From: an uncultured Gammaproteobacteria bacterium
GTDB lineage: Bacteria > Pseudomonadota > Gammaproteobacteria > CAWCPV01
Reading direction: 5' to 3'
DNA: 64,000 nt
Assembly (NCBI GenBank): GCA_963797555.1
Contig: CAWCPV010000008.1
Location: 1-64,000, forward strand
Numbering within the stretch: position 1 is the stretch's first letter; every line of letters starts with the position of its first letter. Below the pieces are notes generated by a model that was given only the letters and a program-made list of their open reading frames with translations, had not been told where the DNA came from and ran no database searches. Shown piece after piece: positions 1 to 64,000 of the stretch. The translations under genes were made by a program, and so were the position numbers.

Positions 1-1201
1 AGGGGGGTGTCTCAGGCGGGGGCTGGCGCTTGGTGACGATATACACCGCGCGCCATTCCTCCTCGGCAAACACCACGTTGCAGGGCATCTGCGGGCAGTC
101 GCGCCCGAGCAGGGTGAGGTAGAGCACCCGCCAGGCGATGATGAGGTAGAAGGCGAGCGCGGGCTCCAGGCGTTCGAGGGTCTCGAGCTGCAGCTTCTCG
201 ATGCGGCAGCCGCTTTTGAGGATCTTGAAGAACACCTCGATTTGCCACCGGCAGAGGTACCATTGGAGCTTCTCCAGGGCCTGCTCGGCGGTCTCGACGG
301 GGAGGCTGGTGAGGAGCAGCCACTCGATGGGCTCCTCGCCCTGGGGCGGGTCCACCTCGCGGGCCAGCACGGCGCTCACCTCGATGTCCGCCAGGGTGCG
401 GTCCGAGCGATGCGGGGCCTTGAAAGTGAGGCGTGCGACGCGCAGTTGCTGGTGGATGCGCCGCGCCGGACGCCTAGCGGTGGCGGGCAGGTCGAATTCG
501 GCCTCGGCCAGCACCGGCGCGCTTGCGAGCCGGGCGCGCAGCTTACCGCCGTCGGCAAGACGGCGTCGCGCTCGGCGCGGATGAGCCACTCGGCGCAGGG
601 CTGCGTGGCGGCGCGTTCCGCGAGCACCTCGTAGATGTCGGCCTCGCGGTCGGCGACATAGACCAACTGGGTCTCGGGCAGGGACTCGATCGAGCTCCGA
701 GACGCGTCGATAACCCTCCAGCCAGCGCAGGCTCTCTTTTTCCTCGATGGGCCGGCGGCCCTGCTCCTTGCCCAGACTGCCCGCCTCGCGGGTCCAGCTC
801 CATAAATCCAATAGCCCCAAGGGCACCCGCTCGGGGGTCACGGCGAGGGTGGGGTGCAGGTACAATCCACGGCGGGTCTCGTAGTTGAGCGGGCCCAGCC
901 CGACGATGTCGTTCTTGCCGCTATAGTCCCCTTCCGTGGTGTCTTGGATGCACAGCACCACCGAGTATTCGCGCATACGCTGCTCGGTGCAGGCGTAATG
1001 GGGCTCGAGCACCGCCTGGGCGGTGACCTGGGGATGGTCGAACAGCCGATAAGCCGCCAAGGTCTCGGCCCAGCCGCCACAGGCGGTGGGAATGCTCTGC
1101 ATGGGATGGGCTCCCAGCTTCTCCAGGGTGCGTCGCGCCCGGCGGTTGAGGCGCGCATCACCCAAGTCGATGGCGGCCAGCTCCTCGGCCAGGGCATTCA
1201 T
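1..1201 (-). CDS. IS4-family (IS50/Tn5-like) transposase, 3' end outside the window, with two compensating indels near 690 and 545
   Basis: Translation from ATG 1201: MNALAEELAAIDLGDARLNRR...AAYRLFDH...VLCIQDTT...GLYLHPTLAVT...EKESLRWLEG. VYVADREADIYE lies in a shifted frame (ORF 376..666). EWLLLTSLPV...WYLCRWQIEVFFKILKSGC is back in the original frame. Confidence 0.88.
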   Translation of the reverse strand, partial: MNALAEELAAIDLGDARLNRRARRTLEKLGAHPMQSIPTACGGWAETLAAYRLFDHPQVTAQAVLEPHYACTEQRMREYSVVLCIQDTTEGDYSGKNDIVGLGPLNYETRRGLYLHPTLAVTPERVPLGLLDLWSWTREAGSLGKEQGRRPIEEKESLRWLEGYRRVSELDRVPARDPVGLCRRPRGRHLRGARGTRRHAALRRVAHPRRARRRLADGGKLRARLASAPVLAEAEFDLPATARRPARRIHQQLRVARLTFKAPHRSDRTLADIEVSAVLAREVDPPQGEEPIEWLLLTSLPVETAEQALEKLQWYLCRWQIEVFFKILKSGCRIEKLQLETLERLEPALAFYLIIAWRVLYLTLLGRDCPQMPCNVVFAEEEWRAVYIVTKRQPPPETPP

Positions 1202-2070
1202 GCGGCTCCCCCGAGCGCCCGGCGAAAGCGGCCATCGAGCGGATACACATAGACATCCTTGATGGGCAGCGCCTCACGGTCGAGCTTGCCCCGCCCGGTG
1301 GTCTGCCCCAGATGATGCCAGTTGGCCGCCCGGTAGCAGGTGCCCGCGAACCGGCCGGCCTCGACAAAGGTCTCCAGCAGCACCGGGCGTACCCCGTAGC
1401 GCTCTTCGAACTCGCCCGGCACCTGCCGCGCGGCCCGCCCGAGGACCTTGGAGGCCAGGTTCGCCACCCGCACCCACGGCAGAATGAGAAACCGCGCATG
1501 GTTCAGCACCTGCCCCAGGTGCTGCGCACGGCTTGGCGCATCCCAGCCAATCCAGCGGTCGCGCACGCCCACCTTCCAGGCCGCGGCCCCGAAGCCCATG
1601 GCCCCCACCACACCCGCGTCCCAGCGAATCAGATAGCGCAGCTGGGCACCGGGCAGCGGCCGGTAGCCCAAATAATGGTACCGGTCGATGAGCCCATTCC
1701 ACAGCGCCGAGTCCGCCGGGTCAGCAACCGGCGCCAAGTGCAGACCCTGCAAATCCCGCACTGCGCCCACCACCGGTACCTCAGCGGGCCAATCTTGCGG
1801 CTCGCGCGACAGCCCCTTCCCATTGCCGTTACCGTTGCGCGGCGCCGGCAGCTCGATCCAGCCTGCCCGATGCAGCCGCAGCAGCCCGACTCGACAGCTC
1901 ATCAGCTTGGGCCTACCGGCTGCATCGGTCCACCCCAGCACCCGACACACCCGCCGCGCCACCTCGGCTCGCACTCGGGGCTCCGCCAGCCGAGCCTCCC
2001 GCCGTATGCTCTCAAGCTCCCCCGCGCTCAGCACGCGCCCACCCAACCACCTCGGCAACCCCTTCTCCAT
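1198..2070 (-). CDS. DUF4338 / Druantia DruA-like domain protein
   Basis: Motifs HYLGY, RDRWIGW, RFLILPWV..NLASKVL, LLETFVE..RFAGTCYRAANW..LGQTTGRG. Its stop overlaps the transposase ATG (ATGA). Confidence 0.85.
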   Translation of the reverse strand: MEKGLPRWLGGRVLSAGELESIRREARLAEPRVRAEVARRVCRVLGWTDAAGRPKLMSCRVGLLRLHRAGWIELPAPRNGNGNGKGLSREPQDWPAEVPVVGAVRDLQGLHLAPVADPADSALWNGLIDRYHYLGYRPLPGAQLRYLIRWDAGVVGAMGFGAAAWKVGVRDRWIGWDAPSRAQHLGQVLNHARFLILPWVRVANLASKVLGRAARQVPGEFEERYGVRPVLLETFVEAGRFAGTCYRAANWHHLGQTTGRGKLDREALPIKDVYVYPLDGRFRRALGGAA

Positions 2071-2324
2071 CTGCTCCCCCTCGTCACCTGGTGAACGATG
2101 GGGGCATTGAATCAGCTTCCGGGGGCTGTGTCCAGAGGGGCAGCAGCCCTAGCTACGGGGAGATGTGTATAACGCCATGGCTCGGGATGGGCGACGTGCA
2201 AGGTGAGGATGCGACTTCTGGTACAGCCACTCGCCAAAACCATGCAGGCGGGGCGCAGGGCCGGCCCAGATGCCGGTTAGCATGAGCACCAAGAGGCTCA
2301 AGGTTGCGTAGCGGTAAAACCTGA

Positions 2325-3990
2325 TCATTCTGGATGTTGGTGCGGACGGATGGGGAACGCGGGGAGTGACAAGAACAGCATACTGGCAATGCTGTACCAG
2401 CCGTAAAACAGCAGCGTTGGTCTACCAAGCTGTAGCGAGTTGAAAGTGGCGCCGGCCAGTATCGGTAAGAGGAGCACCGAGCCACAGGCAAGGAACAAGG
2501 ATTCCCGGGTACCGGCGCGCCAGCCAAGGCAGATCCCCAGAGCAATCGTCCAGGCCGTAATGATCATGCCGGCATGTGGCAGGATGTGCGTATAGAGGTT
2601 GTAGCGCTGCTGCACCTGCCAGGGACTGAAGCCTTCCGGGTGCCAGAGCAGCAAGGGGAGGGTTGACAACAGCAAATCCCGCCAGGGAAAAACCACCCAG
2701 ACTGAACAATTCGCGCCAGCGACCCCGCCTGGCGAAGTGGGTTACGATCGGAACAACCAGCAGCCAAAAGACGCCCCGCCAGGAGAGGGCGCAACCCAAT
2801 AGCAGGGCGAGTCCGTGCGCGTATTTTCTTTTCGGGTCCTGGATGAGCAGGATCAAGGGCACGCAGACAAGTACGGTATTGGCGAGGAGAGCGGAGCTAT
2901 GCTCGAATCTGGTGTACGGGGCTTGAGTGAGGCGGCGTATCCGGCTGGGATGTGAAGGGACCAGAGACACAAGCCAGCCGTGGAGGATACGCCGATGGAT
3001 AACGATAGACCGATGGACGGCAGAGTGCCAGAGGGCGAGACGAGCGACCTGCTGACCGAACTTCTGAGAACGGGAGCGCGGCAACTGATTGCGCAGGCGG
3101 TGGAAGCGGAGCTGACCGAATTCCTGGGGCAGTTCCAGGGCGTGAAGTCGTTGGATGGCCGGGCGGCTGTGGTGCGAAACGGCTACCTGCCAGAGCGTGA
3201 GATCCGGACGGGTGTGGGGCCGGTCGCGGTGAAGGTGCCCAGGGTGCGAGACCGCAGTGGGTCAGGCATTCGGTTCCACTCCCGGTGCGGCGCACCAGGA
3301 GCTTGGAGGAGTTGCTGCCTTGGCTGTATTTGAAGGGAGTCTCCACGGGCGATTTTCAGGAGGCGTTGGCTTCATTGCTAGGCGAGCAGGCCGAGGGGCT
3401 GTCGCCTTCGACCCTCAGCCGGCTGAAACGTCAATGGGAAGAGGAGCACCAGCGCTGGGCACGCCGGGACCCCTCAGGCAAGCGCTACGTGTATTGGTGG
3501 GCCGATGGGGTGTACTTCAATGTGCGTGGGGAACAGGCGCGCGTGCGCTGCCGAAGAGGAAGACCGCCGGAGCGGCAAGCAAGAACGGGCCGGGCATCTG
3601 ACCGATGGGGTTGCCTGTTTGCGGGCAACCGGAATGCACCCCCGATTGCGCGTGGATGGCTTCCTCGCGGTCGCTGGAGAAACCCAGGCTGCCTGAGTCG
3701 GCGAGGGGGTATATCAAGCGAAGATGATGGTCAGCACGGCCCAGCCGACCAGAAACAGCGCAGCGGCCGGGAGGGTGTTCGCGCACCCCCACAACCTGAC
3801 CAAGACGTGACGCGCTATCGACAAATAGACGAGATAGGTCACGACCAGCGTCAACAGCAAATTGTACTCAAGGAGGCCCAACTTGGGGGCGGCGACTTGG
3901 GCGAACCTCTCCAGCACGGCTATGGTGCTGATCGCCAGGAACAAGAAGAACATGAAACCATGCCGGCTGAAGGGAGAAGCGACCATCTGG
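2325..3990 (-). pseudogene. Multi-TM membrane protein (GT-C-like), frameshifted and split by an IS256 remnant
   Basis: Hydrophobic segments in ORFs 3714..4115 and 3517..3792 (SDREEAI..GNPIGQMPG), 2422..~2890 and 2325..2696 form one collinear gene on either side of the IS fragment. Confidence 0.55.
2995..3550 (+). pseudogene. IS256-family transposase, N-terminal fragment
   Basis: DLLTELLRTGARQLIAQAVEAEL...VVRNGYLPEREIRTGVG.V.VKVPRVRDR, then after a frameshift LPWLYLKGVSTGDFQEAL...YVYWWADGVYFNVR. Truncated after the first catalytic Asp. Confidence 0.88.
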
Positions 3991-4154
3991 GGGCCTCCTG
4001 GGCCGTGAAGCCTGTGTGCCCGATATCGGCAGGCGACGCCCTTAAGCAGAAACGACCTCGCGGTGCCGAGCGCGTCCGGTTCGTCCGGGTGGTTCGGGGC
4101 TCGCGCAACAGCCACCCGTGTATATGACCTTAGCCAGTCTGTCGTCAGGCCGGG

Positions 4155-4532
4155 TCAAGACGCACTGTCGGGGCCTCTGCAGGTCGGGGCGCCGTCTCGT
4201 CTCTCAGCCTCAGCTTCGATGAGGGCCAGATGCTGCGTTAGGCTGCGGATCTCACGTTCCAAACGGGATTGGTGTATATCGGCGGTCAGGTTTTTGATGA
4301 GCAACATACCGATGCTTATCACAAACAGGAGCGTCGGGGGATAGCTGATGCCCAACATCGCGGCGAGCCGGTCGACCAGTCGCGGGAAGAGGCCCAATAT
4401 GCCGACGAGGACGGCGACCAACAGCCACCAAGGGGTATGGCGTACGTGCAGATGGTCACGGCGAACTAGGTAGGCGATGGCTCCAGCTATGGTGAGTCCA
4501 GCAAAGGCGGATGTCCATTGATAGGAGATCAT
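4155..4532 (-). CDS. DUF2304-family small membrane protein
   Basis: Three TM segments, LGISYPP motif and C-terminal ISRLE..IR.L.Q.LAL-type coiled segment. Overlaps the upstream GT2 gene, the usual pairing. Confidence 0.8.
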   Translation of the reverse strand: MISYQWTSAFAGLTIAGAIAYLVRRDHLHVRHTPWWLLVAVLVGILGLFPRLVDRLAAMLGISYPPTLLFVISIGMLLIKNLTADIHQSRLEREIRSLTQHLALIEAEAERRDGAPTCRGPDSAS

Positions 4533-5371
4533 GGTCGTGTCTTGGGAAGCCTCGTTCTAATCGTGGGCAGGGCCCGCTTGAGGGAGCAAAGAATTCCGGT
4601 GTGAAGCAGATAGACTATTACCTTTGCCCAGGAGGAGAATACTTGGGAATGACCTGACATCCTGGGCCTCATCGGTGTAGGGGTTTCGACAATTCTCAGC
4701 CCCGCATGACGCAACAGTAACAGAACCCCGAGATCCTGATATTCCAGCAGGCTTGCGCGGTCTGAAGCTAGGAGCTGCGAGGCCTCATAGTTATAGGCCC
4801 GAAAGCCAGAGGTGAGGTCTCTAATCCATATTCCCGAGACTAGGCGAAAGACGCTCCACGCCGTGTGACGTGCGAGGCTTCCGCGCTCCGGGTGTGCTCC
4901 TATCACGACATCGGCCCGACGGGAAATCAGGGGGGCAAGCAGGGCCGAAATAAACGCCGCTTGATGCTGTCCGTCGGCATCCATCGTAACCACGACCGTA
5001 TTACCGTGCTTGAGCGCATACCGAAGTCCGGTCTGGATGGCTCCCCAAGCGCCGAGGCCGTGCCTGAGGCGCAGCACCGTCGCGCCCGCCGATCGGGCCA
5101 CCGCTGCAGTGTCGTCTATGCTATGGTCGTCGATGACGACCACCTGCAGGTCAACGGTTTCCCTCACGTCGTGCACCACCTGTGCGACCGTACGGGCCTC
5201 GTTTCGAGCCGGTATCAGGACTAGGGTGCGCTCGGTGTCCTCGTTTTTCCAGCGAACGTTCGCAGGGATGAGCGGATCCCCGGCAGCACGGTCCCGCCGC
5301 TGTCGTAACGCAGTTTCCGGTAATGGACGCAGCATGAGGCTACCAGGATTCCTACCGGTGAATGGTTTCAT
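4529..5371 (-). CDS. GT2 glycosyltransferase, DPM1-like (polyprenyl-phosphate sugar synthase); true start probably downstream of 5371
   Basis: VLIPARNEA, VVIDDHSIDDT, GAIQTGL, MDADGQH, DLTSGFRAY. Confidence 0.88.
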   Translation of the reverse strand: MKPFTGRNPGSLMLRPLPETALRQRRDRAAGDPLIPANVRWKNEDTERTLVLIPARNEARTVAQVVHDVRETVDLQVVVIDDHSIDDTAAVARSAGATVLRLRHGLGAWGAIQTGLRYALKHGNTVVVTMDADGQHQAAFISALLAPLISRRADVVIGAHPERGSLARHTAWSVFRLVSGIWIRDLTSGFRAYNYEASQLLASDRASLLEYQDLGVLLLLRHAGLRIVETPTPMRPRMSGHSQVFSSWAKVIVYLLHTGILCSLKRALPTIRTRLPKTRP

Positions 5372-6560
5372 ACAGATTGAATACGCTCCGCGCTACCAGG
5401 TCGATGTGAAAATCACTGTATAGCCGCTGTGCACCGTTCCGTCCTAGGTGCTCTCTCAGGTCTGAATCTGCTAGTACAGTCCGGAGTGAGGCGGCCAGCG
5501 CGCCGGGATCCGACGGTGCAACCAAGAGACCGTTATAGTTTTGTTGAATTATCCATCCAATTCCGGATCCGAGAACGTTGCTGGCAACTACCGGCTTAGC
5601 AAATTTCATCGCTTCCAACAGCACAAGACCGAAAGCTTCGGTGCGCTCGACTGACGGCAGGCAGAGACAATCGCATGTAGCTAACAGCGCGTTTAGGCGT
5701 TGCGCGGGCTGAGCCCCCAGCAGCGCGACTGTTTGATCGAGCTTCAGACTTGTCACGAGGGCGCGCAGCTTGTCAAAGCGATCGCCGGCTCCCACAATCA
5801 GCAGCCTGCTCCCAGGGACATGGCGCGCTGCCGCAACCAGGATCTCGTGCCCTTTGTAGTAGGTTAACCGGCCGGCAGCCAACATGCGCGTCCGGTTCGG
5901 GCCCCAAAGTGACTCTGCCCACGCCAGCTCGGCGGGCTTGGGATCCGCTAGCCGTTCGGGATCTAGCCCTAAAGGTATGACCTGGCACTTATTTCGCCAT
6001 TTTCTGAGCGCAATGCTGGATTCGAGGTACGCCGTTGATGTGGCTATTACCGTATGGCTCAGAGCGAGCAACCTGCGCTCGAGTATTCGGTACATTCGAT
6101 AGGCCCAGATGAGGCGCCCGTCCAAGCGTGACGGGACCACGTCCGAGTGCCAATGCAGTACCCACGGGACTTTGCGGGCGATGGGCGATAACAGAACCCA
6201 GAACGCGGATGTGTTGGGCAAGTGGATGTGCAGGACCTCGGGTCTGAACTCGCGGATCGCGCGGTGCAGCCAGATTGGAAACTCTGGGCTGACGGGAGCA
6301 TACAGCAGCCGACCGTGGCTCGGGGCGCGGTAAATCTTTGGCTTCAAGCACTCCGCAATCGGATAAGTTCGGTGATCGCGATGGACTAGAGCGCTGACGA
6401 CCAGCCCCCGACGCATCAATGCCGGGAGAAGATCTCCCAAAAAGTTTTCCATGCCGCCCGCGAAGGGTGGATAATACTTCCCTATGTGCAAGACCCGCCT
6501 AGGGGATGCCGTGCTCAACGGTCCGTGTACCGAGACGATGGCTGAAAAATTGGACAACAT
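5352..6560 (-). CDS. GT4 glycosyltransferase
   Basis: VLHIGKYYPPFAGGME, HIHLPN, WHSD, GRLTYYKG, PSVERTEAFGLVLLEAM. Confidence 0.9.
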   Translation of the reverse strand: MLSNFSAIVSVHGPLSTASPRRVLHIGKYYPPFAGGMENFLGDLLPALMRRGLVVSALVHRDHRTYPIAECLKPKIYRAPSHGRLLYAPVSPEFPIWLHRAIREFRPEVLHIHLPNTSAFWVLLSPIARKVPWVLHWHSDVVPSRLDGRLIWAYRMYRILERRLLALSHTVIATSTAYLESSIALRKWRNKCQVIPLGLDPERLADPKPAELAWAESLWGPNRTRMLAAGRLTYYKGHEILVAAARHVPGSRLLIVGAGDRFDKLRALVTSLKLDQTVALLGAQPAQRLNALLATCDCLCLPSVERTEAFGLVLLEAMKFAKPVVASNVLGSGIGWIIQQNYNGLLVAPSDPGALAASLRTVLADSDLREHLGRNGAQRLYSDFHIDLVARSVFNLYETIHR

Positions 6561-7935
6561 AGAATGCGCATACCGGAACGATCTGGAGCAGGATGCGACT
6601 AATGCCCGTTCCCCGCTCCGCAAACGCAGCATTGCCTGAAAATGAAAATATCCCAAGAATCGCTAACAACATCGTAATCAGAAGAATCCTAAAATCGGAC
6701 AAACGTCGGTCGCGAGTGAACAACGAGGCTAGCAGCACCGCAAAAAACAACGGCCAGAAGATGTGCCAGCTATCGAACACAAACAGATGCTGGTAGAAGG
6801 CGCCCCAGGTGGGGTGATACCCGATTTCCTGCGTGCCGAGATACGGGACCTCAATTTTGTCGCGGCTGAGCACGAGCTGACCAAGGCCGCGGAGGGGGAC
6901 ATTCACGCCGTGAAGCACCACAGTCACGGCCGCAGCCGCAACCAAGCCCGCGGTTGCAAGAAGCGTCCGATAACTCAATCTGGTTAACAGGAGCGCTGGA
7001 AGGAACGCCAGCGCCCAAATGACCCCTTCTCGCTTTACGAAGGGGCAGGCCATCAACAGGAGCAGTGCCAGCCAGCCCTGCCCGCGGTGGGTAGAGTTCC
7101 CCGATTGGAAAAAGGCCATGGCGGCGAGGCCCACGCAGGTCGCGAGCCAGAGGTCGGCGTAACCGGCCAGGGCGACGTGTGCGTCAAGGAGCGGCATGGA
7201 GAGCAGTAAGTAGGCTCCAAGAATAGACATCAGTGGCGTAACGTCGGCGTTCAGGCTCTGTCCATAGAAGGCTAGGCCGAGTGCTACGGCACACACGAGC
7301 CATGGCACATTGATGAGCGCATCGTCCCAGCGATCCAAGGCAAGTGCCATCCAAAGCTGGATGAGCGGTACGGTCGAGGGATAGTCCCAAGCCTCGATGG
7401 TATAGCGCTGCGGTGTATACGAGGCCAGCCACGTCGCCCCGTCGACGAACGGCACCAGATGCCTGGCCTCGAACCAGACTCGGGCCTTGACTCCCCAGGT
7501 GCTCAAGGCGTCCCACGGATAGAGGGGGCGCCATAGGACCTCGAGGGCCAGTCCACTAAGCCGCAACAGCAGGAGGGCAGCGAGCAGCACGACAGCCCAC
7601 CGCTGCCAACTGGGTGCTTTGGGCGTAGCCGTTTCTCCACCGTTTTCCGGAGGTGTGGCGGCCCTGGCCGACAACCACGTCCCCGCCAGTGCCAGCGTTG
7701 TCAGGGCGCAAAGGGGAGCAGCAAAATTCTGTTCAGCCCCCGCCAAGTCGACTAGCCGCATGGTGACCGTGGCCGCAAGTATCCCCAGTGGATATCCGTA
7801 CCCTAGCCACAGGGGCAGGCTCGTTTGCGTGGCGCTTGGGCACATCCAGCGCATCCACACAGATCCGGTCCACCACGGCACGAAGACTGCGAGACCAAGT
7901 CGTAGAGCTTCTGTAGCGACCGGTATTGACTCCAA
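6499..7935 (-). CDS. Multi-TM GT-C-fold glycosyltransferase (PMT/ArnT-like)
   Basis: About 12 TM segments; WDALSTWGVKA, YP..VPL, GYAD and KREG motifs; lies among GT genes. Confidence 0.65.
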   Translation of the reverse strand: MESIPVATEALRLGLAVFVPWWTGSVWMRWMCPSATQTSLPLWLGYGYPLGILAATVTMRLVDLAGAEQNFAAPLCALTTLALAGTWLSARAATPPENGGETATPKAPSWQRWAVVLLAALLLLRLSGLALEVLWRPLYPWDALSTWGVKARVWFEARHLVPFVDGATWLASYTPQRYTIEAWDYPSTVPLIQLWMALALDRWDDALINVPWLVCAVALGLAFYGQSLNADVTPLMSILGAYLLLSMPLLDAHVALAGYADLWLATCVGLAAMAFFQSGNSTHRGQGWLALLLLMACPFVKREGVIWALAFLPALLLTRLSYRTLLATAGLVAAAAVTVVLHGVNVPLRGLGQLVLSRDKIEVPYLGTQEIGYHPTWGAFYQHLFVFDSWHIFWPLFFAVLLASLFTRDRRLSDFRILLITMLLAILGIFSFSGNAAFAERGTGISRILLQIVPVCAFYVVQFFSHRLGTRTVEHGIP

Positions 7936-8848
7936 TGAACCGTCCCTGCGTTTAGGAGAGGGGCTCGCCAGCCTCGGGGTAATCGGGAAAGCAGTATCCC
8001 CGAGCTGGTGATTGCGTGGTCACCCCCGCCGCGCCCATGCCGGCGCCATTCCTCACTGGCAGCGCGGGCTGACGGCTACGATCGCGCCCGCATGAGTATG
8101 CCGGACCCAAGGCCCGAGCCGGCATGACCATTCGATGAGCATGACCCCACAAGGCTTTCGCGCCAAGCCTCGGGCCGGCGGCGATGCTCCACGACCACGG
8201 CACGTACGTCGTCTTCACCGCCCTGGCGCGTGGCGAGAACCACTGGCGGGTGCCGAGAGCCCATGTCCCGTCGGCCAGCATTTTCTCGTCTGTCAGGACA
8301 ACGGCCCCTGACATCATGCCAAGTTTGTCGGCGTTGCCGACTGGTCTGGGCACCGAAAGTTCTGCGGTGGCAGCGCTCGACCGAGGGGTGGGGTTGCGGT
8401 TATCCCTGACGCAACCAGCCCGCGCTGCGGGTTACCTTCGCTCCGGTAGAGGCCAAGCGTTCCTGCGAGGCGCACACATGCGATCCCGTGAGCTTGGGGT
8501 ATCGTGGCCCCTGAAGTCTATCAGCCGGTTCCCACCCGAGAGAGAAGAAATTGAGACGCGGATGGTGCTCAGCCCCGGTATGGTGTCGCTGGCGTTGCAC
8601 TTGTCCGCCCCAGCACCACTTCGGCGCCCTTGCAGGCAGACCGCTTCAGGCCGTCCGGCGAGGGTGGTTGAGACATGATGAACAATGAGCACGGTCCCAC
8701 CCCGTCGTCCAAGCGTCTCCGTTGACAGCGGTGCGCACCAAGCATATATTATTTCGCTGATATTCTAAAGAACAATGCACCGTGCCGCAGGTCAGAAGTG
8801 CCTCACCCCCGCCCCCCCGCATTGCGATAGTATCGAAATTGTACATTG

Positions 8849-11151
8849 CAGAACTCCTGACATGCGCTACCTAACCGATTGAGAAGGCGCTATAATCGAT
8901 GCTGGTATCGAAATATAAATACGAGACCAGAGGAATGCTATGCCAGGCACCATTGAGCTTCCCTTGCTGCCCGAACAGGCTGTGACATTGGGTCCGCGGT
9001 TGACGGTCATCGAAACGCCCAAGGAACTCGTGTTCATGAATGCCTCCGGTCCGTTGATGAGCTGCGCGCGTACGGATACGACGGCTAAGCGTTACCTCGG
9101 GGCGGTGTTCATGACGCAGGGTTTAGCGAAGGGTGAGGACTTGGCGGCGGTGTTGGGTGTTCACCGCTCGACGGTATTTCGCAACCAGAAGCTGTATCGC
9201 GAAGGGGGTCTTGATGCCATACGCGATGGCCGAGGCCATGGTGCGCCGCGTCGTGGGCATAAGCTCACCGATGAGGTTTTGCCGATCGCTCAGGCGTGCT
9301 TGGACCAAGGGTGCTCGCAGTCGCAGGCCGCGCGTGCGCTCGGTGTGAGTGAGACGGCGGTGCGCCATGCGATCAAGACCGGACGGCTGCGCCGCCAGCG
9401 GCCTCGACAACACCGCGCCGCGCTCTTGCCAGGCGAGCGGGCTGAGCGTGACGCCGCGCAGGCCCGCGGGGCGGGTACCGCGGTCAAACGCTTGGAGGAA
9501 CGCGTCCTCGCCTGCCAAGGGATGCTCGGCGAAGCAGCCCCCCACTTTGAGCCTGCGGAGGGCGTGGCGAACGCCGGCGTCTTGCTTGCCTTACCGGCCA
9601 TGATTGGTGAAGGTCTGCTGTGCCACGCCGAGCGTGTTTACGCGCCGCTCAAAGCCGGGTTCTATGGTCTGCATTCGATCCTGTGGTGCCTGGTCATGAT
9701 GGCGTTGTTGCGCATCAAGAGCATTGAGCGCCTGAGTGCCCATCAACCCGGTGAGCTGGGCATCTTGCTGGGACTGGATCGCGTGCCGGAAGTCAAAACG
9801 CTGCGGCGTAAGCTCGCGCAACTGGGAGTTCGCCAACAGGCGGCGCAACTCGCCGCGGCGTTGACCGCCCAGTGGGCGCAGGGGGAGCCCGATGAGCTGG
9901 GCATACTGTACGTCGACGGTCACGTCCATGCCTACACGGGGCGCAAGCATCCGCTGCCTAAGACGTTGGTGCAGAAACGCCGCCAGTGTCTGCCCGCCTC
10001 GACGGATGTTTGGGTGCATAACGGAGCGGCCGAGCCGGTGTTCTTCGTCACCAGCCCCCTCAATGGACACCTCTTGGCGCTGATCGAGCAGGAGGTCATT
10101 CCCCAGGCGCGCCAGCAGATCGGCCCCGACCGGACGCTGACCTTGGTGTTTGACCGTGAGGCTTGGAGCCCCCAGTCCTTCCAGCAGTGGCACAGCCAAG
10201 GGGCCGAAGTCATCACGTATCGCAAGGGTAAACAAACGCCCTGGGACCCGGAGGACTTCCGCCCCTTAAGCGTCGAGCACCACGGTAAGTCTGTGACCTA
10301 TAGTCTGGCCGAGTGCAGCGTGCAGGTCATCGCTGCCAATCGCAAACAACCCGCCTTGTGGATGCGCGAGATCCGCCGCTTATGCAAAAACGGACATCAG
10401 AGCGCGATCCTGACGACCCGGCAGGACTTACCTGCCGCAGAGATCGCCCATCGCATGTTCGGCCGTTGGCGCCAAGAGAACTTCTTCAAATACCTGCAGG
10501 ACGAATTCAACATCGACCACTTGAGCACCTATGCCACCGAACCAGCCGATCCTGAGCGGATGGTTCCCGATCCTGAGCGCCGAGCGCTGATAAAATCGCT
10601 CCAGGCAACCAAGGCGCAGCTCGGCAGAGCCTACGCCCAGCGTGGCAAGCACCAACGTAACAGGGCATCGACGGCGAAGCAAGAGAAGGCGACAGAGGCC
10701 ATCGAACGATTGGAAAGGCAATGCGAGCAACTCAGCGAACGCATCAACGCGATGGAAAAGCGCGTGCCATTGAAGAGCATTTATGAGGCGGACAAGATCG
10801 TACATCACGAACGCGAACGAAAAACCATTACCCAGCTCATCAAGGTCGTCGCTTATCGCAGTGAGAGTTGTCTCGCGAGCATTGTCGAACCCTTTTTCGT
10901 GCGCCACGACGACGAAGTTCGCGCCTTCCTCAAAGCCGTGTTCTGCTTACCCGGCGATATTATCCCGGATTACCAGCGCCATGAATTGCGGGTGCGTCTC
11001 TACGGCTTGGCCAATAATCGATCTCAACAAGCTCTCATCGCTCTTTGCGAATATCTGAATACCCAGCCGATGAAATACCCTGGCACCCACCTGCGCCTGG
11101 TCTACGACACCGTCCAGTCGCATTGAATTTAGCGCCAAGTCAGGAGTTCTG
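8849..11151 (+). mobile_element. Complete 2303-bp insertion sequence
   Basis: IRs CAGAACTCCTGAC (8849-8861) and GTCAGGAGTTCTG (11139-11151). Direct repeat CATTG at 8844-8848 and 11152-11156. Confidence 0.9.
8940..11126 (+). CDS. DDE transposase (IS4-superfamily YREK-type), 728 aa, with N-terminal HTHs and a coiled-coil insert
   Basis: HTHs LAAVLGVHRSTVFR and SQSQAARALGVSETAVRH; catalytic candidates YVDGH, VFDRE, RWRQENFFK; ORF fills the IR-bounded element. Confidence 0.85.
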   Translation: MPGTIELPLLPEQAVTLGPRLTVIETPKELVFMNASGPLMSCARTDTTAKRYLGAVFMTQGLAKGEDLAAVLGVHRSTVFRNQKLYREGGLDAIRDGRGHGAPRRGHKLTDEVLPIAQACLDQGCSQSQAARALGVSETAVRHAIKTGRLRRQRPRQHRAALLPGERAERDAAQARGAGTAVKRLEERVLACQGMLGEAAPHFEPAEGVANAGVLLALPAMIGEGLLCHAERVYAPLKAGFYGLHSILWCLVMMALLRIKSIERLSAHQPGELGILLGLDRVPEVKTLRRKLAQLGVRQQAAQLAAALTAQWAQGEPDELGILYVDGHVHAYTGRKHPLPKTLVQKRRQCLPASTDVWVHNGAAEPVFFVTSPLNGHLLALIEQEVIPQARQQIGPDRTLTLVFDREAWSPQSFQQWHSQGAEVITYRKGKQTPWDPEDFRPLSVEHHGKSVTYSLAECSVQVIAANRKQPALWMREIRRLCKNGHQSAILTTRQDLPAAEIAHRMFGRWRQENFFKYLQDEFNIDHLSTYATEPADPERMVPDPERRALIKSLQATKAQLGRAYAQRGKHQRNRASTAKQEKATEAIERLERQCEQLSERINAMEKRVPLKSIYEADKIVHHERERKTITQLIKVVAYRSESCLASIVEPFFVRHDDEVRAFLKAVFCLPGDIIPDYQRHELRVRLYGLANNRSQQALIALCEYLNTQPMKYPGTHLRLVYDTVQSH

Positions 11152-11198
11152 CATTGACAGAGCCTCGCTGGCGCTTCCGGGTGCGCTGTGTGAGGCGG

Positions 11199-11469
11199 GG
11201 CGCCAATATATACGTCCCATGACCAATGACGTGTTGATTTGCATAGAGCATCTCTACCGCTACTATGGTGACCTGTGCGCCGTGCGGGGCGTGAGCTTCC
11301 AGGTTCGGCGCGGCGAGGTGGTGGGCTTCCTGGGGCCCAACGCAGCGGGCAAGACCACCACCATGCAAGTCATCAGCGGCAACCTGCACCAAGCGCCGGA
11401 CGTGTCAGCGTGAACGGTTTCGACATTCTGGACGAGCCGCAGAAGGCCAAGGCGGGTCTGGGCTGCCTC
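11199..11469 (+). repeat. Direct repeat copy 1: truncated, frameshifted 5' end of the GldA-like ABC ATPase gene (copy 2 at 19431-19703)
   Basis: Near-identical DNA encoding [23 protein letters not shown]...GPNAAGKTTTMQ...DEPQKAKAGLG. Confidence 0.95.
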
Positions 11470-11571
11470 ATCGTCGGGCTCCTCGTCAAGGCCCGCCTGG
11501 GCCAGAACCTGTTCGGCGACAATACCCACTTGACATACGCTACCGATGCACCGCATCGGGCTCCAAGTTGA
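11470..11571 (+). pseudogene. Fragment resembling the Wzt C-terminal (carbohydrate-binding) domain
   Basis: IVGLLVKARLGQNLFGDNTHLTY resembles the I(V/I)GF.(V/I)KDRLGQ.LFGDNT segment of Wzt_C. Confidence 0.55.
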
Positions 11572-11609
11572 CGAAGCGAGTTCTTGCGTCGGGGTGAAGG
11601 AGCCTCAGC

Positions 11610-14600
11610 ATGCCTCCTAGGGAGAGGGTCGGACATACGTACCGGCGGCTCGTGGACTTGGATGGGCAAGACTCCCTGGCGGCGATCGCCCGGCGCATCA
11701 CCCCCGGCAGCTGTGTGCTCGAGTTGGGAGTGGCGACCGGCTATTTTTCCCGCCTGCTCAAAGAGCGCCTCGGCTGCGTCGTAGACGGGGTGGATCTAGC
11801 CGCGGACATGGCGGAGGAAGCACGCCCTTGGTGCCGCCGCCTCTTGGTGGCCGATCTGGAGCGGGAGGCGCTGGCCGACCATTTCCCCAGGCACTGTTAC
11901 GACTTTATCGTCTGTGCCGACGTTTTGGAGCATCTTCGCGACGCGGGCGCGATTTTGACCCAGCTTCCTGAGCTCCTTGCAGAGGGAGGCAAGGTCCTCG
12001 CCTCGGTCCCGAACGTCGCTTACGCTGGATTGCTGGCCGAACTGGTCGCGGGAGAGTTCCGCTACCGGGACGAGGGGTTGCTCGACCGGAGTCACCTGCG
12101 CTTCTTCACCCGGGCCAGCTTCGAGCGGCTTCTGCAGGACCACGGGTTTTCAGTCGAGGCTGTCGAGCCGGTGCGCTTGCCGTTTGAACGCAGCGAGTTC
12201 CGGCATTTGCTCCGCGAGGGCGGCATGCTCCCGCCGGAGTTCGTCGTCGGTCCCGACGCCGACGCCTACCAATATGTCTTCTCCGCCGTCCCGGCCGGAA
12301 AATGGCTGACGCTGCGCTCTGATGTCCTGGTGGACGTCATCGTGCCCGTTTACCGGGGATTGCAGGAAACCAGCCGCTGTCTCGAGAGCGTGCTTCGGTA
12401 TCCCCAGGACGTGCCGTTCCAGGTCGTTGTGATCAACGATGCCACGCCAGAGCCTCTTCTGTCCGAGTATCTTCGGGGCCTCGAAACGCAAGGGAAAATC
12501 CTGCTCCGCGTCAACTCCGCGAACCGGGGGTTCGTGCAAAGCGTGAATCTGGCGATGGCCTTGCACCCCGAGCGGGACGCAGTGCTCCTTAATAGCGACT
12601 CGGAGGTGCACGGCAAGTGGCTGGACCGGCTGCGCCGGGCGGCCTACAGCGCGCCCAACGTTGGGACCGTCGGGCCGTTCTCCAACAATGCGACCATCTG
12701 CAGCTATCCTCGGTTCTGCCACGACAATCGCCTACCGGGAGACTGTGGCCTGGCAGCCCTCGATGATCTGTTCGCGCGCGTGAATCGAGGGCAACAACTG
12801 CCGATCCCGACCACCGTCGGGTTCTGCATGTACATTCGGCGCGACTGCCTGGAGCGCGTCGGTTACTTCGACGCCGTGCAGTTCCCCCGCGGCTACGGCG
12901 AAGAGAACGATTTCTGCATGCGCGCGCGCGAGCTTGGCTTCGTTCATTTGCTCTGCGCCGATACCTTCGTCTACCACCAAGGATCGGTCTCCTTCGGCGC
13001 CAAGAAGGCGGTCCTGTACTCGCAGGCGCAAGCGGAGATCGCGAGACTGCACCCGGAGTATCCGGCACTCGTGCAAGCCCATGTGGAGGCCGATTCGGCC
13101 CGGAGCTTTCGCCGCCGCGTCGATCTTGCACGGCTTGCCGTTTCTCGACGGCCTCGGCTCCTTTTCGTCACCCACAATATCGGAGGCGGCACCGAACGGC
13201 ACATCCAAGACCTTTCCCAGTTGCTGGAGGAGCGTTTCGAGGTGCTCCTGCTGCGCCCGCGCTCGCGGGACTCCGTGGTTCTCGGCTGGGCGCGCGGCGG
13301 CGAGGAATTCGAGGCGTATTTTCGCATCCCGCTCGCATTCGACCGCCTGATCGACCTTCTACGGCAGATTGGACTGGTCCGTATCCATATCCATCACTTG
13401 ATCGGCCATCATCTCTTGGTCACGCAGCTGCCGAAGAGGCTCGGAGTGCCGTACGATTACACCCTGCACGACTACTTTGCGGTCTGTCCGCAGTTCAACC
13501 TCACGCTGGCGGACGGGCGGTATTGCGGGGAACCCGACACTCCTGGCTGCAATCGGTGCCTCGAGGAGCGACCCTCGCAGTGGCAACTCGACATCCAGGG
13601 ATGGCGGACGCTGTTCTCAGACCTTCTCGAGAGCGCCGACCGGGTGATCGGGCCGTCCCGCGACGTAATCTCCCGAACTCGGGGCTACGTCCCGCGCGCA
13701 AACTACGTGTATTTGCCACACCCCGCCCTGAACGAAAAGGTGCCGCGGACCAGGGAGGTCAAGGTGCTGGTGCTCGGCGCCCTGTCGCTGGCCAAGGGGG
13801 CAAAATTACTGGAATCTTGCGCGCGCGATGCCAGGGCGCGGAGGCTGCCGCTTTACTTCCGGGGCATCGGCAGCCCCTCGGTGCCCCTCGCCCACGAGCT
13901 GGACGTGCCGTTGTCGTTCACAGGTCCTTATCGAGACGACGACCTCCCCGCGCTCATCGCCCGCGAGCGTGGCGACGTAGTCCTGTTTCCCGCTCAGTGG
14001 CCCGAGACTTACTCGTATACGTTGAGCGCGGCCCTGGACAGCGGTCTCCCGGTCGTGGCCCCGCGGCTGGGAGCGTTCGCCGAGCGACTCGCGGCCCACG
14101 GTCGAAGCCAGCTCTTCGACTGGGAAGCCACACCCGACACCGTCAATAACGCACTGCTCGCGGCCGCGTCCGGAACTGAACTGTCCGGAACTGAACTGTC
14201 CGGCCCCGAGGTTGTCCGTCAGATGGTACCTCTAGGGGTGCAACCGGAACGCTACCTCCAAGAGTATCTCTCGCGCCTCCCGGCGGAGCCTGGAGCACGG
14301 GCGGCTCCCAGTCTGGATGACTTGGCGGCCCTTCTGCCTCCGGACAGTATCCACGCCGACAGCGCGTCGTTTTGCCCGCAGAGTCTGTCGAGGGCCGAAC
14401 TGCTGGACCTTTTGACACGCCTGGCGCCTGTCAGGGCACCCGGCAATGGAACGACTGCCGCGCTCGAAGCTTGGCGCCGAGATCTCGACGAGAAGTTGAC
14501 GTCGCTCGGCCACCTGCAGGCAGAGGTCGCTACGTTGACGGCCACCTTGGGCGAGGCGCAGGAGGGGTCGCAGCAGTTGCGAGAGGAGGTGGACCGGCTC

Positions 14601-16094
14601 CAGCAACAGCTCGGCGAACGGGAGGCCACCATTGCCGAGATGAAACGCTCGCGCCTCTGGCGGGTGATGCAGCCGGCGCGAGTGCTGGGCACTGTGCTCA
14701 AGACGAGGAGCCTGAGGGGCGTCCTGTCGGCCCCCGCACTTATGCGGGGTGGCCTAGGTGCGCGTATTCCGCAGGGCTTGAAGGTCGTCGCGGCCGAGGG
14801 GGTTACCGGTCTTCGGCGGCGTGTCGCGAGAAGCGTTCTTTTCCCTGCACAGGTGCGCAGGGCGGTCTACCCGTACGTGCCCGTGGACGAGGGAGAGGTG
14901 AGCCTGGAAGCGGTCGACGGGCGGCTCGATGTGGCGGTGAGCGTCATTATTCCCACCAGAAACGCCGGCCGTTCGTTCTCGGAAAGCTTGAGCAAGATAA
15001 AGGCGCAGTGCGGCGTGGGCTCGGTGGAAATATTGGTCATGGACTCCGGGTCGACCGACGGCACGCCGACCCTCGCGAGAGCGACGGGTGCTCGCGTGAC
15101 GGCTCTGGCGCCCGAAGATTTCCATCACGCCCGCACGCGAAACGAGGCTGCGCGGCAGGCGGCCGGGGAGATACTGGTGTTCACGGTCCAGGACGCTGTG
15201 CCCCCGGGGCGGGACTGGCTGCACCGGCTCGTGTCCCCACTGGTGTCGGGCAAGGCGGACGCGGTCTCGGCGCGGCAAATCCCGCGCGCCGACGCTGACC
15301 TGTTTGCGCAATGGGCGGCCTGGGGGTACTTCCGCTATCTGGGATTTCACTCCGACGCACTGCGTTGCGGAAAGGACTACCCGATGCTGCAGGCGCTCGC
15401 ACCCGACGAGTTGCGGCGAGCCGCCCACCTGGACAACGTGTGCATGGCCATCGGGAGGGGATTATTCGAGAAGTTCGAGTTCAGCGGCGCTTACGGGGAG
15501 GACCTTGACCTGGGCAGCCGGCTGCTGGCAGCAGGTCACCGGCTGCTGTTCCAGGTGGACAACGCCGTCATCCATTCGCACTCCCGCCCTGCGGCCTATT
15601 TTTTCCGGCGGGAGTATGTCAACACGCTCAGCCTCGCACACTTGCTCGGCAGATCTCTCGGAGAGCGTGGCCCCCAGGAGATTTTGCCTTCGCTGCGCAG
15701 GGCATACGACCTGTTCTGCGGTCAACTGCCTGCATGGACTCAGCGGACCCACCCCTCGACAGACCTCGCGGCGGCGCTGGCTCTCTTGATGGAAGCCCTG
15801 AAGGCCGCATGGGCTGGAGGCAAAGGCGAAGTGGTGCCCGAGGAGCGGGATCCGGCTTTGTACGCCTTGCTCGGCTCGCACTCCGCGCCGTTTCCAGAGC
15901 CGCATGTCTTGGACAGCCTTGGGGAACGTCTCGGCGGCGACCTGCACAGCTTCGGGCAGTTCATGGTCCAGCGCTCCGATTGGGGTTCGCCCGAAGTCGC
16001 GTTGGTCCTCCACAAGTTTTACGCAGCGGCCGCAGGGGCGATCGTGGCGTCGTCGGGCGCGGTGCTGCCGCCCAGACTGCTGGCGGGGGTCTAG
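11610..16094 (+). CDS. 1494-aa multidomain glycan synthase: SAM methyltransferase + GT2 + GT4-like + coiled coil + GT2
   Basis: VLELGVATG/ADVLEHL/GLLDRSHLRFFT; VDVIVPVY, LLNSDSEV, GYGEENDFC; GGGTERH, TLHDY, WPETYSYTLS; heptad-rich segment near aa 950-1010; VSVIIPTRNAG, DSGSTDGT, FTVQDA. Confidence 0.88.
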   Translation: MPPRERVGHTYRRLVDLDGQDSLAAIARRITPGSCVLELGVATGYFSRLLKERLGCVVDGVDLAADMAEEARPWCRRLLVADLEREALADHFPRHCYDFIVCADVLEHLRDAGAILTQLPELLAEGGKVLASVPNVAYAGLLAELVAGEFRYRDEGLLDRSHLRFFTRASFERLLQDHGFSVEAVEPVRLPFERSEFRHLLREGGMLPPEFVVGPDADAYQYVFSAVPAGKWLTLRSDVLVDVIVPVYRGLQETSRCLESVLRYPQDVPFQVVVINDATPEPLLSEYLRGLETQGKILLRVNSANRGFVQSVNLAMALHPERDAVLLNSDSEVHGKWLDRLRRAAYSAPNVGTVGPFSNNATICSYPRFCHDNRLPGDCGLAALDDLFARVNRGQQLPIPTTVGFCMYIRRDCLERVGYFDAVQFPRGYGEENDFCMRARELGFVHLLCADTFVYHQGSVSFGAKKAVLYSQAQAEIARLHPEYPALVQAHVEADSARSFRRRVDLARLAVSRRPRLLFVTHNIGGGTERHIQDLSQLLEERFEVLLLRPRSRDSVVLGWARGGEEFEAYFRIPLAFDRLIDLLRQIGLVRIHIHHLIGHHLLVTQLPKRLGVPYDYTLHDYFAVCPQFNLTLADGRYCGEPDTPGCNRCLEERPSQWQLDIQGWRTLFSDLLESADRVIGPSRDVISRTRGYVPRANYVYLPHPALNEKVPRTREVKVLVLGALSLAKGAKLLESCARDARARRLPLYFRGIGSPSVPLAHELDVPLSFTGPYRDDDLPALIARERGDVVLFPAQWPETYSYTLSAALDSGLPVVAPRLGAFAERLAAHGRSQLFDWEATPDTVNNALLAAASGTELSGTELSGPEVVRQMVPLGVQPERYLQEYLSRLPAEPGARAAPSLDDLAALLPPDSIHADSASFCPQSLSRAELLDLLTRLAPVRAPGNGTTAALEAWRRDLDEKLTSLGHLQAEVATLTATLGEAQEGSQQLREEVDRLQQQLGEREATIAEMKRSRLWRVMQPARVLGTVLKTRSLRGVLSAPALMRGGLGARIPQGLKVVAAEGVTGLRRRVARSVLFPAQVRRAVYPYVPVDEGEVSLEAVDGRLDVAVSVIIPTRNAGRSFSESLSKIKAQCGVGSVEILVMDSGSTDGTPTLARATGARVTALAPEDFHHARTRNEAARQAAGEILVFTVQDAVPPGRDWLHRLVSPLVSGKADAVSARQIPRADADLFAQWAAWGYFRYLGFHSDALRCGKDYPMLQALAPDELRRAAHLDNVCMAIGRGLFEKFEFSGAYGEDLDLGSRLLAAGHRLLFQVDNAVIHSHSRPAAYFFRREYVNTLSLAHLLGRSLGERGPQEILPSLRRAYDLFCGQLPAWTQRTHPSTDLAAALALLMEALKAAWAGGKGEVVPEERDPALYALLGSHSAPFPEPHVLDSLGERLGGDLHSFGQFMVQRSDWGSPEVALVLHKFYAAAAGAIVASSGAVLPPRLLAGV

Positions 16095-17363
16095 GTGAAC
16101 ATTCTGCTCGGTGTTCATCAGTTCTTCCCGGAAAACTACGCGGGCACGGAACGTTACGTGTTGAATCTGGCGCGCCAGTTTCAGGCATGGGGCCATGCAG
16201 TTCACGTGCTCACTTACGACTTCAAGCAGGAGGCCACGCAGCCCGGCCCGGCCGGCCGACTGCACGTGAAGGAGTACCGGTATCAGGGCATTCCGGTGAC
16301 CGCGTTCTCGCACCCGAGCTTCCCGGACTTCGGATTCGACCTCCACAACGAGGACTTCTATCGGGAGACGCGCGCGTTTCTGAGAGCGCACCCGTTCGAC
16401 ATCTATCACTGCGCTCACCCGCTGCGCATTGGGGGGTCCCTGCGCGCCGCGTACGAGATGAAAATACCCACCGTACTCACCCTGACGGACTACTGGCTGA
16501 TGTGTCCCGTCGGTATCCTGCTGCGCAGCGACAACACCCAGTGCGACGGCCCGGACGGGGGCAGAAAGTGCCGCCGCTACTGCTTCAGCGCCAAGACCCA
16601 GGCGGACATGGACCAGCGTCTGGAGCAGGCCCAGGAGTTCGTGCGTCACGCCGACTGCTTGCTCTCGCCCTCGCTTTTCCTGATCGGGGTCTTCGAATAC
16701 AACGACTTCGTGCCCCGAGGGGCGATAAGGCTGTCCCGACACGGTTTCGACTACTCCGACGTACCTACCGAGCCCCCCCGCGAGACCGACCCGGAGAGAA
16801 TTACTGTCGGTTACATCGGAACGGTGCAGTACCACAAGGGGGTGCACGTGCTGGTGCGGGCCTTCCGCAAGGTGCGTTCGTCCCGGCTACGCCTCCAGGT
16901 CTGGGGGGGCTGTTTCCACGAAACGGAGTACGATGCTCACGTGAAGCGGCTGGCGGCCGATGACCACCGGATCGAGTTCCGGGGACCCTACGAGCATGCC
17001 GACCTCGCCCGCGTTACCCGCGGGATCGACATTGTCGTGGTGCCTTCGCTCTGGTACGAAAACGCCCCGCTCACCGTGACCTCGGCCCATGCCTTTCGTA
17101 TCCCGGTCATCGCCGCCGACATGGGCGGTATGGCAGAGATGGTGCGTCCGGGTTACGACGGACTCACTTTCCGGCCCGGTGACGTGGACTCGCTGGCAGA
17201 GCGGCTGGAGACCATTGCCAGGCAGCCGGAACTCATCGGCCAGTTCGGGCGGAACGTGGTGCCACCTCCGAGAATCGAAGAAGAGGCATTCCGCACCGAG
17301 CGCCTCTACCGGGCCGTGTTGGCCAGGCGCACAGAGCCGCAGGTCGAGGCGGCTCGGGTCTGA
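16095..17363 (+). CDS. GT4 glycosyltransferase
   Basis: HQFFPENYAGTERY, TLTDYW, GYIGTVQYHKG, PSLWYENAP. Confidence 0.9.
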   Translation: MNILLGVHQFFPENYAGTERYVLNLARQFQAWGHAVHVLTYDFKQEATQPGPAGRLHVKEYRYQGIPVTAFSHPSFPDFGFDLHNEDFYRETRAFLRAHPFDIYHCAHPLRIGGSLRAAYEMKIPTVLTLTDYWLMCPVGILLRSDNTQCDGPDGGRKCRRYCFSAKTQADMDQRLEQAQEFVRHADCLLSPSLFLIGVFEYNDFVPRGAIRLSRHGFDYSDVPTEPPRETDPERITVGYIGTVQYHKGVHVLVRAFRKVRSSRLRLQVWGGCFHETEYDAHVKRLAADDHRIEFRGPYEHADLARVTRGIDIVVVPSLWYENAPLTVTSAHAFRIPVIAADMGGMAEMVRPGYDGLTFRPGDVDSLAERLETIARQPELIGQFGRNVVPPPRIEEEAFRTERLYRAVLARRTEPQVEAARV

Positions 17364-18283
17364 TGACGGTATGGCGTCGGCGGGTGCGCCTCAGGCGGCC
17401 GGAGTCGGCTTCCGAGGCCATCCCGGACGGGGAGCAACCCCACTCGCACGAGGCGCAGCGAGAGATTGCCAGCGCTTTCGGGTACCCTTTCGAGCTGTCG
17501 CGCATCGTCCAGTTCCCTGACGTGGAGCCCGTTTTCGTACTGGGACTCACCCGCTCGGGTACCAGCGCCATGGCCAACGCCCTCCGGCAAGGGGCGGGGC
17601 TCTTCGGGTGGTCCGAGGGTCACCTGTTTCCCGCACTGGACGATCTGCTGGTTGGTTTGAAAAAGACCTGGGACGACGCAGTTCGGTATACCTACGCGCC
17701 GGGATTTCCCAGAGACCAGTATGCGGTCGGGCAGTTCGATGTCCACGTGGCGCTGAACGCCGTCGTGCGGACCTTTGACGCGATGTACCGCGTCCGGGCA
17801 CTCAGGTGGGTGGACAAGACCGCGCTGGCCGAGGCCGTCCTCGCAGCGCCTCTGTGGAGCCACATCTACCCGAACGCTCGGTTCATCTACATGCACCGAC
17901 ATCCCATCAAGGTGGCGCTGTCTCGGAAGCTCAAGTTCCCCACCGACTCCTTGGTCTACTCGTTCGATCTTTGGGCGGCTTGCATGCAGGCCTGGGCGCG
18001 AGTGCGAGCCTATCTGCCAGACGATTCGTACTTGGAGCTGGAGCAGGCGCACCTCAGCCAGCGCACCGCGGAGGTCGTGGCGAGCGTCGGGGCCTTCCTA
18101 GGGCTCGACCAAAGCGAGCAGCACGCCGTGCAGGACTATCTGGCCGAGAATCGCCCCGAATACACCGGCAGCGCTCCGGACGACGGCGAGGTGTTGCTGG
18201 AGGATACCGGCTGGAACCGCGCCGAGCGGCGTGCCTGCCGGTCCATCTGCGCGGAGACGGCCAGCGCTTGGGGTACCGGCTAA
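17363..18283 (+). CDS. PAPS-dependent sulfotransferase family protein
   Basis: 5'-PSB loop PVFVLGLTRSGTS, WVDKT, 3'-PB motif ARFIYMHRHP. Confidence 0.8.
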   Translation: MTVWRRRVRLRRPESASEAIPDGEQPHSHEAQREIASAFGYPFELSRIVQFPDVEPVFVLGLTRSGTSAMANALRQGAGLFGWSEGHLFPALDDLLVGLKKTWDDAVRYTYAPGFPRDQYAVGQFDVHVALNAVVRTFDAMYRVRALRWVDKTALAEAVLAAPLWSHIYPNARFIYMHRHPIKVALSRKLKFPTDSLVYSFDLWAACMQAWARVRAYLPDDSYLELEQAHLSQRTAEVVASVGAFLGLDQSEQHAVQDYLAENRPEYTGSAPDDGEVLLEDTGWNRAERRACRSICAETASAWGTG

Positions 18284-18289
18284 GCCGAG

Positions 18290-19261
18290 ATGCTTGAAGG
18301 CTCCGCGCCCGGCGGCGTCGTCATCGTGGCGTGGAACGCCGATTCCTGTCTCGGCGAGTGTTTAGCGGCACTAGCTCGCCAAACCGTTAGGCCGTGCCGA
18401 GTGGTCGTCATCGACAATGCCAGCACGGACGGCTCGGTCGATGCCGCGAGGGTTCGGCACCCGTGGGCCGAGATCGTCAGGCTACCGCGAAACGTGGGCT
18501 TTGCCGCAGGCAACAACGCGGGCATCCGCGCGCTCCACGACTGCCCGTGGGTAGCGCTTCTGAATCCAGATGCCTTCCCTGAGCCCACGTGGATCGAGGC
18601 GCTGCTGCGCGCCGCACGCACGCACCCTGAATGCGCCGCCTTCGGCAGCCACATGTTGAAAGCGAAGGACCCGCGGCTCATGGATGGGACGGGCGACGTT
18701 TACCACGTGAGCGGTCGGGCGTGGCGGCGCGATGAGGGTATGAGCGCAGACCAAGTGGAGCCCCATGGCCTATCGGAAATTTTTGCACCGTGCGCAGCCG
18801 CGGCGTTTTACCGTCGGGAGATCCTCCTCGCTGCGGGCGGCTTCGACGAGGAGTACTTCTGCTACCTGGAGGATGTGGACCTCGGCTTTCGGCTCCGGCT
18901 TGGGGGCTACCGTTCCCTATACGTTCCGGATGCCACCGTGCTGCACGTCGGATCCGCCGTGACGGGCCGGTACAGCGACTTTTCTGTCTACCATGGGCAC
19001 CGAAACCTGGTGTGGACCTTCCTGAAGAATATGCCGCTGCCGCTCCTGTGGCTGTATCTGCCCCAGCACCTCGTGCTGAATCTGGCGACGGTTGTGTGGT
19101 TTGGGCTCCATGGCCGGGCCAGAGTCATCCTCGAGGCTAAGCGGGATGCGCTGCGGTGTCTTCGTCGAGTCTGGGGGCAGCGCAAAGAGGTTCAGGCACG
19201 GCGCAGGGCCTCGCTCGTGGAGATCCGTGAGGCCATGAGTCACGGCTGGCTGACGCCGTAG
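18290..19261 (+). CDS. GT2 glycosyltransferase (WbbL/rhamnosyltransferase-like)
   Basis: VIDNASTDGS, NVGFAAGNN, LLNPDA, GGFDEEYFCYLEDVDLGFR. Confidence 0.88.
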   Translation: MLEGSAPGGVVIVAWNADSCLGECLAALARQTVRPCRVVVIDNASTDGSVDAARVRHPWAEIVRLPRNVGFAAGNNAGIRALHDCPWVALLNPDAFPEPTWIEALLRAARTHPECAAFGSHMLKAKDPRLMDGTGDVYHVSGRAWRRDEGMSADQVEPHGLSEIFAPCAAAAFYRREILLAAGGFDEEYFCYLEDVDLGFRLRLGGYRSLYVPDATVLHVGSAVTGRYSDFSVYHGHRNLVWTFLKNMPLPLLWLYLPQHLVLNLATVVWFGLHGRARVILEAKRDALRCLRRVWGQRKEVQARRRASLVEIREAMSHGWLTP

Positions 19262-19451
19262 AGACGCTGGCCGAGCCGCTGGGACGAGCGTCCATCGAGG
19301 TCGGTGGGCGATCCGGGCCACTCCTGCACGCGCTCGTGAGGCAGCGTGGCGCTTTGCGCGAGAGGTGGTGGGCCCAGCAGGGCCAGAGGGCTCGCCGTCA
19401 CTTCCCGGAATGCTTGGCAAAGCGGGGGCCGGCGCCAATAATATACGTCCC

Positions 19452-20399
19452 ATGACCAATGACGTGTTGATCTGCGTAGAGCATCTCTACCGCTACTATG
19501 GCGACCTGTGCGCCGTGCGGGGTTTGAGCTTCGAGGTTCGGCGCGGCGAGGTGGTGGGCTTCCTGGGGCCCAACGCAGCGGGCAAGACCACCACCATGCA
19601 AGTCATCAGCGGCAACCTGGCTCCAAGCGCCGGACGTGTGAGCGTGAACGGCTTCGACATTCTGGACGAGCCACAGAAGGCCAAGGCGGGTCTGGGCTAC
19701 CTCCCTGAGCAGCCCCCCCTTTACCGCGAGCTGACGGTGGATGAGTACCTGCGGTTCTGTGCACGCCTGAACCGGATCCTACCGTCGCAAGTATCCGCGG
19801 CCGTGGCCCGGGCGAAAGAGCGGTGCGCTTTGGAGCAGGTCGGGGGGCGCCTCATCGGCAACCTCTCCAAGGGCTTCCAGCAGCGTGTCGGCATCGCCCA
19901 GGCCATCATCCATACCCCGGACGTGGTGGTGCTCGACGAGCCCACCGTGGGGCTGGACCCTATCCAGATCCGCGAGATGCGAACGCTCATCCGGGACTTG
20001 GGTAAGGAGCACAGTGTGCTGCTCTCGTCCCACATCCTCCCCGAGGTCCAGGCGACCTGCGACCGGGTGCAGATCATCCACAGGGGTGAGCTGGCGCTGA
20101 GCGACAGCATCGAGGGCTTGGAGCGCCACATGCGCGCCTCGGCCCTGATCGCAGGCATGCGCAACCCACCCTCGGCGGGCGTCCTGCGGACCATTCCCGG
20201 TGTGCAGGAGGTCGAGCCAGCCGGCGAAGGGCGCTTCCGCTTACACTACAAGCCCGAGGACGATCCCGCGGAGACTTTGATTCGGCTCTCTGTGGAGCAG
20301 GGCTGGCGGCTTTACGAGCTGGCGCCGGAGCGGCGCTCTTTGGAGGAAGTGTTCATGGAGATCACCGAGGCCGAGCCCCGCCTGGCGGAGGCCGCGTGA
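19452..20399 (+). CDS. ABC transporter ATP-binding protein (GldA-like)
   Basis: Walker A GPNAAGKTT, signature LSKGFQQR, Walker B VVLDEPT, H-loop SSHIL. Confidence 0.92.
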   Translation: MTNDVLICVEHLYRYYGDLCAVRGLSFEVRRGEVVGFLGPNAAGKTTTMQVISGNLAPSAGRVSVNGFDILDEPQKAKAGLGYLPEQPPLYRELTVDEYLRFCARLNRILPSQVSAAVARAKERCALEQVGGRLIGNLSKGFQQRVGIAQAIIHTPDVVVLDEPTVGLDPIQIREMRTLIRDLGKEHSVLLSSHILPEVQATCDRVQIIHRGELALSDSIEGLERHMRASALIAGMRNPPSAGVLRTIPGVQEVEPAGEGRFRLHYKPEDDPAETLIRLSVEQGWRLYELAPERRSLEEVFMEITEAEPRLAEAA

Positions 20400-21151
20400 T
20401 CCGGCTGCTGGCATCACACGAGCTGCGGCGCCTTTTCCTATCGCCGCTCGCCTGGGCGATCCTCGCTGTGGTGATGCTCATCCTGGGGTACCTGTTCCTG
20501 GTCCAGGTGGACACCTTTCTGACCTACCAGTCCCAGTTGATGGCCGTGGAAGGGGCGCCGGGTGTCACCGAGGTGGTGGTGGCGCCGCTGCTCAGCAACG
20601 CCGCCATCGTCCTGCTGCTGGTGGTGCCCTTGCTCACCATGCGGCTCATCAGCGAGGAACGCCGCGGACAGACGCTCAGCCTCTTATTCTCTGCGCCGGT
20701 TTCCGTGACCGACATCGTCCTGGGAAAGTACCTTGGGGTGGTGGGATTCCTCGCGGTCGTGGTGGCCTTGATCGCGTGCATGCCCCTGTCCCTGCTGATG
20801 GGCGGGACGCTCGATCTGGGCATGGTAGCCTCCGGTTTCCTGGGGATCTCGCTGTTGCTGGCGAGCTTCGCGGCGCTGGGTCTGTTCATGTCCACGCAGA
20901 CCGTGCAGCCGGCCATCGCGGCGATCGGTACCTTTGGCTCCCTGTTGCTGTTGTGGATACTGGACTGGGCCGGTGCGACCGGCCGGGCGGGGGCGAGCGG
21001 ACTGTTCGCCTACCTCTCCCTGCTGCGACATTACGACCCCATGCTCAAAGGGGTATTCGACAGCGGCGATGTGCTCTACTACCTGCTCTTCATCCTTACC
21101 TTCGTTGTGCTGAGCATACGACGGCTGGACGCCGACCGGCTGCAACATTAG
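20396..21151 (+). CDS. ABC-2 permease (GldF-like)
   Basis: ELRRLFLSPLAW, PLLTMRLISEERR..TL.LL..P, IVLGKYL; 6 TM segments. Confidence 0.88.
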   Translation: MIRLLASHELRRLFLSPLAWAILAVVMLILGYLFLVQVDTFLTYQSQLMAVEGAPGVTEVVVAPLLSNAAIVLLLVVPLLTMRLISEERRGQTLSLLFSAPVSVTDIVLGKYLGVVGFLAVVVALIACMPLSLLMGGTLDLGMVASGFLGISLLLASFAALGLFMSTQTVQPAIAAIGTFGSLLLLWILDWAGATGRAGASGLFAYLSLLRHYDPMLKGVFDSGDVLYYLLFILTFVVLSIRRLDADRLQH

Positions 21152-21158
21152 GCTGCCC

Positions 21159-22607
21159 ATGGAAGTCACCCGCAAGACACGCCGCCAGGCGCGCCTCGAA
21201 CAGCTCCTGTTCGTCGCGCTTTTCCTGTCCGCCATCGGACTCCTCGCGTGGCTCGGTACCCGCTACCACTATCAGGCAGATTGGACGGCAGGGGCGCGCA
21301 ACACCCTGTCGGAAGCGAGCCAGACGCTGCTGAAGAAGCTGTCCGGGCCGGTGAACATCACCGCTTTTGCACGTGAGAACGAGCCGCTCCGGCGGCACAT
21401 CGCGGAGGTGATCGGGCGCTATCGGCGCTACAAGGACGACATCGCGCTGAAGTTCGTCAATCCGGACACGCAGCCGGACGAAGTGCGTCGCCTGGGCATC
21501 ACGGTGGACGGGGAGCTGGTTCTCGACTACCAGGGCCGCCAAGAGAAGGTCCAGGACGTCACGGAGCAGAGCCTGACCAATGGGCTCCAGAGGATCGCTC
21601 GGCGCGGGGAGCGGTGGCTGGCTGTGCTTCAGGGCCACGGCGAGCGCAGCCCTTCGGGCAACGCCCCCAGAGACCTGACGGTATTGGACCGGGAGCTGAA
21701 GAGCAAAGGGTTTCACGTACAGGCGCTCAACCTGGTGAATGACCCGAAGATTCCCGATAACACCACGGCCCTGGTGATTGCAAGTCCGGACGTGGACCTG
21801 TTGCCCGGAGAGGTGAAGCTCATCCAGCACTACATCGACAACGGGGGAAGTCTGCTGTGGCTGCAGGATCCGGGTAGCCTCCATGGGCTGCAGCCCATGG
21901 CGGAGAAGCTTGGCATACAGTTCATGCACGGCATCGTCGTCGACCCCGTGGCGGTCCAGCTCTTCGGGGCGGCCTTCGCGCTCGTGGGCGAGTACGGGTC
22001 CAGCCCGATCACGCGCGGGTTGAATGCGCTGACCCTGTTCCCCGAAGCCGCCGCCATGGAGCTCAAGCCTCCGCAAGGTTGGGATGGCTCCGCCTTCTTG
22101 GAGACGGCCGCACGCAGTTGGCTGGAGACCGGGCCGCTCAGTGGGGAGATCGCCTTTGACGCCGGCAAGGACGTAGCCGGCCCGCTCACCATCGGCATCA
22201 GCCTGCAGCGCGACGTTGAGCCGCGCGCTCCAGGCAAGCGATCGGAGAAGGACAAGGCCGGATCTGCCGGCTCGCCGCCGGCCGCCCGCAAGAAGGGCGA
22301 TGCCGACAAGGGGGGGGCCACCGGGAACACGCAGCGCAAACAACGCATCGTGGTGATGGGGGACGGGGACTTCTTGGCGGACGCCTATATCGGCAATGGC
22401 GCCAACCTCGCTCTCGCGCTCAACCTGTTCAACTGGCTGAGCCAGGATGACCGACTGATTGCGGTACCGCCCAAGACCGCTCCGGACCTTAGCCTGACGC
22501 TGTCGCGTCTGCAGATCGTGACCATCGGGGCTGGGTTCCTGCTGGTTCTTCCCCTGCTTCTGGGGGGCAACGGTTTGCTGCTGTGGCTGCGGCGTCGGAG
22601 GCGGTGA
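21159..22607 (+). CDS. GldG-family ABC auxiliary protein
   Basis: DWTAGARNTLSEAS..LL, GHGER, RIVVMGDGDF, N..LALNLFNWL, C-terminal TM followed by RRRRR. Confidence 0.85.
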   Translation: MEVTRKTRRQARLEQLLFVALFLSAIGLLAWLGTRYHYQADWTAGARNTLSEASQTLLKKLSGPVNITAFARENEPLRRHIAEVIGRYRRYKDDIALKFVNPDTQPDEVRRLGITVDGELVLDYQGRQEKVQDVTEQSLTNGLQRIARRGERWLAVLQGHGERSPSGNAPRDLTVLDRELKSKGFHVQALNLVNDPKIPDNTTALVIASPDVDLLPGEVKLIQHYIDNGGSLLWLQDPGSLHGLQPMAEKLGIQFMHGIVVDPVAVQLFGAAFALVGEYGSSPITRGLNALTLFPEAAAMELKPPQGWDGSAFLETAARSWLETGPLSGEIAFDAGKDVAGPLTIGISLQRDVEPRAPGKRSEKDKAGSAGSPPAARKKGDADKGGATGNTQRKQRIVVMGDGDFLADAYIGNGANLALALNLFNWLSQDDRLIAVPPKTAPDLSLTLSRLQIVTIGAGFLLVLPLLLGGNGLLLWLRRRRR

Positions 22608-22734
22608 CGGTGAGGTGCAGCGCGGAGTGCGGCGCGGAGTGCGGCGCGCTCGTCCGCAAGCCGTATCGTGTCTGGGGAGAGGGTTTGCGGCGCGGCCCCG
22701 CGCGGGCCTTCCGGCCCGGTGAAAAGGAAACGTA

Positions 22735-23649
22735 ATGCGCACCCGCACCCACCTCCTGATCGACCTCGCGCTGCTGTCCTTGGTGGTGGTGCTGGTCCTG
22801 ATCGCCTACTTTCAGCCGGGCATCGAGAAGCCCAAGCCTCTGCCCGTGTTGACTTCGTTGGAGCCCGATGCGGTACGCCGCATAGAGGTGGACTATCCGG
22901 GCCAAGAGCCGATCGTCCTGGTGAAGGAGAAGGACACGTGGCGGCTTACCCAGCCGCTGCACATGCCCGCCAACCGCTTTCGGGCCGAGACCTTGGCCGA
23001 CCTCGCGCAGGCGGGGAGCCTGGCGCAGTACCCTGTTGCCAAGCTCGATCTCGCCGCCTTGAAGCTCGACAAGCCCCTGCTGAAGGTCCATCTCAACGGG
23101 ACGGAAGTGGTCTTCGGGGACGCCGAGCCCTTGAGCGGGCGGCGCTATGCGCTGACGGACGGGACCGTGCACCTCATCACGGACCGGATCGCCGAGCTGC
23201 TGAACAGCGACGTTGCGGAGTATGTCAGCAATGCTCTTTTGCCGGAGGGTGCGCACCCCGCGGAGATCGACCTGCCACTGCTGGCCCAGGGGGGCGACGA
23301 CAAGCAACCCTTCGGGCCGCAGGTACAGTTGCGGTTTCAGGACAACCGCTGGACCATGGCAGGCGCCGGCAAGGAGGTCTCCCAAGATGTCCTGAACAGG
23401 CTGGTGGACGGATGGCGCTTCGCCAGCGCACTCGAGGTGAAGCGGGCGGACAAGGATCACCCAGTGCTGGGCAAGGCGACGCTGAAGCTCGAGGGGGAGC
23501 CGTCGCCGTTGGTCTTCGAGATCACCGCGGTCAAGCCGCAACCCACCCTGGTCCGCCCGGACGTTGGGCTGCAGTATGTGCTGTCGGAGCCGCTCGCGGA
23601 ACGCCTGTTCCAGCTAAAGCCCCCCCCCAAGACCGCCACCCACAAATAA
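22735..23649 (+). CDS. DUF4340-like membrane-anchored protein
   Basis: N-terminal TM, two repeats of W.L..P-type modules; usual fourth gene of GldAFG-like operons. Confidence 0.7.
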   Translation: MRTRTHLLIDLALLSLVVVLVLIAYFQPGIEKPKPLPVLTSLEPDAVRRIEVDYPGQEPIVLVKEKDTWRLTQPLHMPANRFRAETLADLAQAGSLAQYPVAKLDLAALKLDKPLLKVHLNGTEVVFGDAEPLSGRRYALTDGTVHLITDRIAELLNSDVAEYVSNALLPEGAHPAEIDLPLLAQGGDDKQPFGPQVQLRFQDNRWTMAGAGKEVSQDVLNRLVDGWRFASALEVKRADKDHPVLGKATLKLEGEPSPLVFEITAVKPQPTLVRPDVGLQYVLSEPLAERLFQLKPPPKTATHK

Positions 23650-24464
23650 TGCCCGAACTGCCGGAGGTGGAGACCATCCGGCGCGGTCTCGGAGCCCATC
23701 TCTTGGGGCGGTCGGTGAGCGCCGTCGTGGTCCGGGACGCGCGCCTGCGCTGGCCGGTAGCGCCGGATCTGGCGACGAGCCTGGTCGGGCAGACCGTATG
23801 TGGCGTGGAGCGACGCGCCAAATACTTGCTCCTGCGCTTCGGCACCGGTACCCTGATTCTCCACATGGGCATGTCCGGGAGTCTGATACTGCAGTCGGGT
23901 GGCCAGCCGCCGGAGCGTCATGACCACTTGGATCTGGAGTTCGCAACGGACCTGCGTCTGCGTCTGCGGGACCCGCGGCGTTTCGGCTGCGTCCTCTGGA
24001 CCGAGGACGACCCGCAGACGCACCCGCTGCTGTCTGGATTGGGTGCAGAGCCATTCGATGCGGTGTTCGGGGGCGATTACCTGTATCAGCGGGCGCGCGG
24101 GCGCAAGGTGGCGGTCAAGCTCCTGCTGATGGATGCCCGCGTCGTAGCCGGTATCGGCAACATCTACGCCAACGAGGCACTGTTCGTCGCGCGCATCCAT
24201 CCGGGACGCCGCGCCTCGCGGGTGGGACGCATGCGCTATCGGCGCCTCGGTGAAGCGATCCAGCGTGTTCTCAGCGAGGCGATCGCGCAGGGTGGTACGA
24301 CGCTGCGCGACTACCGGGACAGTGCCGGCCGCCCCGGGTACTTCGAACAGCGGCTCAATGTATATGGCCGCGAAGGGCTCCCTTGCACGGCGTGTGGCCG
24401 CCCCGTCCGCAAGGTGCGCCAGGGCCAGCGCTCCAGCTATTACTGTCCAGCGTGCCAGCACTGA
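23649..24464 (+). CDS. mutM: Formamidopyrimidine-DNA glycosylase
   Basis: MPELPEVET, RRAKYLL, HMGMSG, GIGNIYANE, C-terminal zinc finger CTAC...YCPACQ. Confidence 0.97.
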   Translation: MPELPEVETIRRGLGAHLLGRSVSAVVVRDARLRWPVAPDLATSLVGQTVCGVERRAKYLLLRFGTGTLILHMGMSGSLILQSGGQPPERHDHLDLEFATDLRLRLRDPRRFGCVLWTEDDPQTHPLLSGLGAEPFDAVFGGDYLYQRARGRKVAVKLLLMDARVVAGIGNIYANEALFVARIHPGRRASRVGRMRYRRLGEAIQRVLSEAIAQGGTTLRDYRDSAGRPGYFEQRLNVYGREGLPCTACGRPVRKVRQGQRSSYYCPACQH

Positions 24465-24528
24465 GGCGCAGAGTCCCGAGGATCGTCTTTCCGTCAGCGG
24501 CCGCCGGCGAGCCGGGGGAGCGCCGGGC

Positions 24529-25878
24529 GTGAAGCGGACGTTCGCGGTTATTGTCCTGGTGGCGGCTGCCGTGGTGTCGTTCGTGCCATACGTCATGGGA
24601 GTGCACGCGCAAGCCACCTACCTGGCCTTGCTGGCGCGCGTGACCCAGCAAGCTGCAGACGTGCGGCTGGTGCCGGAGAGCTACCAGCGGGGATGGCTCA
24701 GCTCGCGTGCGGATATGCGCGTGGAGATCCCGCCCGGGACCCCTGTGCTGTGGCTGCACCATCGCATCATGCACGGACCGATGCCCTGGGACAGACTACG
24801 CGCCGGCGAGATCAGGCCGGTGCAGGCGGTCATCGACACGCAGATCACCACGGCCGCGGCAGGAAAGGGATTTTCGCCGCTTGCAGCGCGCACCGTGCTC
24901 GCTCTCGATGGGAGCGGCCTCACAGAACTCGGCGCTCCGGCCTATCAGGTCCAGGCGCCCGGAAAGGGCAAATCAACGGTCCACTGGGAGGGCCTGCACG
25001 GCAGTATTCGTTTTCCTCGGGATCTGCTGCGCATCGACGGCGCCGTGGAGGCTCCTGGCCTGCGCGTGAGCAGCGCAGACAGCCACTGGTCCGTGATAGA
25101 CCTGAAGTTTCGCTTGGATCTGCACCAGGGTCTGGAAGGGCTGACGCTGGGGGAAGTCAGCGCGTCCATCTCCAGCCTCGCCTACCAGCCCGAGGGCAAC
25201 GAAGCGCCACCTGTGCACCTGGCAGGCTGGTGTCTGCGAACGGGATCCAAGGCTCAGGGTTCACAGGTGGCTGTGGACTTGGAGGTCCGCGTCGAAGGCG
25301 TCGACCTGGGCGACACTCACTATGGTCCCGCATCCCTGGCCGCGGCATTGTCGCGCCTGGATGCCCCGACGCTGGGACGTCTGCGCCGCGAGATGCGCGC
25401 CCTGGAGCGCGAAGGCTTGACCGACAAGGAGGCCCGCCTGGGAGCCACATTCCGACTCATGGAACTCCTGCCCCGGCTGCTTGCGGTGGGCCCGGAGTTC
25501 GACCTCAGACTCGTCGGAGCCACCCCAGCGGGGACACTGCGCGGGACCGCAGTGGTGCGGATCGATCCCGGCCCCGAAGAGTTGCCGGTGTTTTCCAGCG
25601 GTTGGCTCACACGGCTGCAGGCGAACGTGGACGTGCAGCTTCCGGCTTCGTTGGTGAACGCTATCCTGCAGGAGAGAGATGAGTCCGCGGCCCGGGGCGA
25701 GGGGAACACGCCGCTGCAGAACGAGTCGGAAGCGGGACGCAAGCAGTTGCGGACGCTGCGGGACCGGGGGTACCTCCTGGAGCAGGACGGCGAGTACGTA
25801 TTCCGGCTGCGCTATCAGGATCGCCGGCTGACATTGAACGGCCGGCCTTTCAGCTTCTCCCTGCTGTCCGCCTCATAG
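24529..25878 (+). CDS. YdgA/DUF945 family protein
   Basis: N-terminal TM, YQRGWLSS, I.HGP.P, C-terminal LTLNGRP. Confidence 0.8.
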   Translation: MKRTFAVIVLVAAAVVSFVPYVMGVHAQATYLALLARVTQQAADVRLVPESYQRGWLSSRADMRVEIPPGTPVLWLHHRIMHGPMPWDRLRAGEIRPVQAVIDTQITTAAAGKGFSPLAARTVLALDGSGLTELGAPAYQVQAPGKGKSTVHWEGLHGSIRFPRDLLRIDGAVEAPGLRVSSADSHWSVIDLKFRLDLHQGLEGLTLGEVSASISSLAYQPEGNEAPPVHLAGWCLRTGSKAQGSQVAVDLEVRVEGVDLGDTHYGPASLAAALSRLDAPTLGRLRREMRALEREGLTDKEARLGATFRLMELLPRLLAVGPEFDLRLVGATPAGTLRGTAVVRIDPGPEELPVFSSGWLTRLQANVDVQLPASLVNAILQERDESAARGEGNTPLQNESEAGRKQLRTLRDRGYLLEQDGEYVFRLRYQDRRLTLNGRPFSFSLLSAS

Positions 25879-26059
25879 AAAGGGCGGTTTGCGGCCAGGC
25901 GTCCGGGACGACAGTAACCGCCGGGCCGGCGTGCGGTAGAGGGTAGGGCGGATAAGGCGCGAAGTCGCCTAGGCGAGGGATAGTAGGGCGCCCGGCGCCC
26001 GGCGGTCGTCGTGGCAGCTTTCGCACGGATGCGCAGCTCAGCCGCAGCGTCGGGCACGG

Positions 26060-27349
26060 CTAAGCTCTGCCAGAGCGGGATCGCACCAAGGTCAGGAACA
26101 CCGAGTCCTGACCGGCGGCTATCGCCACCCAGTCCGCAGTCACGACGGCCAGCATGCCGGGCAGGATGACGTGCGGGTCATCGGTAAGCTCCAACAGAGC
26201 GGTCAGGGCGGCCAGAGGGGCCTGCAGCACCGCACCCATCATCGCCGCCATGCCTACCATCGCGACCAGCACCGCCGGCAGCCCGGGATCGGGCCAGAGC
26301 CCCGCCGCGAGGTGACCCATGGCGCCGCCGCAGGCCGCTCCGAGCACCAGAGTGCCCCCGATCAAGCCGCCCGGGAGCCCCACGCCCACGGCGGTGGCCG
26401 TGGCCAGTACCTTGGCCAGGACGATGCCGACGAGCAACAGGAGCCCCACTTGATCGGTGAGGATGCGCTGGACCGTGTCGTAGCTGATACCCATGATCTC
26501 CGGCACCCATTGTGCGCACAGCCCTGTCAGGGCACCCGCGAACACGAAGCGAGCCCTGACCTCCCAGGTAGCGGTCAGCCTGCTCATCCGCTCCACCATG
26601 GACACGAACGACGCCGCCACGAGGCCGGTCACCACGCCCAAGGGAACGGCGAAGAAGACGGCGGATAGCGAGTACTGGCCGATGGAGGGGATCGCGAAGG
26701 CGGGCTCGGGGCCGTAAAAGCTGCGTCCTATCACCGCGCCGATGACCGAGGCCAGGATCACGGGGCTGATGGACACCACCGTGTACTCCATGGTGACGAC
26801 CTCCAGGGCGAAGACGACGCCAGCCAGCGGGGTGTTGAAGGCGACCGCGATGGAGGCGGCTGTGCCGCAGGCGATGAGCGGGCGCAGCGTGGCATCCGAA
26901 TAGCCCAAGCGCTGGCCGAGGAGGCTGCCGACGGCGCCCCCGAGGTGCACGCCCGGTCCTTCGCGATCCACCGACTGTCCCGTCACGATGGCCAGTACGC
27001 CGCCGATGAATTGCACCACGGCGTTGGGCAGGGGCAGGCGGCCCCCGTGGTAGACGAGGCGGTCGAGGACATGCACGACGCCGACTTGGCGCCTGTCCGA
27101 GTCCAGGTGGCGGAACCACGTCCCCAGCAGCATGGCCCCGGCGACAGGGAGGATCAGCCGGGTCGCGTGGTGCAGGGCCTCGTAGTTGCCGACCTTCCCT
27201 CCGGGGAGGAAGGCGCTCTGGGCCGTGTCGCTCAGCCAACGAAACGCCAGGACCACGCCTCCCGCGATCAGCCCTGTGAGCACTGCCAGCCCCAACAGCA
27301 GAGCCTGGCGTGCGGCGGCCGGCGGGAGCCAACGGCCCAGCGCCGTCAC
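26060..27349 (-). CDS. CLC-family chloride channel/antiporter (no CBS domains)
   Basis: [40 protein letters not shown]. Confidence 0.88.
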
Positions 27350-28293
27350 ACGTGCCCGCTGGCCTGCCGGTCTGCGTGGTACGAAGAGCGCACCAGCGGG
27401 CCGCTGGCGACGCTGCTGAAGCCCAGGTCGCGGGCGGCGTCCCCGAGCCTCGCGAACTCCTCGGGTGCGATGTACCGAGCGACGGGAAGGTGGTGTCGGG
27501 TGGGCTGCAGGTATTGCCCGAGGGTCAGCATCATGCAGCCGTGCGCCCGCATGTCCCGCAGCACCTGCTCCACTTCGTGCAGCTCTTCCCCCAGTCCCAG
27601 CATGAGGCCGGACTTGGTAGGCACGTGAGGATGCACCTGCGCGAAACGTTGCAGAAGTTCCAGGGAGCGCGCGTAGTCGGCGCCCGGCCGGACTCGACGA
27701 TAGAGTCTCGGCACGGTCTCCAGATTGTGATTGAAGACGTCGGCCGGCGCCTCGGCAAGTTGCCCGAGGGCTATCTCCATGCGGCCGCGGAAGTCTGGCA
27801 CCAGTATCTCGATGCGCGTTGCCGGAGTGTGCCGCCGCACCGCTCGCACGCAGGCTGCGAAATGCGCGGCACCGCCGTCGCGCAGGTCGTCCCGGTCGAC
27901 CGACGTGATCACCACGTACTGCAGGCCGAGGCTGGCAATCGCCTGGGCCAAGTGCTCCGGCTCATCCGCGTCGAGCGGCGCGGGCCGCCCGTGGGCGACG
28001 TCACAGAACGGACACCGCCGGGTGCAGATGTCACCCATGATCATGAAGGTCGCGGTGCCCCCGCCGAAGCACTCACCGATGTTGGGGCAGGACGCCTCCT
28101 CACACACGGTGTGCAGATTGTGCTGACGGAGCACCGCCTTGACCCGCAGGAACTCCGGGCTTCCGGGGGCGCGCACCCTTATCCAGGACGGCTTGCGCAG
28201 AGGCGGATCGCCGACGGAGACCTTGATGGGATTGCGCGCCACCTTGGCCGCGCCCCTTTCTCGGAGGGGCAACGCCTCGCGCTCTATGGCCAC
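27346..28293 (-). CDS. lipA: Lipoyl synthase
   Basis: [34 protein letters not shown]. Confidence 0.97.
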
Positions 28294-28913
28294 TCGTAGT
28301 CCACCTTCATCAGTTGTGCGAGCTCCTGGACCAGCCTCCGACCGACCTCTCGGAGGTCCGTCGGGCCGCCGCAGTCGGCGAGCTGCGTCACTTCCAGGCC
28401 GGGCTGCCCGCAGGGGTGAATGCGTCGGAAGGCGCTCAGGTCCATGGCGACGTTCAGGCTCAGTCCATGGTAGCATCGACCCCGCCGCACGCGCAGACCG
28501 AGGGAGGCGAGCTTCCGGCCCGAGACGTAGACCCCGGGCGCGTCCGCCCGCGCGTCCGCCCAGATGGACCATGCAGCGAGCAGCCTCACTACGGACTGCT
28601 CGAGGCAGCGCACCAGCTCGCGTATTCCCAGCTCGAGCCGGTGCAGGTCGAGCAGGACGTAGCATAGTAGCTGTCCGGGACCGTGGTAGGTGACCTGGCC
28701 ACCGCGGTCGACGCGCAGGACCGGAATGTCGCCGGCGTCCAGGATCTGTGTCGGGGTGCCGCGCACGCCGAGGGTGAAGACGCCGGGGTGCTCGGTCAGC
28801 CAGATCTCGTCCGGGGTTGCTGGTGTGCGCGTATCGGTGAAGGTGCGCATGGCTTGCCAGGTCTCCGCATAATCCCGCAGACCCAGGTCGCGGACCTGCA
28901 CGCGTGGGAGCAT
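28284..28913 (-). CDS. lipB: Lipoyl(octanoyl) transferase
   Basis: [38 protein letters not shown]. Confidence 0.96.
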
Positions 28914-28915
28914 GG

Positions 28916-29188
28916 CTAGAAGGCGAGCAGGATGCGCTCGCAGGCACTCAGCTCGTGATAGATAGCGTCGAGCTGTGCGCGGCTCGTCGCGCGGACGATG
29001 ACCGTGACCGCGAGGTAGGTGCCGTTCCGGCTGGGGCGGCAGCGGACCGCGCCCTCCGCCAAGTCCGAAGCGTGTCGGCGGACCAGGCCGACGACCAGCG
29101 CGTCGAAGTCCACATCGGCGCGGCCCAGCGCTTTGACCGGGAAGTCGCAGGGGAACTCCAGAGCGGACTCGGAGTCGCTTAGCGGCAT
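28916..29188 (-). CDS. ybeD: YbeD/DUF493 family protein
   Basis: [26 protein letters not shown]; conserved position upstream of lipB. Confidence 0.9.
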
Positions 29189-29205
29189 GTCCGGGTCACT
29201 GGCCT

Positions 29206-30081
29206 TCAGTCGCCCCCGGCCAGAGCTGGCGGAATTCGGCGCAAGTCGTCCTTGTAAGCCTGGTACAGGTCGTGCATCTCGGTCCACAGCGGGCCCGGGC
29301 GCCCGTTGCCCACAGGCCGCCCGTCGAGGCGCGTGACCGGCAGGACCTCCTTGGTGGAGCTGGTGAGCCACAGCTCCTCGGCCGAGAGCAGCTCAGAGGC
29401 TGCAATGGTGGCCTCCTGACAGGGGATACCCTTGGCTGCTGCCAGCTCCACGACCAGGTCGCGGGTGATGCCCGGCAGCAGGGCGGGCCCTGGCGGGGGG
29501 GTGCGAAGAACGCCATCGCGCACGACGAACACGCTGCTGGCCGCGCCTTCCGTTACCTCCCCGCCCCGGATCAGGATGGCCTCGTAGGCTCCCGCGTCGA
29601 TCGCCTGCTGGCGCAGCAGCACGTTGGCGAGCAGGGAGGTGGCCTTGATGTGGCAGTGCTTCCAGCGGATGTCCTCGGCGGTCACGGCCGCCACCCCCTG
29701 CTCCCGAACGGCCGGGGGCAACGGGGCGAGCGGATTGCTCATCGCGAATACGGTGGGCACGACGCGGGCCGGAAAGGCGTGGTCACGGGGCCCGGTACCA
29801 CGGGTTATCTGCAGATAGATGGACTGGTCGCCCCCGCCGTTGTGCTCCACGAGCTGCTGCAGGGCTCCGGTCCAAGTCGCGCGGGGGAGCGGGTTTTGCA
29901 GGCGGATCGCCGCGAGGCTGGCATCCAGCCGATCCAGGTGCTGGGCCACGCGGAACGGGCGCCCTGCATAGACGGGAATGACCTCGTAGATACCGTCGCC
30001 GAACAGGAAGCCCCGATCGAGCACCGACACGAAGGCCCGTTCCTGGGGAAGGAACGCCCCATTCAGGTAAACGACGGGCAC
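29206..30081 (-). CDS. dat: D-amino acid aminotransferase (class IV PLP enzyme)
   Basis: VSVLDRGFLFGDGIYEV, YLQITRG, DIRW..CHIK...LLAN, EGA.S, LPGITR. Confidence 0.85.
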   Translation of the reverse strand: MPVVYLNGAFLPQERAFVSVLDRGFLFGDGIYEVIPVYAGRPFRVAQHLDRLDASLAAIRLQNPLPRATWTGALQQLVEHNGGGDQSIYLQITRGTGPRDHAFPARVVPTVFAMSNPLAPLPPAVREQGVAAVTAEDIRWKHCHIKATSLLANVLLRQQAIDAGAYEAILIRGGEVTEGAASSVFVVRDGVLRTPPPGPALLPGITRDLVVELAAAKGIPCQEATIAASELLSAEELWLTSSTKEVLPVTRLDGRPVGNGRPGPLWTEMHDLYQAYKDDLRRIPPALAGGD

Positions 30082-30084
30082 GGG

Positions 30085-31305
30085 TCAGTCGTGGAGCAGG
30101 CTAGTGACCCACAGACTCATGCGGTCGAACCAGGTGCGCCACATCCCCCCTTCCGCGTCGTCCTGCAAGGCCACCAGGGGGAAGGATGCCAGAGGCTTTC
30201 CGTCCAGCGTGACGTTCACTTGGCCAACGGTCTCGCCCTTGTGCAGCGGGGCCTTGAGGGGCGTGTTCAGCTTTGGCGAGGCGGAGACCGCCTGAGCTTG
30301 CCCCTGGGGGACGGTCACCCGCAGGTCGCGGGTCAGGCCGACCGGGATCTGCTGCACATCCCCTTCCCAGACGCGCGCCGTGGCGACGGGCTGTCCCGCC
30401 TGATACAGGCGGCGGGATTCGAAGTTGCGAAAGCCGTAATTGAGGAGCGCCTCGCTCTCGCGGAACCGCTGCTCCACGGTGTCGGCGCCCATGACCGCGG
30501 TGATGAGCCTGAAGCCGTCCCGGTTCGCTGACGCGACCAGGCAGTAGCCGGCGGCATCCGTGAATCCGGTCTTCATCCCGTCCACCGCGGGGTCACGCCA
30601 CAACAGACGGTTGCGATTGTGCTGGGCGATGCCGTTATAAGTGAACTCTTTCTGAGAGTACCATTTGTAGTACTGGGGGAATTGCGCGATGATGGCGCTG
30701 GCCAGCAGCGCGGTGTCATGGGCGGTGGTGTAGTGCTCGGGCGCCGGGAGTCCGGTGCTGTTCACGTAATGGGTCCCGGTCATCCCGATCGCCTTGGCAT
30801 AGCGATTCATCAGGCCCGCGAACGCCTCCTCGCTTCCCGCCACCTGCTCCGCCAGCGCCACGCTGGCGTCGTTTCCGGACTGCACGATCATCCCTTGCAC
30901 CAGTTGCTCCAACGGCACCTGCTTGTTGACCTCGATGAACATGCGTGAGCCGGGGGTCTGCCATGCCTTCTTGCTGACCGTGACTTGGTCCTCCAGGTGC
31001 AGTCGGCCGTTGGCCAGCTCCTTGAAGACCACGTAGGCGGTCATGAGCTTGGTGAGGCTTGCCGGCTCCATCCGGGCATTCTGGTTCTGACCATCGAGCA
31101 CACGGTTACTCGCAAAATCGAGCAGTACGTATGCGCGGGCCCCCAGCTTGGGGACGGCCGGCGCGGAAACGGCCGGCGCGGGGACGGCCGCTAACGTCGC
31201 GCTCGCCTGGAGCAGCACGCCGATGGCGATGAGATGGGGAAGGAGGATGCGCGTAGAACACAACATGAGCGGTAGAAGGATAAAGAGTTTCGGGCTAGTC
31301 GACAA
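30085..31305 (-). CDS. dacA: D-alanyl-D-alanine carboxypeptidase (PBP5/6); start may be ~10-20 codons downstream
   Basis: PASLTK (SxxK), SGN, KTG motifs and PBP5 C-terminal domain. Confidence 0.9.
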   Translation of the reverse strand: MSTSPKLFILLPLMLCSTRILLPHLIAIGVLLQASATLAAVPAPAVSAPAVPKLGARAYVLLDFASNRVLDGQNQNARMEPASLTKLMTAYVVFKELANGRLHLEDQVTVSKKAWQTPGSRMFIEVNKQVPLEQLVQGMIVQSGNDASVALAEQVAGSEEAFAGLMNRYAKAIGMTGTHYVNSTGLPAPEHYTTAHDTALLASAIIAQFPQYYKWYSQKEFTYNGIAQHNRNRLLWRDPAVDGMKTGFTDAAGYCLVASANRDGFRLITAVMGADTVEQRFRESEALLNYGFRNFESRRLYQAGQPVATARVWEGDVQQIPVGLTRDLRVTVPQGQAQAVSASPKLNTPLKAPLHKGETVGQVNVTLDGKPLASFPLVALQDDAEGGMWRTWFDRMSLWVTSLLHD

Positions 31306-32212
31306 CCGTATGGACGGCGGGTACCCCGAGGCGGATCAACTGCTGCTGGAATCGGTCGGCGCTCACCTCGTCGGGAATCGGTCCTACGCGGACCCGGTAC
31401 AGCGTCCCTCCGGCCGCCGTGACGGGGTCGATGCGGACCGGCTCGATGCTGGCCTCCCGGAGCTGTTGCTCCAAGCGCGCGGCATTGGAGCGGCTGCTGA
31501 AGGCGCCCGCCTGCAGGTAGATATTCTCTCCCGGCGAAGAGGGAGCAGTGGGCTCGGGCGATGTCGGCACGACCCGCAGAGCCACGGGAGCCGTGCCCGC
31601 CGGGAACACCCCCAGCTTGGCCGCGGCGGCGTAAGAGAGATCCAGCAGTCGTCCGGGTTTGAACGGGCCACGGTCGTTGACCCTGACGACGACGCTGCGG
31701 CCGTTGGCGAGGTTGGTCACCTGCAGGTAACAGGGGATGGGGAGCGTCCGGTGGGCCGCGGTCATGCCCCAAACGTCGTAGATCTCTCCGCTGGAGGTTC
31801 GTTTGCCCTGAAACTTCCAGCCGTACCAGGACGCGACGCCGCGTTCCTGGTAGCCCGCCGCGTCCCGCTGGACCCAGTAGCGGTGACCGTCCACGTCGTA
31901 GAACATGGGATTTCCGTACGGGCTGGCCGGCTCCCACCGCGGCACGGGGTCGGGGATGGCGGAAAGGTCTCGCTGGTAGGGGGGCGGCCCATCCTGCCCC
32001 TCCCCCGTCGCGGGCAGTCTCTCGGGCCGAGGCGAGACCGTGCTGCATGCCTGCAGGGCCAGCGCCACCAGGGCCAGCCAGGGCAGCCTACAGGCAGCCG
32101 AAACCCTTGGAGCGAGGCTCGTCCGGCCCCGGTGCACGCACGGCCAACCAAGCTTCCCCGCCCGGGGAAGTCCGCGCCGGGTCCGCTCATAGACCCTGGC
32201 CCCGATGCTCAC
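31295..32212 (-). CDS. rlpA: Septal lytic transglycosylase lipoprotein RlpA (start uncertain)
   Basis: Lipobox LQAC, GVASWYG, TAAHRTLP, RVNDRGPF, C-terminal SPOR YLQAGAF. Confidence 0.93.
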   Translation of the reverse strand: MSIGARVYERTRRGLPRAGKLGWPCVHRGRTSLAPRVSAACRLPWLALVALALQACSTVSPRPERLPATGEGQDGPPPYQRDLSAIPDPVPRWEPASPYGNPMFYDVDGHRYWVQRDAAGYQERGVASWYGWKFQGKRTSSGEIYDVWGMTAAHRTLPIPCYLQVTNLANGRSVVVRVNDRGPFKPGRLLDLSYAAAAKLGVFPAGTAPVALRVVPTSPEPTAPSSPGENIYLQAGAFSSRSNAARLEQQLREASIEPVRIDPVTAAGGTLYRVRVGPIPDEVSADRFQQQLIRLGVPAVHTVVD

Positions 32213-33266
32213 GCTGGCCCCGGATGGCAGCGCCCAACTGCGTCACGGCCATGGCGTACAACGGGCTGTGATTGTAGCGAGTGATCACGTAGAAGTCGTG
32301 GAAGCCGGCCCAGTATTCGGGCCCGTTTTCGTCCTCCAGCGTCACGACGGCAGCAGGAGTGTCCTCGGGGAGGTCGCCGTCCACGCGCGCACCCAACGCC
32401 TTCAACGCCTTCAGGCTGTTGCGCGGGCCCGCGGCATCGGTCGGCAGCGGCTGGGCGGAGTCCGCCAGGGACAGGGGTGCGGCGATCGGACCCCCGCGCT
32501 CCCAGCCGTGCTCTGCCAGGTAATGGGCCACACTGCCGATGGCATCCGCCGCGCTGGACCATGGGTCGCGCTTACCGTCGTTGTCGAAGTCCACGGCATA
32601 GGCGCGGAAGCTGCTGGGCATGAACTGGCCCATGCCCATCGCGCCTGCATAGGAGCCCTTCAGGGTGGCGGGATCCAGACGTTCCTCCCGGGTAAGCAGC
32701 AGGAACTGCTCCAGCTCGGAGCGGAAATAGCTGCCCCGGGGCGGGTAGTGGAAGGCGAGCGTGCTCAGCGCGTCCAGTACCGGGTAGCGCCCCGCGTTTT
32801 GACCGTAGCGGGTCTCGACGCCGATGATAGCTACGACAATCTCCGGAGGAACGCCGTATATGGCCTGCGCCCGAGCGAGTGCGTCCGCGTGGGCGTTCCA
32901 GAACTCGAGGCCGGCATCGATGCGCGGCGTATTGAGGAAGATCGGCCGGTACTGATACCAGGGCTTGGCCTCCGCCGGTTTGGCGATGGCCTGAAGAATG
33001 TCGTTACGGATCTCCGCGGATTCGAAGAGTCGAGTCAGCGCCTCTCGATCGAACCCGTTTCGGACCACCATGTCATCGATGAATACCTGGACCTGCGGGT
33101 CCAAGCCCCCGGGCTGGGCGGTTTGCGGGGATCGCCCCTGCGGCGGCGGAGTATCCGCGTCCACTGCCGCCAGCGTCCCCAGCCCCAGGACCAGTGCCAT
33201 GCTCCAGCGCAGCACGAACGCGGAGGCGAAGCTTGGTTCCCTGCTGAGCATCGCCCTGGTCTTCAT
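32187..33266 (-). CDS. mltB: Lytic murein transglycosylase B
   Basis: IIGVETRYG, GSYAGAMG.GQFMPSS, AVDFD.DG, ITRYNHS.LYA. Confidence 0.93.
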   Translation of the reverse strand: MKTRAMLSREPSFASAFVLRWSMALVLGLGTLAAVDADTPPPQGRSPQTAQPGGLDPQVQVFIDDMVVRNGFDREALTRLFESAEIRNDILQAIAKPAEAKPWYQYRPIFLNTPRIDAGLEFWNAHADALARAQAIYGVPPEIVVAIIGVETRYGQNAGRYPVLDALSTLAFHYPPRGSYFRSELEQFLLLTREERLDPATLKGSYAGAMGMGQFMPSSFRAYAVDFDNDGKRDPWSSAADAIGSVAHYLAEHGWERGGPIAAPLSLADSAQPLPTDAAGPRNSLKALKALGARVDGDLPEDTPAAVVTLEDENGPEYWAGFHDFYVITRYNHSPLYAMAVTQLGAAIRGQREHRGQGL

Positions 33267-33289
33267 CGTCGTCGTTGGTGCCGCGCGTT

Positions 33290-34420
33290 TCACGGGGCCA
33301 GTCGGTTGCGGTGCGTGTGGACGGACATCAGCATACCGAATCCGGCAAACAAGGTCACCATGGAAGTGCCGCCGTAGCTCAACAGCGGCAGGGGCAGTCC
33401 GACCACGGGCAAGAGGCCCGTGACCATCCCGATGTTGACGAATACGTAGACGAAAAGAGTCAGTGCGATGCTGCCGGCCAGCATGCGCGAGAAGCTGTCC
33501 TGAGCCTGCGTGGCGACATACATCCCGCGTACCAGCAGGGCGACGTACAGGGCGATCACCAGCACTCCTCCCAACAGACCGAGCTCCTCGCCGAGCACGG
33601 CGAAGATGAAGTCGGTGGAGCGTTCGGGGACGAAGTCCAGGTGCGACTGCGTGCCGTTCAGCCAGCCCTTGCCATAGACGCCCCCGGAACCTATGGCGAT
33701 CTTGGACTGGATGATGTGGTAGCCGGCGCCCAAGGGGTCCCTTTCCGGGCTCAGGAAGATGAGCACGCGAAGCCTCTGATAGTCGTGCATCAGATACCAG
33801 AACACGGGGGCCAGGACGGCGAGCCCCAGCACCAGCGCCCCGATGAGCCGCCAGGACATTCCAGCCAGGAACACCACGAAGGCTCCGGCACACGCCACCA
33901 GCAAGGCTGTGCCCAGGTCCGGCTGCTTGGCGATCAGGACAGTGGGCAGCAGGATCAGAGCGCCTGCGACCAGCAGACGTTTCCCGCCGACGGGCAGTTG
34001 ACCGTCGCTGATGTAGGTTGCCACCATCAGAGGCACCGCGATCTTCATCATTTCCGAGGGCTGGAAGCGGATCAGGCCTAGATCCAGCCAGCGCTGGGCG
34101 CCTTTTCCGATCTCTCCGACCACGAGCACGGCACCTACCAGCAGCGTACCAGCGCCGTAGAACGCAGCCGCCCAGTGCTTCATCTGCTGCGGCGTCACCT
34201 GGGCCACCCCCGCCATGATGGCGCAGCCCGTGCCCAGGCGCAGCAACTGGCGGACGATGACCTGCGTGTCCTGTCCCGATGCCGAGTAGAGGACCGTCAG
34301 GCCGACACCGGACAGCACCGCGATACCGAGCAGCAGCGGCCAGTCGATGTGCCAGCGGAGCATGACACTGTCCCAGCTCGGGGCCCGTTCCATTGGCGGC
34401 TGTCGGTCAGCCCAGCGCAT
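33290..34420 (-). CDS. rodA: Rod shape-determining SEDS protein RodA
   Basis: GAQRWL, QPSE.MK, QPDLGT, GYHIIQSKIAIGSGG, PERSTDFIF, PLPLLSYGGTS. Confidence 0.96.
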   Translation of the reverse strand: MRWADRQPPMERAPSWDSVMLRWHIDWPLLLGIAVLSGVGLTVLYSASGQDTQVIVRQLLRLGTGCAIMAGVAQVTPQQMKHWAAAFYGAGTLLVGAVLVVGEIGKGAQRWLDLGLIRFQPSEMMKIAVPLMVATYISDGQLPVGGKRLLVAGALILLPTVLIAKQPDLGTALLVACAGAFVVFLAGMSWRLIGALVLGLAVLAPVFWYLMHDYQRLRVLIFLSPERDPLGAGYHIIQSKIAIGSGGVYGKGWLNGTQSHLDFVPERSTDFIFAVLGEELGLLGGVLVIALYVALLVRGMYVATQAQDSFSRMLAGSIALTLFVYVFVNIGMVTGLLPVVGLPLPLLSYGGTSMVTLFAGFGMLMSVHTHRNRLAP

Positions 34421-36268
34421 CACCGACCGCCCTCCAGGTAGGCGTCGAGCACCTGCCGGGCAATGGGAGCCGCGGTGGCCCCGCCGCTGCCTCCATGCTC
34501 GGCGACGACCGCTACCGCGATGCGTGGGTCCTTCACGGGCGCGAACGCGATGAACAGCGCGTGATCGCGCAGCTCCAGAGGCACCTCGTCCTTGTGGTAC
34601 TTTTCGTCCGGCCTCAGTCCGAACACTTGTGAGGTGCCGGTCTTGCCGGCGATCAGATAGGGCGCGTCGTGGCCAATGCCGCGAGCAGTTCCCCGGCTGC
34701 TGTTGACCACCCGTGTCAGCGAGGCGATGACATCGTCCCAATAGCTGGTACGGGACATCGGGATGGTCCCCAGGACACGGGGTGATGCCAGATCCAGCGG
34801 CCCGCCGCGCTCATCCTGGGTCGCGTACAGCACGTGCGGCTGGAAGCGCAGGCCGTGATTCGCGACGCTGGCCATCGCAGCCGCTAACTGCAGGGGCGTC
34901 GCTTGCAGGTACCCCTGCCCGATGCCGGTAATCAGGGTCTCCCCCGGAAACCACGCCGCTCCCTTCGCCGCTCTCTTCCAGTCCCGTGTGGGCAGCAGAC
35001 CCGGCAGCTCGCCGCTCAGGTCTATGCCGGTCGTGCGCCCGAGCCCGAACTCGCCCAGAACCGCAGACAGCCGGTCGATGCCCAGCGCCAATGCCAGGTT
35101 GTAGAAGTAGAACGTCGCACGACTCGACCAGGGCTCGGTCCATGTCCACCCGGCCATGGCCCGTGCGCCTCCAGCAACGGTACTTGTGATCGTTTCCCTT
35201 CAAGCGGTACCAGCCGGGACAATACGTGGCGTCGGCCGGCGTGACGACTTGGTATTGAAGCCCCGCCAGGGCCACGAAGGGCTTGAGGGTGGAGCCTGGA
35301 GGGTACCGGCCGCGCAGCGCGCGGTTGAACAGGGGCTGATCGGGCGATCTCTGTAGGGCCGCATAGGCCGCAGGGTCGAGCCCGCCGACGAATAGGTTGG
35401 GATCATACCCCGGCTTGCTGACCAGAGCGAGCACCTCGCCGGTACGGGGATCGAGCGCCACGATGGCGCCGTTGTATTCGCCCAGCGCCTCCTGGGCGCG
35501 TGCTTCGATCTGCGCGTCGATGGTCAGATAGAGGTTCTTACCGGGGACCGAAGGCGTCTCATCCAAGACGCGCAGAGCCCGGCCTTGGGCGTTGATCTCC
35601 ACCTGCTGCACCCCGACGCTTCCGTGCAGCACATCCTCGTAGTACTTTTCCACACCGACCTTGCCGATGTAGTTGGTGTTCCGATAGTTGGACGCGTCGA
35701 CCTGCTGCAGCTCGTCCACATCGATGCGCCCCACGTAGCCAAGGACATGCGCGCCAAGAGGCCCCAGAGGATAATGACGGCGCAGTCGCGCTTCGATGTC
35801 TACCCCTGGAAACTGCTGCCGGTTGACGGCGAAACGGGCCACCTCCTCCTCGGACAGGTTGAACCGCAGGGGCACGCTTTCGAACCGAGGCGTCCGGGCC
35901 AGCATCCGGTAGAAGCGCTGGACGTCGTCGTCGCCGATGGCGATCAGGTGCCGCAAGCGTTCTACGGTTGCGGGGAGATTGTCCACCTGTTCCGCAACCA
36001 CCTCCAGTTGGAACGACGGCAGGTTCTCGGCGAGCAGCACCCCGTTGCGGTCGTAAATGAGACCCCGAGTGGGCGGTGATGCCACGAGCTTCACCCGGTT
36101 GTCCCGCGAGAGCGTGGTGAAGTGCTCGTGGGCGACCACTTGCAGGTACACCAGCCGAAGCACCAGCAGGCCGGTCATGAACAAGGCGCCCGCTAATGCC
36201 ACCATGGCCCGGTGGTTGATGAGTCGGCTCTCGCGCAGGTAATCCTTGAGGGCGCTATCCGGAAGCAT
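34420..36268 (-). CDS. mrdA: Penicillin-binding protein 2, with an apparent 1-bp frameshift at ~35111 (likely sequencing error)
   Basis: PPTRGLIYDRNG, YPPGSTLKP (SxxK), SCD(V)YFY split across frames, AGKTGTSQ. Confidence 0.93.
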
Positions 36269-36270
36269 GG

Positions 36271-36753
36271 TTAGCTCACACGGAACCGCCGCCGCAAGTC
36301 CCGCAAAATGATGAACAGCCAGGGCCAGAGCAGCATACTCGTGAGCGATGGCAGCCAGTAGCGCCAATGGGTGGGGGCCTGACCCAGGACACCCTTGATC
36401 CACAGGACCAGCAGCCGCTCCAATGCGACAAGCGCCAGGACGGCGAGCGCTTGCCGCCACAGCGGATAGACCCGAAGATGCCGGTAGCCCCTCAAGCACA
36501 TATATGCCACGACGGTGAACGCCAGGGCGTGCTGACCGAGCAGGCTGCCGTACAGGGAGTCTAGGAGCAGCCCCGCGATCCAGGCCAGCCCCATGCCCAC
36601 TCGATGGGGCAAGGCGATGCACCAGTACATGAGCACGAGGAGCACCCATTCCGGGCGGTAAGGCGCCGCCCAGTCGGGCAGGGGCAATATGCTGAGGGAC
36701 AACGCGACCAGGAGTGTGGACAGGATCACCCAGGCGCCACGCTGCGGCGTCAC
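36271..36753 (-). CDS. mreD: Rod shape-determining protein MreD
   Basis: RPEWVLLVLMYW....PHRVG, GLLLD...GSLLGQHAL. Confidence 0.95.
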   Translation of the reverse strand: MTPQRGAWVILSTLLVALSLSILPLPDWAAPYRPEWVLLVLMYWCIALPHRVGMGLAWIAGLLLDSLYGSLLGQHALAFTVVAYMCLRGYRHLRVYPLWRQALAVLALVALERLLVLWIKGVLGQAPTHWRYWLPSLTSMLLWPWLFIILRDLRRRFRVS

Positions 36754-36818
36754 CGGCCCTCCGCAGTACAGCAGAAGGGGTCAGTCAGCACGTCCTTCTG
36801 CGGCGCGCAGCGATCTGG

Positions 36819-37709
36819 TCAGCCACCGCCATCGGAGCCGGCCACGGGTCGGGGTGGGTCCGTACGTCCGGTGTCGGGCTCCTGGGCGTTGGGCCACACC
36901 AGGAGCACCTCGCGGCTGCGATCCAGATGCGCGCTCGGGAGCACCTCGACCTTGGCGAAGGGCTGGCCCGGACTCGGTTTCACGGACAGCACGGTGCCCA
37001 CCGGGTATCCGGGGGGGAAACGGCCTCCCAGGCCCGAGGTGGTCAGCAGGTCGCCGGGGCGGAGGTCGGCGTTGTTGGGCAGGTGGAGGATTTCCAGGAG
37101 GTTGCCGGAGCCGGTGCCGACCGCGATCGTCCTCACGCCGTTGCGATTCACCTGCACCGGAATGGCGTGGTTGGGGTCGCTCACCAGCATGACCCGGCTC
37201 GAGAAGGGTCCCGTATGGACGACCTGCCCCATCACGCCGTCGGCATCCAGCACCGGCTGCCCGATGAACACGCCTTGGCGCGTCCCCTTGTCTATCACGA
37301 TTTGCTGGGAGTACGGCTCGGTGGCTACCGCGAGCAGCTCTGCAATCAGCATGCGCTCACCCACCCGGAACCGGAAGGAGGACTCTAACAGCTCCCTCAG
37401 GCGCATGTTCTCCGACTCCAGGGCGAGGTACTTCTGCAGGCGACCCTTGAGCAGCAGGTACTGGGCTTGGAGGCTGGCGTTCTCCTCCAGCAGCGTCTGC
37501 CGGGCGGCGAGGCTCTCGCTCAGCCACTCGCCCGCGTTAACGGGCAGGTTCACCAGCCACTGTATCGGGTACACCACGACCGACAGACCCGCGCGCACCA
37601 TCTCGAGCTGCGGCAGCCGATGATCGGCCCACATCAGGGCAACGCATGCGACGACGAACGCCACGAGGCGCGCCGTTATGAGCGGCCGGTGGGAAAAGAT
37701 CCGTTTGAT
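36819..37709 (-). CDS. mreC: Rod shape-determining protein MreC; probable non-canonical ATC start at 37709
   Basis: EN.RLRELL, IDKG...GV, GVMGQV, TSGLGGRFPPGYPVG. Upstream extension (I)KRIFSHRP follows a GGAGGA SD. Confidence 0.92.
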   Translation of the reverse strand: MKRIFSHRPLITARLVAFVVACVALMWADHRLPQLEMVRAGLSVVVYPIQWLVNLPVNAGEWLSESLAARQTLLEENASLQAQYLLLKGRLQKYLALESENMRLRELLESSFRFRVGERMLIAELLAVATEPYSQQIVIDKGTRQGVFIGQPVLDADGVMGQVVHTGPFSSRVMLVSDPNHAIPVQVNRNGVRTIAVGTGSGNLLEILHLPNNADLRPGDLLTTSGLGGRFPPGYPVGTVLSVKPSPGQPFAKVEVLPSAHLDRSREVLLVWPNAQEPDTGRTDPPRPVAGSDGGG

Positions 37710-37729
37710 ACCGGTCCTCCCGGAAGAGG

Positions 37730-39201
<1,472 letters not shown>

Positions 39202-39202
39202 C

Positions 39203-40696
39203 ATGGAGGAGCGCACCGTCGCCAAGCTGTCGCAGGCGCTGGGCCGCCGGGCCGTCTCCAGCGAGGAGCTGACGCGGTTCTACCTGCAGCGCATCGAGCG
39301 CCTCAACCCTCTCTTGAACTGCTACGTCACGGTCTGCGCCGGCGAAGCGCTTGCGGCGGCGCGTGCAGCCGACCGCCGCATCGCGGCCGGGGAAGCCGGG
39401 CCGCTCACGGGCATCCCCATCGCCCATAAGGACATCTTCTGCACCCTCGGCGTGAAGACGAGCTGCGGCTCGCGCATGCTGGACACCTTCGTGGCCCCGT
39501 ACGACGCCCACGTGGTGAGCCAGCTTAAGGCGGCGGGGGCGGTGCTTCTCGGGAAGACCAACATGGACGAGTTTGCCATGGGCTCGTCCAACGAGACCAG
39601 CTACTACGGCCCGGTCAAGAATCCGTGGGACCTCGGTCGGGTGCCGGGCGGGTCGTCGGGCGGCAGCGCAACGGCGATCGCCGCTCAGCTCGCCCCGGCG
39701 GCAACCGGCACGGATACCGGCGGCTCCATCCGCCAGCCGGCGTCACTCTGCGGCATCACGGGCCTCAAGCCGACCTACGGCCGGGTCTCGCGTTACGGCA
39801 TGGTCGCCTTCGCTTCCAGCCTGGATCAGGGCGGTCCCATGGCGCGCACCGCCGAGGACTGCGCCCTGTTGCTCGGCGCCATGGCGGGGTTTGACGAGCG
39901 CGACTCTACCTGCGTGGACCGCCCAGTAGAGGATTACGCCGCTGCTCTCGGCCGGCCGGTCGAGGGCCTGCGTATCGGGCTGCCCCGTGAATATTTCGGG
40001 CCGGGCCTGGACGCCGAGGTGGCCCAGGTCATCGAGGCGGCGGTCGCGCAGTACGAGGGAATGGGAGCACGGGCCGAAGAGATCAGCCTGCCGAACACGG
40101 CGTTGGCCGTGCCGGCCTACTATGTGGTGGCCCCGGCCGAGGCCTCGTCGAACCTGGCGCGCTACGATGGGGTGCGCTACGGCTACCGCTGCGACGCGCC
40201 CCGCGACCTGGAGGATCTCTACAAGCGTTCCCGCGGAGAAGGCTTCGGTCCCGAGGTGACGCGGCGCATCCTGGTGGGGACCTATGCGCTGTCCGCGGGC
40301 TACTACGACGCGTATTACCTCAAGGCGCAGAAGCTGCGACGCCTGATCAGCGAGGACTTCCGCCGGGCCTTCGGGCAGGTGGACGTGATCATGGGGCCCA
40401 CTTCGCCCACCGTGGCATTCAGAATCGGGGAGAAGACCACGGACCCCGTGGCCATGTATCTCTCGGACGTCTATACGATTGCCGTGAATTTGGCCGGTCT
40501 GCCCGCCATCTCGCTGCCGGCGGGCTTCGCGAGCGGGCTGCCGGTCGGCCTACAGATCATCGGCGACTACTTCGAGGAGGCGCGTCTGCTCAATGCCGCC
40601 CACCAGTATCAGCAGGCGACCGACTGGCATCGGCGCCTGCCCGAGGGATCTGAAGGCGTGGGGGAAGGCGTGAAGGCCGCGAGGGGCGAATGGTGA
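39203..40696 (+). CDS. gatA: Asp/Glu-tRNA amidotransferase subunit A
   Basis: [42 protein letters not shown]. Confidence 0.97.
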
Positions 40697-42174
40697 CGTC
40701 GGAAGTGGCAGCGAGAGTCTCGGAAACGCTCCAGCGTTGGGAGCCGGTCATCGGCCTGGAAATACACGCCCAGCTCTCCACGGTGAGCAAGCTGTTCTCG
40801 GCGGCGCCGACGGCCTACGGTGCGCCCCCCAACACGCAGGCCTGCGGTATCGACTTGGGGTTGCCGGGGGTGCTGCCGGTCCTCAACCGGGAGGCCGTGC
40901 GCATGGCGGTGAAGTTCGGGCTCGCCATCGCCGGGGAGATCGCGTGCCGCTCCGTGTTCGCGCGCAAGAACTACTTCTATCCGGACCTCCCCAAGGGCTA
41001 CCAGATCAGCCAGTACGAGCTGCCGCTCGTCTTGCACGGCTATGTGGACATCGAGGGCGATGACGGGCGCACCAAGCGCATCGGTGTCACCCGGGTGCAC
41101 ATGGAGGAGGACGCCGGCAAGTCGGTGCACGACGTCTTCCACGGCCTCACGGGCATCGATCTGAACCGGGCCGGCACCCCGCTCATCGAGATCGTGTCCG
41201 AGCCGGATCTGAGGTCGGCCCGAGAGGCGGTGGCCTACATGAAAAAGGTGCACGCCCTGGTGCGCTACCTGGAGATCTGCGATGGCAACATGCAGGAGGG
41301 CTCGTTCCGGTGCGATGCCAACGTCTCCGTGCGGCGCAAGGGCGATCGGCACTTCGGGACGCGCACCGAGCTGAAGAATCTGAACTCCTTCCGGTTCGTG
41401 GAGCGTGCCATCAACTACGAGATCGAGCGGCAGATCGACGTGCTGGAGGGCGGTGGGAGCGTGGTGCAGGAGACGCGTCTCTACGATGCCGACAGGAACG
41501 AGACGCGGCCCATGCGCTCCAAGGAGGAAGCGCACGACTACCGCTACTTCCCCGAGCCCGATTTGCTGCCTCTGGTGCTCAGCGAAGCGGTCATCGAGGA
41601 GGCGCGAAACGAGCTGCCGGAGCTGCCGGACGCCAAGCGCGAGCGTTTCGAGACCGAGTACGCCCTGAGCGGCTACGATGCGGGTGTGCTGACGGCGACC
41701 CGTGACATGGCGGACTACTTCGAGGCGACGGTGCGGGGCTGCGCAGACGCCAAGCTCGCGGCCAACTGGGTGATGGGCGATCTCTCTGGGGCACTGAACA
41801 AGTCCGCTGTGGAGATCGCCGACAGCCCGGTGAGCCCGGCGCAGCTCGCGGGGCTGCTGGGTCGTATCCTGGACGGCACGATCTCGGGCAAGATCGCCAA
41901 GCAGGTATTCGAATCCATGTGGGCCGGTGAAGGGGACGCCGACGCCGTCATCGAGCGCGAGGGGTTGCGCCAGATCACCGACACGAGCGCCATCGACCGG
42001 GTCATCGAGCAGGTGATCGCCCAGTTCCCGACCCAGACGGCGCAGTACCGCGGCGGCCAGGAGAAGCTGCTGGGCTTCTTCGTGGGTCAGGTCATGAAGG
42101 CCACGGCCGGCAAGGCCAACCCCCAGCAGGTGAATGCCGTGCTCAAGGAAAAGCTGGCCGGCCCCAGGGGTTGA
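40690..42174 (+). CDS. gatB: Asp/Glu-tRNA amidotransferase subunit B
   Basis: [52 protein letters not shown]. Confidence 0.97.
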
Positions 42175-42295
42175 ACCGGCCACCCTTGTGCCGAGAACCG
42201 CTCCCCGCTCGGGGGGAACGGGGCAAACGCGCTCCGCGTCGGCGCAGTGAAGCCGCCGAGACCGTCCCGGACCCGCTCTGCCCGCCGGGGTGCGC

Positions 42296-43151
42296 ATGGC
42301 ATCCCTAGCCGATCGCCTGAAGCTCTCCGCCCGCGCCCTGCTGGATCCGGGTTGGCTCGATCAGTGGCCGCGCCTCGTGAGACCGGCCCAGTTCCTGCTC
42401 GTCAGCCTGCTTGCCTACGAAGTCGCGAACCTCACCCTGCTCATCGTGGGCCCCCACTCTCTGGACGCGCCCTCCAAGGCGACCGTCCCGGTTCACTCTC
42501 GAAACGCCGGGCTGAGCGCCGAGGAGCTGCGTTATCTCCTGGCCCAGGACCCGTTCGCCGGTGCCGCGGGTGCGGGGAAGACCACGACGTTCTGCAGCTC
42601 CTGCGGGCAGGAGCCGGCTGCGGGTCGAGCTGATGGGCACCTCCGTGGGGGAAGAGCCGGACAGCTATGCCATTCTGTTGGTGCCCGAGCTGAAGCCGCA
42701 GGAGGAGGTCTATCGCCTCGGCGAGCAGCTCACGCCAGGCGTGTCCCTGCGGCGCATCGAACGCGACCGGGTGGTGCTGCTCGACCACGAACAGGAACAG
42801 ACGGTCATGCTCGAAGAGCGGGGCTCGGCGGCTCCGGGACAGGGGACGCCGGCGCGCACGCTTTCCAGGGCGCAGGTGAACGCCCAGAAGCAGGACCCCG
42901 CCCGATTCATCCGCAGCATCGAGCTGCAGCCGGCTGCCCAGGGGCTGCAGGTGACGCGTCTGCAGCAAGGCAGTCTTCTGCAGCGCGCCGGCCTCGCCCA
43001 GGGCGACGTGATCTTGGCGGTGAACGGGCAGCCCGTCAGATCGATGGGGGACTTGGCGGCTGTCTATGGAGGCATGGAAGAGGCCAGCGACATCGAGGTC
43101 CAGGTCCTGCGCGGCGGTGCGGCGATGACCCTGTCGGTGGCGATCCGCTGA
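42296..43151 (+). CDS. gspC: Type II secretion GspC-like protein (TM + HR + PDZ), frameshift at ~42590
   Basis: N-terminal TM; L.GT...YAIL...Y.LGE...L..I..DRVVL HR domain; PDZ GL..GDVILAVNG. Confidence 0.7.
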
Positions 43152-43212
43152 GAGCTTAGTGCCGGATAGGCCAGTTGCTATACTGAGCCTTGGCCACTCC
43201 AGGGAGGCAGCT

Positions 43213-43410
43213 ATGAGCAAAGTGGAGGCACTGGAAGAGGAGGTGCGCAAGCTCTCGACTGAGGATCTGGCCACATTTCGCCAATGGTTTCAGGCGTTCG
43301 ACGCCGAAGCGTGGGATCGCCAGATTGAGGCCGACGCGCTTGCAGGCAAGCTTGATGCGCTCGCGGGAGAGGCGTTGAGGGACTATCAGGCTGGGACCAC
43401 GTCGCTTTGA
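43213..43410 (+). CDS. Small antitoxin of a RelE/ParE-type TA pair (gene cassette)
   Basis: MSKVEALEEEVRKLS..D...FRQWF...DAEAWDRQIEAD...GKLD.LA.EAL; GGAGG SD and TATACT -10 upstream; overlaps the toxin ORF. Confidence 0.75.
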   Translation: MSKVEALEEEVRKLSTEDLATFRQWFQAFDAEAWDRQIEADALAGKLDALAGEALRDYQAGTTSL

Positions 43411-43657
43411 ATCATCACGCTTCGCCGGCCTTCTGGGTCTGTTATCGCGCCCTGCCGCCAGCGGTGCGCGAACGGGGTGACAAAAACTTCTCCCTGCTCA
43501 AGCAAGACCCCTACCTCGCTGCATTTTTAAGCGCATGGGCGTTATTTCTCGGTGCGCGTAGGTCGGCAGTACCGAGCCTTTGGGGCTTGAGGTGCCCGAT
43601 GGGGTGCTGTGATTCTGGATAGGGAGTCATGCGGATTACGATAAGCTCGTGGGGTAA
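43407..43657 (+). pseudogene. RelE/ParE-like toxin with multiple frameshifts and a TGG>TGA nonsense
   Basis: FW.CY..LP..V....K.F.LLKQDP...SLHF...SVRVG..YRA...L*FWIGSHADYDKL across frames. Confidence 0.75.
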
Positions 43658-43693
43658 CAATTGCTTGCCGCCGAAGGGGAGGCGGCGTTAATG
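43652..43693 (+). other. Shortened attC-like site
   Basis: GGGTAAC at the toxin stop, internal hairpin GCCGCC..GGCGGC, then GTTAATG. Confidence 0.4.
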
Positions 43694-43996
43694 TTCCCGC
43701 CCGGGAGGCGTGACCGACGCGATTCGAGCGAAACTGGGGGGGGTGGAGCGGGGCGCTCTGTGAGCGGTTCTTCAATCCGGTCCTGGAGAAGCTCACCCTA
43801 CGTTCCGAGCAAGCCAGCGGTTAGCCTCGGTGGCTGCAGGTCCGGCTCGCCGCGGCCCCCTATCTCGCCGACCTCGAACCGCTCCGTGAGGGTGATGATT
43901 CGTTTGCCGCGGCGTGTGCCGGCCGAGGGCACCCCCGCGTCCTCGCGCGGTGCTGGGCGCCGTTCTGACGGGAGCACGCCCGGACGCGGCGCGTTG

Positions 43997-44401
43997 CCCT
44001 TGACACGCACCGTGTGTGCTGTGCAAGCTTGTCCCTACGGCGCTGGTCCGCCCCCTGGCGGTGATGCCTCGGTGGGGAGAGCCGAGGTCCGGGCAGTAGG
44101 TAGCAGAAGGTGGCGGAGAAGACCACCGGGAGGTGTCATGGGAGGCAACGCCACAATTCCGATCTGCCCATTAGGTCGGAACCCTCCGCGCCGCGGCAGG
44201 GATTACAAAGGCGCGGCGTCCGGCTCCGAGGTCTCCAGTGCGGGTCGGCCGCACCTTGTCCGCCTTTCCCCGGCGAGAAGTCTCTGCACCACGATCCGGC
44301 CTCGTAGGTTCACGGCATCTAAGGCCTTGTCTTGGCGCAGACTCACGGGCTTCCACGGCGTCCGAACCGAGCACGGTCCGCGGGGTGGGCGTGCGGGATA
44401 G
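43997..44401 (+). repeat. Leader repeat copy 1 (promoter + SD + leader ORF, joined to a cassette core site)
   Basis: Collinear with 45307-45680. TTGACA at 44000-44005; GGAGGTGTC-ATG with ATG at 44138; leader ORF stops at TAG 44399-44401. Confidence 0.8.
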
Positions 44402-44413
44402 GCTGCATTAAGC

Positions 44414-44854
44414 ATGACCGATGTCCGTAGAGCTGATCCGGCTGCTCGACGACGAGCGGTTCTCTTTGTCGCCGTCGCAATAGTTGTCGGAACGCTTCTG
44501 ATTGTTGGCCTCGAGCGATATCGCGACCCACTCCGCGATTGGGTCCTCGCGGAACCAGCGACATCAGCGGAGCGAATCAGCTTGATACTTCTACTTGTCG
44601 CCGCGCTCTTGCTAGCGCCGCTACTTGGGTTCGCGGCCTATCTTTGGTCGCTCGGCGGAAGGATTCTCCGAGCGAAAGAGTTTCCACCGCCGGAGCTTCA
44701 CGTTATTCGCGATACTCAGGTCATCACCGGCGAAGCGGCGGTATCCCGGGGACGGCATCTCAGAATGCTGGCGGTTGGCTGTGGCGTTGCTAGCATTGCG
44801 TTAGGTTTTCTGCTCTGGCGCCTGGCGTCAATGTTTAACGACCATGCAGCCTAA
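44414..44854 (+). CDS. Gene cassette: 146-aa hypothetical membrane protein (3 TM)
   Basis: Bounded by GATAGGCTGCAT (44397-44408) and ATGCAGCCTAAC (44844-44855), 11/12 complementary; FPPP motif. Confidence 0.75.
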   Translation: MTDVRRADPAARRRAVLFVAVAIVVGTLLIVGLERYRDPLRDWVLAEPATSAERISLILLLVAALLLAPLLGFAAYLWSLGGRILRAKEFPPPELHVIRDTQVITGEAAVSRGRHLRMLAVGCGVASIALGFLLWRLASMFNDHAA

Positions 44855-45025
44855 CCCCGTGCTAAACACGGCGCGCAGGGCGCGGGCCACGCCCGATCCC
44901 TGCGCGCTGGCGGACTCTCCATCTTGGAAGGGCTCTACGCTAGAGGTCACCGCTTTGTTGACAACTAGCGGGGCAGATCGTCCGCCGGCGGATGCTAACA
45001 AGCGAGAACTGACCCCAATGTCGCA

Positions 45026-45197
45026 CTACTTGGGTTCGCGGCCTATCTTTGGTCGCTCGGCGGAAGGATTCTCCGAGCGAAAGAGTTTCCACCGCCGGAG
45101 CTTCACGTTATTCGCGATACTCAGGTCATCACCGGCGAAGCGGCGGTATCCCGGGGACGGCATCTCAGAATGCTGACGGTTGGCTGTGGCGTTGCTA
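45026..45197 (+). repeat. 172-bp copy of 44621-44792 (one mismatch), flanked by TGACCCCAA(T/C)GTCGCA direct repeats
   Basis: Direct sequence comparison; repeats at 45010-45025 and 45202-45217, partial third copy at 45218-45232. Confidence 0.92.
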
Positions 45198-45306
45198 TGG
45201 GTGACCCCAACGTCGCAGGCCCCAACGTCGCACCGTGCACCAGGGGGGCATCGCATGCACGTCGGGTGGGCAGCGGTGTGGTCCGCCGTCTCCAACGCCG
45301 GCGCGG

Positions 45307-45680
45307 GCCTTGACAGACGCCGCGTGCGCTGTGCAATCTTGTCTCCACGGCGCCGGCTGGCCCCCTGGCGGTGAGCCTCGGTGGGGAGCGGGTCGAGGTA
45401 GTACGCAGTGCAGAAGGTGGCAGAGAAGACCATCGAGGAGGTGTCATGGGAGGCAAGACCGCAATTCGAAGCTGTCCGTCAGACCTGGGCGCTCCGCGCC
45501 GCGGCCGGGATTACGAAGGCGCGCCATCCGGCTCCGGGGTCTCCCGTACGAATAGACCGACCCTGTCCGCCTTTCCCCGGCGAGAAGGCTCTTCACCGCG
45601 ACCCAGCCTCGACCGTTCACGGTGTGTACGTCCTTGTTTTAGCGGAGACTCACGGGCGTCCGTATACTCGCTCTTAGGCG
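45307..45680 (+). repeat. Leader repeat copy 2 with an attI-like end
   Basis: TTGACA at 45310-45315; GGAGGTGTC-ATG with ATG at 45446; ends CGTATAC-TCGCT-CTTAGGC (7-5-7 arrangement). Confidence 0.8.
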
Positions 45681-45697
45681 TTCCGAAAGGCTTGGTT

Positions 45698-46323
45698 ATG
45701 AGTTTATTTGGATTTTTGAGCAGGAAGAAACGAGTCTCTGGCACCATTGCCTACTTCGGCTTAGAAGACTGGTGGTTCTCGGCATTCTCCGAGCATGAGC
45801 GCCGATACATCCAACAGAGGTTCCAGCCGTTAGGTTCCTCTGGCAACTCCGTAACTTCCGGTGACATTAGCTATACAAGCCAATCTGTTGGCAGCTTTCT
45901 TAGCGCCTTGGCCGGGTGGTTTGGCAAGAAGGAAGATAGGCCCATTGCATATAGGATTCTAGAGAAAGCTGAAGAACTGTCTAAGACCGAGAGTCAAATT
46001 CTTGATATTCATTTCCTATATGGAGAGCAACTTGCACTCTATTACAAGGACAGAGATAATCCGACGTTCTAGAAAAAGCTATTGAGGCATGCAAACGACA
46101 GATATCACTCGCTGACGCGGCAGCGAGTGCATTCCAAGCCGAGTATAAGGGCGATGCCTTGCCTAGTCACAAGGGGTATGAACAGTTGTCCATCATCTTG
46201 GAAAAGCAGATGAAGTTCGTCGAGACAATCGAGTTATGTACCCAAGCTGCGAAGCAAGGATGGGCTGGGGATTGGGAGAAAAGAATAGAACGTTGTAGCA
46301 AGAAGATAATGAAGAACGCATAA
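45698..46323 (+). CDS. Gene cassette: helical/TPR-like hypothetical protein, frameshift at ~46068
   Basis: ORF continues in a second frame (LEKAIEACKRQI...LPSHKGYEQLSIILEKQ...GWAGDWEKRIERC). Bounded by TTAGGCGTTC and GAACGCATAA; lower GC than the host genes. Confidence 0.7.
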
Positions 46324-46759
46324 TGGTGAATCGTTAGGTCGTAAACTGCAGGATATTTTGCGAAGGACGACCTACTGATTCATCGCGGTGCTGAAATCAA
46401 TTCAAAGGAGACGAAAATGTCAAGAAACGAAGATGCGATGATGCACCTAAGCTGGGCAAGGCAGGCAGAAAAACGAGGAGATTTTTTAGCCGCCAGGATA
46501 GAGTATCTTAAATGTGTAGAGTCTTGGAAACAGGCTGGTGACAATGTGGAGTTAGAAAAAGCGACGAAGGAATATGAAGCGTTCGTAAGACGAGACCCCA
46601 TATTTGAGAAACTCATCTCCGTATTATTACCAATGATTCAGGCCGACCCGGGCGTTTTGCAATCCGACATCGCCAAACAAGCCGAGTCCATGGATTGGGC
46701 AGCGCTTTATAGTTACAACCGGCCGGTAGCAAGGGAAGATATCTATTACGCTCTTTAAT

Positions 46760-48285
46760 GGCTCTTTCCGGAATCGTGTGGGTAGCAATGGCTATGGCGT
46801 GGGGGCATCTGCCTGATCTCCGACACCAGCGGGTGTGTTGAACGGCGAGGCGGGCAGGTGGGCCAGGTTGCCGGCGATGAGGTAGGCGATGGTGATGAGC
46901 GAGTGCGTGGTGCGGTAGCCCCGGGCGCGAGCCTTGGCGGCCTGGATGAGGGAGTTGATGCCCTCGGCGCGGCCGTTGGTGAGGCCCGAGTGGAACGCAG
47001 CGAGCACGCCGTCCCAATGCTCTTTCAGGGTAGTGGCGAGGCGTTTCATGGGCTGCAGGCGGCTACGCCGTGCCCAGCTATACCAGCGCCCGAGGGCGCT
47101 CTCGGCCTGCTCGAGGGTGCTGGCCGTGGCGTAGATATCGCGCAGCGCCTCCTTGAGGCGCCAGGCACGGGCGGTCTGGAGGCGGCGCGGGAGAGCCAGT
47201 GGAAGTCGGTGAGCTGGTCCCAGGTCCAGTCGTGGGCGTCTTTGAGCCAGGTCCAACGGGTGCCTCTGAGGGCGGGCTCGGTCTTGATCTCCTGGCGGCG
47301 CACCGCATCGACCGCCTCGTTGGCGAGCTTGATCACATGGAAGGCATCGAAGCTCACCGTGGCCTGGGGCAGGTGCCTGGCCACCCCGGCGCGGTAGGCG
47401 CCGGACAGGTCGATGCACACCTGCTCGATGGCCTGCGGGTCGCCGCCGTGCGCCTTGAGGTCGGCGGCGAAGGCCGCCACGGTGCTCTGGTCGCGGCCCT
47501 CGCAGGCGAACAGCAGGCGTTTTCCCGTGAGGTCATGGAACAGGCTGATGTAGTGCTGTTCACGCCGGGCAGCGGTCTCGTCCAGACCGATGGCGCGCAC
47601 CTGGGAGTGGTCCTCCTGATCGCGGGCCCTGCCCACGTAGTGCTTGAGTACCGCCCACAGGCGCTCATCGCCCACGCCCAGGTGCCGAGCCACGGTCGCC
47701 ACCGGCATGGCCTGGCACAGCGTGACCACCAGCGCCTCCATCAGCGCCGTGAAGCCACTCTGTGCGCGCGCCCACGGCGCTTCGACCTGGGTCGTCTTGC
47801 CGCAGGCCTCGCAGCGCAATCGCGGCAGATGCGCGTGCAGGTACGCCCGTGACTTAAAGAAGCTCAGGTGCTGCCAACTGCGCTCCCGGGTGTCGTGCAC
47901 CGGCTGGCCTTGCGCTCCGCAGGCCGGGCAGGCAAAGCGGCTGCCCTTGGCAAACGCCACATCGAGGTCGATGCGCCCAGCCTCGGGGTCGAACCGCACG
48001 TCGGTGACCTCCCAAGGCACCGTCAGGCCCAGTGCCGTGGTAAACAGATGCGTGGGCTGCACGGTGCTCCCCCCTTGGATGACGGCCTGTGGATTTGTGG
48101 ACGAGTCCTGCGGAGCGGCCCGCGTCCCAAGGACCGTGTGGACAACCTCCCGGTTGCCCACACTCGCGGGCCTCTCGCCCACAACCCCACAAGCCCACAA
48201 GCCCAACCACAAGATGTTGTGATAAGCGACCAGTCAGGGCAAATGCTACTTCACCACCGCGACCCACACAATTTCCGAAAGAGCC
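46760..48285 (-). mobile_element. ISL3-family insertion sequence (1526 bp)
   Basis: IRs GGCTCTTTCCGGAATCGTGTGGGT and (rc) GGCTCTTTCGGAAATTGTGTGGGT; 8-bp TSD TCTTTAAT / TCTTTATT. Confidence 0.92.
46792..48062 (-). CDS. ISL3 transposase, 1-bp frameshift at ~47185
   Basis: Zinc finger CPACG...CEACG, IGLDET, CIDLS.AY, FDAFHVIK, TNGRAEGINSLIQ..K..ARGY. Confidence 0.9.
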
Positions 48286-48373
48286 TCTTTATTTCGCTGA
48301 CAAGTTCGGCAGAATCACAAGGACCAAGAAAGGGCGGTCTTATGAAGTACGAATCGCCGGTTAACTACCGACG

Positions 48374-48466
48374 GCCTAAGCCGGTGTTGGAGGCGGGCGC
48401 GGGGAGACGGCACCATGTTTCCTATTATGGCCGGGACCGAGCTGCTAAAACGGCTTAGCGTTAGGC
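48374..48466 (+). other. attC site
   Basis: GCCTAA(g)CCGGTG...CGGCTTAGC GTTAGGC imperfect palindrome between two cassette ORFs. Confidence 0.7.
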
Positions 48467-48488
48467 ATTCCGCGATGGTCGTGGAAAG

Positions 48489-49190
48489 ATGAAAACGCGG
48501 CTCAGAATTCCAAAGATAGTTGAGAAACGTGTATTCCAGGAGGTAGGATCTCGCTGCCCTTTCTGCTCAGAGACCGAGGTTGCCTCTCTGGAAATCCACC
48601 ACATTGATACTGATCCCGCAAATAACCGTTTCGAGAATCTCCTTCTCGTGTGCGCGACATGCCACTCAAAGATAACTGCCGGGATTATCTCTGAGGCAGA
48701 TGTCCAATGGACGAAACGTCATTTCAAAACGCCACTGCAGTCTATTCGCCGCAGCGCTGAGCCTTCCGTGGCGGTGTCAATCTCCCACTCCGAGTTCCGC
48801 GGCGATATAGCTCACACCATCAACAAGATCGCGGCGCCACGTCCTCTACGGATACGACATCCCGAAGGTTCGTTAGGTGCCGACTTGAAGAAAAGAGGTT
48901 ACATTGATTATTTGATTACTCAATACTTTTCGTTCCGAAAAGCTGGCGTTTCGTACGGGGACGTTCGAGCGTTTTCATATGCTGAACTTCATAGGACGAT
49001 TCAAAAGAGGTTCGGGTACAAGACGTTTTTCATGCCTGTAGAGCTATTTTCTTCCCTTGTGAAATTTCTACAACACCGTATTGACCAGACTATTCTCGGA
49101 AAACATCGCCGCAGTGAAGGACAAACAAATTACCACTCGTATGCGGAGCATGTTGAAAAGCATGAGCAAAAGAATGAGGGAGACGCGTAA
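48489..49190 (+). CDS. Gene cassette: HNH endonuclease domain protein
   Basis: CPFC...LEIHHID.DP.NN..ENLLLVCATCH; stop lies within inverse core GCGTAAC. Confidence 0.85.
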   Translation: MKTRLRIPKIVEKRVFQEVGSRCPFCSETEVASLEIHHIDTDPANNRFENLLLVCATCHSKITAGIISEADVQWTKRHFKTPLQSIRRSAEPSVAVSISHSEFRGDIAHTINKIAAPRPLRIRHPEGSLGADLKKRGYIDYLITQYFSFRKAGVSYGDVRAFSYAELHRTIQKRFGYKTFFMPVELFSSLVKFLQHRIDQTILGKHRRSEGQTNYHSYAEHVEKHEQKNEGDA

Positions 49191-49269
49191 CCATCGCCGC
49201 GGCCGGCGAGCGGTTCTGAGAGTATCCGGAGGGTCACGGTTGGGCCGCGGTGGCTGAGGGGCAACGTTA
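49185..49269 (+). other. attC site interrupted at the core by an intron fragment
   Basis: GCGTAAC..CCGCGGCC...GGCCGCGG TGGCTGAG GGGCAAC GTTA. Confidence 0.7.
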
Positions 49270-49408
49270 TCGCGCTGGGCAAAGCTCGGCGCCTCTTGCA
49301 GGGTGAAAGTCCCTGTCGGGAAAGGGCTAGCCACCCACCCGTATCGAGTCTTGGGTCCATGGCGGAGCGGCCGATAGGCCGCGAACAAGATGGGCTAAGC
49401 GTAGACAG
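49270..49408 (+). mobile_element. Group II intron 5' (domain I) fragment, no RT ORF
   Basis: (T)CGCGCTGGGCAAAGCTCGGCGCCTCTTGCAGGGTGAAAGTCCCTG...CCACCCGTATCGAG...AAGCGTAGACAG matches the recurrent 5' domain-I sequence of attC-associated group II introns. Confidence 0.6.
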
Positions 49409-49443
49409 TGGCAGTTAATGGGGTCGTTAATGGGGTCAGACTC

Positions 49444-50948
49444 TAATGGCACTTACTTAACCTTTTTCGGATGTCCGTTCTCGCGGATTTCTTCCCGTAC
49501 GAGCTGTCTTGGCTTGCAGAGCAGCGGAAACGGTTTGGGTCGGCGTTTGACCGCTCTTGGCTCGACGCGCCGGGGGCGTTTCCCGACCCGCTGCTCGGCG
49601 ATCATCACGAGTAAGGCAGACAGAGTGACGGGGTCCTGCGCCCCGCCACGTTGCTGCCACACTGTCCAGATCTGGACGGTATGCTTGAAGCTGAGCTGGC
49701 GCGGGGTCTGATCGGCCAGCCAGGCGGCCTGGGCCATCAGCAACCGGATCAGATTGTAGGCCAGCAGATGAACCCAGACCTCTTTGATCGCCATCTCCGG
49801 GGTCTTGCAGCTCAGCATCTCCATGCCGAGCGTGGTCTTGATGTGGCGTAAGTCCAGCTCCACGTGCCAGCGCCGGCGATACAGCGTCTTGAGGGCGGGC
49901 TTCGGAGTGTGCCTGGGGCAGCAGAGCGTGGTGACCAGGGTCTTGCGGCCGGTGTGTAGCTCGCGCACCTGCAGGCTCTCGGGGGCTTGCTCGTAGTCGG
50001 CCTGGCGCATCCAGTCGGGCTTCTTGGGCTTGTGCAGCACGATGAGGTGGTCGCGCTCGCCGAGCTTCTCGCCCACAGAGAAGTCGATGCTGCGTCGCCG
50101 TGCCCCGTACTGTTCGAATACTCCGTCCACGCCCCGTTGCACCAGCTCGGAGAGCAGGAAATAGGTCGCGTAGAAGGCATCCCCCAAGAGGATGTCACCG
50201 GGGCGCAGGGTATCGAGCTGGGAGCGCAGCAGAGTCTGTTCATCGCTTCCCTTGCCTTGGCACGGGCCCGTGGCCACATCGAGCAACCCGCCACTGCCCA
50301 GGCACAGCAAAGCGACCAGGCGGCACTGGGGAAAACCCAGGCCCGCCTTCTGGCTGGCCGGTTGCGGATAGGCCGCTTGATTCTCCGGTGTATCCGGCAG
50401 CACCACCGTCGCCCCATCGACCAGACGCACCGGGCGACCCTGCCAGTGCCACATCGCCGGGGCACCCTCGGTGATTAGCCGCCCGGTGTGGCGGCACAGC
50501 CGCGTGACCATCTGAAGCGGCAGGCGCTGTCGTGCCTTGCAGTACGCCCCGGTGTGGGTACTGCATCGCGGCAGGCCGCCCACCAGGCGCTTGACCGCAG
50601 CATCATTCACCGCTTGCTGGCAGGAGCGGTCCGCCGAGAGCGTCTGCGCAAGAAACATCGACAGCGTCTCGGTGGGTGCAAACAGCCGCTCACGGTGCTC
50701 CGGCAGCAGCGACTCGACTTGCTCGAACAAGCGCGGGCCGGTGAGCAGGTTGAAAAACGCGTAGGAATCCGTGTTGGCAGCCTGATGACGAACCCGTCGC
50801 TGTTGCTGAACGCAGGCGCAGTGGCTAGGATGCATGAGGGCTGGCTCCCTGGGTGATGGACGTTGTGTTTGGCGACTCAACAGCCTATCACCTACGCCAG
50901 CCCTTCTGCATGCAAATTCAGTCAGTTGCGCTTAAGTAAGTGCCATTC
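49444..50948 (-). mobile_element. IS4-family (IS4 subgroup) element, 1505 bp
   Basis: IRs (T/G)AATGGCACTTACTTAA; 11-bp TSD GGGTCAGACTC at 49433-49443 and 50949-50959. Confidence 0.93.
49453..50880 (-). CDS. IS4 transposase (intact; start may be 50835)
   Basis: AYCKARQRLP, LVDGAT, LGDAFY, LYRRRWHVELDLRHIKT (YREK). Confidence 0.92.
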   Translation of the reverse strand: MSRQTQRPSPREPALMHPSHCACVQQQRRVRHQAANTDSYAFFNLLTGPRLFEQVESLLPEHRERLFAPTETLSMFLAQTLSADRSCQQAVNDAAVKRLVGGLPRCSTHTGAYCKARQRLPLQMVTRLCRHTGRLITEGAPAMWHWQGRPVRLVDGATVVLPDTPENQAAYPQPASQKAGLGFPQCRLVALLCLGSGGLLDVATGPCQGKGSDEQTLLRSQLDTLRPGDILLGDAFYATYFLLSELVQRGVDGVFEQYGARRRSIDFSVGEKLGERDHLIVLHKPKKPDWMRQADYEQAPESLQVRELHTGRKTLVTTLCCPRHTPKPALKTLYRRRWHVELDLRHIKTTLGMEMLSCKTPEMAIKEVWVHLLAYNLIRLLMAQAAWLADQTPRQLSFKHTVQIWTVWQQRGGAQDPVTLSALLVMIAEQRVGKRPRRVEPRAVKRRPKPFPLLCKPRQLVREEIRENGHPKKVK

Positions 50949-52470
50949 GGGTCAGACTCCATTGAGTGCGCGGTGAACTGCATTTCTCCGGCGAGCTGAC
51001 ACACTTGCCGAGCCACCAGGCTTTGCCCACCTGCTCACCGAGTTGCGCTCCCATGGACTGGTGGGCTACTCCAAGCCCCCGTTCGCCGCTCCCGAGCAGG
51101 TGCTGGCCCACAGGCTTCAGGCGGGCCTTGCTCATCAGCTCCTTCCCCAGGAGCCCAATCAGCTCCTCCAGGGTCTGAATCATCGCCAGACTGCTGTCCG
51201 CCGCCACCGCCTGAAGCTCATCGAAGAGCTTCTACGGCGACTGAAATCGAGCCGCTTGATCTTGTCGCCGCTCAGCCGTCGCCGTGTGCACGTGCGAGCA
51301 GATTCTGCCACATGGAGCGCGGATGGTGGCGAAGCCACGGTGCCTCTATTGAATCGATGCAGGGGTGGGTACTGGCGAGCAGCCCGCTGATGGCGCGCCT
51401 AGTCGCCTGGCACGCTGAACCGGGCGCAGGATCGGCTAGCGCGGAGTCGGTGCAGGCGACGTTGCTGTGGATACGGCTGTTGCTCCCCACGCCAAAAGCC
51501 ACCGGACCCTACGGTGTCATGGCGTACGACCACCGCCCCACGCGGCCATCGACCGCTGCCCGCAAGCCGGCTACGGCCCCCTGTAGTCCTCGCCCAATCT
51601 GCCGCTGCGGGCTACCTCTGCCATAGTGCAGTGCGGGGGAGACCACACAGACCGAGACCGGAGAAGGCGGTTTAGTCGCGAACGACATGAGACCACCCGG
51701 CACCAGCAGCGTGCCCGAAGCCAGTACGAACCATCCATGTGGGCGAGGCATGGGGAGGTCCGCCGGAGTCCTCAGGCCGTGGCATGCAGGAAGAGAGGCG
51801 TCAGAGAACCCAGTGGCAGTTAATGGGGTCAGACTCCATTGAGTGCGCGGTGAGCTGCACTTCTCCGGCGAGCTGACACACTTGCCGAGCCACCAGGCTT
51901 TGCCCACCTGCTCACCGAGCTGCGCTCCCATGGCTGGTCTACTCCTAGCCCCGTTGCCGCTCCCGAGCAGGTGTTGGCTTACCTCGGCGCTATGCCCACC
52001 GCGTCGCCATCAGCAATGAGCGGCTCCTCGATTCTCAGACGGCACCGACCGCTTGGCACGCCGCCGGGCGACCTTGCGCATTCCCGGCACCGACAGCAGG
52101 GGCTTCAAGGCAGGCTTCAGGCTCATCAGTTCCTTCCCCAGGAGCCCAATCAGCTCCTCCAGGGTCTGAATCACCGCCAGACCACTGTCCGCCGCCACCG
52201 CCTGAAGCTCATCGAAGAGCTTCTACGGCGACTGAGTCGAGCCGCTTGATCTTGTCGCCGCTCAGCCGTTGCCGGTGCGAGCAGAGTCTGCACATCGAGC
52301 ACGGGGGTGGTGGCGAAGCCACGGCGCCTACCATTGGATCTATGCAGGGGCGGGTACTGCTGCTCGCGGGCAGTATACCCGTGTGGCGGGCGGTGTGCGC
52401 GCTCGCTCGCCTTGGGATCTCCTGCGCGGGCACGGCCCCGATGTGGCTCCGCCTGCCTGCCAATCACTAG
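50949..52470 (-). pseudogene. Two tandem degenerate copies of a module containing an IS110-like transposase remnant (~50949-51385 and ~51811-52470)
   Basis: Aligned DNA; fragments QNLLAR..RLSGDKIKRL..AVAADS.LA.IQTLEELIGLLGKEL..KPLLSVPG. Confidence 0.55.
51712..51810 (+). mobile_element. Second group II intron domain-I-like fragment
   Basis: GAAGCCAGTACG...GGCGAG...CCGCCGGAGTC...CCGTGGCATGCAGGAAGAG...GAGAACC. Confidence 0.4.
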
Positions 52471-52515
52471 CCGGGTCTGGACCTGGGCCCGGGGCCAGCC
52501 CTCGGCCCAGGGGCC

Positions 52516-52860
52516 TCACTGGGCGCAGATGGCGATGGCCGTGGTTTGGCGTGCCATGGTGCCGGTGTTGTGCACCATGACATCCCAACCGTGATCGCTC
52601 AGGTTGCCATGGCCGTCGCTGGGCTCGGAGTGAAATACCTTGATGTCATCCGGCGTCTCAATGCTGAACCCGCCGCCGAGGACCTTCTTCCCGGCCGAGC
52701 AGTCCACATGCACCGTTTGGACGGCGCCGCCTGCCACAAGGACGCGGTTTTGCAGGGTCTCGTAACCGTTGATGCCGGCGCAGCCGCCGAGCATGCTGGT
52801 TCCTGCCAGGAAACCGACCAGGATCACAGGGCGAGTCGCAAACCGTTTGGATAGCTGCAT
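52516..52860 (-). CDS. Small putative lipoprotein with a C.xGKKVLGGG...W...AIC domain
   Basis: Signal peptide with lipobox-like LGGC; GGAGG SD; CSAGKKVLGGG and terminal AIAICA. Confidence 0.7.
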   Translation of the reverse strand: MQLSKRFATRPVILVGFLAGTSMLGGCAGINGYETLQNRVLVAGGAVQTVHVDCSAGKKVLGGGFSIETPDDIKVFHSEPSDGHGNLSDHGWDVMVHNTGTMARQTTAIAICAQ

Positions 52861-52996
52861 TTTCGACCTCCGTATGTGTCATGTCGTAGGACCTTCCACG
52901 CGGCCAGGTCATGCCCGCGAGCCGATACCCTAAAGGCAATCGCCGCTGCGGGCAATTCCACGGAAGTAATAGTGCGACAAACCTAGAAAAGGCGGT

Positions 52997-53160
52997 TTAG
53001 TCGCGAAGGACGTGAGATCTCCCTGGCACCAGCAGGTCAGGGGTTGATCTCCCTGGCGCGGGCATAGGCGCTCTGCGTGGCGGAGCGCGCCTGGATGACT
53101 TCGAACCAGCGCTTGAGTTTTGGGAAGTCGGCCAGGTGCTGGCGCTGCGCCCCGCCGGCA
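52997..53160 (-). pseudogene. Glutathione S-transferase C-terminal fragment (YfcG/YghU-like)
   Basis: RQHLADFPKLKRWFEVIQARSATQSAYARAREIN. Confidence 0.6.
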
Positions 53161-53244
53161 CCAATGCCGCTCCACCGCGCGCTCGAACCAGAGGCCGGCC
53201 GCTTGAGTAGCAGGTGGACGTTGGCCAGCCTCGTGGAGACGATG

Positions 53245-53746
53245 CCGCCCTGCGGGGTACCGGCTTCATGCGTATCCGCCATCACGGGCTGCTCGCCAAC
53301 CGCTGCCGCGCCGAGCGCCTGGCACGCTGCCGGGCGCTGCTCGGCCAGCCGGCGCCTGAACGGCGCGAACCGGAGTCGGTGCAAGCAACCCTGCTGCGCC
53401 TCACCGGCATCGACATCCAGCGCGCCCCTATTGCCGGGGAGGGCGGCTGCAGCAGGTCGGGCTCGTGGCGCGGCTTACGGCTGCTGCCCCACTCCAAAGC
53501 CACCGAACCCCCACAGTTCTCATGGCGACGACCACTCCCACGGCCCCGTGTCGTCCTCGCCCACCCTTGACCCCTCGCGGCCACCTCTGCCATAGTACCA
53601 TGCGGGGGACACCAGACCGAGACCGGAGAAGCGGTCCATGCACCACGTAGCCACCCGACCAGCCCGACTCGGAGCGGCCCGAGCGCCGCACCGCCCGCAT
53701 ACAATCCCCATCGCTCCGCGGGCTCAATCCAGCGGTTCAGTTCAAC
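53245..53746 (+). mobile_element. IS91-family transposase C-terminal remnant plus downstream non-coding end (partial second copy at ~51400-51670)
   Basis: GFMRIRHHGLLANRCRAERLARCRALLG...LRLTGIDI..(C)P.C; downstream CAATCCCCAT and GCGGTTCAGTTCAAC. Confidence 0.75.
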
Positions 53747-53799
53747 ACATTTTTGTCCATCATGCTGCCGCACGACGGACAAAATTCTATTCGTTAGAG
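53740..53799 (+). other. attC-like hairpin at the IS91 end
   Basis: GTTCAAC..TTTTGTCC...GGACAAAA..GTTAGAG. Confidence 0.55.
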
Positions 53800-53805
53800 G
53801 CCCCA

Positions 53806-54307
53806 ATGAAAAACCAGAAGCGCTGTCTCGACGTGCTGCGCGACGTCCTAGCCAGATTACCTGGCGAAGCTGCTGACGGAGGCTGAGAGAAGTCGTCGAC
53901 ATCTTGGACAAAGCGTCTCATGTCACAAATCCGCGAGGCTGGCTCAAGGCTGGGGTTTGAAGTACGCCCATGTGCTAGTGCTAAACGCGGTTCCGGTTGG
54001 CTCTATGACATGGTGTGGCTTGTCCGAAGAAACGATCAACTTCTGGCGTCTTTCCTTGTCCTTGAGTCCGAGTGGGAGCCCACACTCGGGAAGATTCTTG
54101 ATGACTTTGAAAAACTCTTGCTGGTGCGCGCCGTAGTTCGTGTGATGGTCTTCAACCATCGGAAAGCCTCTCAAGTGCTGGACACGTTCGTAGAGATGGA
54201 AAAACGTATCCGAGCTTACTCAATGGGCCAAACCAATGACTTATACTTTTTAGCCAGCCTTGGCCTGGGACACCGGCGCGTTCGAGTATCGTGAAGTTCG
54301 CCTCTAA
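53806..54307 (+). pseudogene. Gene cassette: PD-(D/E)XK-like nuclease-fold protein, in-frame TGA at 53884 and frameshift near 54262
   Basis: WLYDMVW...LVLESEW...DDFEKLL; perfect complementary ends GTTAGAGGC (53793) and GCCTCTAAC (54300). Confidence 0.65.
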
Positions 54308-54388
54308 CTCAGGCCGGTGCGGACGCGCCATCAGCGCCGTGCCACTACTCGCCACTGTGCGGGCCCGCCGCACAGCGAGACATTAGGG
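54302..54388 (+). other. attC site (core mutated to ATTAGGG)
   Basis: CTCTAAC...GTGCGG...CCGCAC..ATTAGGG. Confidence 0.65.
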
Positions 54389-54409
54389 GCAGAGGAGCGC
54401 GGCATTTCT

Positions 54410-54925
54410 GTGCGCTATCAAGGCCGAATCACAGACTGGAAGGATGATCGGGGCTTTGGCTTCATCACCCCAAATGGCGGAGGTGCGCGCGTCTTTGTGC
54501 ATATCAGCGCCTTCGGAAAAGGGCAGCAACGCCCCACCGGAGATGAACTGGTCACGTATGAGCTTGTGAATGACGATGAGAGGAACCTTCGTGCTCAGAA
54601 CGTCGCCTACCTCAGAGTGCGCCAAGCTCGTCCACGTGCAAGGCGGCGTCGGAACTCCATGCCGATAATTGCAGCGCTTGTTGTAGCAGTTGCCGGTATT
54701 TATGGTTGGCAGCATTTCTTTTCGTATGGCGTTGGAACTCTACCTCGCACCAAGTCCGCCCTTGAACTTGGGGGCACAACCAAATTTCAATGCCGCGGGA
54801 AGCGACACTGCTTCGAGATGACCTCGTGCGAGGAAGCGACTTTCTATCTTAGGAACTGCCCAGGCGTGGAGATTGACGGCGACGGCGATGGAATTCCCTG
54901 TGAATCTCAGTGGTGTGGCGGTTGA
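54410..54925 (+). CDS. Gene cassette: cold-shock domain + TM + Excalibur Ca-binding domain protein
   Basis: GRITDWKDDRGFGFI..VFVHISAF; TM; C.GK.HC.EMTSCEEA.FYL.NCP...DGDGDGIPCE. Confidence 0.9.
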   Translation: MRYQGRITDWKDDRGFGFITPNGGGARVFVHISAFGKGQQRPTGDELVTYELVNDDERNLRAQNVAYLRVRQARPRARRRRNSMPIIAALVVAVAGIYGWQHFFSYGVGTLPRTKSALELGGTTKFQCRGKRHCFEMTSCEEATFYLRNCPGVEIDGDGDGIPCESQWCGG

Positions 54926-54994
54926 GCGTAACCCTTCCATCGAGCCTACAGCCACTGGCAAGCCGGTGCCTTGGGTTCATGTCAAGCGTTGGGC
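54926..54994 (+). other. attC site (canonical)
   Basis: GCGTAACCCTTCCATCGAGC...GGCAAGCC...GTTCATGTCAAGC GTTGGGC. Confidence 0.85.
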
Positions 54995-55030
54995 GTCAGA
55001 ATCAGCGGTCTCTCATAGCGTGAGGCTGAA

Positions 55031-55378
55031 ATGAGAAGAGCAGAACGAGCGCAGCAGCTTTGGAGCTTATTGGCCCTCGCGGCGACGAGTCGCCAGATCC
55101 TGACCTACGATATTGTTGCTAGGCTCACTGGCGCCTTGCGGCCTGGGATCGGCGATCTGCTTCGGCCCATTCAGCAGTACTGCACAGAGAACGACCTTCC
55201 TCCTCTTACTTCTCTCGTCGTAAGCGAACAGACCGGTCTTCCTGGCGAAGGGTTCATTGCCGCGGCGGACGTTCCAGCGACACAAGTAAAGGTTTTCCAG
55301 CATCCGTGGCTTGACGTTACCGCTCCGAGTGCAGAGCAGTTTGAATCGGTCTATGCGCGTGCACCCGATCGACGCTGA
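55031..55378 (+). CDS. Gene cassette: 115-aa hypothetical protein (wHTH-like, LPPLTSLVV..TGLPG.GF motif)
   Basis: Perfect 11-bp complementary ends GTTGGGCGTCA (54988) and TGACGCCCAAC (55376). Confidence 0.8.
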   Translation: MRRAERAQQLWSLLALAATSRQILTYDIVARLTGALRPGIGDLLRPIQQYCTENDLPPLTSLVVSEQTGLPGEGFIAAADVPATQVKVFQHPWLDVTAPSAEQFESVYARAPDRR

Positions 55379-55379
55379 C

Positions 55380-55478
55380 GCCCAACCCGTTCAACCGGAG
55401 CACCCAACAGCGGCGCCGTTGGGTACCCGTCGCCCCACGCGCGTCGGCGCCCGCCCTGGGTGACGCGGGGCGTTCAAA
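55380..55478 (+). other. Degenerate attC site
   Basis: GCCCAAC...CCCAAC.GCGGCGC.GTTGGG..CGTCG...CGGCG...GTTCAAA. Confidence 0.6.
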
Positions 55479-55523
55479 GAGCATTGAATTGCTCTTCTTG
55501 ACTCTTATTTCTTGGAGGTTGAA

Positions 55524-56660
55524 ATGCTGAGCCCTAATGCAGTTGTCTCCAACGTCATACGTTTCGAGCCGCCGCTCGATAGGGCGCCCGCCGAGCTGCT
55601 GCGTGCGGAACCGGGTCTGTTTGTGGAACTGCAGGACGGGCGTCGTGCACGCCTGGACCCCGCCGATCCTCACTCGGTCGGCTTCGTACAGATCTTGGAC
55701 GGGCTGAGCAAGCTGCGGCTGCCGGTCTACCTGGAGATCGACCCGGCGACCTCGGTAATCACCCGACTACTCATCCCGCACCTGAGCCGCGTCGTCGGCG
55801 TGCGTCCGATCGACGAGGGTGCGCTCGGGGTAGAGCTGGAGCTTTCGCAGGGGCGTCACGTACTGCGGCGTGGCCAGCCGGACTTCGAGGAGTTGGACAG
55901 ACTGCTGCGCGAGGCGGTGGCGAACCGCCGACCGGTTATCCTCACCGAGGACGACGAGCACAATATCATCGACGTTCGTTTTTTTGAGCCGGGCCCGGGT
56001 GTGCCGCTTCCGCCATTTCCGCCGGAGGTCCCGCCGCTCGAAGAGTGGCCGCCGCGCTGGATCAGGGATTTGCTGGAGCGGATATGGCGCTGGAAGTGGT
56101 GGCCCTGGTGGTGGTTCCGTTGCATATCGATGACAAGGGCACAGCAGGTCTTCGACGCGATGAAGGCCACCAGTTGCGATCCGCTCACGGTCCCGCCGCC
56201 GTGCATTCCCTTTCTCTATCCCGATGATGGTTGCTGGGCGCGAGCCCACGAGATGTGCCGACTGATGATCAACCTGGGGCTGTCACCGAACAAGGTCTGG
56301 ATTCGAGCGAGCCCAGGATACTGGCTGCATGTGAACACGAGGAACAACCCCGCATGCTACGTCGACTGGGGGTGGCACGTGGCGCCCACGTTGTGCGTGC
56401 GCGGGCCGGGTTTCTTTCGAACGCAAAGCATGGTGATCGATCCATCGCTGTTCACTACACCGGTGTCCAAGGCGACGTGGAAAGGTGTACAGGGGGACCC
56501 CAACGCAACGCTCACGGACAGTGACGCTTCTCAGTATTGGCCGAGCGGCGGGACCGATCCGACATATTCAGATACGAATATCCGCCTCGCCTACTATCGA
56601 CTGCAACTGCAGAACCGGGCAATACAGCACGGGCCGCCGCCCTATGCAGCCTGCCCGTAG
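55524..56660 (+). CDS. Protein-glutamine glutaminase family protein (probable last cassette)
   Basis: CIPFLYPDDGCWARAH (Cys), WGWHVAP (His), VIDPSLF (Asp); GGAGG SD; TGCTAAC downstream at 56681. Confidence 0.8.
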   Translation: MLSPNAVVSNVIRFEPPLDRAPAELLRAEPGLFVELQDGRRARLDPADPHSVGFVQILDGLSKLRLPVYLEIDPATSVITRLLIPHLSRVVGVRPIDEGALGVELELSQGRHVLRRGQPDFEELDRLLREAVANRRPVILTEDDEHNIIDVRFFEPGPGVPLPPFPPEVPPLEEWPPRWIRDLLERIWRWKWWPWWWFRCISMTRAQQVFDAMKATSCDPLTVPPPCIPFLYPDDGCWARAHEMCRLMINLGLSPNKVWIRASPGYWLHVNTRNNPACYVDWGWHVAPTLCVRGPGFFRTQSMVIDPSLFTTPVSKATWKGVQGDPNATLTDSDASQYWPSGGTDPTYSDTNIRLAYYRLQLQNRAIQHGPPPYAACP

Positions 56661-56703
56661 AGAAAGGGGCCAGGCGCGACTGCTAACGACGCCTCGACCA
56701 GCC

Positions 56704-57318
56704 CTAAGCGGGGAGCCTCTCCAGGAACTGTCGCAGCCCCGCCTTGGCCGCGCCGACCCAGGGTGCGCCGTGAGCGAACAGCAGGTGGTCGAAATCCCGC
56801 TCCAGGTGGCGAAAGAATACCGCTCGCAGACCGCGCTTGACCCCCTCAGGGTCTTCGCCCATCAACTGGTCGGGGACAAAACCCAAGGCCCCGCCTCGGC
56901 GTACGATGGCGTCTCCGATGGCCAGGATCCCGCCGTGCTCGGGGACGTACAGTGCGGTCTCCTCGGGGCAGAGCACGCCCACCTCGAGGGCTTCGACGCC
57001 CCCCGGCAGTTGCTGACCGTGCTCGAAAGGCTCCACCTGCTCCCCGCGCGTGAACTCGTGTAGTCCTGCACGGTGGCACCACACCCGCGCCCCGAAGGCT
57101 CTGGCGAATTGGCCGCTGTGCCGATAGTGGTGCCGGTTGGTGAGATAGATGTGGGCGGGCGTCTTGCCGCCCGTGAACCATTCAAGTCCCTCGTCGGGGA
57201 CTCGGGGGTCGATCAGGACCGCGGGGTCGGTGACGGCGACGAGGTAGGAATGTACGTCTTCCTTGATGCCTTCGTGGAACGTGCTCCAGTGGTATACGCC
57301 GGGCAAGATCTCGCGCAT
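56704..57318 (-). CDS. Metallo-beta-lactamase-fold protein
   Basis: VLIDP, LTNRHHYRH, GDA, LLFAHG. Confidence 0.75.
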   Translation of the reverse strand: MREILPGVYHWSTFHEGIKEDVHSYLVAVTDPAVLIDPRVPDEGLEWFTGGKTPAHIYLTNRHHYRHSGQFARAFGARVWCHRAGLHEFTRGEQVEPFEHGQQLPGGVEALEVGVLCPEETALYVPEHGGILAIGDAIVRRGGALGFVPDQLMGEDPEGVKRGLRAVFFRHLERDFDHLLFAHGAPWVGAAKAGLRQFLERLPA

Positions 57319-57483
57319 CGGTCAGCTCCTGGGTGCATGGGTGCGGGTGCTCGTCGATTTACATTAGACCATGGGTGCCGTGCCAGTGCGGCGATAGAGG
57401 CCCCGCCTGCATATCTTCGAGAGTGGGGCGGGGACAGCGGCCCGTGGAGGCCGGGCACCGTGAGGCAGGCATGGACCCGTTAT

Positions 57484-57498
57484 TGACAATCACTCTCA
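57484..57498 (+). promoter_or_regulatory. Fur box overlapping a TTGACA -35 upstream of bfd
   Basis: TGACAAT-C-ACTCTCA resembles the 7-1-7 TGATAAT-N-ATTATCA consensus; bfd is typically Fur-regulated. Confidence 0.6.
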
Positions 57499-57545
57499 GT
57501 TACGCATACCCTTCAGGGTACCTGTCCTGAACTCGGTGCCATCTC

Positions 57546-57743
57546 ATGTACGTGTGTCTCTGTAACGGTGTGAGCGATCGTCAAATCCGCGAAGCCGTTC
57601 TGCAGGGTGCTCGCACGATGCGCGACCTGCGGCGCAATCTGGGGGTTGCCACTGCATGTGGGCGTTGCGGACCCTGTGCCCTCGAGGTTCTCAGGGGGGC
57701 ATGCGAAGACAGCCGGGACGCGCTTCGATTGCAGCCGGCGTGA
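57546..57743 (+). CDS. bfd: Bacterioferritin-associated ferredoxin
   Basis: MYVCLCNGVSDRQIR...GVATACGRC. Confidence 0.95.
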   Translation: MYVCLCNGVSDRQIREAVLQGARTMRDLRRNLGVATACGRCGPCALEVLRGACEDSRDALRLQPA

Positions 57744-57794
57744 CACCCGGCGTAGAGTGGCGTCCTCATCGAGCCGCCAGATAGGGAGACGAGC

Positions 57795-58259
57795 GTGAAA
57801 GGGGATCCGACGGTCGTTCAGCACCTCAACAAAGTCTTGCGCAACGAGCTGACAGCCATAGCGCAGTATTTCCTGCACGCTCGCATGCTTAAGAATTGGG
57901 GTCTCCACAAGCTGGGCGAGCACGAGTACCACGAGTCAGTGGACGAGATGAAGCACGCGGATCGACTGATTGAACGCATCCTGTTCCTGGAGGGGCTGCC
58001 CAACCTCCAGGACCTGCAGAAGCTGCTCATCGGGGAGAACGTGCCGGAGATGCTGCGATGCGACCTGCGGCTCGAGAACGAGGCCATGCCTGACCTCAAG
58101 GACGGCATCGCCTATTGCGAGTCTTGCGGCGACTACGTCTCTCGGGAGCTATTGGAGGCGATCCTGGGGGGTGAGGAAGAGCACATCGACTGGCTCGAGA
58201 CGCAAATCGGTCTGATCGACAAGATGGGACTCCAGAATTACCTGCAGTCCCAGATCTGA
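57795..58259 (+). CDS. bfr: Bacterioferritin
   Basis: [40 protein letters not shown]. Confidence 0.97.
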
Positions 58260-58619
58260 ACCTTCCCCCTTCTGGGCTCCAGCCGTTCGAGCCTCTCTCG
58301 CCGTTCGCGGCGGCGCCGGGAGCCATGCGGGCTTCCCTTCGACCAGACTGGGGCCGCCCCCCACGCTGAAGTCTTGCGGCACCCTTCACGAAGCCCCACC
58401 CGCGTGAGAGAGACCTGAATGTCAGCGCCGGCGGCCCGAGGGAGGGACCGGCCCCGGTCGGGCATCCGAGAGCGGCCCTAGCGCACGCGGGCCGCCTCCG
58501 CGCACGTATACGCGGCGTTAATGTGCCTTCTCTCGGGGTCTGGTACAATGGCGCGCCATATGCCGCGCTGCCCGGTGGTGGCCGACTCGCTGCGCCCGCT
58601 GATCTGACCGACTCCCGCG

Positions 58620-59840
58620 ATGCCCGAGATCAGGAAGGTTGTACTCGCTTACTCTGGGGGACTCGACACCTCGGTGATTCTCGAGTGGCTGCGAGAGACC
58701 TACGGCTGTGAGGTGGTGACTTTCACTGCAGACATCGGGCAAGGCGAGGAGCTGGCCGCTGCCCGGGCGAAAGCGCAAGCGCTGGGCGTACGAGAGATTC
58801 ACGTCGAGGATCTGCGGGAGGAATTCGCTGGGGATTTCGTCTTCCCGATGTTCCGCGCCAACGCCGTGTATGAGGGCGAGTACCTGCTCGGGACCTCCAT
58901 TGCACGACCGCTGATCGCCAAGCGTCAGGCCGAGATTGCTCGGGACACGGCCGCTGACGCCGTCGCCCACGGGGCGACCGGCAAGGGAAATGACCAGGTG
59001 CGGTTCGAGCTGGGTTACTACGCTTTCCACCCTGGTATCCGCGTCATCGCCCCATGGCGGGAGTGGAATCTCACCTCCAGGGAGAGGCTGCTGGCTTATG
59101 CAGAAAGTCGCGGTATCCCGGTGGAGCGCAAGCCCGGGGGAGGTTCGCCGTACTCGACGGATGCCAACCTGCTGCACATCTCGTACGAGGGGGGTGTGCT
59201 CGAGGATCCCTGGGCCGAGCCGGAGGAGTCCATGTGGCGTTGGAGCGTGGCGCCGGAGAAGGCCCCCGACAGGCCGCGCTACGTGGAGCTGGCCTATGAG
59301 CGGGGCGATGTGGCGGCCGTCGACGGCAAGCGCATGTCCCCCGCGGGGGTGCTTCAGGCCCTCAATACCCTGGGCGCCGAAAACGGGGTCGGACGCCTCG
59401 ACCTCCTGGAGAACCGCTACGTCGGCATGAAGTCCCGCGGCTGCTATGAGACTCCGGGCGGTACGATCCTGCTGAAGGCGCATCGTGCCATAGAGTCGAT
59501 CACCCTGGACCGCGAGGTGGCGCACCTCAAGGACGATCTCATGCCGCGCTACGCCGCACTCATCTATAACGGGTACTGGTGGAGCCCGGAACGACGCATT
59601 CTGCAGGGCCTGATCGACGCTACCCAGGCTGTGGTGAACGGGTCCGTGCGCATCAAGCTGTACAAGGGCAACGTCATGGTGGTGGGACGGTCTTCCTCCA
59701 CGGACAGTCTGTTCGATCCCGCCCTGGCCACCTTCGAGGAGGACGCAGGGGCTTACCAGCAGCGCGACGCAGAAGGGTTTATCAAGCTCAATGCCTTGCG
59801 GCTGCGACTCGCGGCTCGGCGGTCCACGCTCGACGAGTAG
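58620..59840 (+). CDS. argG: Argininosuccinate synthase
   Basis: [48 protein letters not shown]. Confidence 0.97.
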
Positions 59841-59935
59841 GATTCTTGGAGCGCGCGGAGCAACTGTTGCGCCAGATGCTGGAAAGGCAGAGCCCCTCGG
59901 CAGCGGCGGGCCGCGCGCGGTCGCACGGGCGGGGG

Positions 59936-60220
59936 CGCTGAGAGCTTGTGGACAAGCCCGCTGCGTATCCCGATAGCGGCGTTGCGCGGTGGTCACGGCG
60001 TACCTCCCTGTACGCCACCCCTGCGGGGCGTCCCGCGGACGTGCCGAATGGTCGTCCTGCCATTCGGTCATGGCGTACTTCCCTGTACGCCACCCGTTTG
60101 GGACGTTCTGCGGACGTTCCGAATGGCTGTCCTGCCAGCCGGTCGCTCCTCGCCTATCTACATGGATATGTCTCGTCGCTGCGCCCCGCGCTCGGGCCGC
60201 CCCGGCAGGAAGGCTCAGCG
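59936..60220. repeat. Palindromic MITE-like intergenic element containing a 2 x 75-bp tandem repeat (59991-60065, 60066-60140)
   Basis: Units begin GGTCA(C/T)GGCGTAC.TCCCTGTACGCCACCC; imperfect outer IR CGCTGAGAGCTT / AAGGCTCAGCG. Confidence 0.6.
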
Positions 60221-60258
60221 GAAACGCCCGAGACGAAGGGGCAAGGTGGGCGCTGGCC

Positions 60259-60999
60259 ATGATCTGGACAGCCCGGCGGGCTCCGCTGGTCAAACGCCGC
60301 ATCGGTAAGGCGCGCGCGCTGCTGAGGAGGTCGGTCGTGAGGGTGCTGGCAACGGACAACCTGCGTTCTCCGCCGCTGGCGCCCACCGTAGAGGACCTGC
60401 TTCTCCCGACAAAACCCGTCTGGGGTCGAGGCCGCAGTCCCGTGCGGCGCTCTGGACGGGCACTGTTTGCCCGTGAGCTTTTCACCAACCCGCGGGCCGT
60501 TGGTGCCGCGTGCCCCAGCTCCCGTTGGCTCGCGAGCAGCATGGTGCGCTGGGTGCCAAGGCGGCTGGAGGGCAGAGTCGTCGAGCTGGGCGGCGGTACT
60601 GGGGTGGTCACCGCGGCGCTGCTGCGGCGCGGTGTCGCAGCCGAGCAGCTCGTGGTCCTGGAGCGTTCGCGAACGCTAGCCGCTCATCTGCGGCGCCGTT
60701 TCCCCCAACTCCAGGTGATCCGCGGCGACGCCGCCTTCCTCAGCGATCTGCTTCCGGCCGATGGTGTGAAGGTGTGCGCGGTGGTCTCGAGCCTCCCGCT
60801 GCGCTCCCTGCCGAGGGAGACCGTGCGCCAGATCATGCTGCAGCTCGAGTGCATCCTCGCCCCTGGCGCCCTGTTCATTCAATATACCTATGCGTTGCGC
60901 TCCGCGTGCAGTCAGTTCCCCGATCGTTTCCGCCAGACCGCCTCGAAGATAGTGTGGCGTAACTTGCCACCGGCGCGCGTGGACGTGTATCGCGTCTGA
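60259..60999 (+). CDS. Phospholipid N-methyltransferase (PmtA-like); start uncertain
   Basis: NPRAVGAACPSS..LA, VVELGGGTGVVT, VVSSLPL, FIQYTY, VWRNLPPA. Confidence 0.85.
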   Translation: MIWTARRAPLVKRRIGKARALLRRSVVRVLATDNLRSPPLAPTVEDLLLPTKPVWGRGRSPVRRSGRALFARELFTNPRAVGAACPSSRWLASSMVRWVPRRLEGRVVELGGGTGVVTAALLRRGVAAEQLVVLERSRTLAAHLRRRFPQLQVIRGDAAFLSDLLPADGVKVCAVVSSLPLRSLPRETVRQIMLQLECILAPGALFIQYTYALRSACSQFPDRFRQTASKIVWRNLPPARVDVYRV

Positions 61000-61004
61000 A
61001 CGCT

Positions 61005-62090
61005 ATGCGTCGAAAGGGGTATTTCAATCGGCGCTATTCGCCGCCCGGGGCGGAGCCCGGTACCCTGGTACCGCACCCCGCAGCGGCGACCGGGCCGCCG
61101 CGGCTCACGGTGATCGACTACGACGAGCACCAATTCGAGGAGCACGACTGCGAGTCCGTTGCGGAGGCCATGTACTATTTCAGTCGGCCCACGGTGACGT
61201 GGCTGCACGTCCACGGGGTGGCGGACGCTTCGCAGATGCGCCACATCGGACGGATCCTCGGTCTGCACAGCCTCGCCCTGGAGGACGTGCTCAATACCGG
61301 CCAGCGCCCCAAGGCGGAGCGCTACGAGGACGAGTACTTCGTGATACTGGGACTGCCCTGCTGGGAGGGCGGGCTGATGCTGGTGGAGCAGGTCAGCCTA
61401 TTCCTCGGCGAGAACTACGTTCTGAGCTTTCATCAGGGCCGTAACGACCCCTTCTCGCCGGTGCGCGAGCGGCTACGCAGCCATACCGGACGGTTCCGTG
61501 CCCGGGGCGGAGCCGACTATCTGTTCTATGCCCTGGTGGACACCATCGTGGACCAGGGCTTCCCCACCCTGGAGACCGTGGGCGATCAGGTCGAGGCCGT
61601 GGAGACCGAGCTGCTGGAGGCGCCTACCCAGTCGATTGTCGAGCGCATTCACGGGCTTAAGCGAGAGCTGCTGCTACTGCGGCGCTTCATGTGGCCGCAA
61701 CGGGAAGTGGTCAGTATCCTGACCCGCGACGAGCATCCGCTGATCAGCAACGACACGCGCCTGTTCCTGCGCGATTGCTACGACCACGCGGTGCAGGTGC
61801 TCGACATGCTCGAGACCTATCGCGAGATGGCGGCGAGCATGATGGATGTCTACCTGTCCAGCCTGAACTACCGCCTGAATGACGTCATGCGGCTGCTCAC
61901 CGTGATCGCCACGGTATTTATCCCGCTGACGTTCATCACCGGAATCTTCGGCATGAACTTCGATCGCAGCGTGAGCCCGTGGAACATGCCGGAGCTCGGC
62001 TGGCAATACGGGTATCCCGCGTTCTGGCTGCTGATTCTGGCGGTGGGCGGTGGCCTGCTGCTTTACTTCAAACGCAAGAACTGGCTATAG
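61005..62090 (+). CDS. corA: Magnesium/cobalt transporter CorA
   Basis: LH.LALEDVLNTGQRPK.E, FIPLTFITGIFGMNF, MPEL.W.YGY. Confidence 0.95.
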   Translation: MRRKGYFNRRYSPPGAEPGTLVPHPAAATGPPRLTVIDYDEHQFEEHDCESVAEAMYYFSRPTVTWLHVHGVADASQMRHIGRILGLHSLALEDVLNTGQRPKAERYEDEYFVILGLPCWEGGLMLVEQVSLFLGENYVLSFHQGRNDPFSPVRERLRSHTGRFRARGGADYLFYALVDTIVDQGFPTLETVGDQVEAVETELLEAPTQSIVERIHGLKRELLLLRRFMWPQREVVSILTRDEHPLISNDTRLFLRDCYDHAVQVLDMLETYREMAASMMDVYLSSLNYRLNDVMRLLTVIATVFIPLTFITGIFGMNFDRSVSPWNMPELGWQYGYPAFWLLILAVGGGLLLYFKRKNWL

Positions 62091-62101
62091 GGCTGTCGGG
62101 G

Positions 62102-63100
62102 TCAGCCGCCCGTCGCCGACATGAAGCGCACGACCTTGTGCGGTGCCTCTCGGAACTCGTGGCGTTCGGGCTTGAGCGCGATGGCGTCGCGTACCGCCGC
62201 CTCCAGTGCGGCCTCGTCGGCCCCGGCACGCAGCAAGGGCCGGAACTGGTAACGGTTTTCCTGGCCAAGACATAGGTACAGGGTACCGTCCACCGCCAAC
62301 CGAACGCGGTTGCACGTGGCGCAAAAGTGCTGCGAGATGGGGGTAATGAACCCGACGGAGAACGAGCGGTCGGGGGTCTGCAGATAGCGGGCCGGACCAC
62401 CGCCCGGCAGCACACCATCCACCAGACCGAAACGACTGCGCAGCCTCTCTTTGACCGCCTGCAACCCCAGGTGGCTGGCGGCTCTGCCCGTCTCCCCCAT
62501 GGGCATGGTCTCGATGAAGCGGAGCACGAACCGGTGCTCCATGCAGAACGCGAGCACATCGTCCACTTCGTCGTCGTTCACGCCTTGCTGGACGACCGTG
62601 TTGACCTTCACCAGGTTGAACCCGGCCGCTTTGGCCGCCATCAGTCCCTCCAGGATGGCGCCGAGGCAGTCCCGGCCGGTGATCGCGCGGATGCGCTCCG
62701 CCCGCAAGGAGTCCAGACTCACGTTCACCCGGGAGACGCCGGCCGCGCGGAGAGCGCAGGCATGACGGGCGAGCTGGGTGGCGTTCGTGCTGAGGGATAG
62801 ATCCTCTATCCCGCTCAGCGCCGCCAGGCGCGCCGCCAGATCAGTGAGATTGCGGCGCAGCAGAGGTTCACCGCCGGTTAGCCGGATGCGCCTTACACCG
62901 AGCCGCGCGAACGCTGCGACCAAGCGCTCGATCTCGCCGAAGGTCAGCCAATGGTCGGGCTCCTCGAATCCTTTGAACCCTTTCGGCAGACAGTAGGTAC
63001 AGCGGAGGTCGCAGCGGTCCGTGACGGAGAGTCGGAGATAGACGATGCGGCGACCGAACGGGTCGATGAGGCTATTCGCGATAGTGCTGCACTGCGTCAT
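62102..63100 (-). CDS. moaA: GTP 3',8-cyclase MoaA
   Basis: YLRLSVTDRCDLRCTYC, LTGGEPLLR, FCATCNRVRL..DG.LYLCL, C-terminal GG. Confidence 0.96.
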   Translation of the reverse strand: MTQCSTIANSLIDPFGRRIVYLRLSVTDRCDLRCTYCLPKGFKGFEEPDHWLTFGEIERLVAAFARLGVRRIRLTGGEPLLRRNLTDLAARLAALSGIEDLSLSTNATQLARHACALRAAGVSRVNVSLDSLRAERIRAITGRDCLGAILEGLMAAKAAGFNLVKVNTVVQQGVNDDEVDDVLAFCMEHRFVLRFIETMPMGETGRAASHLGLQAVKERLRSRFGLVDGVLPGGGPARYLQTPDRSFSVGFITPISQHFCATCNRVRLAVDGTLYLCLGQENRYQFRPLLRAGADEAALEAAVRDAIALKPERHEFREAPHKVVRFMSATGG

Positions 63101-63207
63101 CGTCGTCGCTCCGCTCCGCCGGCGACCCTCTTGCGTAGATGTTTAGCACCCCGAACCCCTAAGCGCAAGAGTTCCGGCGCGTGCGTGAGTGCGAACAAAT
63201 CGCCGGC

Positions 63208-63817
63208 TCAGTGCGCCTCCAGCATCGGGCGCAGATAGGCCCACACATTGTCGAGGATGCGTGGCTGTCCCTCGGCCTTGGGGTGCAATCCATCTTCCTC
63301 TGTGAGGGCTGGGTTGCCTCCCACCCCTTCCAACAGGAAGGGAATCAACGGCACGCCAGCTTGGCGCGCTAGGCTAAAATACACCTCTTTGAACCTGTCT
63401 ATATAGCTGGGGCCATAGTTGGGCGGCAGGCGCATACCAGCGAGCAGAACGCGAGCTCCGCGACTTCGGGCGAGATCGATCATGGCGGCCAGGTTGTGTT
63501 CGATCTCGGCCGGAGCTAGTCCGCGCAACCCGTCGTTCGCTCCGAGGCTCGAGGATCACCACAGCGGGTCGGTACCGGTCCAAGGCGGCTGGCAGGCGCT
63601 CCAGTCCACTGCGGGTGGTATCACCGCTGATGCTGGCGTTTACGACCCGGTATGGGTAGCCGGACTGCTCGAGTCGCAGCTCGAGGAGTCGCGGCCATCC
63701 CTGGGCGGCTTCCATGCCGTAGGCAGCGCTCAGGCTGTCACCCAGCACCAGAATGAGAGGCTCACTCGCGTGAGCACTCGAGCCGCACAGTAACATCCAC
63801 AGGAGCACTCTGGACAT
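63208..63817 (-). CDS. tesA: Arylesterase / acyl-CoA thioesterase I (SGNH), frameshift at ~63545
   Basis: LGDSLSAAYG, NASISGDTT, (G.NDGL)RG, PPNYG, DGLHP. Confidence 0.88.
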
Positions 63818-63833
63818 CGTTCTTGACCCCGGC

Positions 63834-64000
63834 ATGCCTATTCTCCGGGTCCGCGGACTGGGCAAGCAAGTGCCGGTGCGCGACGGGACCCTGGTTCTGC
63901 TCTGTGACGTGAACCTGGACGTGGCGGCGGGCGAGGCCCTCGCCGTCCTGGGCATATCCGGGTCAGGAAAATCCACGTTGCTGGGCTTGGTCGCAGGGCT
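63834..64000 (+). CDS. ABC ATP-binding protein (YbbA-like), 5' part only
   Basis: GEALAVLGISGSGKSTLL; divergent from tesA, as in the usual tesA-ybbA arrangement. Confidence 0.8.
   Translation, partial: MPILRVRGLGKQVPVRDGTLVLLCDVNLDVAAGEALAVLGISGSGKSTLLGLVAG

Follow-up and report, generated by a model that had tools for sequence, protein, structure and literature searches.

The window, as we call the whole stretch of 64,000 nucleotides of gammaproteobacterial DNA analyzed here, contains two collinear copies of a repeated leader, c1 and c2, each of which is joined to a cassette at its 3′ end (Table 1). The first-pass annotation had described the two as diverged copies of one leader, and the comparison bears this out: BLAST aligns them at 80% identity (query 8-364, E 1.7e-83), the mean column identity of a pairwise alignment is 83%, and a repeat search of the window returns blocks of 78-92% identity. 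Both keep the TTGACA-N16-TGCAA(G/T) element that had been reported, with TTGACA at 44000 and 45310, and both contain GGAGGTGTC-ATG-GGAGGCAA, with the ATG at 44138 and 45446.

Cassette A follows c1, with a gap of 12 nt between the leader stop codon and the ATG of the cassette ORF. It carries an R''-like box, GCCTAAC (44849-44855), at its 3′ end, and its termini form a 10-bp inverted repeat (TAGGCTGCAT and ATGCAGCCTA); its last bases, ATGCAGCCTAAC, are the reverse complement of its own start except for one base (A for T). Part of its interior recurs downstream between GACCCCAAYGTCGCA repeats. Cassette B, which follows c2, matches no Pfam family and has no clear attC at its 3′ end. The ORF of the next cassette (46417-46758) is interrupted by an ISL3-family insertion sequence, which belongs to the context and not to the leader; the genome holds about 40 similar copies and is very rich in IS elements overall. 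The only Rfam match in the whole window at the gathering score is a group II intron at 49306-49443. A heuristic attC search found no site within 40001-53739, and its sole attC-like site in the window lies at 53740-53799.

Table 1. Features of the two leader copies and their surroundings (positions in the window).
Feature	Positions	Strand	Remarks
Leader (candidate platform) c1	43991-44403	+	3′ end at GGGATAGGC; nhmmer match 44029-44428, E 8.9e-79
c1 promoter-like element	44000-44027	+	TTGACA 44000-44005, 16 nt, TGCAAG 44022-44027
c1 most conserved block	44109-44140	+	hairpin GGTGGCGGAGAAGACCACC 44109-44127, SD-like GGGAGG 44128-44133, ATG 44138-44140
c1 leader ORF	44138-44401	+	87 codons; TAG 44399-44401 within GGGATAGGC; peptide not conserved
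c1 distal conserved block TTGTCCGCCTTTCCCCGG	44255-44273	+	counterpart of the GGATAGACGGACAATGTCCGCCTATCC hairpin in other copies
c1 proximal GTTRRRY-like box GGGATAGGC	44395-44403	+	cassette joined here in c1
Cassette A	44404-44855	+	ORF 44414-44854, 146 aa, without a Pfam match above cut-off
Duplicate of cassette A interior (44621-44792)	45026-45197	+	99% identical, between GACCCCAAYGTCGCA repeats
Leader (candidate platform) c2	45301-45679	+	nhmmer match 45339-45662, E 3.6e-66
c2 promoter-like element	45310-45337	+	TTGACA, 16 nt, TGCAAT
c2 hairpin-SD-ATG	45416-45448	+	hairpin GGTGGCAGAGAAGACCATC, SD-like GAGGAGG, ATG 45446-45448
c2 attI-like simple site	45662-45679	+	GTATACT (L-like), CGCTC, CTTAGGC (R-like)
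Cassette B	45674-46323	+	ORF from ATG 45698 to stop 46323; frame break near 46066-46072
ISL3-family insertion sequence	46760-48285	-	interrupts the next cassette ORF

The leader recurs well beyond the window. An nhmmer search of the genome (E ≤ 0.01) gave 20 matches, comprising eight near-full and six partial copies spread over seven contigs, and six reverse-strand matches that correspond to palindromic parts of the leader (the 3′ module and, in one match, the distal hairpin as well). The first-pass annotation had considered that the repeat might prove to be a fragment of a known IS or protein gene; no IS, protein or Rfam family matched it. A conserved CTTGACA marks the 5′ start of the copies. 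Its -35 hexamer is kept in all ten aligned copies (TTGACA in eight, TTGATA in two), as are the leader ATG and its SD-like motif. A hairpin followed by GGGAGG-N4-5-ATG forms a near-invariant block of the family, and the invariant columns of an eight-copy alignment cluster in the corresponding block of c1. Most copies end in GTCTACT-N4-6-G↓TTAGG, where the arrow marks the cassette junction. Divergence can nevertheless be considerable: c1 and the copy C16 share 16/18 and 16/20 positions in two core blocks but only 4-11/20 in most 20-column windows elsewhere, with 12-13/20 in the two that flank the first core block.

The 5′ ~200 nt of the leader (promoter, hairpin, SD-ATG) were not found in any of the 400 genomes of the class that were searched, the family- and order-level sets consisting of this genome alone, and a distant-mode search of the plasmid collection with the leader gave no match. 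An exact scan for the core GGTGGCGGANNAGACCACCNGGAG in genome and metagenome contigs returned one match each; either match falls within a coding sequence of unrelated actinobacteria and is therefore due to chance.

The way in which the copies differ could suggest that the leader is a mobile non-coding promoter module with no fixed attI platform, which would spread by a mechanism of its own, through rearrangements mediated by IS elements, or in the form of an unusual cassette. The homology of c1, c2, and c3 begins only ~10 nt 5′ of the -35 hexamer, and two copies are mosaics, with c3 combining a c-type 5′ half with an A-type 3′ half, and C4d having a different 5′ portion that meets the rest of the leader at the distal GGATAG box. 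The IS-end-like GACCCCAAYGTCGCA repeats just 5′ of c2 and C4d and the abundance of IS elements in the genome would also suit such a module. However, neither terminal inverted repeats nor duplicated target sequences were observed, the leader has no attC on its 5′ side and is therefore not a cassette, and in other subfamilies the conservation extends upstream by a further 230-290 nt. Moreover, the mosaic junctions fall in the most conserved blocks of the leader, where ordinary homologous recombination would place them too. We consider a mobile module quite unlikely.

The leader ORF begins at a conserved start codon, and the first-pass annotation had noted a related MGG... peptide in c1 and c2. 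The two peptides are indeed alike over about 40 residues, but the mismatches between c1 and c2 are spread evenly over the three codon phases (50/40/51), as they are in the other leader comparisons (60/58/64 and 30/29/26), so the likeness reflects DNA similarity only. A small conserved protein as the product of the repeat, which the ATG and SD-like motif in all ten copies might favor, is therefore extremely improbable and close to refuted: peptide length and sequence differ among copies (37, 54, 87, 95, 106, and 208 aa), and a Pfam search with seven long leader ORFs, six from the window and one from C16, found no family. Long ORFs are frequent by chance at 65% G+C. The leader repeat is non-coding.

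In c1 the leader ORF stops on the TAG of the proximal box, and in c2 the ORF computation confirms that it runs in frame into the cassette ORF, both as first described. It reaches the cassette start in four of the seven copies computed (c1, c2, C4b, and C4c), with the stop codon overlapping the cassette start (ATGA) in C4b and C4c, and stops well within the leader in the other three (c3, C16, and C4a). Upstream, the -10 candidates TGCAAG, TGCAAT, and CAGACT are weak, which is why a scan with the sigma-70 consensus did not call the leader promoters. Among sequencing runs, no RNA run containing the region was listed, and five DNA runs contained 0.06-0.10 of the sampled words.

The 3′ part of the leader has counterparts in other genomes. 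Its last ~65 nt are homologous to the intI-adjacent attI of three members of the class, where the module lies ~240 nt (G097; intI of 462.9 bits), ~260 nt (G199; intI of 478.2 bits), and ~285 nt (G214, contig C154; intI of 483.3 bits) from intI, that is, at a distance of about 240-300 nt. This homology independently supports the earlier reading of the leader end as attI. An alignment of nine module sequences keeps GGA..TCCGTGTTTAA..GG..TCC..TA..GTTAG; GATAGGC of the source genome corresponds to GTTAGGT in G097, whose intI-adjacent site reads GGGTTAGGT where c1 has GGGATAGGC. In the family alignment the 3′ end of c1, at this box, is ~55 nt short of the other members. The simple site of c2, in turn, aligns with GTCTACT-N4-6-G↓TTAGG of c3, C16, C9, C4b, and C4c and with the intI-adjacent sites of G097 and G199. 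The module also occurs away from any integrase gene in these and other genomes: G199 has a second site ~580 kb from intI, and further orphan sites are found on contig C48 of G214, in G362 (two), and in G025 (one). The last two genomes are complete and have no intI at E ≤ 1e-30. The pattern TCCGTGTTTAA...GTTAG by itself is unspecific (11 matches in six genomes, against eight in six for the reversed control); the attI argument rests on the extended similarity and on the intI-adjacent position of the matches.

The leader end does not resemble an attC, as there is no RYYYAAC partner for its GTTAGG with which an attC-type R''...R' hairpin could form. A distal and a proximal box do pair GCCTATC with GATAGGC, but they are ~150 nt apart and have ATC/GAT in place of AAC/GTT. 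On our reading, attI would comprise the last ~215 nt of the leader, with the GTTRRRY-like boxes GATAGAC (distal) and GATAGGC (proximal), each followed by an 11-bp palindrome GGACAATGTCC, and then the invariant TCCGTGTTTAA center and a third palindrome. Cassettes would be inserted at the simple site GTCTACT-N4-6-G↓TTAGG.

The mutually inverted boxes also bear on whether the 5′ ~200 nt could be chiefly a structured regulatory RNA, riboswitch- or sRNA-like, that controls cassette expression. The near invariance of the hairpin and GGGAGG-N4-5-ATGGGAGGC block would fit such a role, and the C16 leader folds strongly (z -5.21, with none of 100 shuffles as good), but this strong fold arises because the distal and proximal attI boxes are inverted repeats of one another, and the c1 leader shows nothing comparable (z -0.19, with 41/100 shuffles as good). 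RNAalifold finds 19 of 55 pairs changed on both sides, whereas its covariation term is unfavorable (+3) and many of the pairs are disrupted. Of the two arms of the central palindrome, the left one is invariant across the module alignment and the right one varies without compensation, and the leaders match no Rfam family at the gathering score, at E ≤ 1 for three other copies, or at E ≤ 10 over 43900-45800. A regulatory RNA is thus very unlikely as the main function.

Varied cassettes were expected to follow the leaders, and the copies are indeed followed by different cassettes that start at G↓TT and have matching attC R'' boxes. The junction reads G↓TTAG(G/C)G in c3, C16, C9, and C4d, G↓TTAAGC in C4b, G↓TTGAAC in C4a, and C↓TTAGGC (with C, not G) in c2, where it falls between 45673 and 45674. 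Two copies are exceptions: C4c reads GGTAGGC, and c1 is joined at GATAGGC, away from the simple site, and has A in place of the T expected from a G↓TT exchange. The R'' box and the cassette start share the 8-mer GCCCTAAC in c3 and C16, GGTTCAGTTCAAC in C4a (12/13 positions), and CATGCAGCCTAA followed by C in c1 (10/12 of the 12-mer searched); the corresponding matches in G362 and G025 are 11/11 and 9/11. A matching box was not found for c2, C4b, C4c, C9, and C4d.

Downstream of C16, three successive attC sites can be read by eye, and the heuristic finder scores three downstream of c3. The two leaders are followed by the same cassette (713 nt at 99.7% identity, stopping at the attC R' box), although the leaders themselves are only 45-75% identical. 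We rejected the idea that a crossover in GATAGGC marks the start of this block: c3, C16, and C4d have identical attI modules, so the left edge cannot be placed. The last version of our home-made attC finder has a background of 0.2 matches per 9 kb and still misses some sites, and stricter finders missed plain sites because the R' half is supplied by the neighboring cassette; its counts therefore serve as supporting evidence only. No cassette is common to the leader arrays and canonical arrays, the matches being mostly IS copies.

As to what precedes the leaders, the other point that the first-pass annotation had raised, neither intI nor a remnant of it was found in the 700 nt upstream of any of the ten copies (five IntI proteins used as tblastn queries gave no match better than E 0.05); the upstream genes are housekeeping genes. 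The genome does have an intact intI at C7:47556-48500 and a truncated one at C3:989422-989835 (model positions 1-138). In both of its copies, the resident intI has a different type of attI of ~150 nt (GGTGTCGACTTCATG↓TTAG), and it is only 60-68% identical to the integrases beside leader-type attI, so that it is no more than a candidate for action in trans on the leaders. The integrases of the G199/G097 type are 70-72% identical among themselves. The source assembly is 84.6% complete.

Leaders without a neighboring integrase could be inert relics of complete integrons that later lost intI by deletion, leaving non-functional sites. A case of this kind is suggested by contig C48 of G214, which keeps the intI-attI intergenic region to within ~8 nt of the expected intI ATG, where another gene replaces intI. 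The truncated intI of the source genome, the sites of G362 and G025 in genomes without any intI, and the decay of the window cassettes (frameshift, IS insertion, poor attC sites) point in the same direction. Against this stands, besides the missing remnants, the occurrence of tandem leader pairs inside arrays (c1 then c2; C4c then C4b), which deletion of intI cannot produce. Furthermore, paralogues of only 45-80% identity show hardly any change in the -35 hexamer, the hairpin-SD-ATG block, or the distal block, suggesting continued selection, and the 99.7% identity of the cassette that follows two diverged leaders points to recent cassette movement. We therefore regard the relic explanation as unlikely.

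The leaders are, in our judgment, probably detached Pc-leader-attI platforms, each at the head of a short cassette array, on which an integrase encoded elsewhere acts in trans. Each would represent the non-coding half of an integron, with a Pc-like promoter, a 5′ leader that has a strong ribosome-binding site and a start codon, and a long attI. Transcription would start 3′ of the conserved TTGACA, and ribosomes would load at the conserved GGGAGG-N4-5-ATG and translate across attI, whereby expression of the first cassette could be aided by termination-reinitiation or by fusion. The integrase acting on the attI sites could be the intact resident one or a closer cognate missing from the assembly, and the genome would contain numerous small arrays, each entered at a site of its own. 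The homology to intI-adjacent attI, the cassette junctions, the lack of a neighboring intI, and the non-coding character of the repeat are observations; that the promoter is active, that translation of leader and cassette is coupled, and which integrase acts are inferences. The original reading of free-standing, integrase-less Pc-attI modules, each capturing or expressing its own cassette, is thereby supported, with the promoter as a candidate only, but the label of an undescribed system was too strong, as the leaders are a variant architecture of an integron.

A more far-reaching version, which we put forward tentatively and on balance doubt, is a distributed integron, in which platforms that lack an integrase but have a promoter and a translated leader of their own are selectively maintained beside housekeeping genes at sites scattered round the chromosome, share one integrase acting in trans, and allow many first positions to be expressed at once. 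The GATAG(A/G)C boxes may provide additional sites of crossover, through which platform modules are shuffled and platforms can multiply. If detached platforms are functional, one integrase can supply many entry points, and several cassettes can occupy an expressed first position simultaneously. The natural variants (GAT for GTT in the boxes, C↓TT junctions) offer a test set for what integrases require in attI. A search of the integron literature covering titles and the openings of abstracts found no description of orphan attI platforms.

In the textbook layout of an integron, a single attI adjoins a single intI, and expression is limited to the cassettes closest to Pc; at least eight integrase-less sites in one genome would break this usual rule of one attI to one integrase. 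The closest counterparts of the leaders are the intI-Pc-attI platforms of G097, G199, and G214, which have the same succession of box, GGAMNNNKTCC palindrome, TCCGTGTTTAA, second palindrome, L and R boxes, and G↓TTAG. The G199 platform even has a distal box-plus-palindrome repeat ~190 nt upstream, matching the two GGATAG boxes of the leaders. These platforms have an adjacent, divergently arranged intI, however, whereas the leaders have none and occur in at least eight copies instead of one. In class 1 integrons, Pc lies upstream of attI1 (~65 bp) and inside intI1, and a short ORF, ORF-11, aids translation of the first cassette. The leaders share with attI1 an upstream promoter (here a candidate), a short ORF that follows a good ribosome-binding site and runs across attI towards the first cassette, and an L/R simple site with upstream direct-repeat boxes for integrase binding (here predicted). 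They have no sequence similarity to attI1, their attI is ~215 nt long, there is no intI to contain the promoter, and their ORF, unlike ORF-11, spans 37-208 codons with an end that is not conserved.

CALINs are usually taken as silent fragments. In Cury et al. (2016, PMC4889954), they are clusters of attC sites without an integron integrase, and those detached from an integron are treated as separated from Pc. By that description, leader arrays without a nearby intI are similar, and the C16 and c3 arrays would score as CALINs; they differ in that a conserved attI, accompanied by a promoter-like element, stands at their head. If our reading is correct, some CALINs are working expression sites and not debris. 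The same paper notes that the attI of most integrons is unknown and hence not searchable. The leader attI would be a rare family outside classes 1-3 that can be recognized by sequence, so that a systematic search for orphan attI sites becomes possible. Finally, Loot et al. (bioRxiv 10.1101/2022.09.11.507474) describe attG sites and SALINs, in which cassettes occupy chromosomal positions outside the integron and depend on a nearby promoter for expression, the attG sites being greatly unlike att sites in sequence and structure. The leader cassettes are likewise chromosomal and away from an integron, but compared with attG as described there, the leader sites are homologous to a true attI and make up a conserved family with multiple copies.

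The ~400-nt leader repeat (a promoter-like TTGACA, a hairpin-SD-ATG block, a short ORF and an attI-like 3' end joined to a cassette) occurs twice in the window, as copy c1 ahead of cassette A and copy c2 ahead of cassette B. The first-pass annotation described these as diverged, collinear copies that keep TTGACA, 16 nt and then TGCAAG or TGCAAT, and this is borne out by a repeat search of the window (four collinear blocks, 78–92% identity), by pairwise alignment (mean column identity 83%) and by BLAST against the organism's own genome (80% identity across query 8–364, E 1.7e-83). Both copies contain GGAGGTGTC-ATG-GGAGGCAA. As had also been claimed, the c1 leader ORF (87 codons) ends on the TAG of the core site, and that of c2 continues in frame into the next gene. 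A 172-nt piece of cassette A is duplicated at 99% identity immediately 5' of c2, with GACCCCAAYGTCGCA repeats on either side of the duplicate; the similar GACCCCATTAGTCGCACC lies 5' of the truncated copy C4:640441, and these repeats may be remnants of an IS end. At an A run (…TTCTAGAAAAAG…) the gene following c2 shifts frame, and adding one base would join its 124- and 84-aa parts into a single protein; it is a pseudogene or else the assembly is in error here.

The genome-wide BLASTN search proposed in the annotation returned further copies. A family profile built from eight copies and searched against the 5.35-Mb, 20-contig assembly (84.6% complete) gave 20 matches at E ≤ 0.01, namely eight near-full copies, six partial copies and six reverse-strand matches to palindromic parts (five to the 3' module, the last ~65–70 nt of the leader, and one to the distal hairpin). 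At least three subfamilies are told apart by upstream sequence: c1, c2 and c3 have nothing in common beyond ~10 nt 5' of the -35 hexamer, C16, C4a and C4c share ~290 nt more, and C9 and C14 share ~230 nt. The ~230 nt 5' of the -35 in C9 and C14 contain six or more (C/G)TCGGA(G/C) motifs in both orientations, a cluster that may be a regulator's binding array. In a ten-copy alignment, the hexamer is TTGACA in eight copies and TTGATA in two, and the leader ATG is kept throughout; in the eight-copy alignment, invariant columns concentrate in two blocks, GGTGGC.GA..AGACCA.C.GGAG....ATGGG.GGC and the distal ...ATGTCC.CCT.T..CC., and the GGTGGCGGA..AGACCACC hairpin is near-invariant among copies.

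Leader copies, integrases and associated features (window coordinates unless a contig or locus is named)
Feature	Location	Strand	Remark
Leader c1	43991-44403		near-full
c1 leader ORF stop	44399-44401		TAG
Leader c2	45301-45679		near-full
Leader	C16:30575		near-full
Leader	C4:574262	-	near-full
Leader	C7:292940		near-full
Leader	C4:465828	-	near-full
Leader	C4:466735	-	near-full
Leader	C9:210602		near-full
Leader	C4:640441		partial
Leader	C14:58207	-	partial
Leader	C7:469849	-	partial
Leader	C3:157114		partial
Leader	C3:158048		partial
Leader	C3:207753	-	partial
Cassette A piece	44621-44792		172 nt
Its duplicate	45026-45197		5' of c2
GACCCCAAYGTCGCA repeats	45010-45025, 45198-45232		
A-run frame change	46066-46072		gene after c2
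Split cassette ORF	46417-46758		
ISL3-family element	46760-48285		
RF02005 introns	49266-49443; L015 9078-9384		56.7; 83.1 bits
DDE transposase gene	49453-50880	-	
Flanking inverted repeats	49411-49460, 50932-50981		
Lone attC-like end	53740-53799		
Four cassettes behind C16	L009 (G000:C16:24000-40000) 7019-10114		
Recombinase–Y2 transposase pair	L010 (G000:C4:566000-582000) 5563-7642	-	integron-cassette-like packaging
Motif clusters, C9/C14	L013 7340-7575, L014 8265-8500		
Two small genes after C14	G000:C14:57691-58100	-	
Intact intI	C7:47556-48500		
Truncated intI	C3:989422-989835 (L017)		model positions 1-138

The repeat is neither a gene, an IS nor a known RNA. Mismatches fall evenly over the codon phases (50/40/51 for c1 versus c2, 30/29/26 for C16 versus C4a, and alike in six other pairs), no Pfam family was found at E ≤ 0.1 for seven long ORFs spanning leaders, Rfam gave no leader match, whether at gathering score or with permissive E-values, and the plasmid collection held no match to the leader; a fragment of a known IS or protein gene, the alternative foreseen in the annotation, was thus not what the repeat proved to be. 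The related leader peptide claimed there reflects similarity of the DNA only: neither length (37 to 208 aa from the conserved ATG) nor sequence is kept, and codon-phase bias is absent. The C16 leader folds far better than shuffled controls (z -5.21), a gain that comes from pairing of distal GTCCGCCTATCCC with proximal GGGATAGGCGGAC, inverted copies of one protein-type box; c1 has no excess structure (z -0.19). The RNAalifold covariation term is unfavourable for the leader alignment, and among nine aligned module sequences the central palindrome keeps its left arm unchanged but varies in its right arm without compensation. We therefore read the paired boxes and palindromes as probable DNA sites for proteins rather than structured RNA.

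The 3' part of the leader is a homologue of real attI. No relatives exist at the family or order level, both groups holding this genome alone, and the 5' ~200-nt part was not found in any of 400 class genomes searched by BLAST with the C16 leader; two exact-pattern scans for the leader core gave chance matches only. The last ~70 nt alone match in G362 and G214 (two places each), G025, G097 and G002. The pattern TCCGTGTTTAA-N20-40-GTTAG occurs at 11 sites in 6 of 401 genomes (four here, two each in G362 and G199, one each in G025, G097 and G092), which proves little by itself because a reversed-pattern control gave 8 sites in 6 genomes. The G092 match looks like chance; the remainder are similar over an extended stretch in the module alignment. 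In support of the attI-like reading in the annotation, homologous modules adjoin intI in three genomes, lying divergent from an integrase scoring above the family cut-off, ~240 nt (G097), ~260 nt (G199) and ~285 nt (G214, contig C154) from the intI start. The G199 region has a CTGT-N8-ACAG box near intI, matching the LexA-box pattern, and a distal box-plus-palindrome repeat ~190 nt 5' of the proximal one, mirroring the two GGATAG(A/G)CGGACAATGTCCG boxes of the leaders. GATAGGC of this genome is GTTAGGT in G097, the consensus R-type box, and the GGAMNNNKTCC palindromes take the form GGAC..GTCC in this genome and G214 and the form GGAA..TTCC at most G362, G025, G097 and G199 sites.

Cassettes are joined to the leader at the canonical crossover with no adjacent integrase. 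The ORFs 3' of the leaders differ at each copy and have a third-position G+C of 0.45–0.57, versus 0.8–0.9 in the flanking chromosome. Three successive attC sites follow C16, the opening bases of every cassette being complementary to the R'' box of that cassette; the junction reads ...GTCTACTCATATG|TTAGGGC, and GCCCTAAC forms the end of the first cassette. The R'' box agrees with the post-junction bases at 12/13 positions in C4a, and in c1 it is CATGCAGCCTAA then C (10/12 of the searched 12-mer). The varied cassettes expected behind the leader are therefore present as varied ORFs, with an R'' match in these three copies; none was found for c2, C4b, C4c, C9 or C4d when searched against the first post-junction bases. 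The c1 junction is GGGATAGGC|TGCAT, where a G|TT exchange with the cassette predicts GGGTTAGGC, and c2 has C|TT instead of G|TT.

Among the four cassettes behind C16 are one for a DUF6338 protein and one that looks like an anti-phage defence cassette, its product joining a response-regulator receiver to a CAP12/Pycsar-type TIR domain. Two small genes, HicB/HicA-type antitoxin-toxin-like by eye, follow the truncated C14 leader. The C4a "cassette" is a 2.6-kb unit in which a 279-aa tyrosine recombinase (Phage_integrase plus SAM-like N domain, ~30% identical to IntI) adjoins an IS91-family Y2 transposase. This unit starts G|TTGAAC at the C4a attI, ends in a 59-nt attC-like site (GTTCAAC...ATTCG|TTAGGC) and occurs in several copies, two on C4 and also on C17 and C18; its attC-like end occurs alone in the window.

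Ordinary chromosomal genes precede the leaders (an auxin-efflux-type membrane transporter, radA, an epimerase and an amine oxidase; in the window gatB, a T2SS-C/PDZ protein and two small ORFs). As to whether intI precedes them, a question raised in the annotation, none adjoins the ten copies examined: tblastn with five integron integrases gave no match below E 0.05 in the 700 nt 5' of each, and the sole match within 5 kb was the IS91-linked recombinase 3' of C4a. The single intact integron integrase in the genome (502.5 bits, with the cut-off at 265 bits) and a second, truncated one both lie away from any leader; the latter has a short attI as at the intact gene (GGTGTCGACTTCATG|TTAGGC), with a cassette behind.

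The copies bear marks of activity and of modular exchange. c3, located after radA, and C16 have in common a 713-nt stretch of 99.7% identity, made up of the proximal module and one cassette with its attC; identity ends at the attC R' box, beyond which the loci are unrelated. c3 is a mosaic, 73–76% identical to c1/c2 and 45% to C16 in columns 1–225, 75% to C16 and 48% to c1 in columns 226–385, and 59/59 identical to C16 in columns 386–445. The switch point falls within the conserved distal block, a position that homologous recombination could also account for. In C4d a different 5' part meets the family sequence at the distal box, C4b and C4c are without the ~50-nt proximal module, and tandem pairs occur (C4c-cassette-C4b and c1-cassette-c2). 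IS-end-like GACCCCAAYGTCGCA repeats lie upstream of c2 and C4d and the genome is very IS-rich, and therefore IS-mediated rearrangement may have placed some copies. In the window, a cassette ORF is split by an ISL3-family element that has terminal inverted repeats and ~40 similar copies (89–99% identical) across the assembly. Group II intron RNAs (RF02005) start directly after an attC R' box (GTTAT|CGCGCTGGGC), the arrangement of attC-targeting group IIC introns; in the window, a DDE transposase gene flanked by inverted repeats truncates the intron.

We propose that an integrase encoded elsewhere would act in trans on the leader attI, that the conserved TTGACA would be the -35 hexamer of a Pc-like promoter, and that the conserved GGGAGG-N4-5-ATG would load ribosomes, whose reading across attI would aid translation of the first cassette. 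Counting against action in trans, the resident attI is short, unlike the leader type, the resident integrase is 60–68% identical to the three integrases adjoining leader-type attI (mutually 70–72%), and leader arrays have no cassette in common with canonical arrays. Against the promoter counts that a sigma-70-type consensus scan did not call it. Leader ORF ends, computed for seven of ten copies, favour translational coupling in four: the TGA overlaps the cassette ATG in C4b and C4c (ATGA), in c1 a gap of 12 nt separates the ORF end from the ATG of the cassette, which is without its own SD, and c2 has an in-frame fusion. The ORF stops earlier in c3, C16 and C4a.

Other genomes also carry orphan modules. 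In G199 a second ~210-nt attI region lies ~580 kb from intI, without intI or the CTGT-N8-ACAG box, and on contig C48 of G214 the complete intergenic region extends to ~8 nt from the expected intI ATG, where a different gene adjoins. G362 and G025, single-contig genomes scored 100% complete, hold two modules and one, though no integron integrase was found in either at E ≤ 1e-30; their attC R'' agrees with the first bases after G|TT at 11/11 and 9/11 positions, respectively. This genome stands out for having at least eight copies, none of them canonical, and for the additional 5' part of ~200 nt. Multi-copy, integrase-less attI platforms were not found described in the literature searched. Cury et al. 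2016 (PMC4889954) define CALINs, regard a CALIN split from its integron as cut off from Pc, and state that the attI of most integrons is not known; Loot et al. (bioRxiv 10.1101/2022.09.11.507474) describe attG sites as differing greatly from att sites. The leader family is a variant of known integron architecture.
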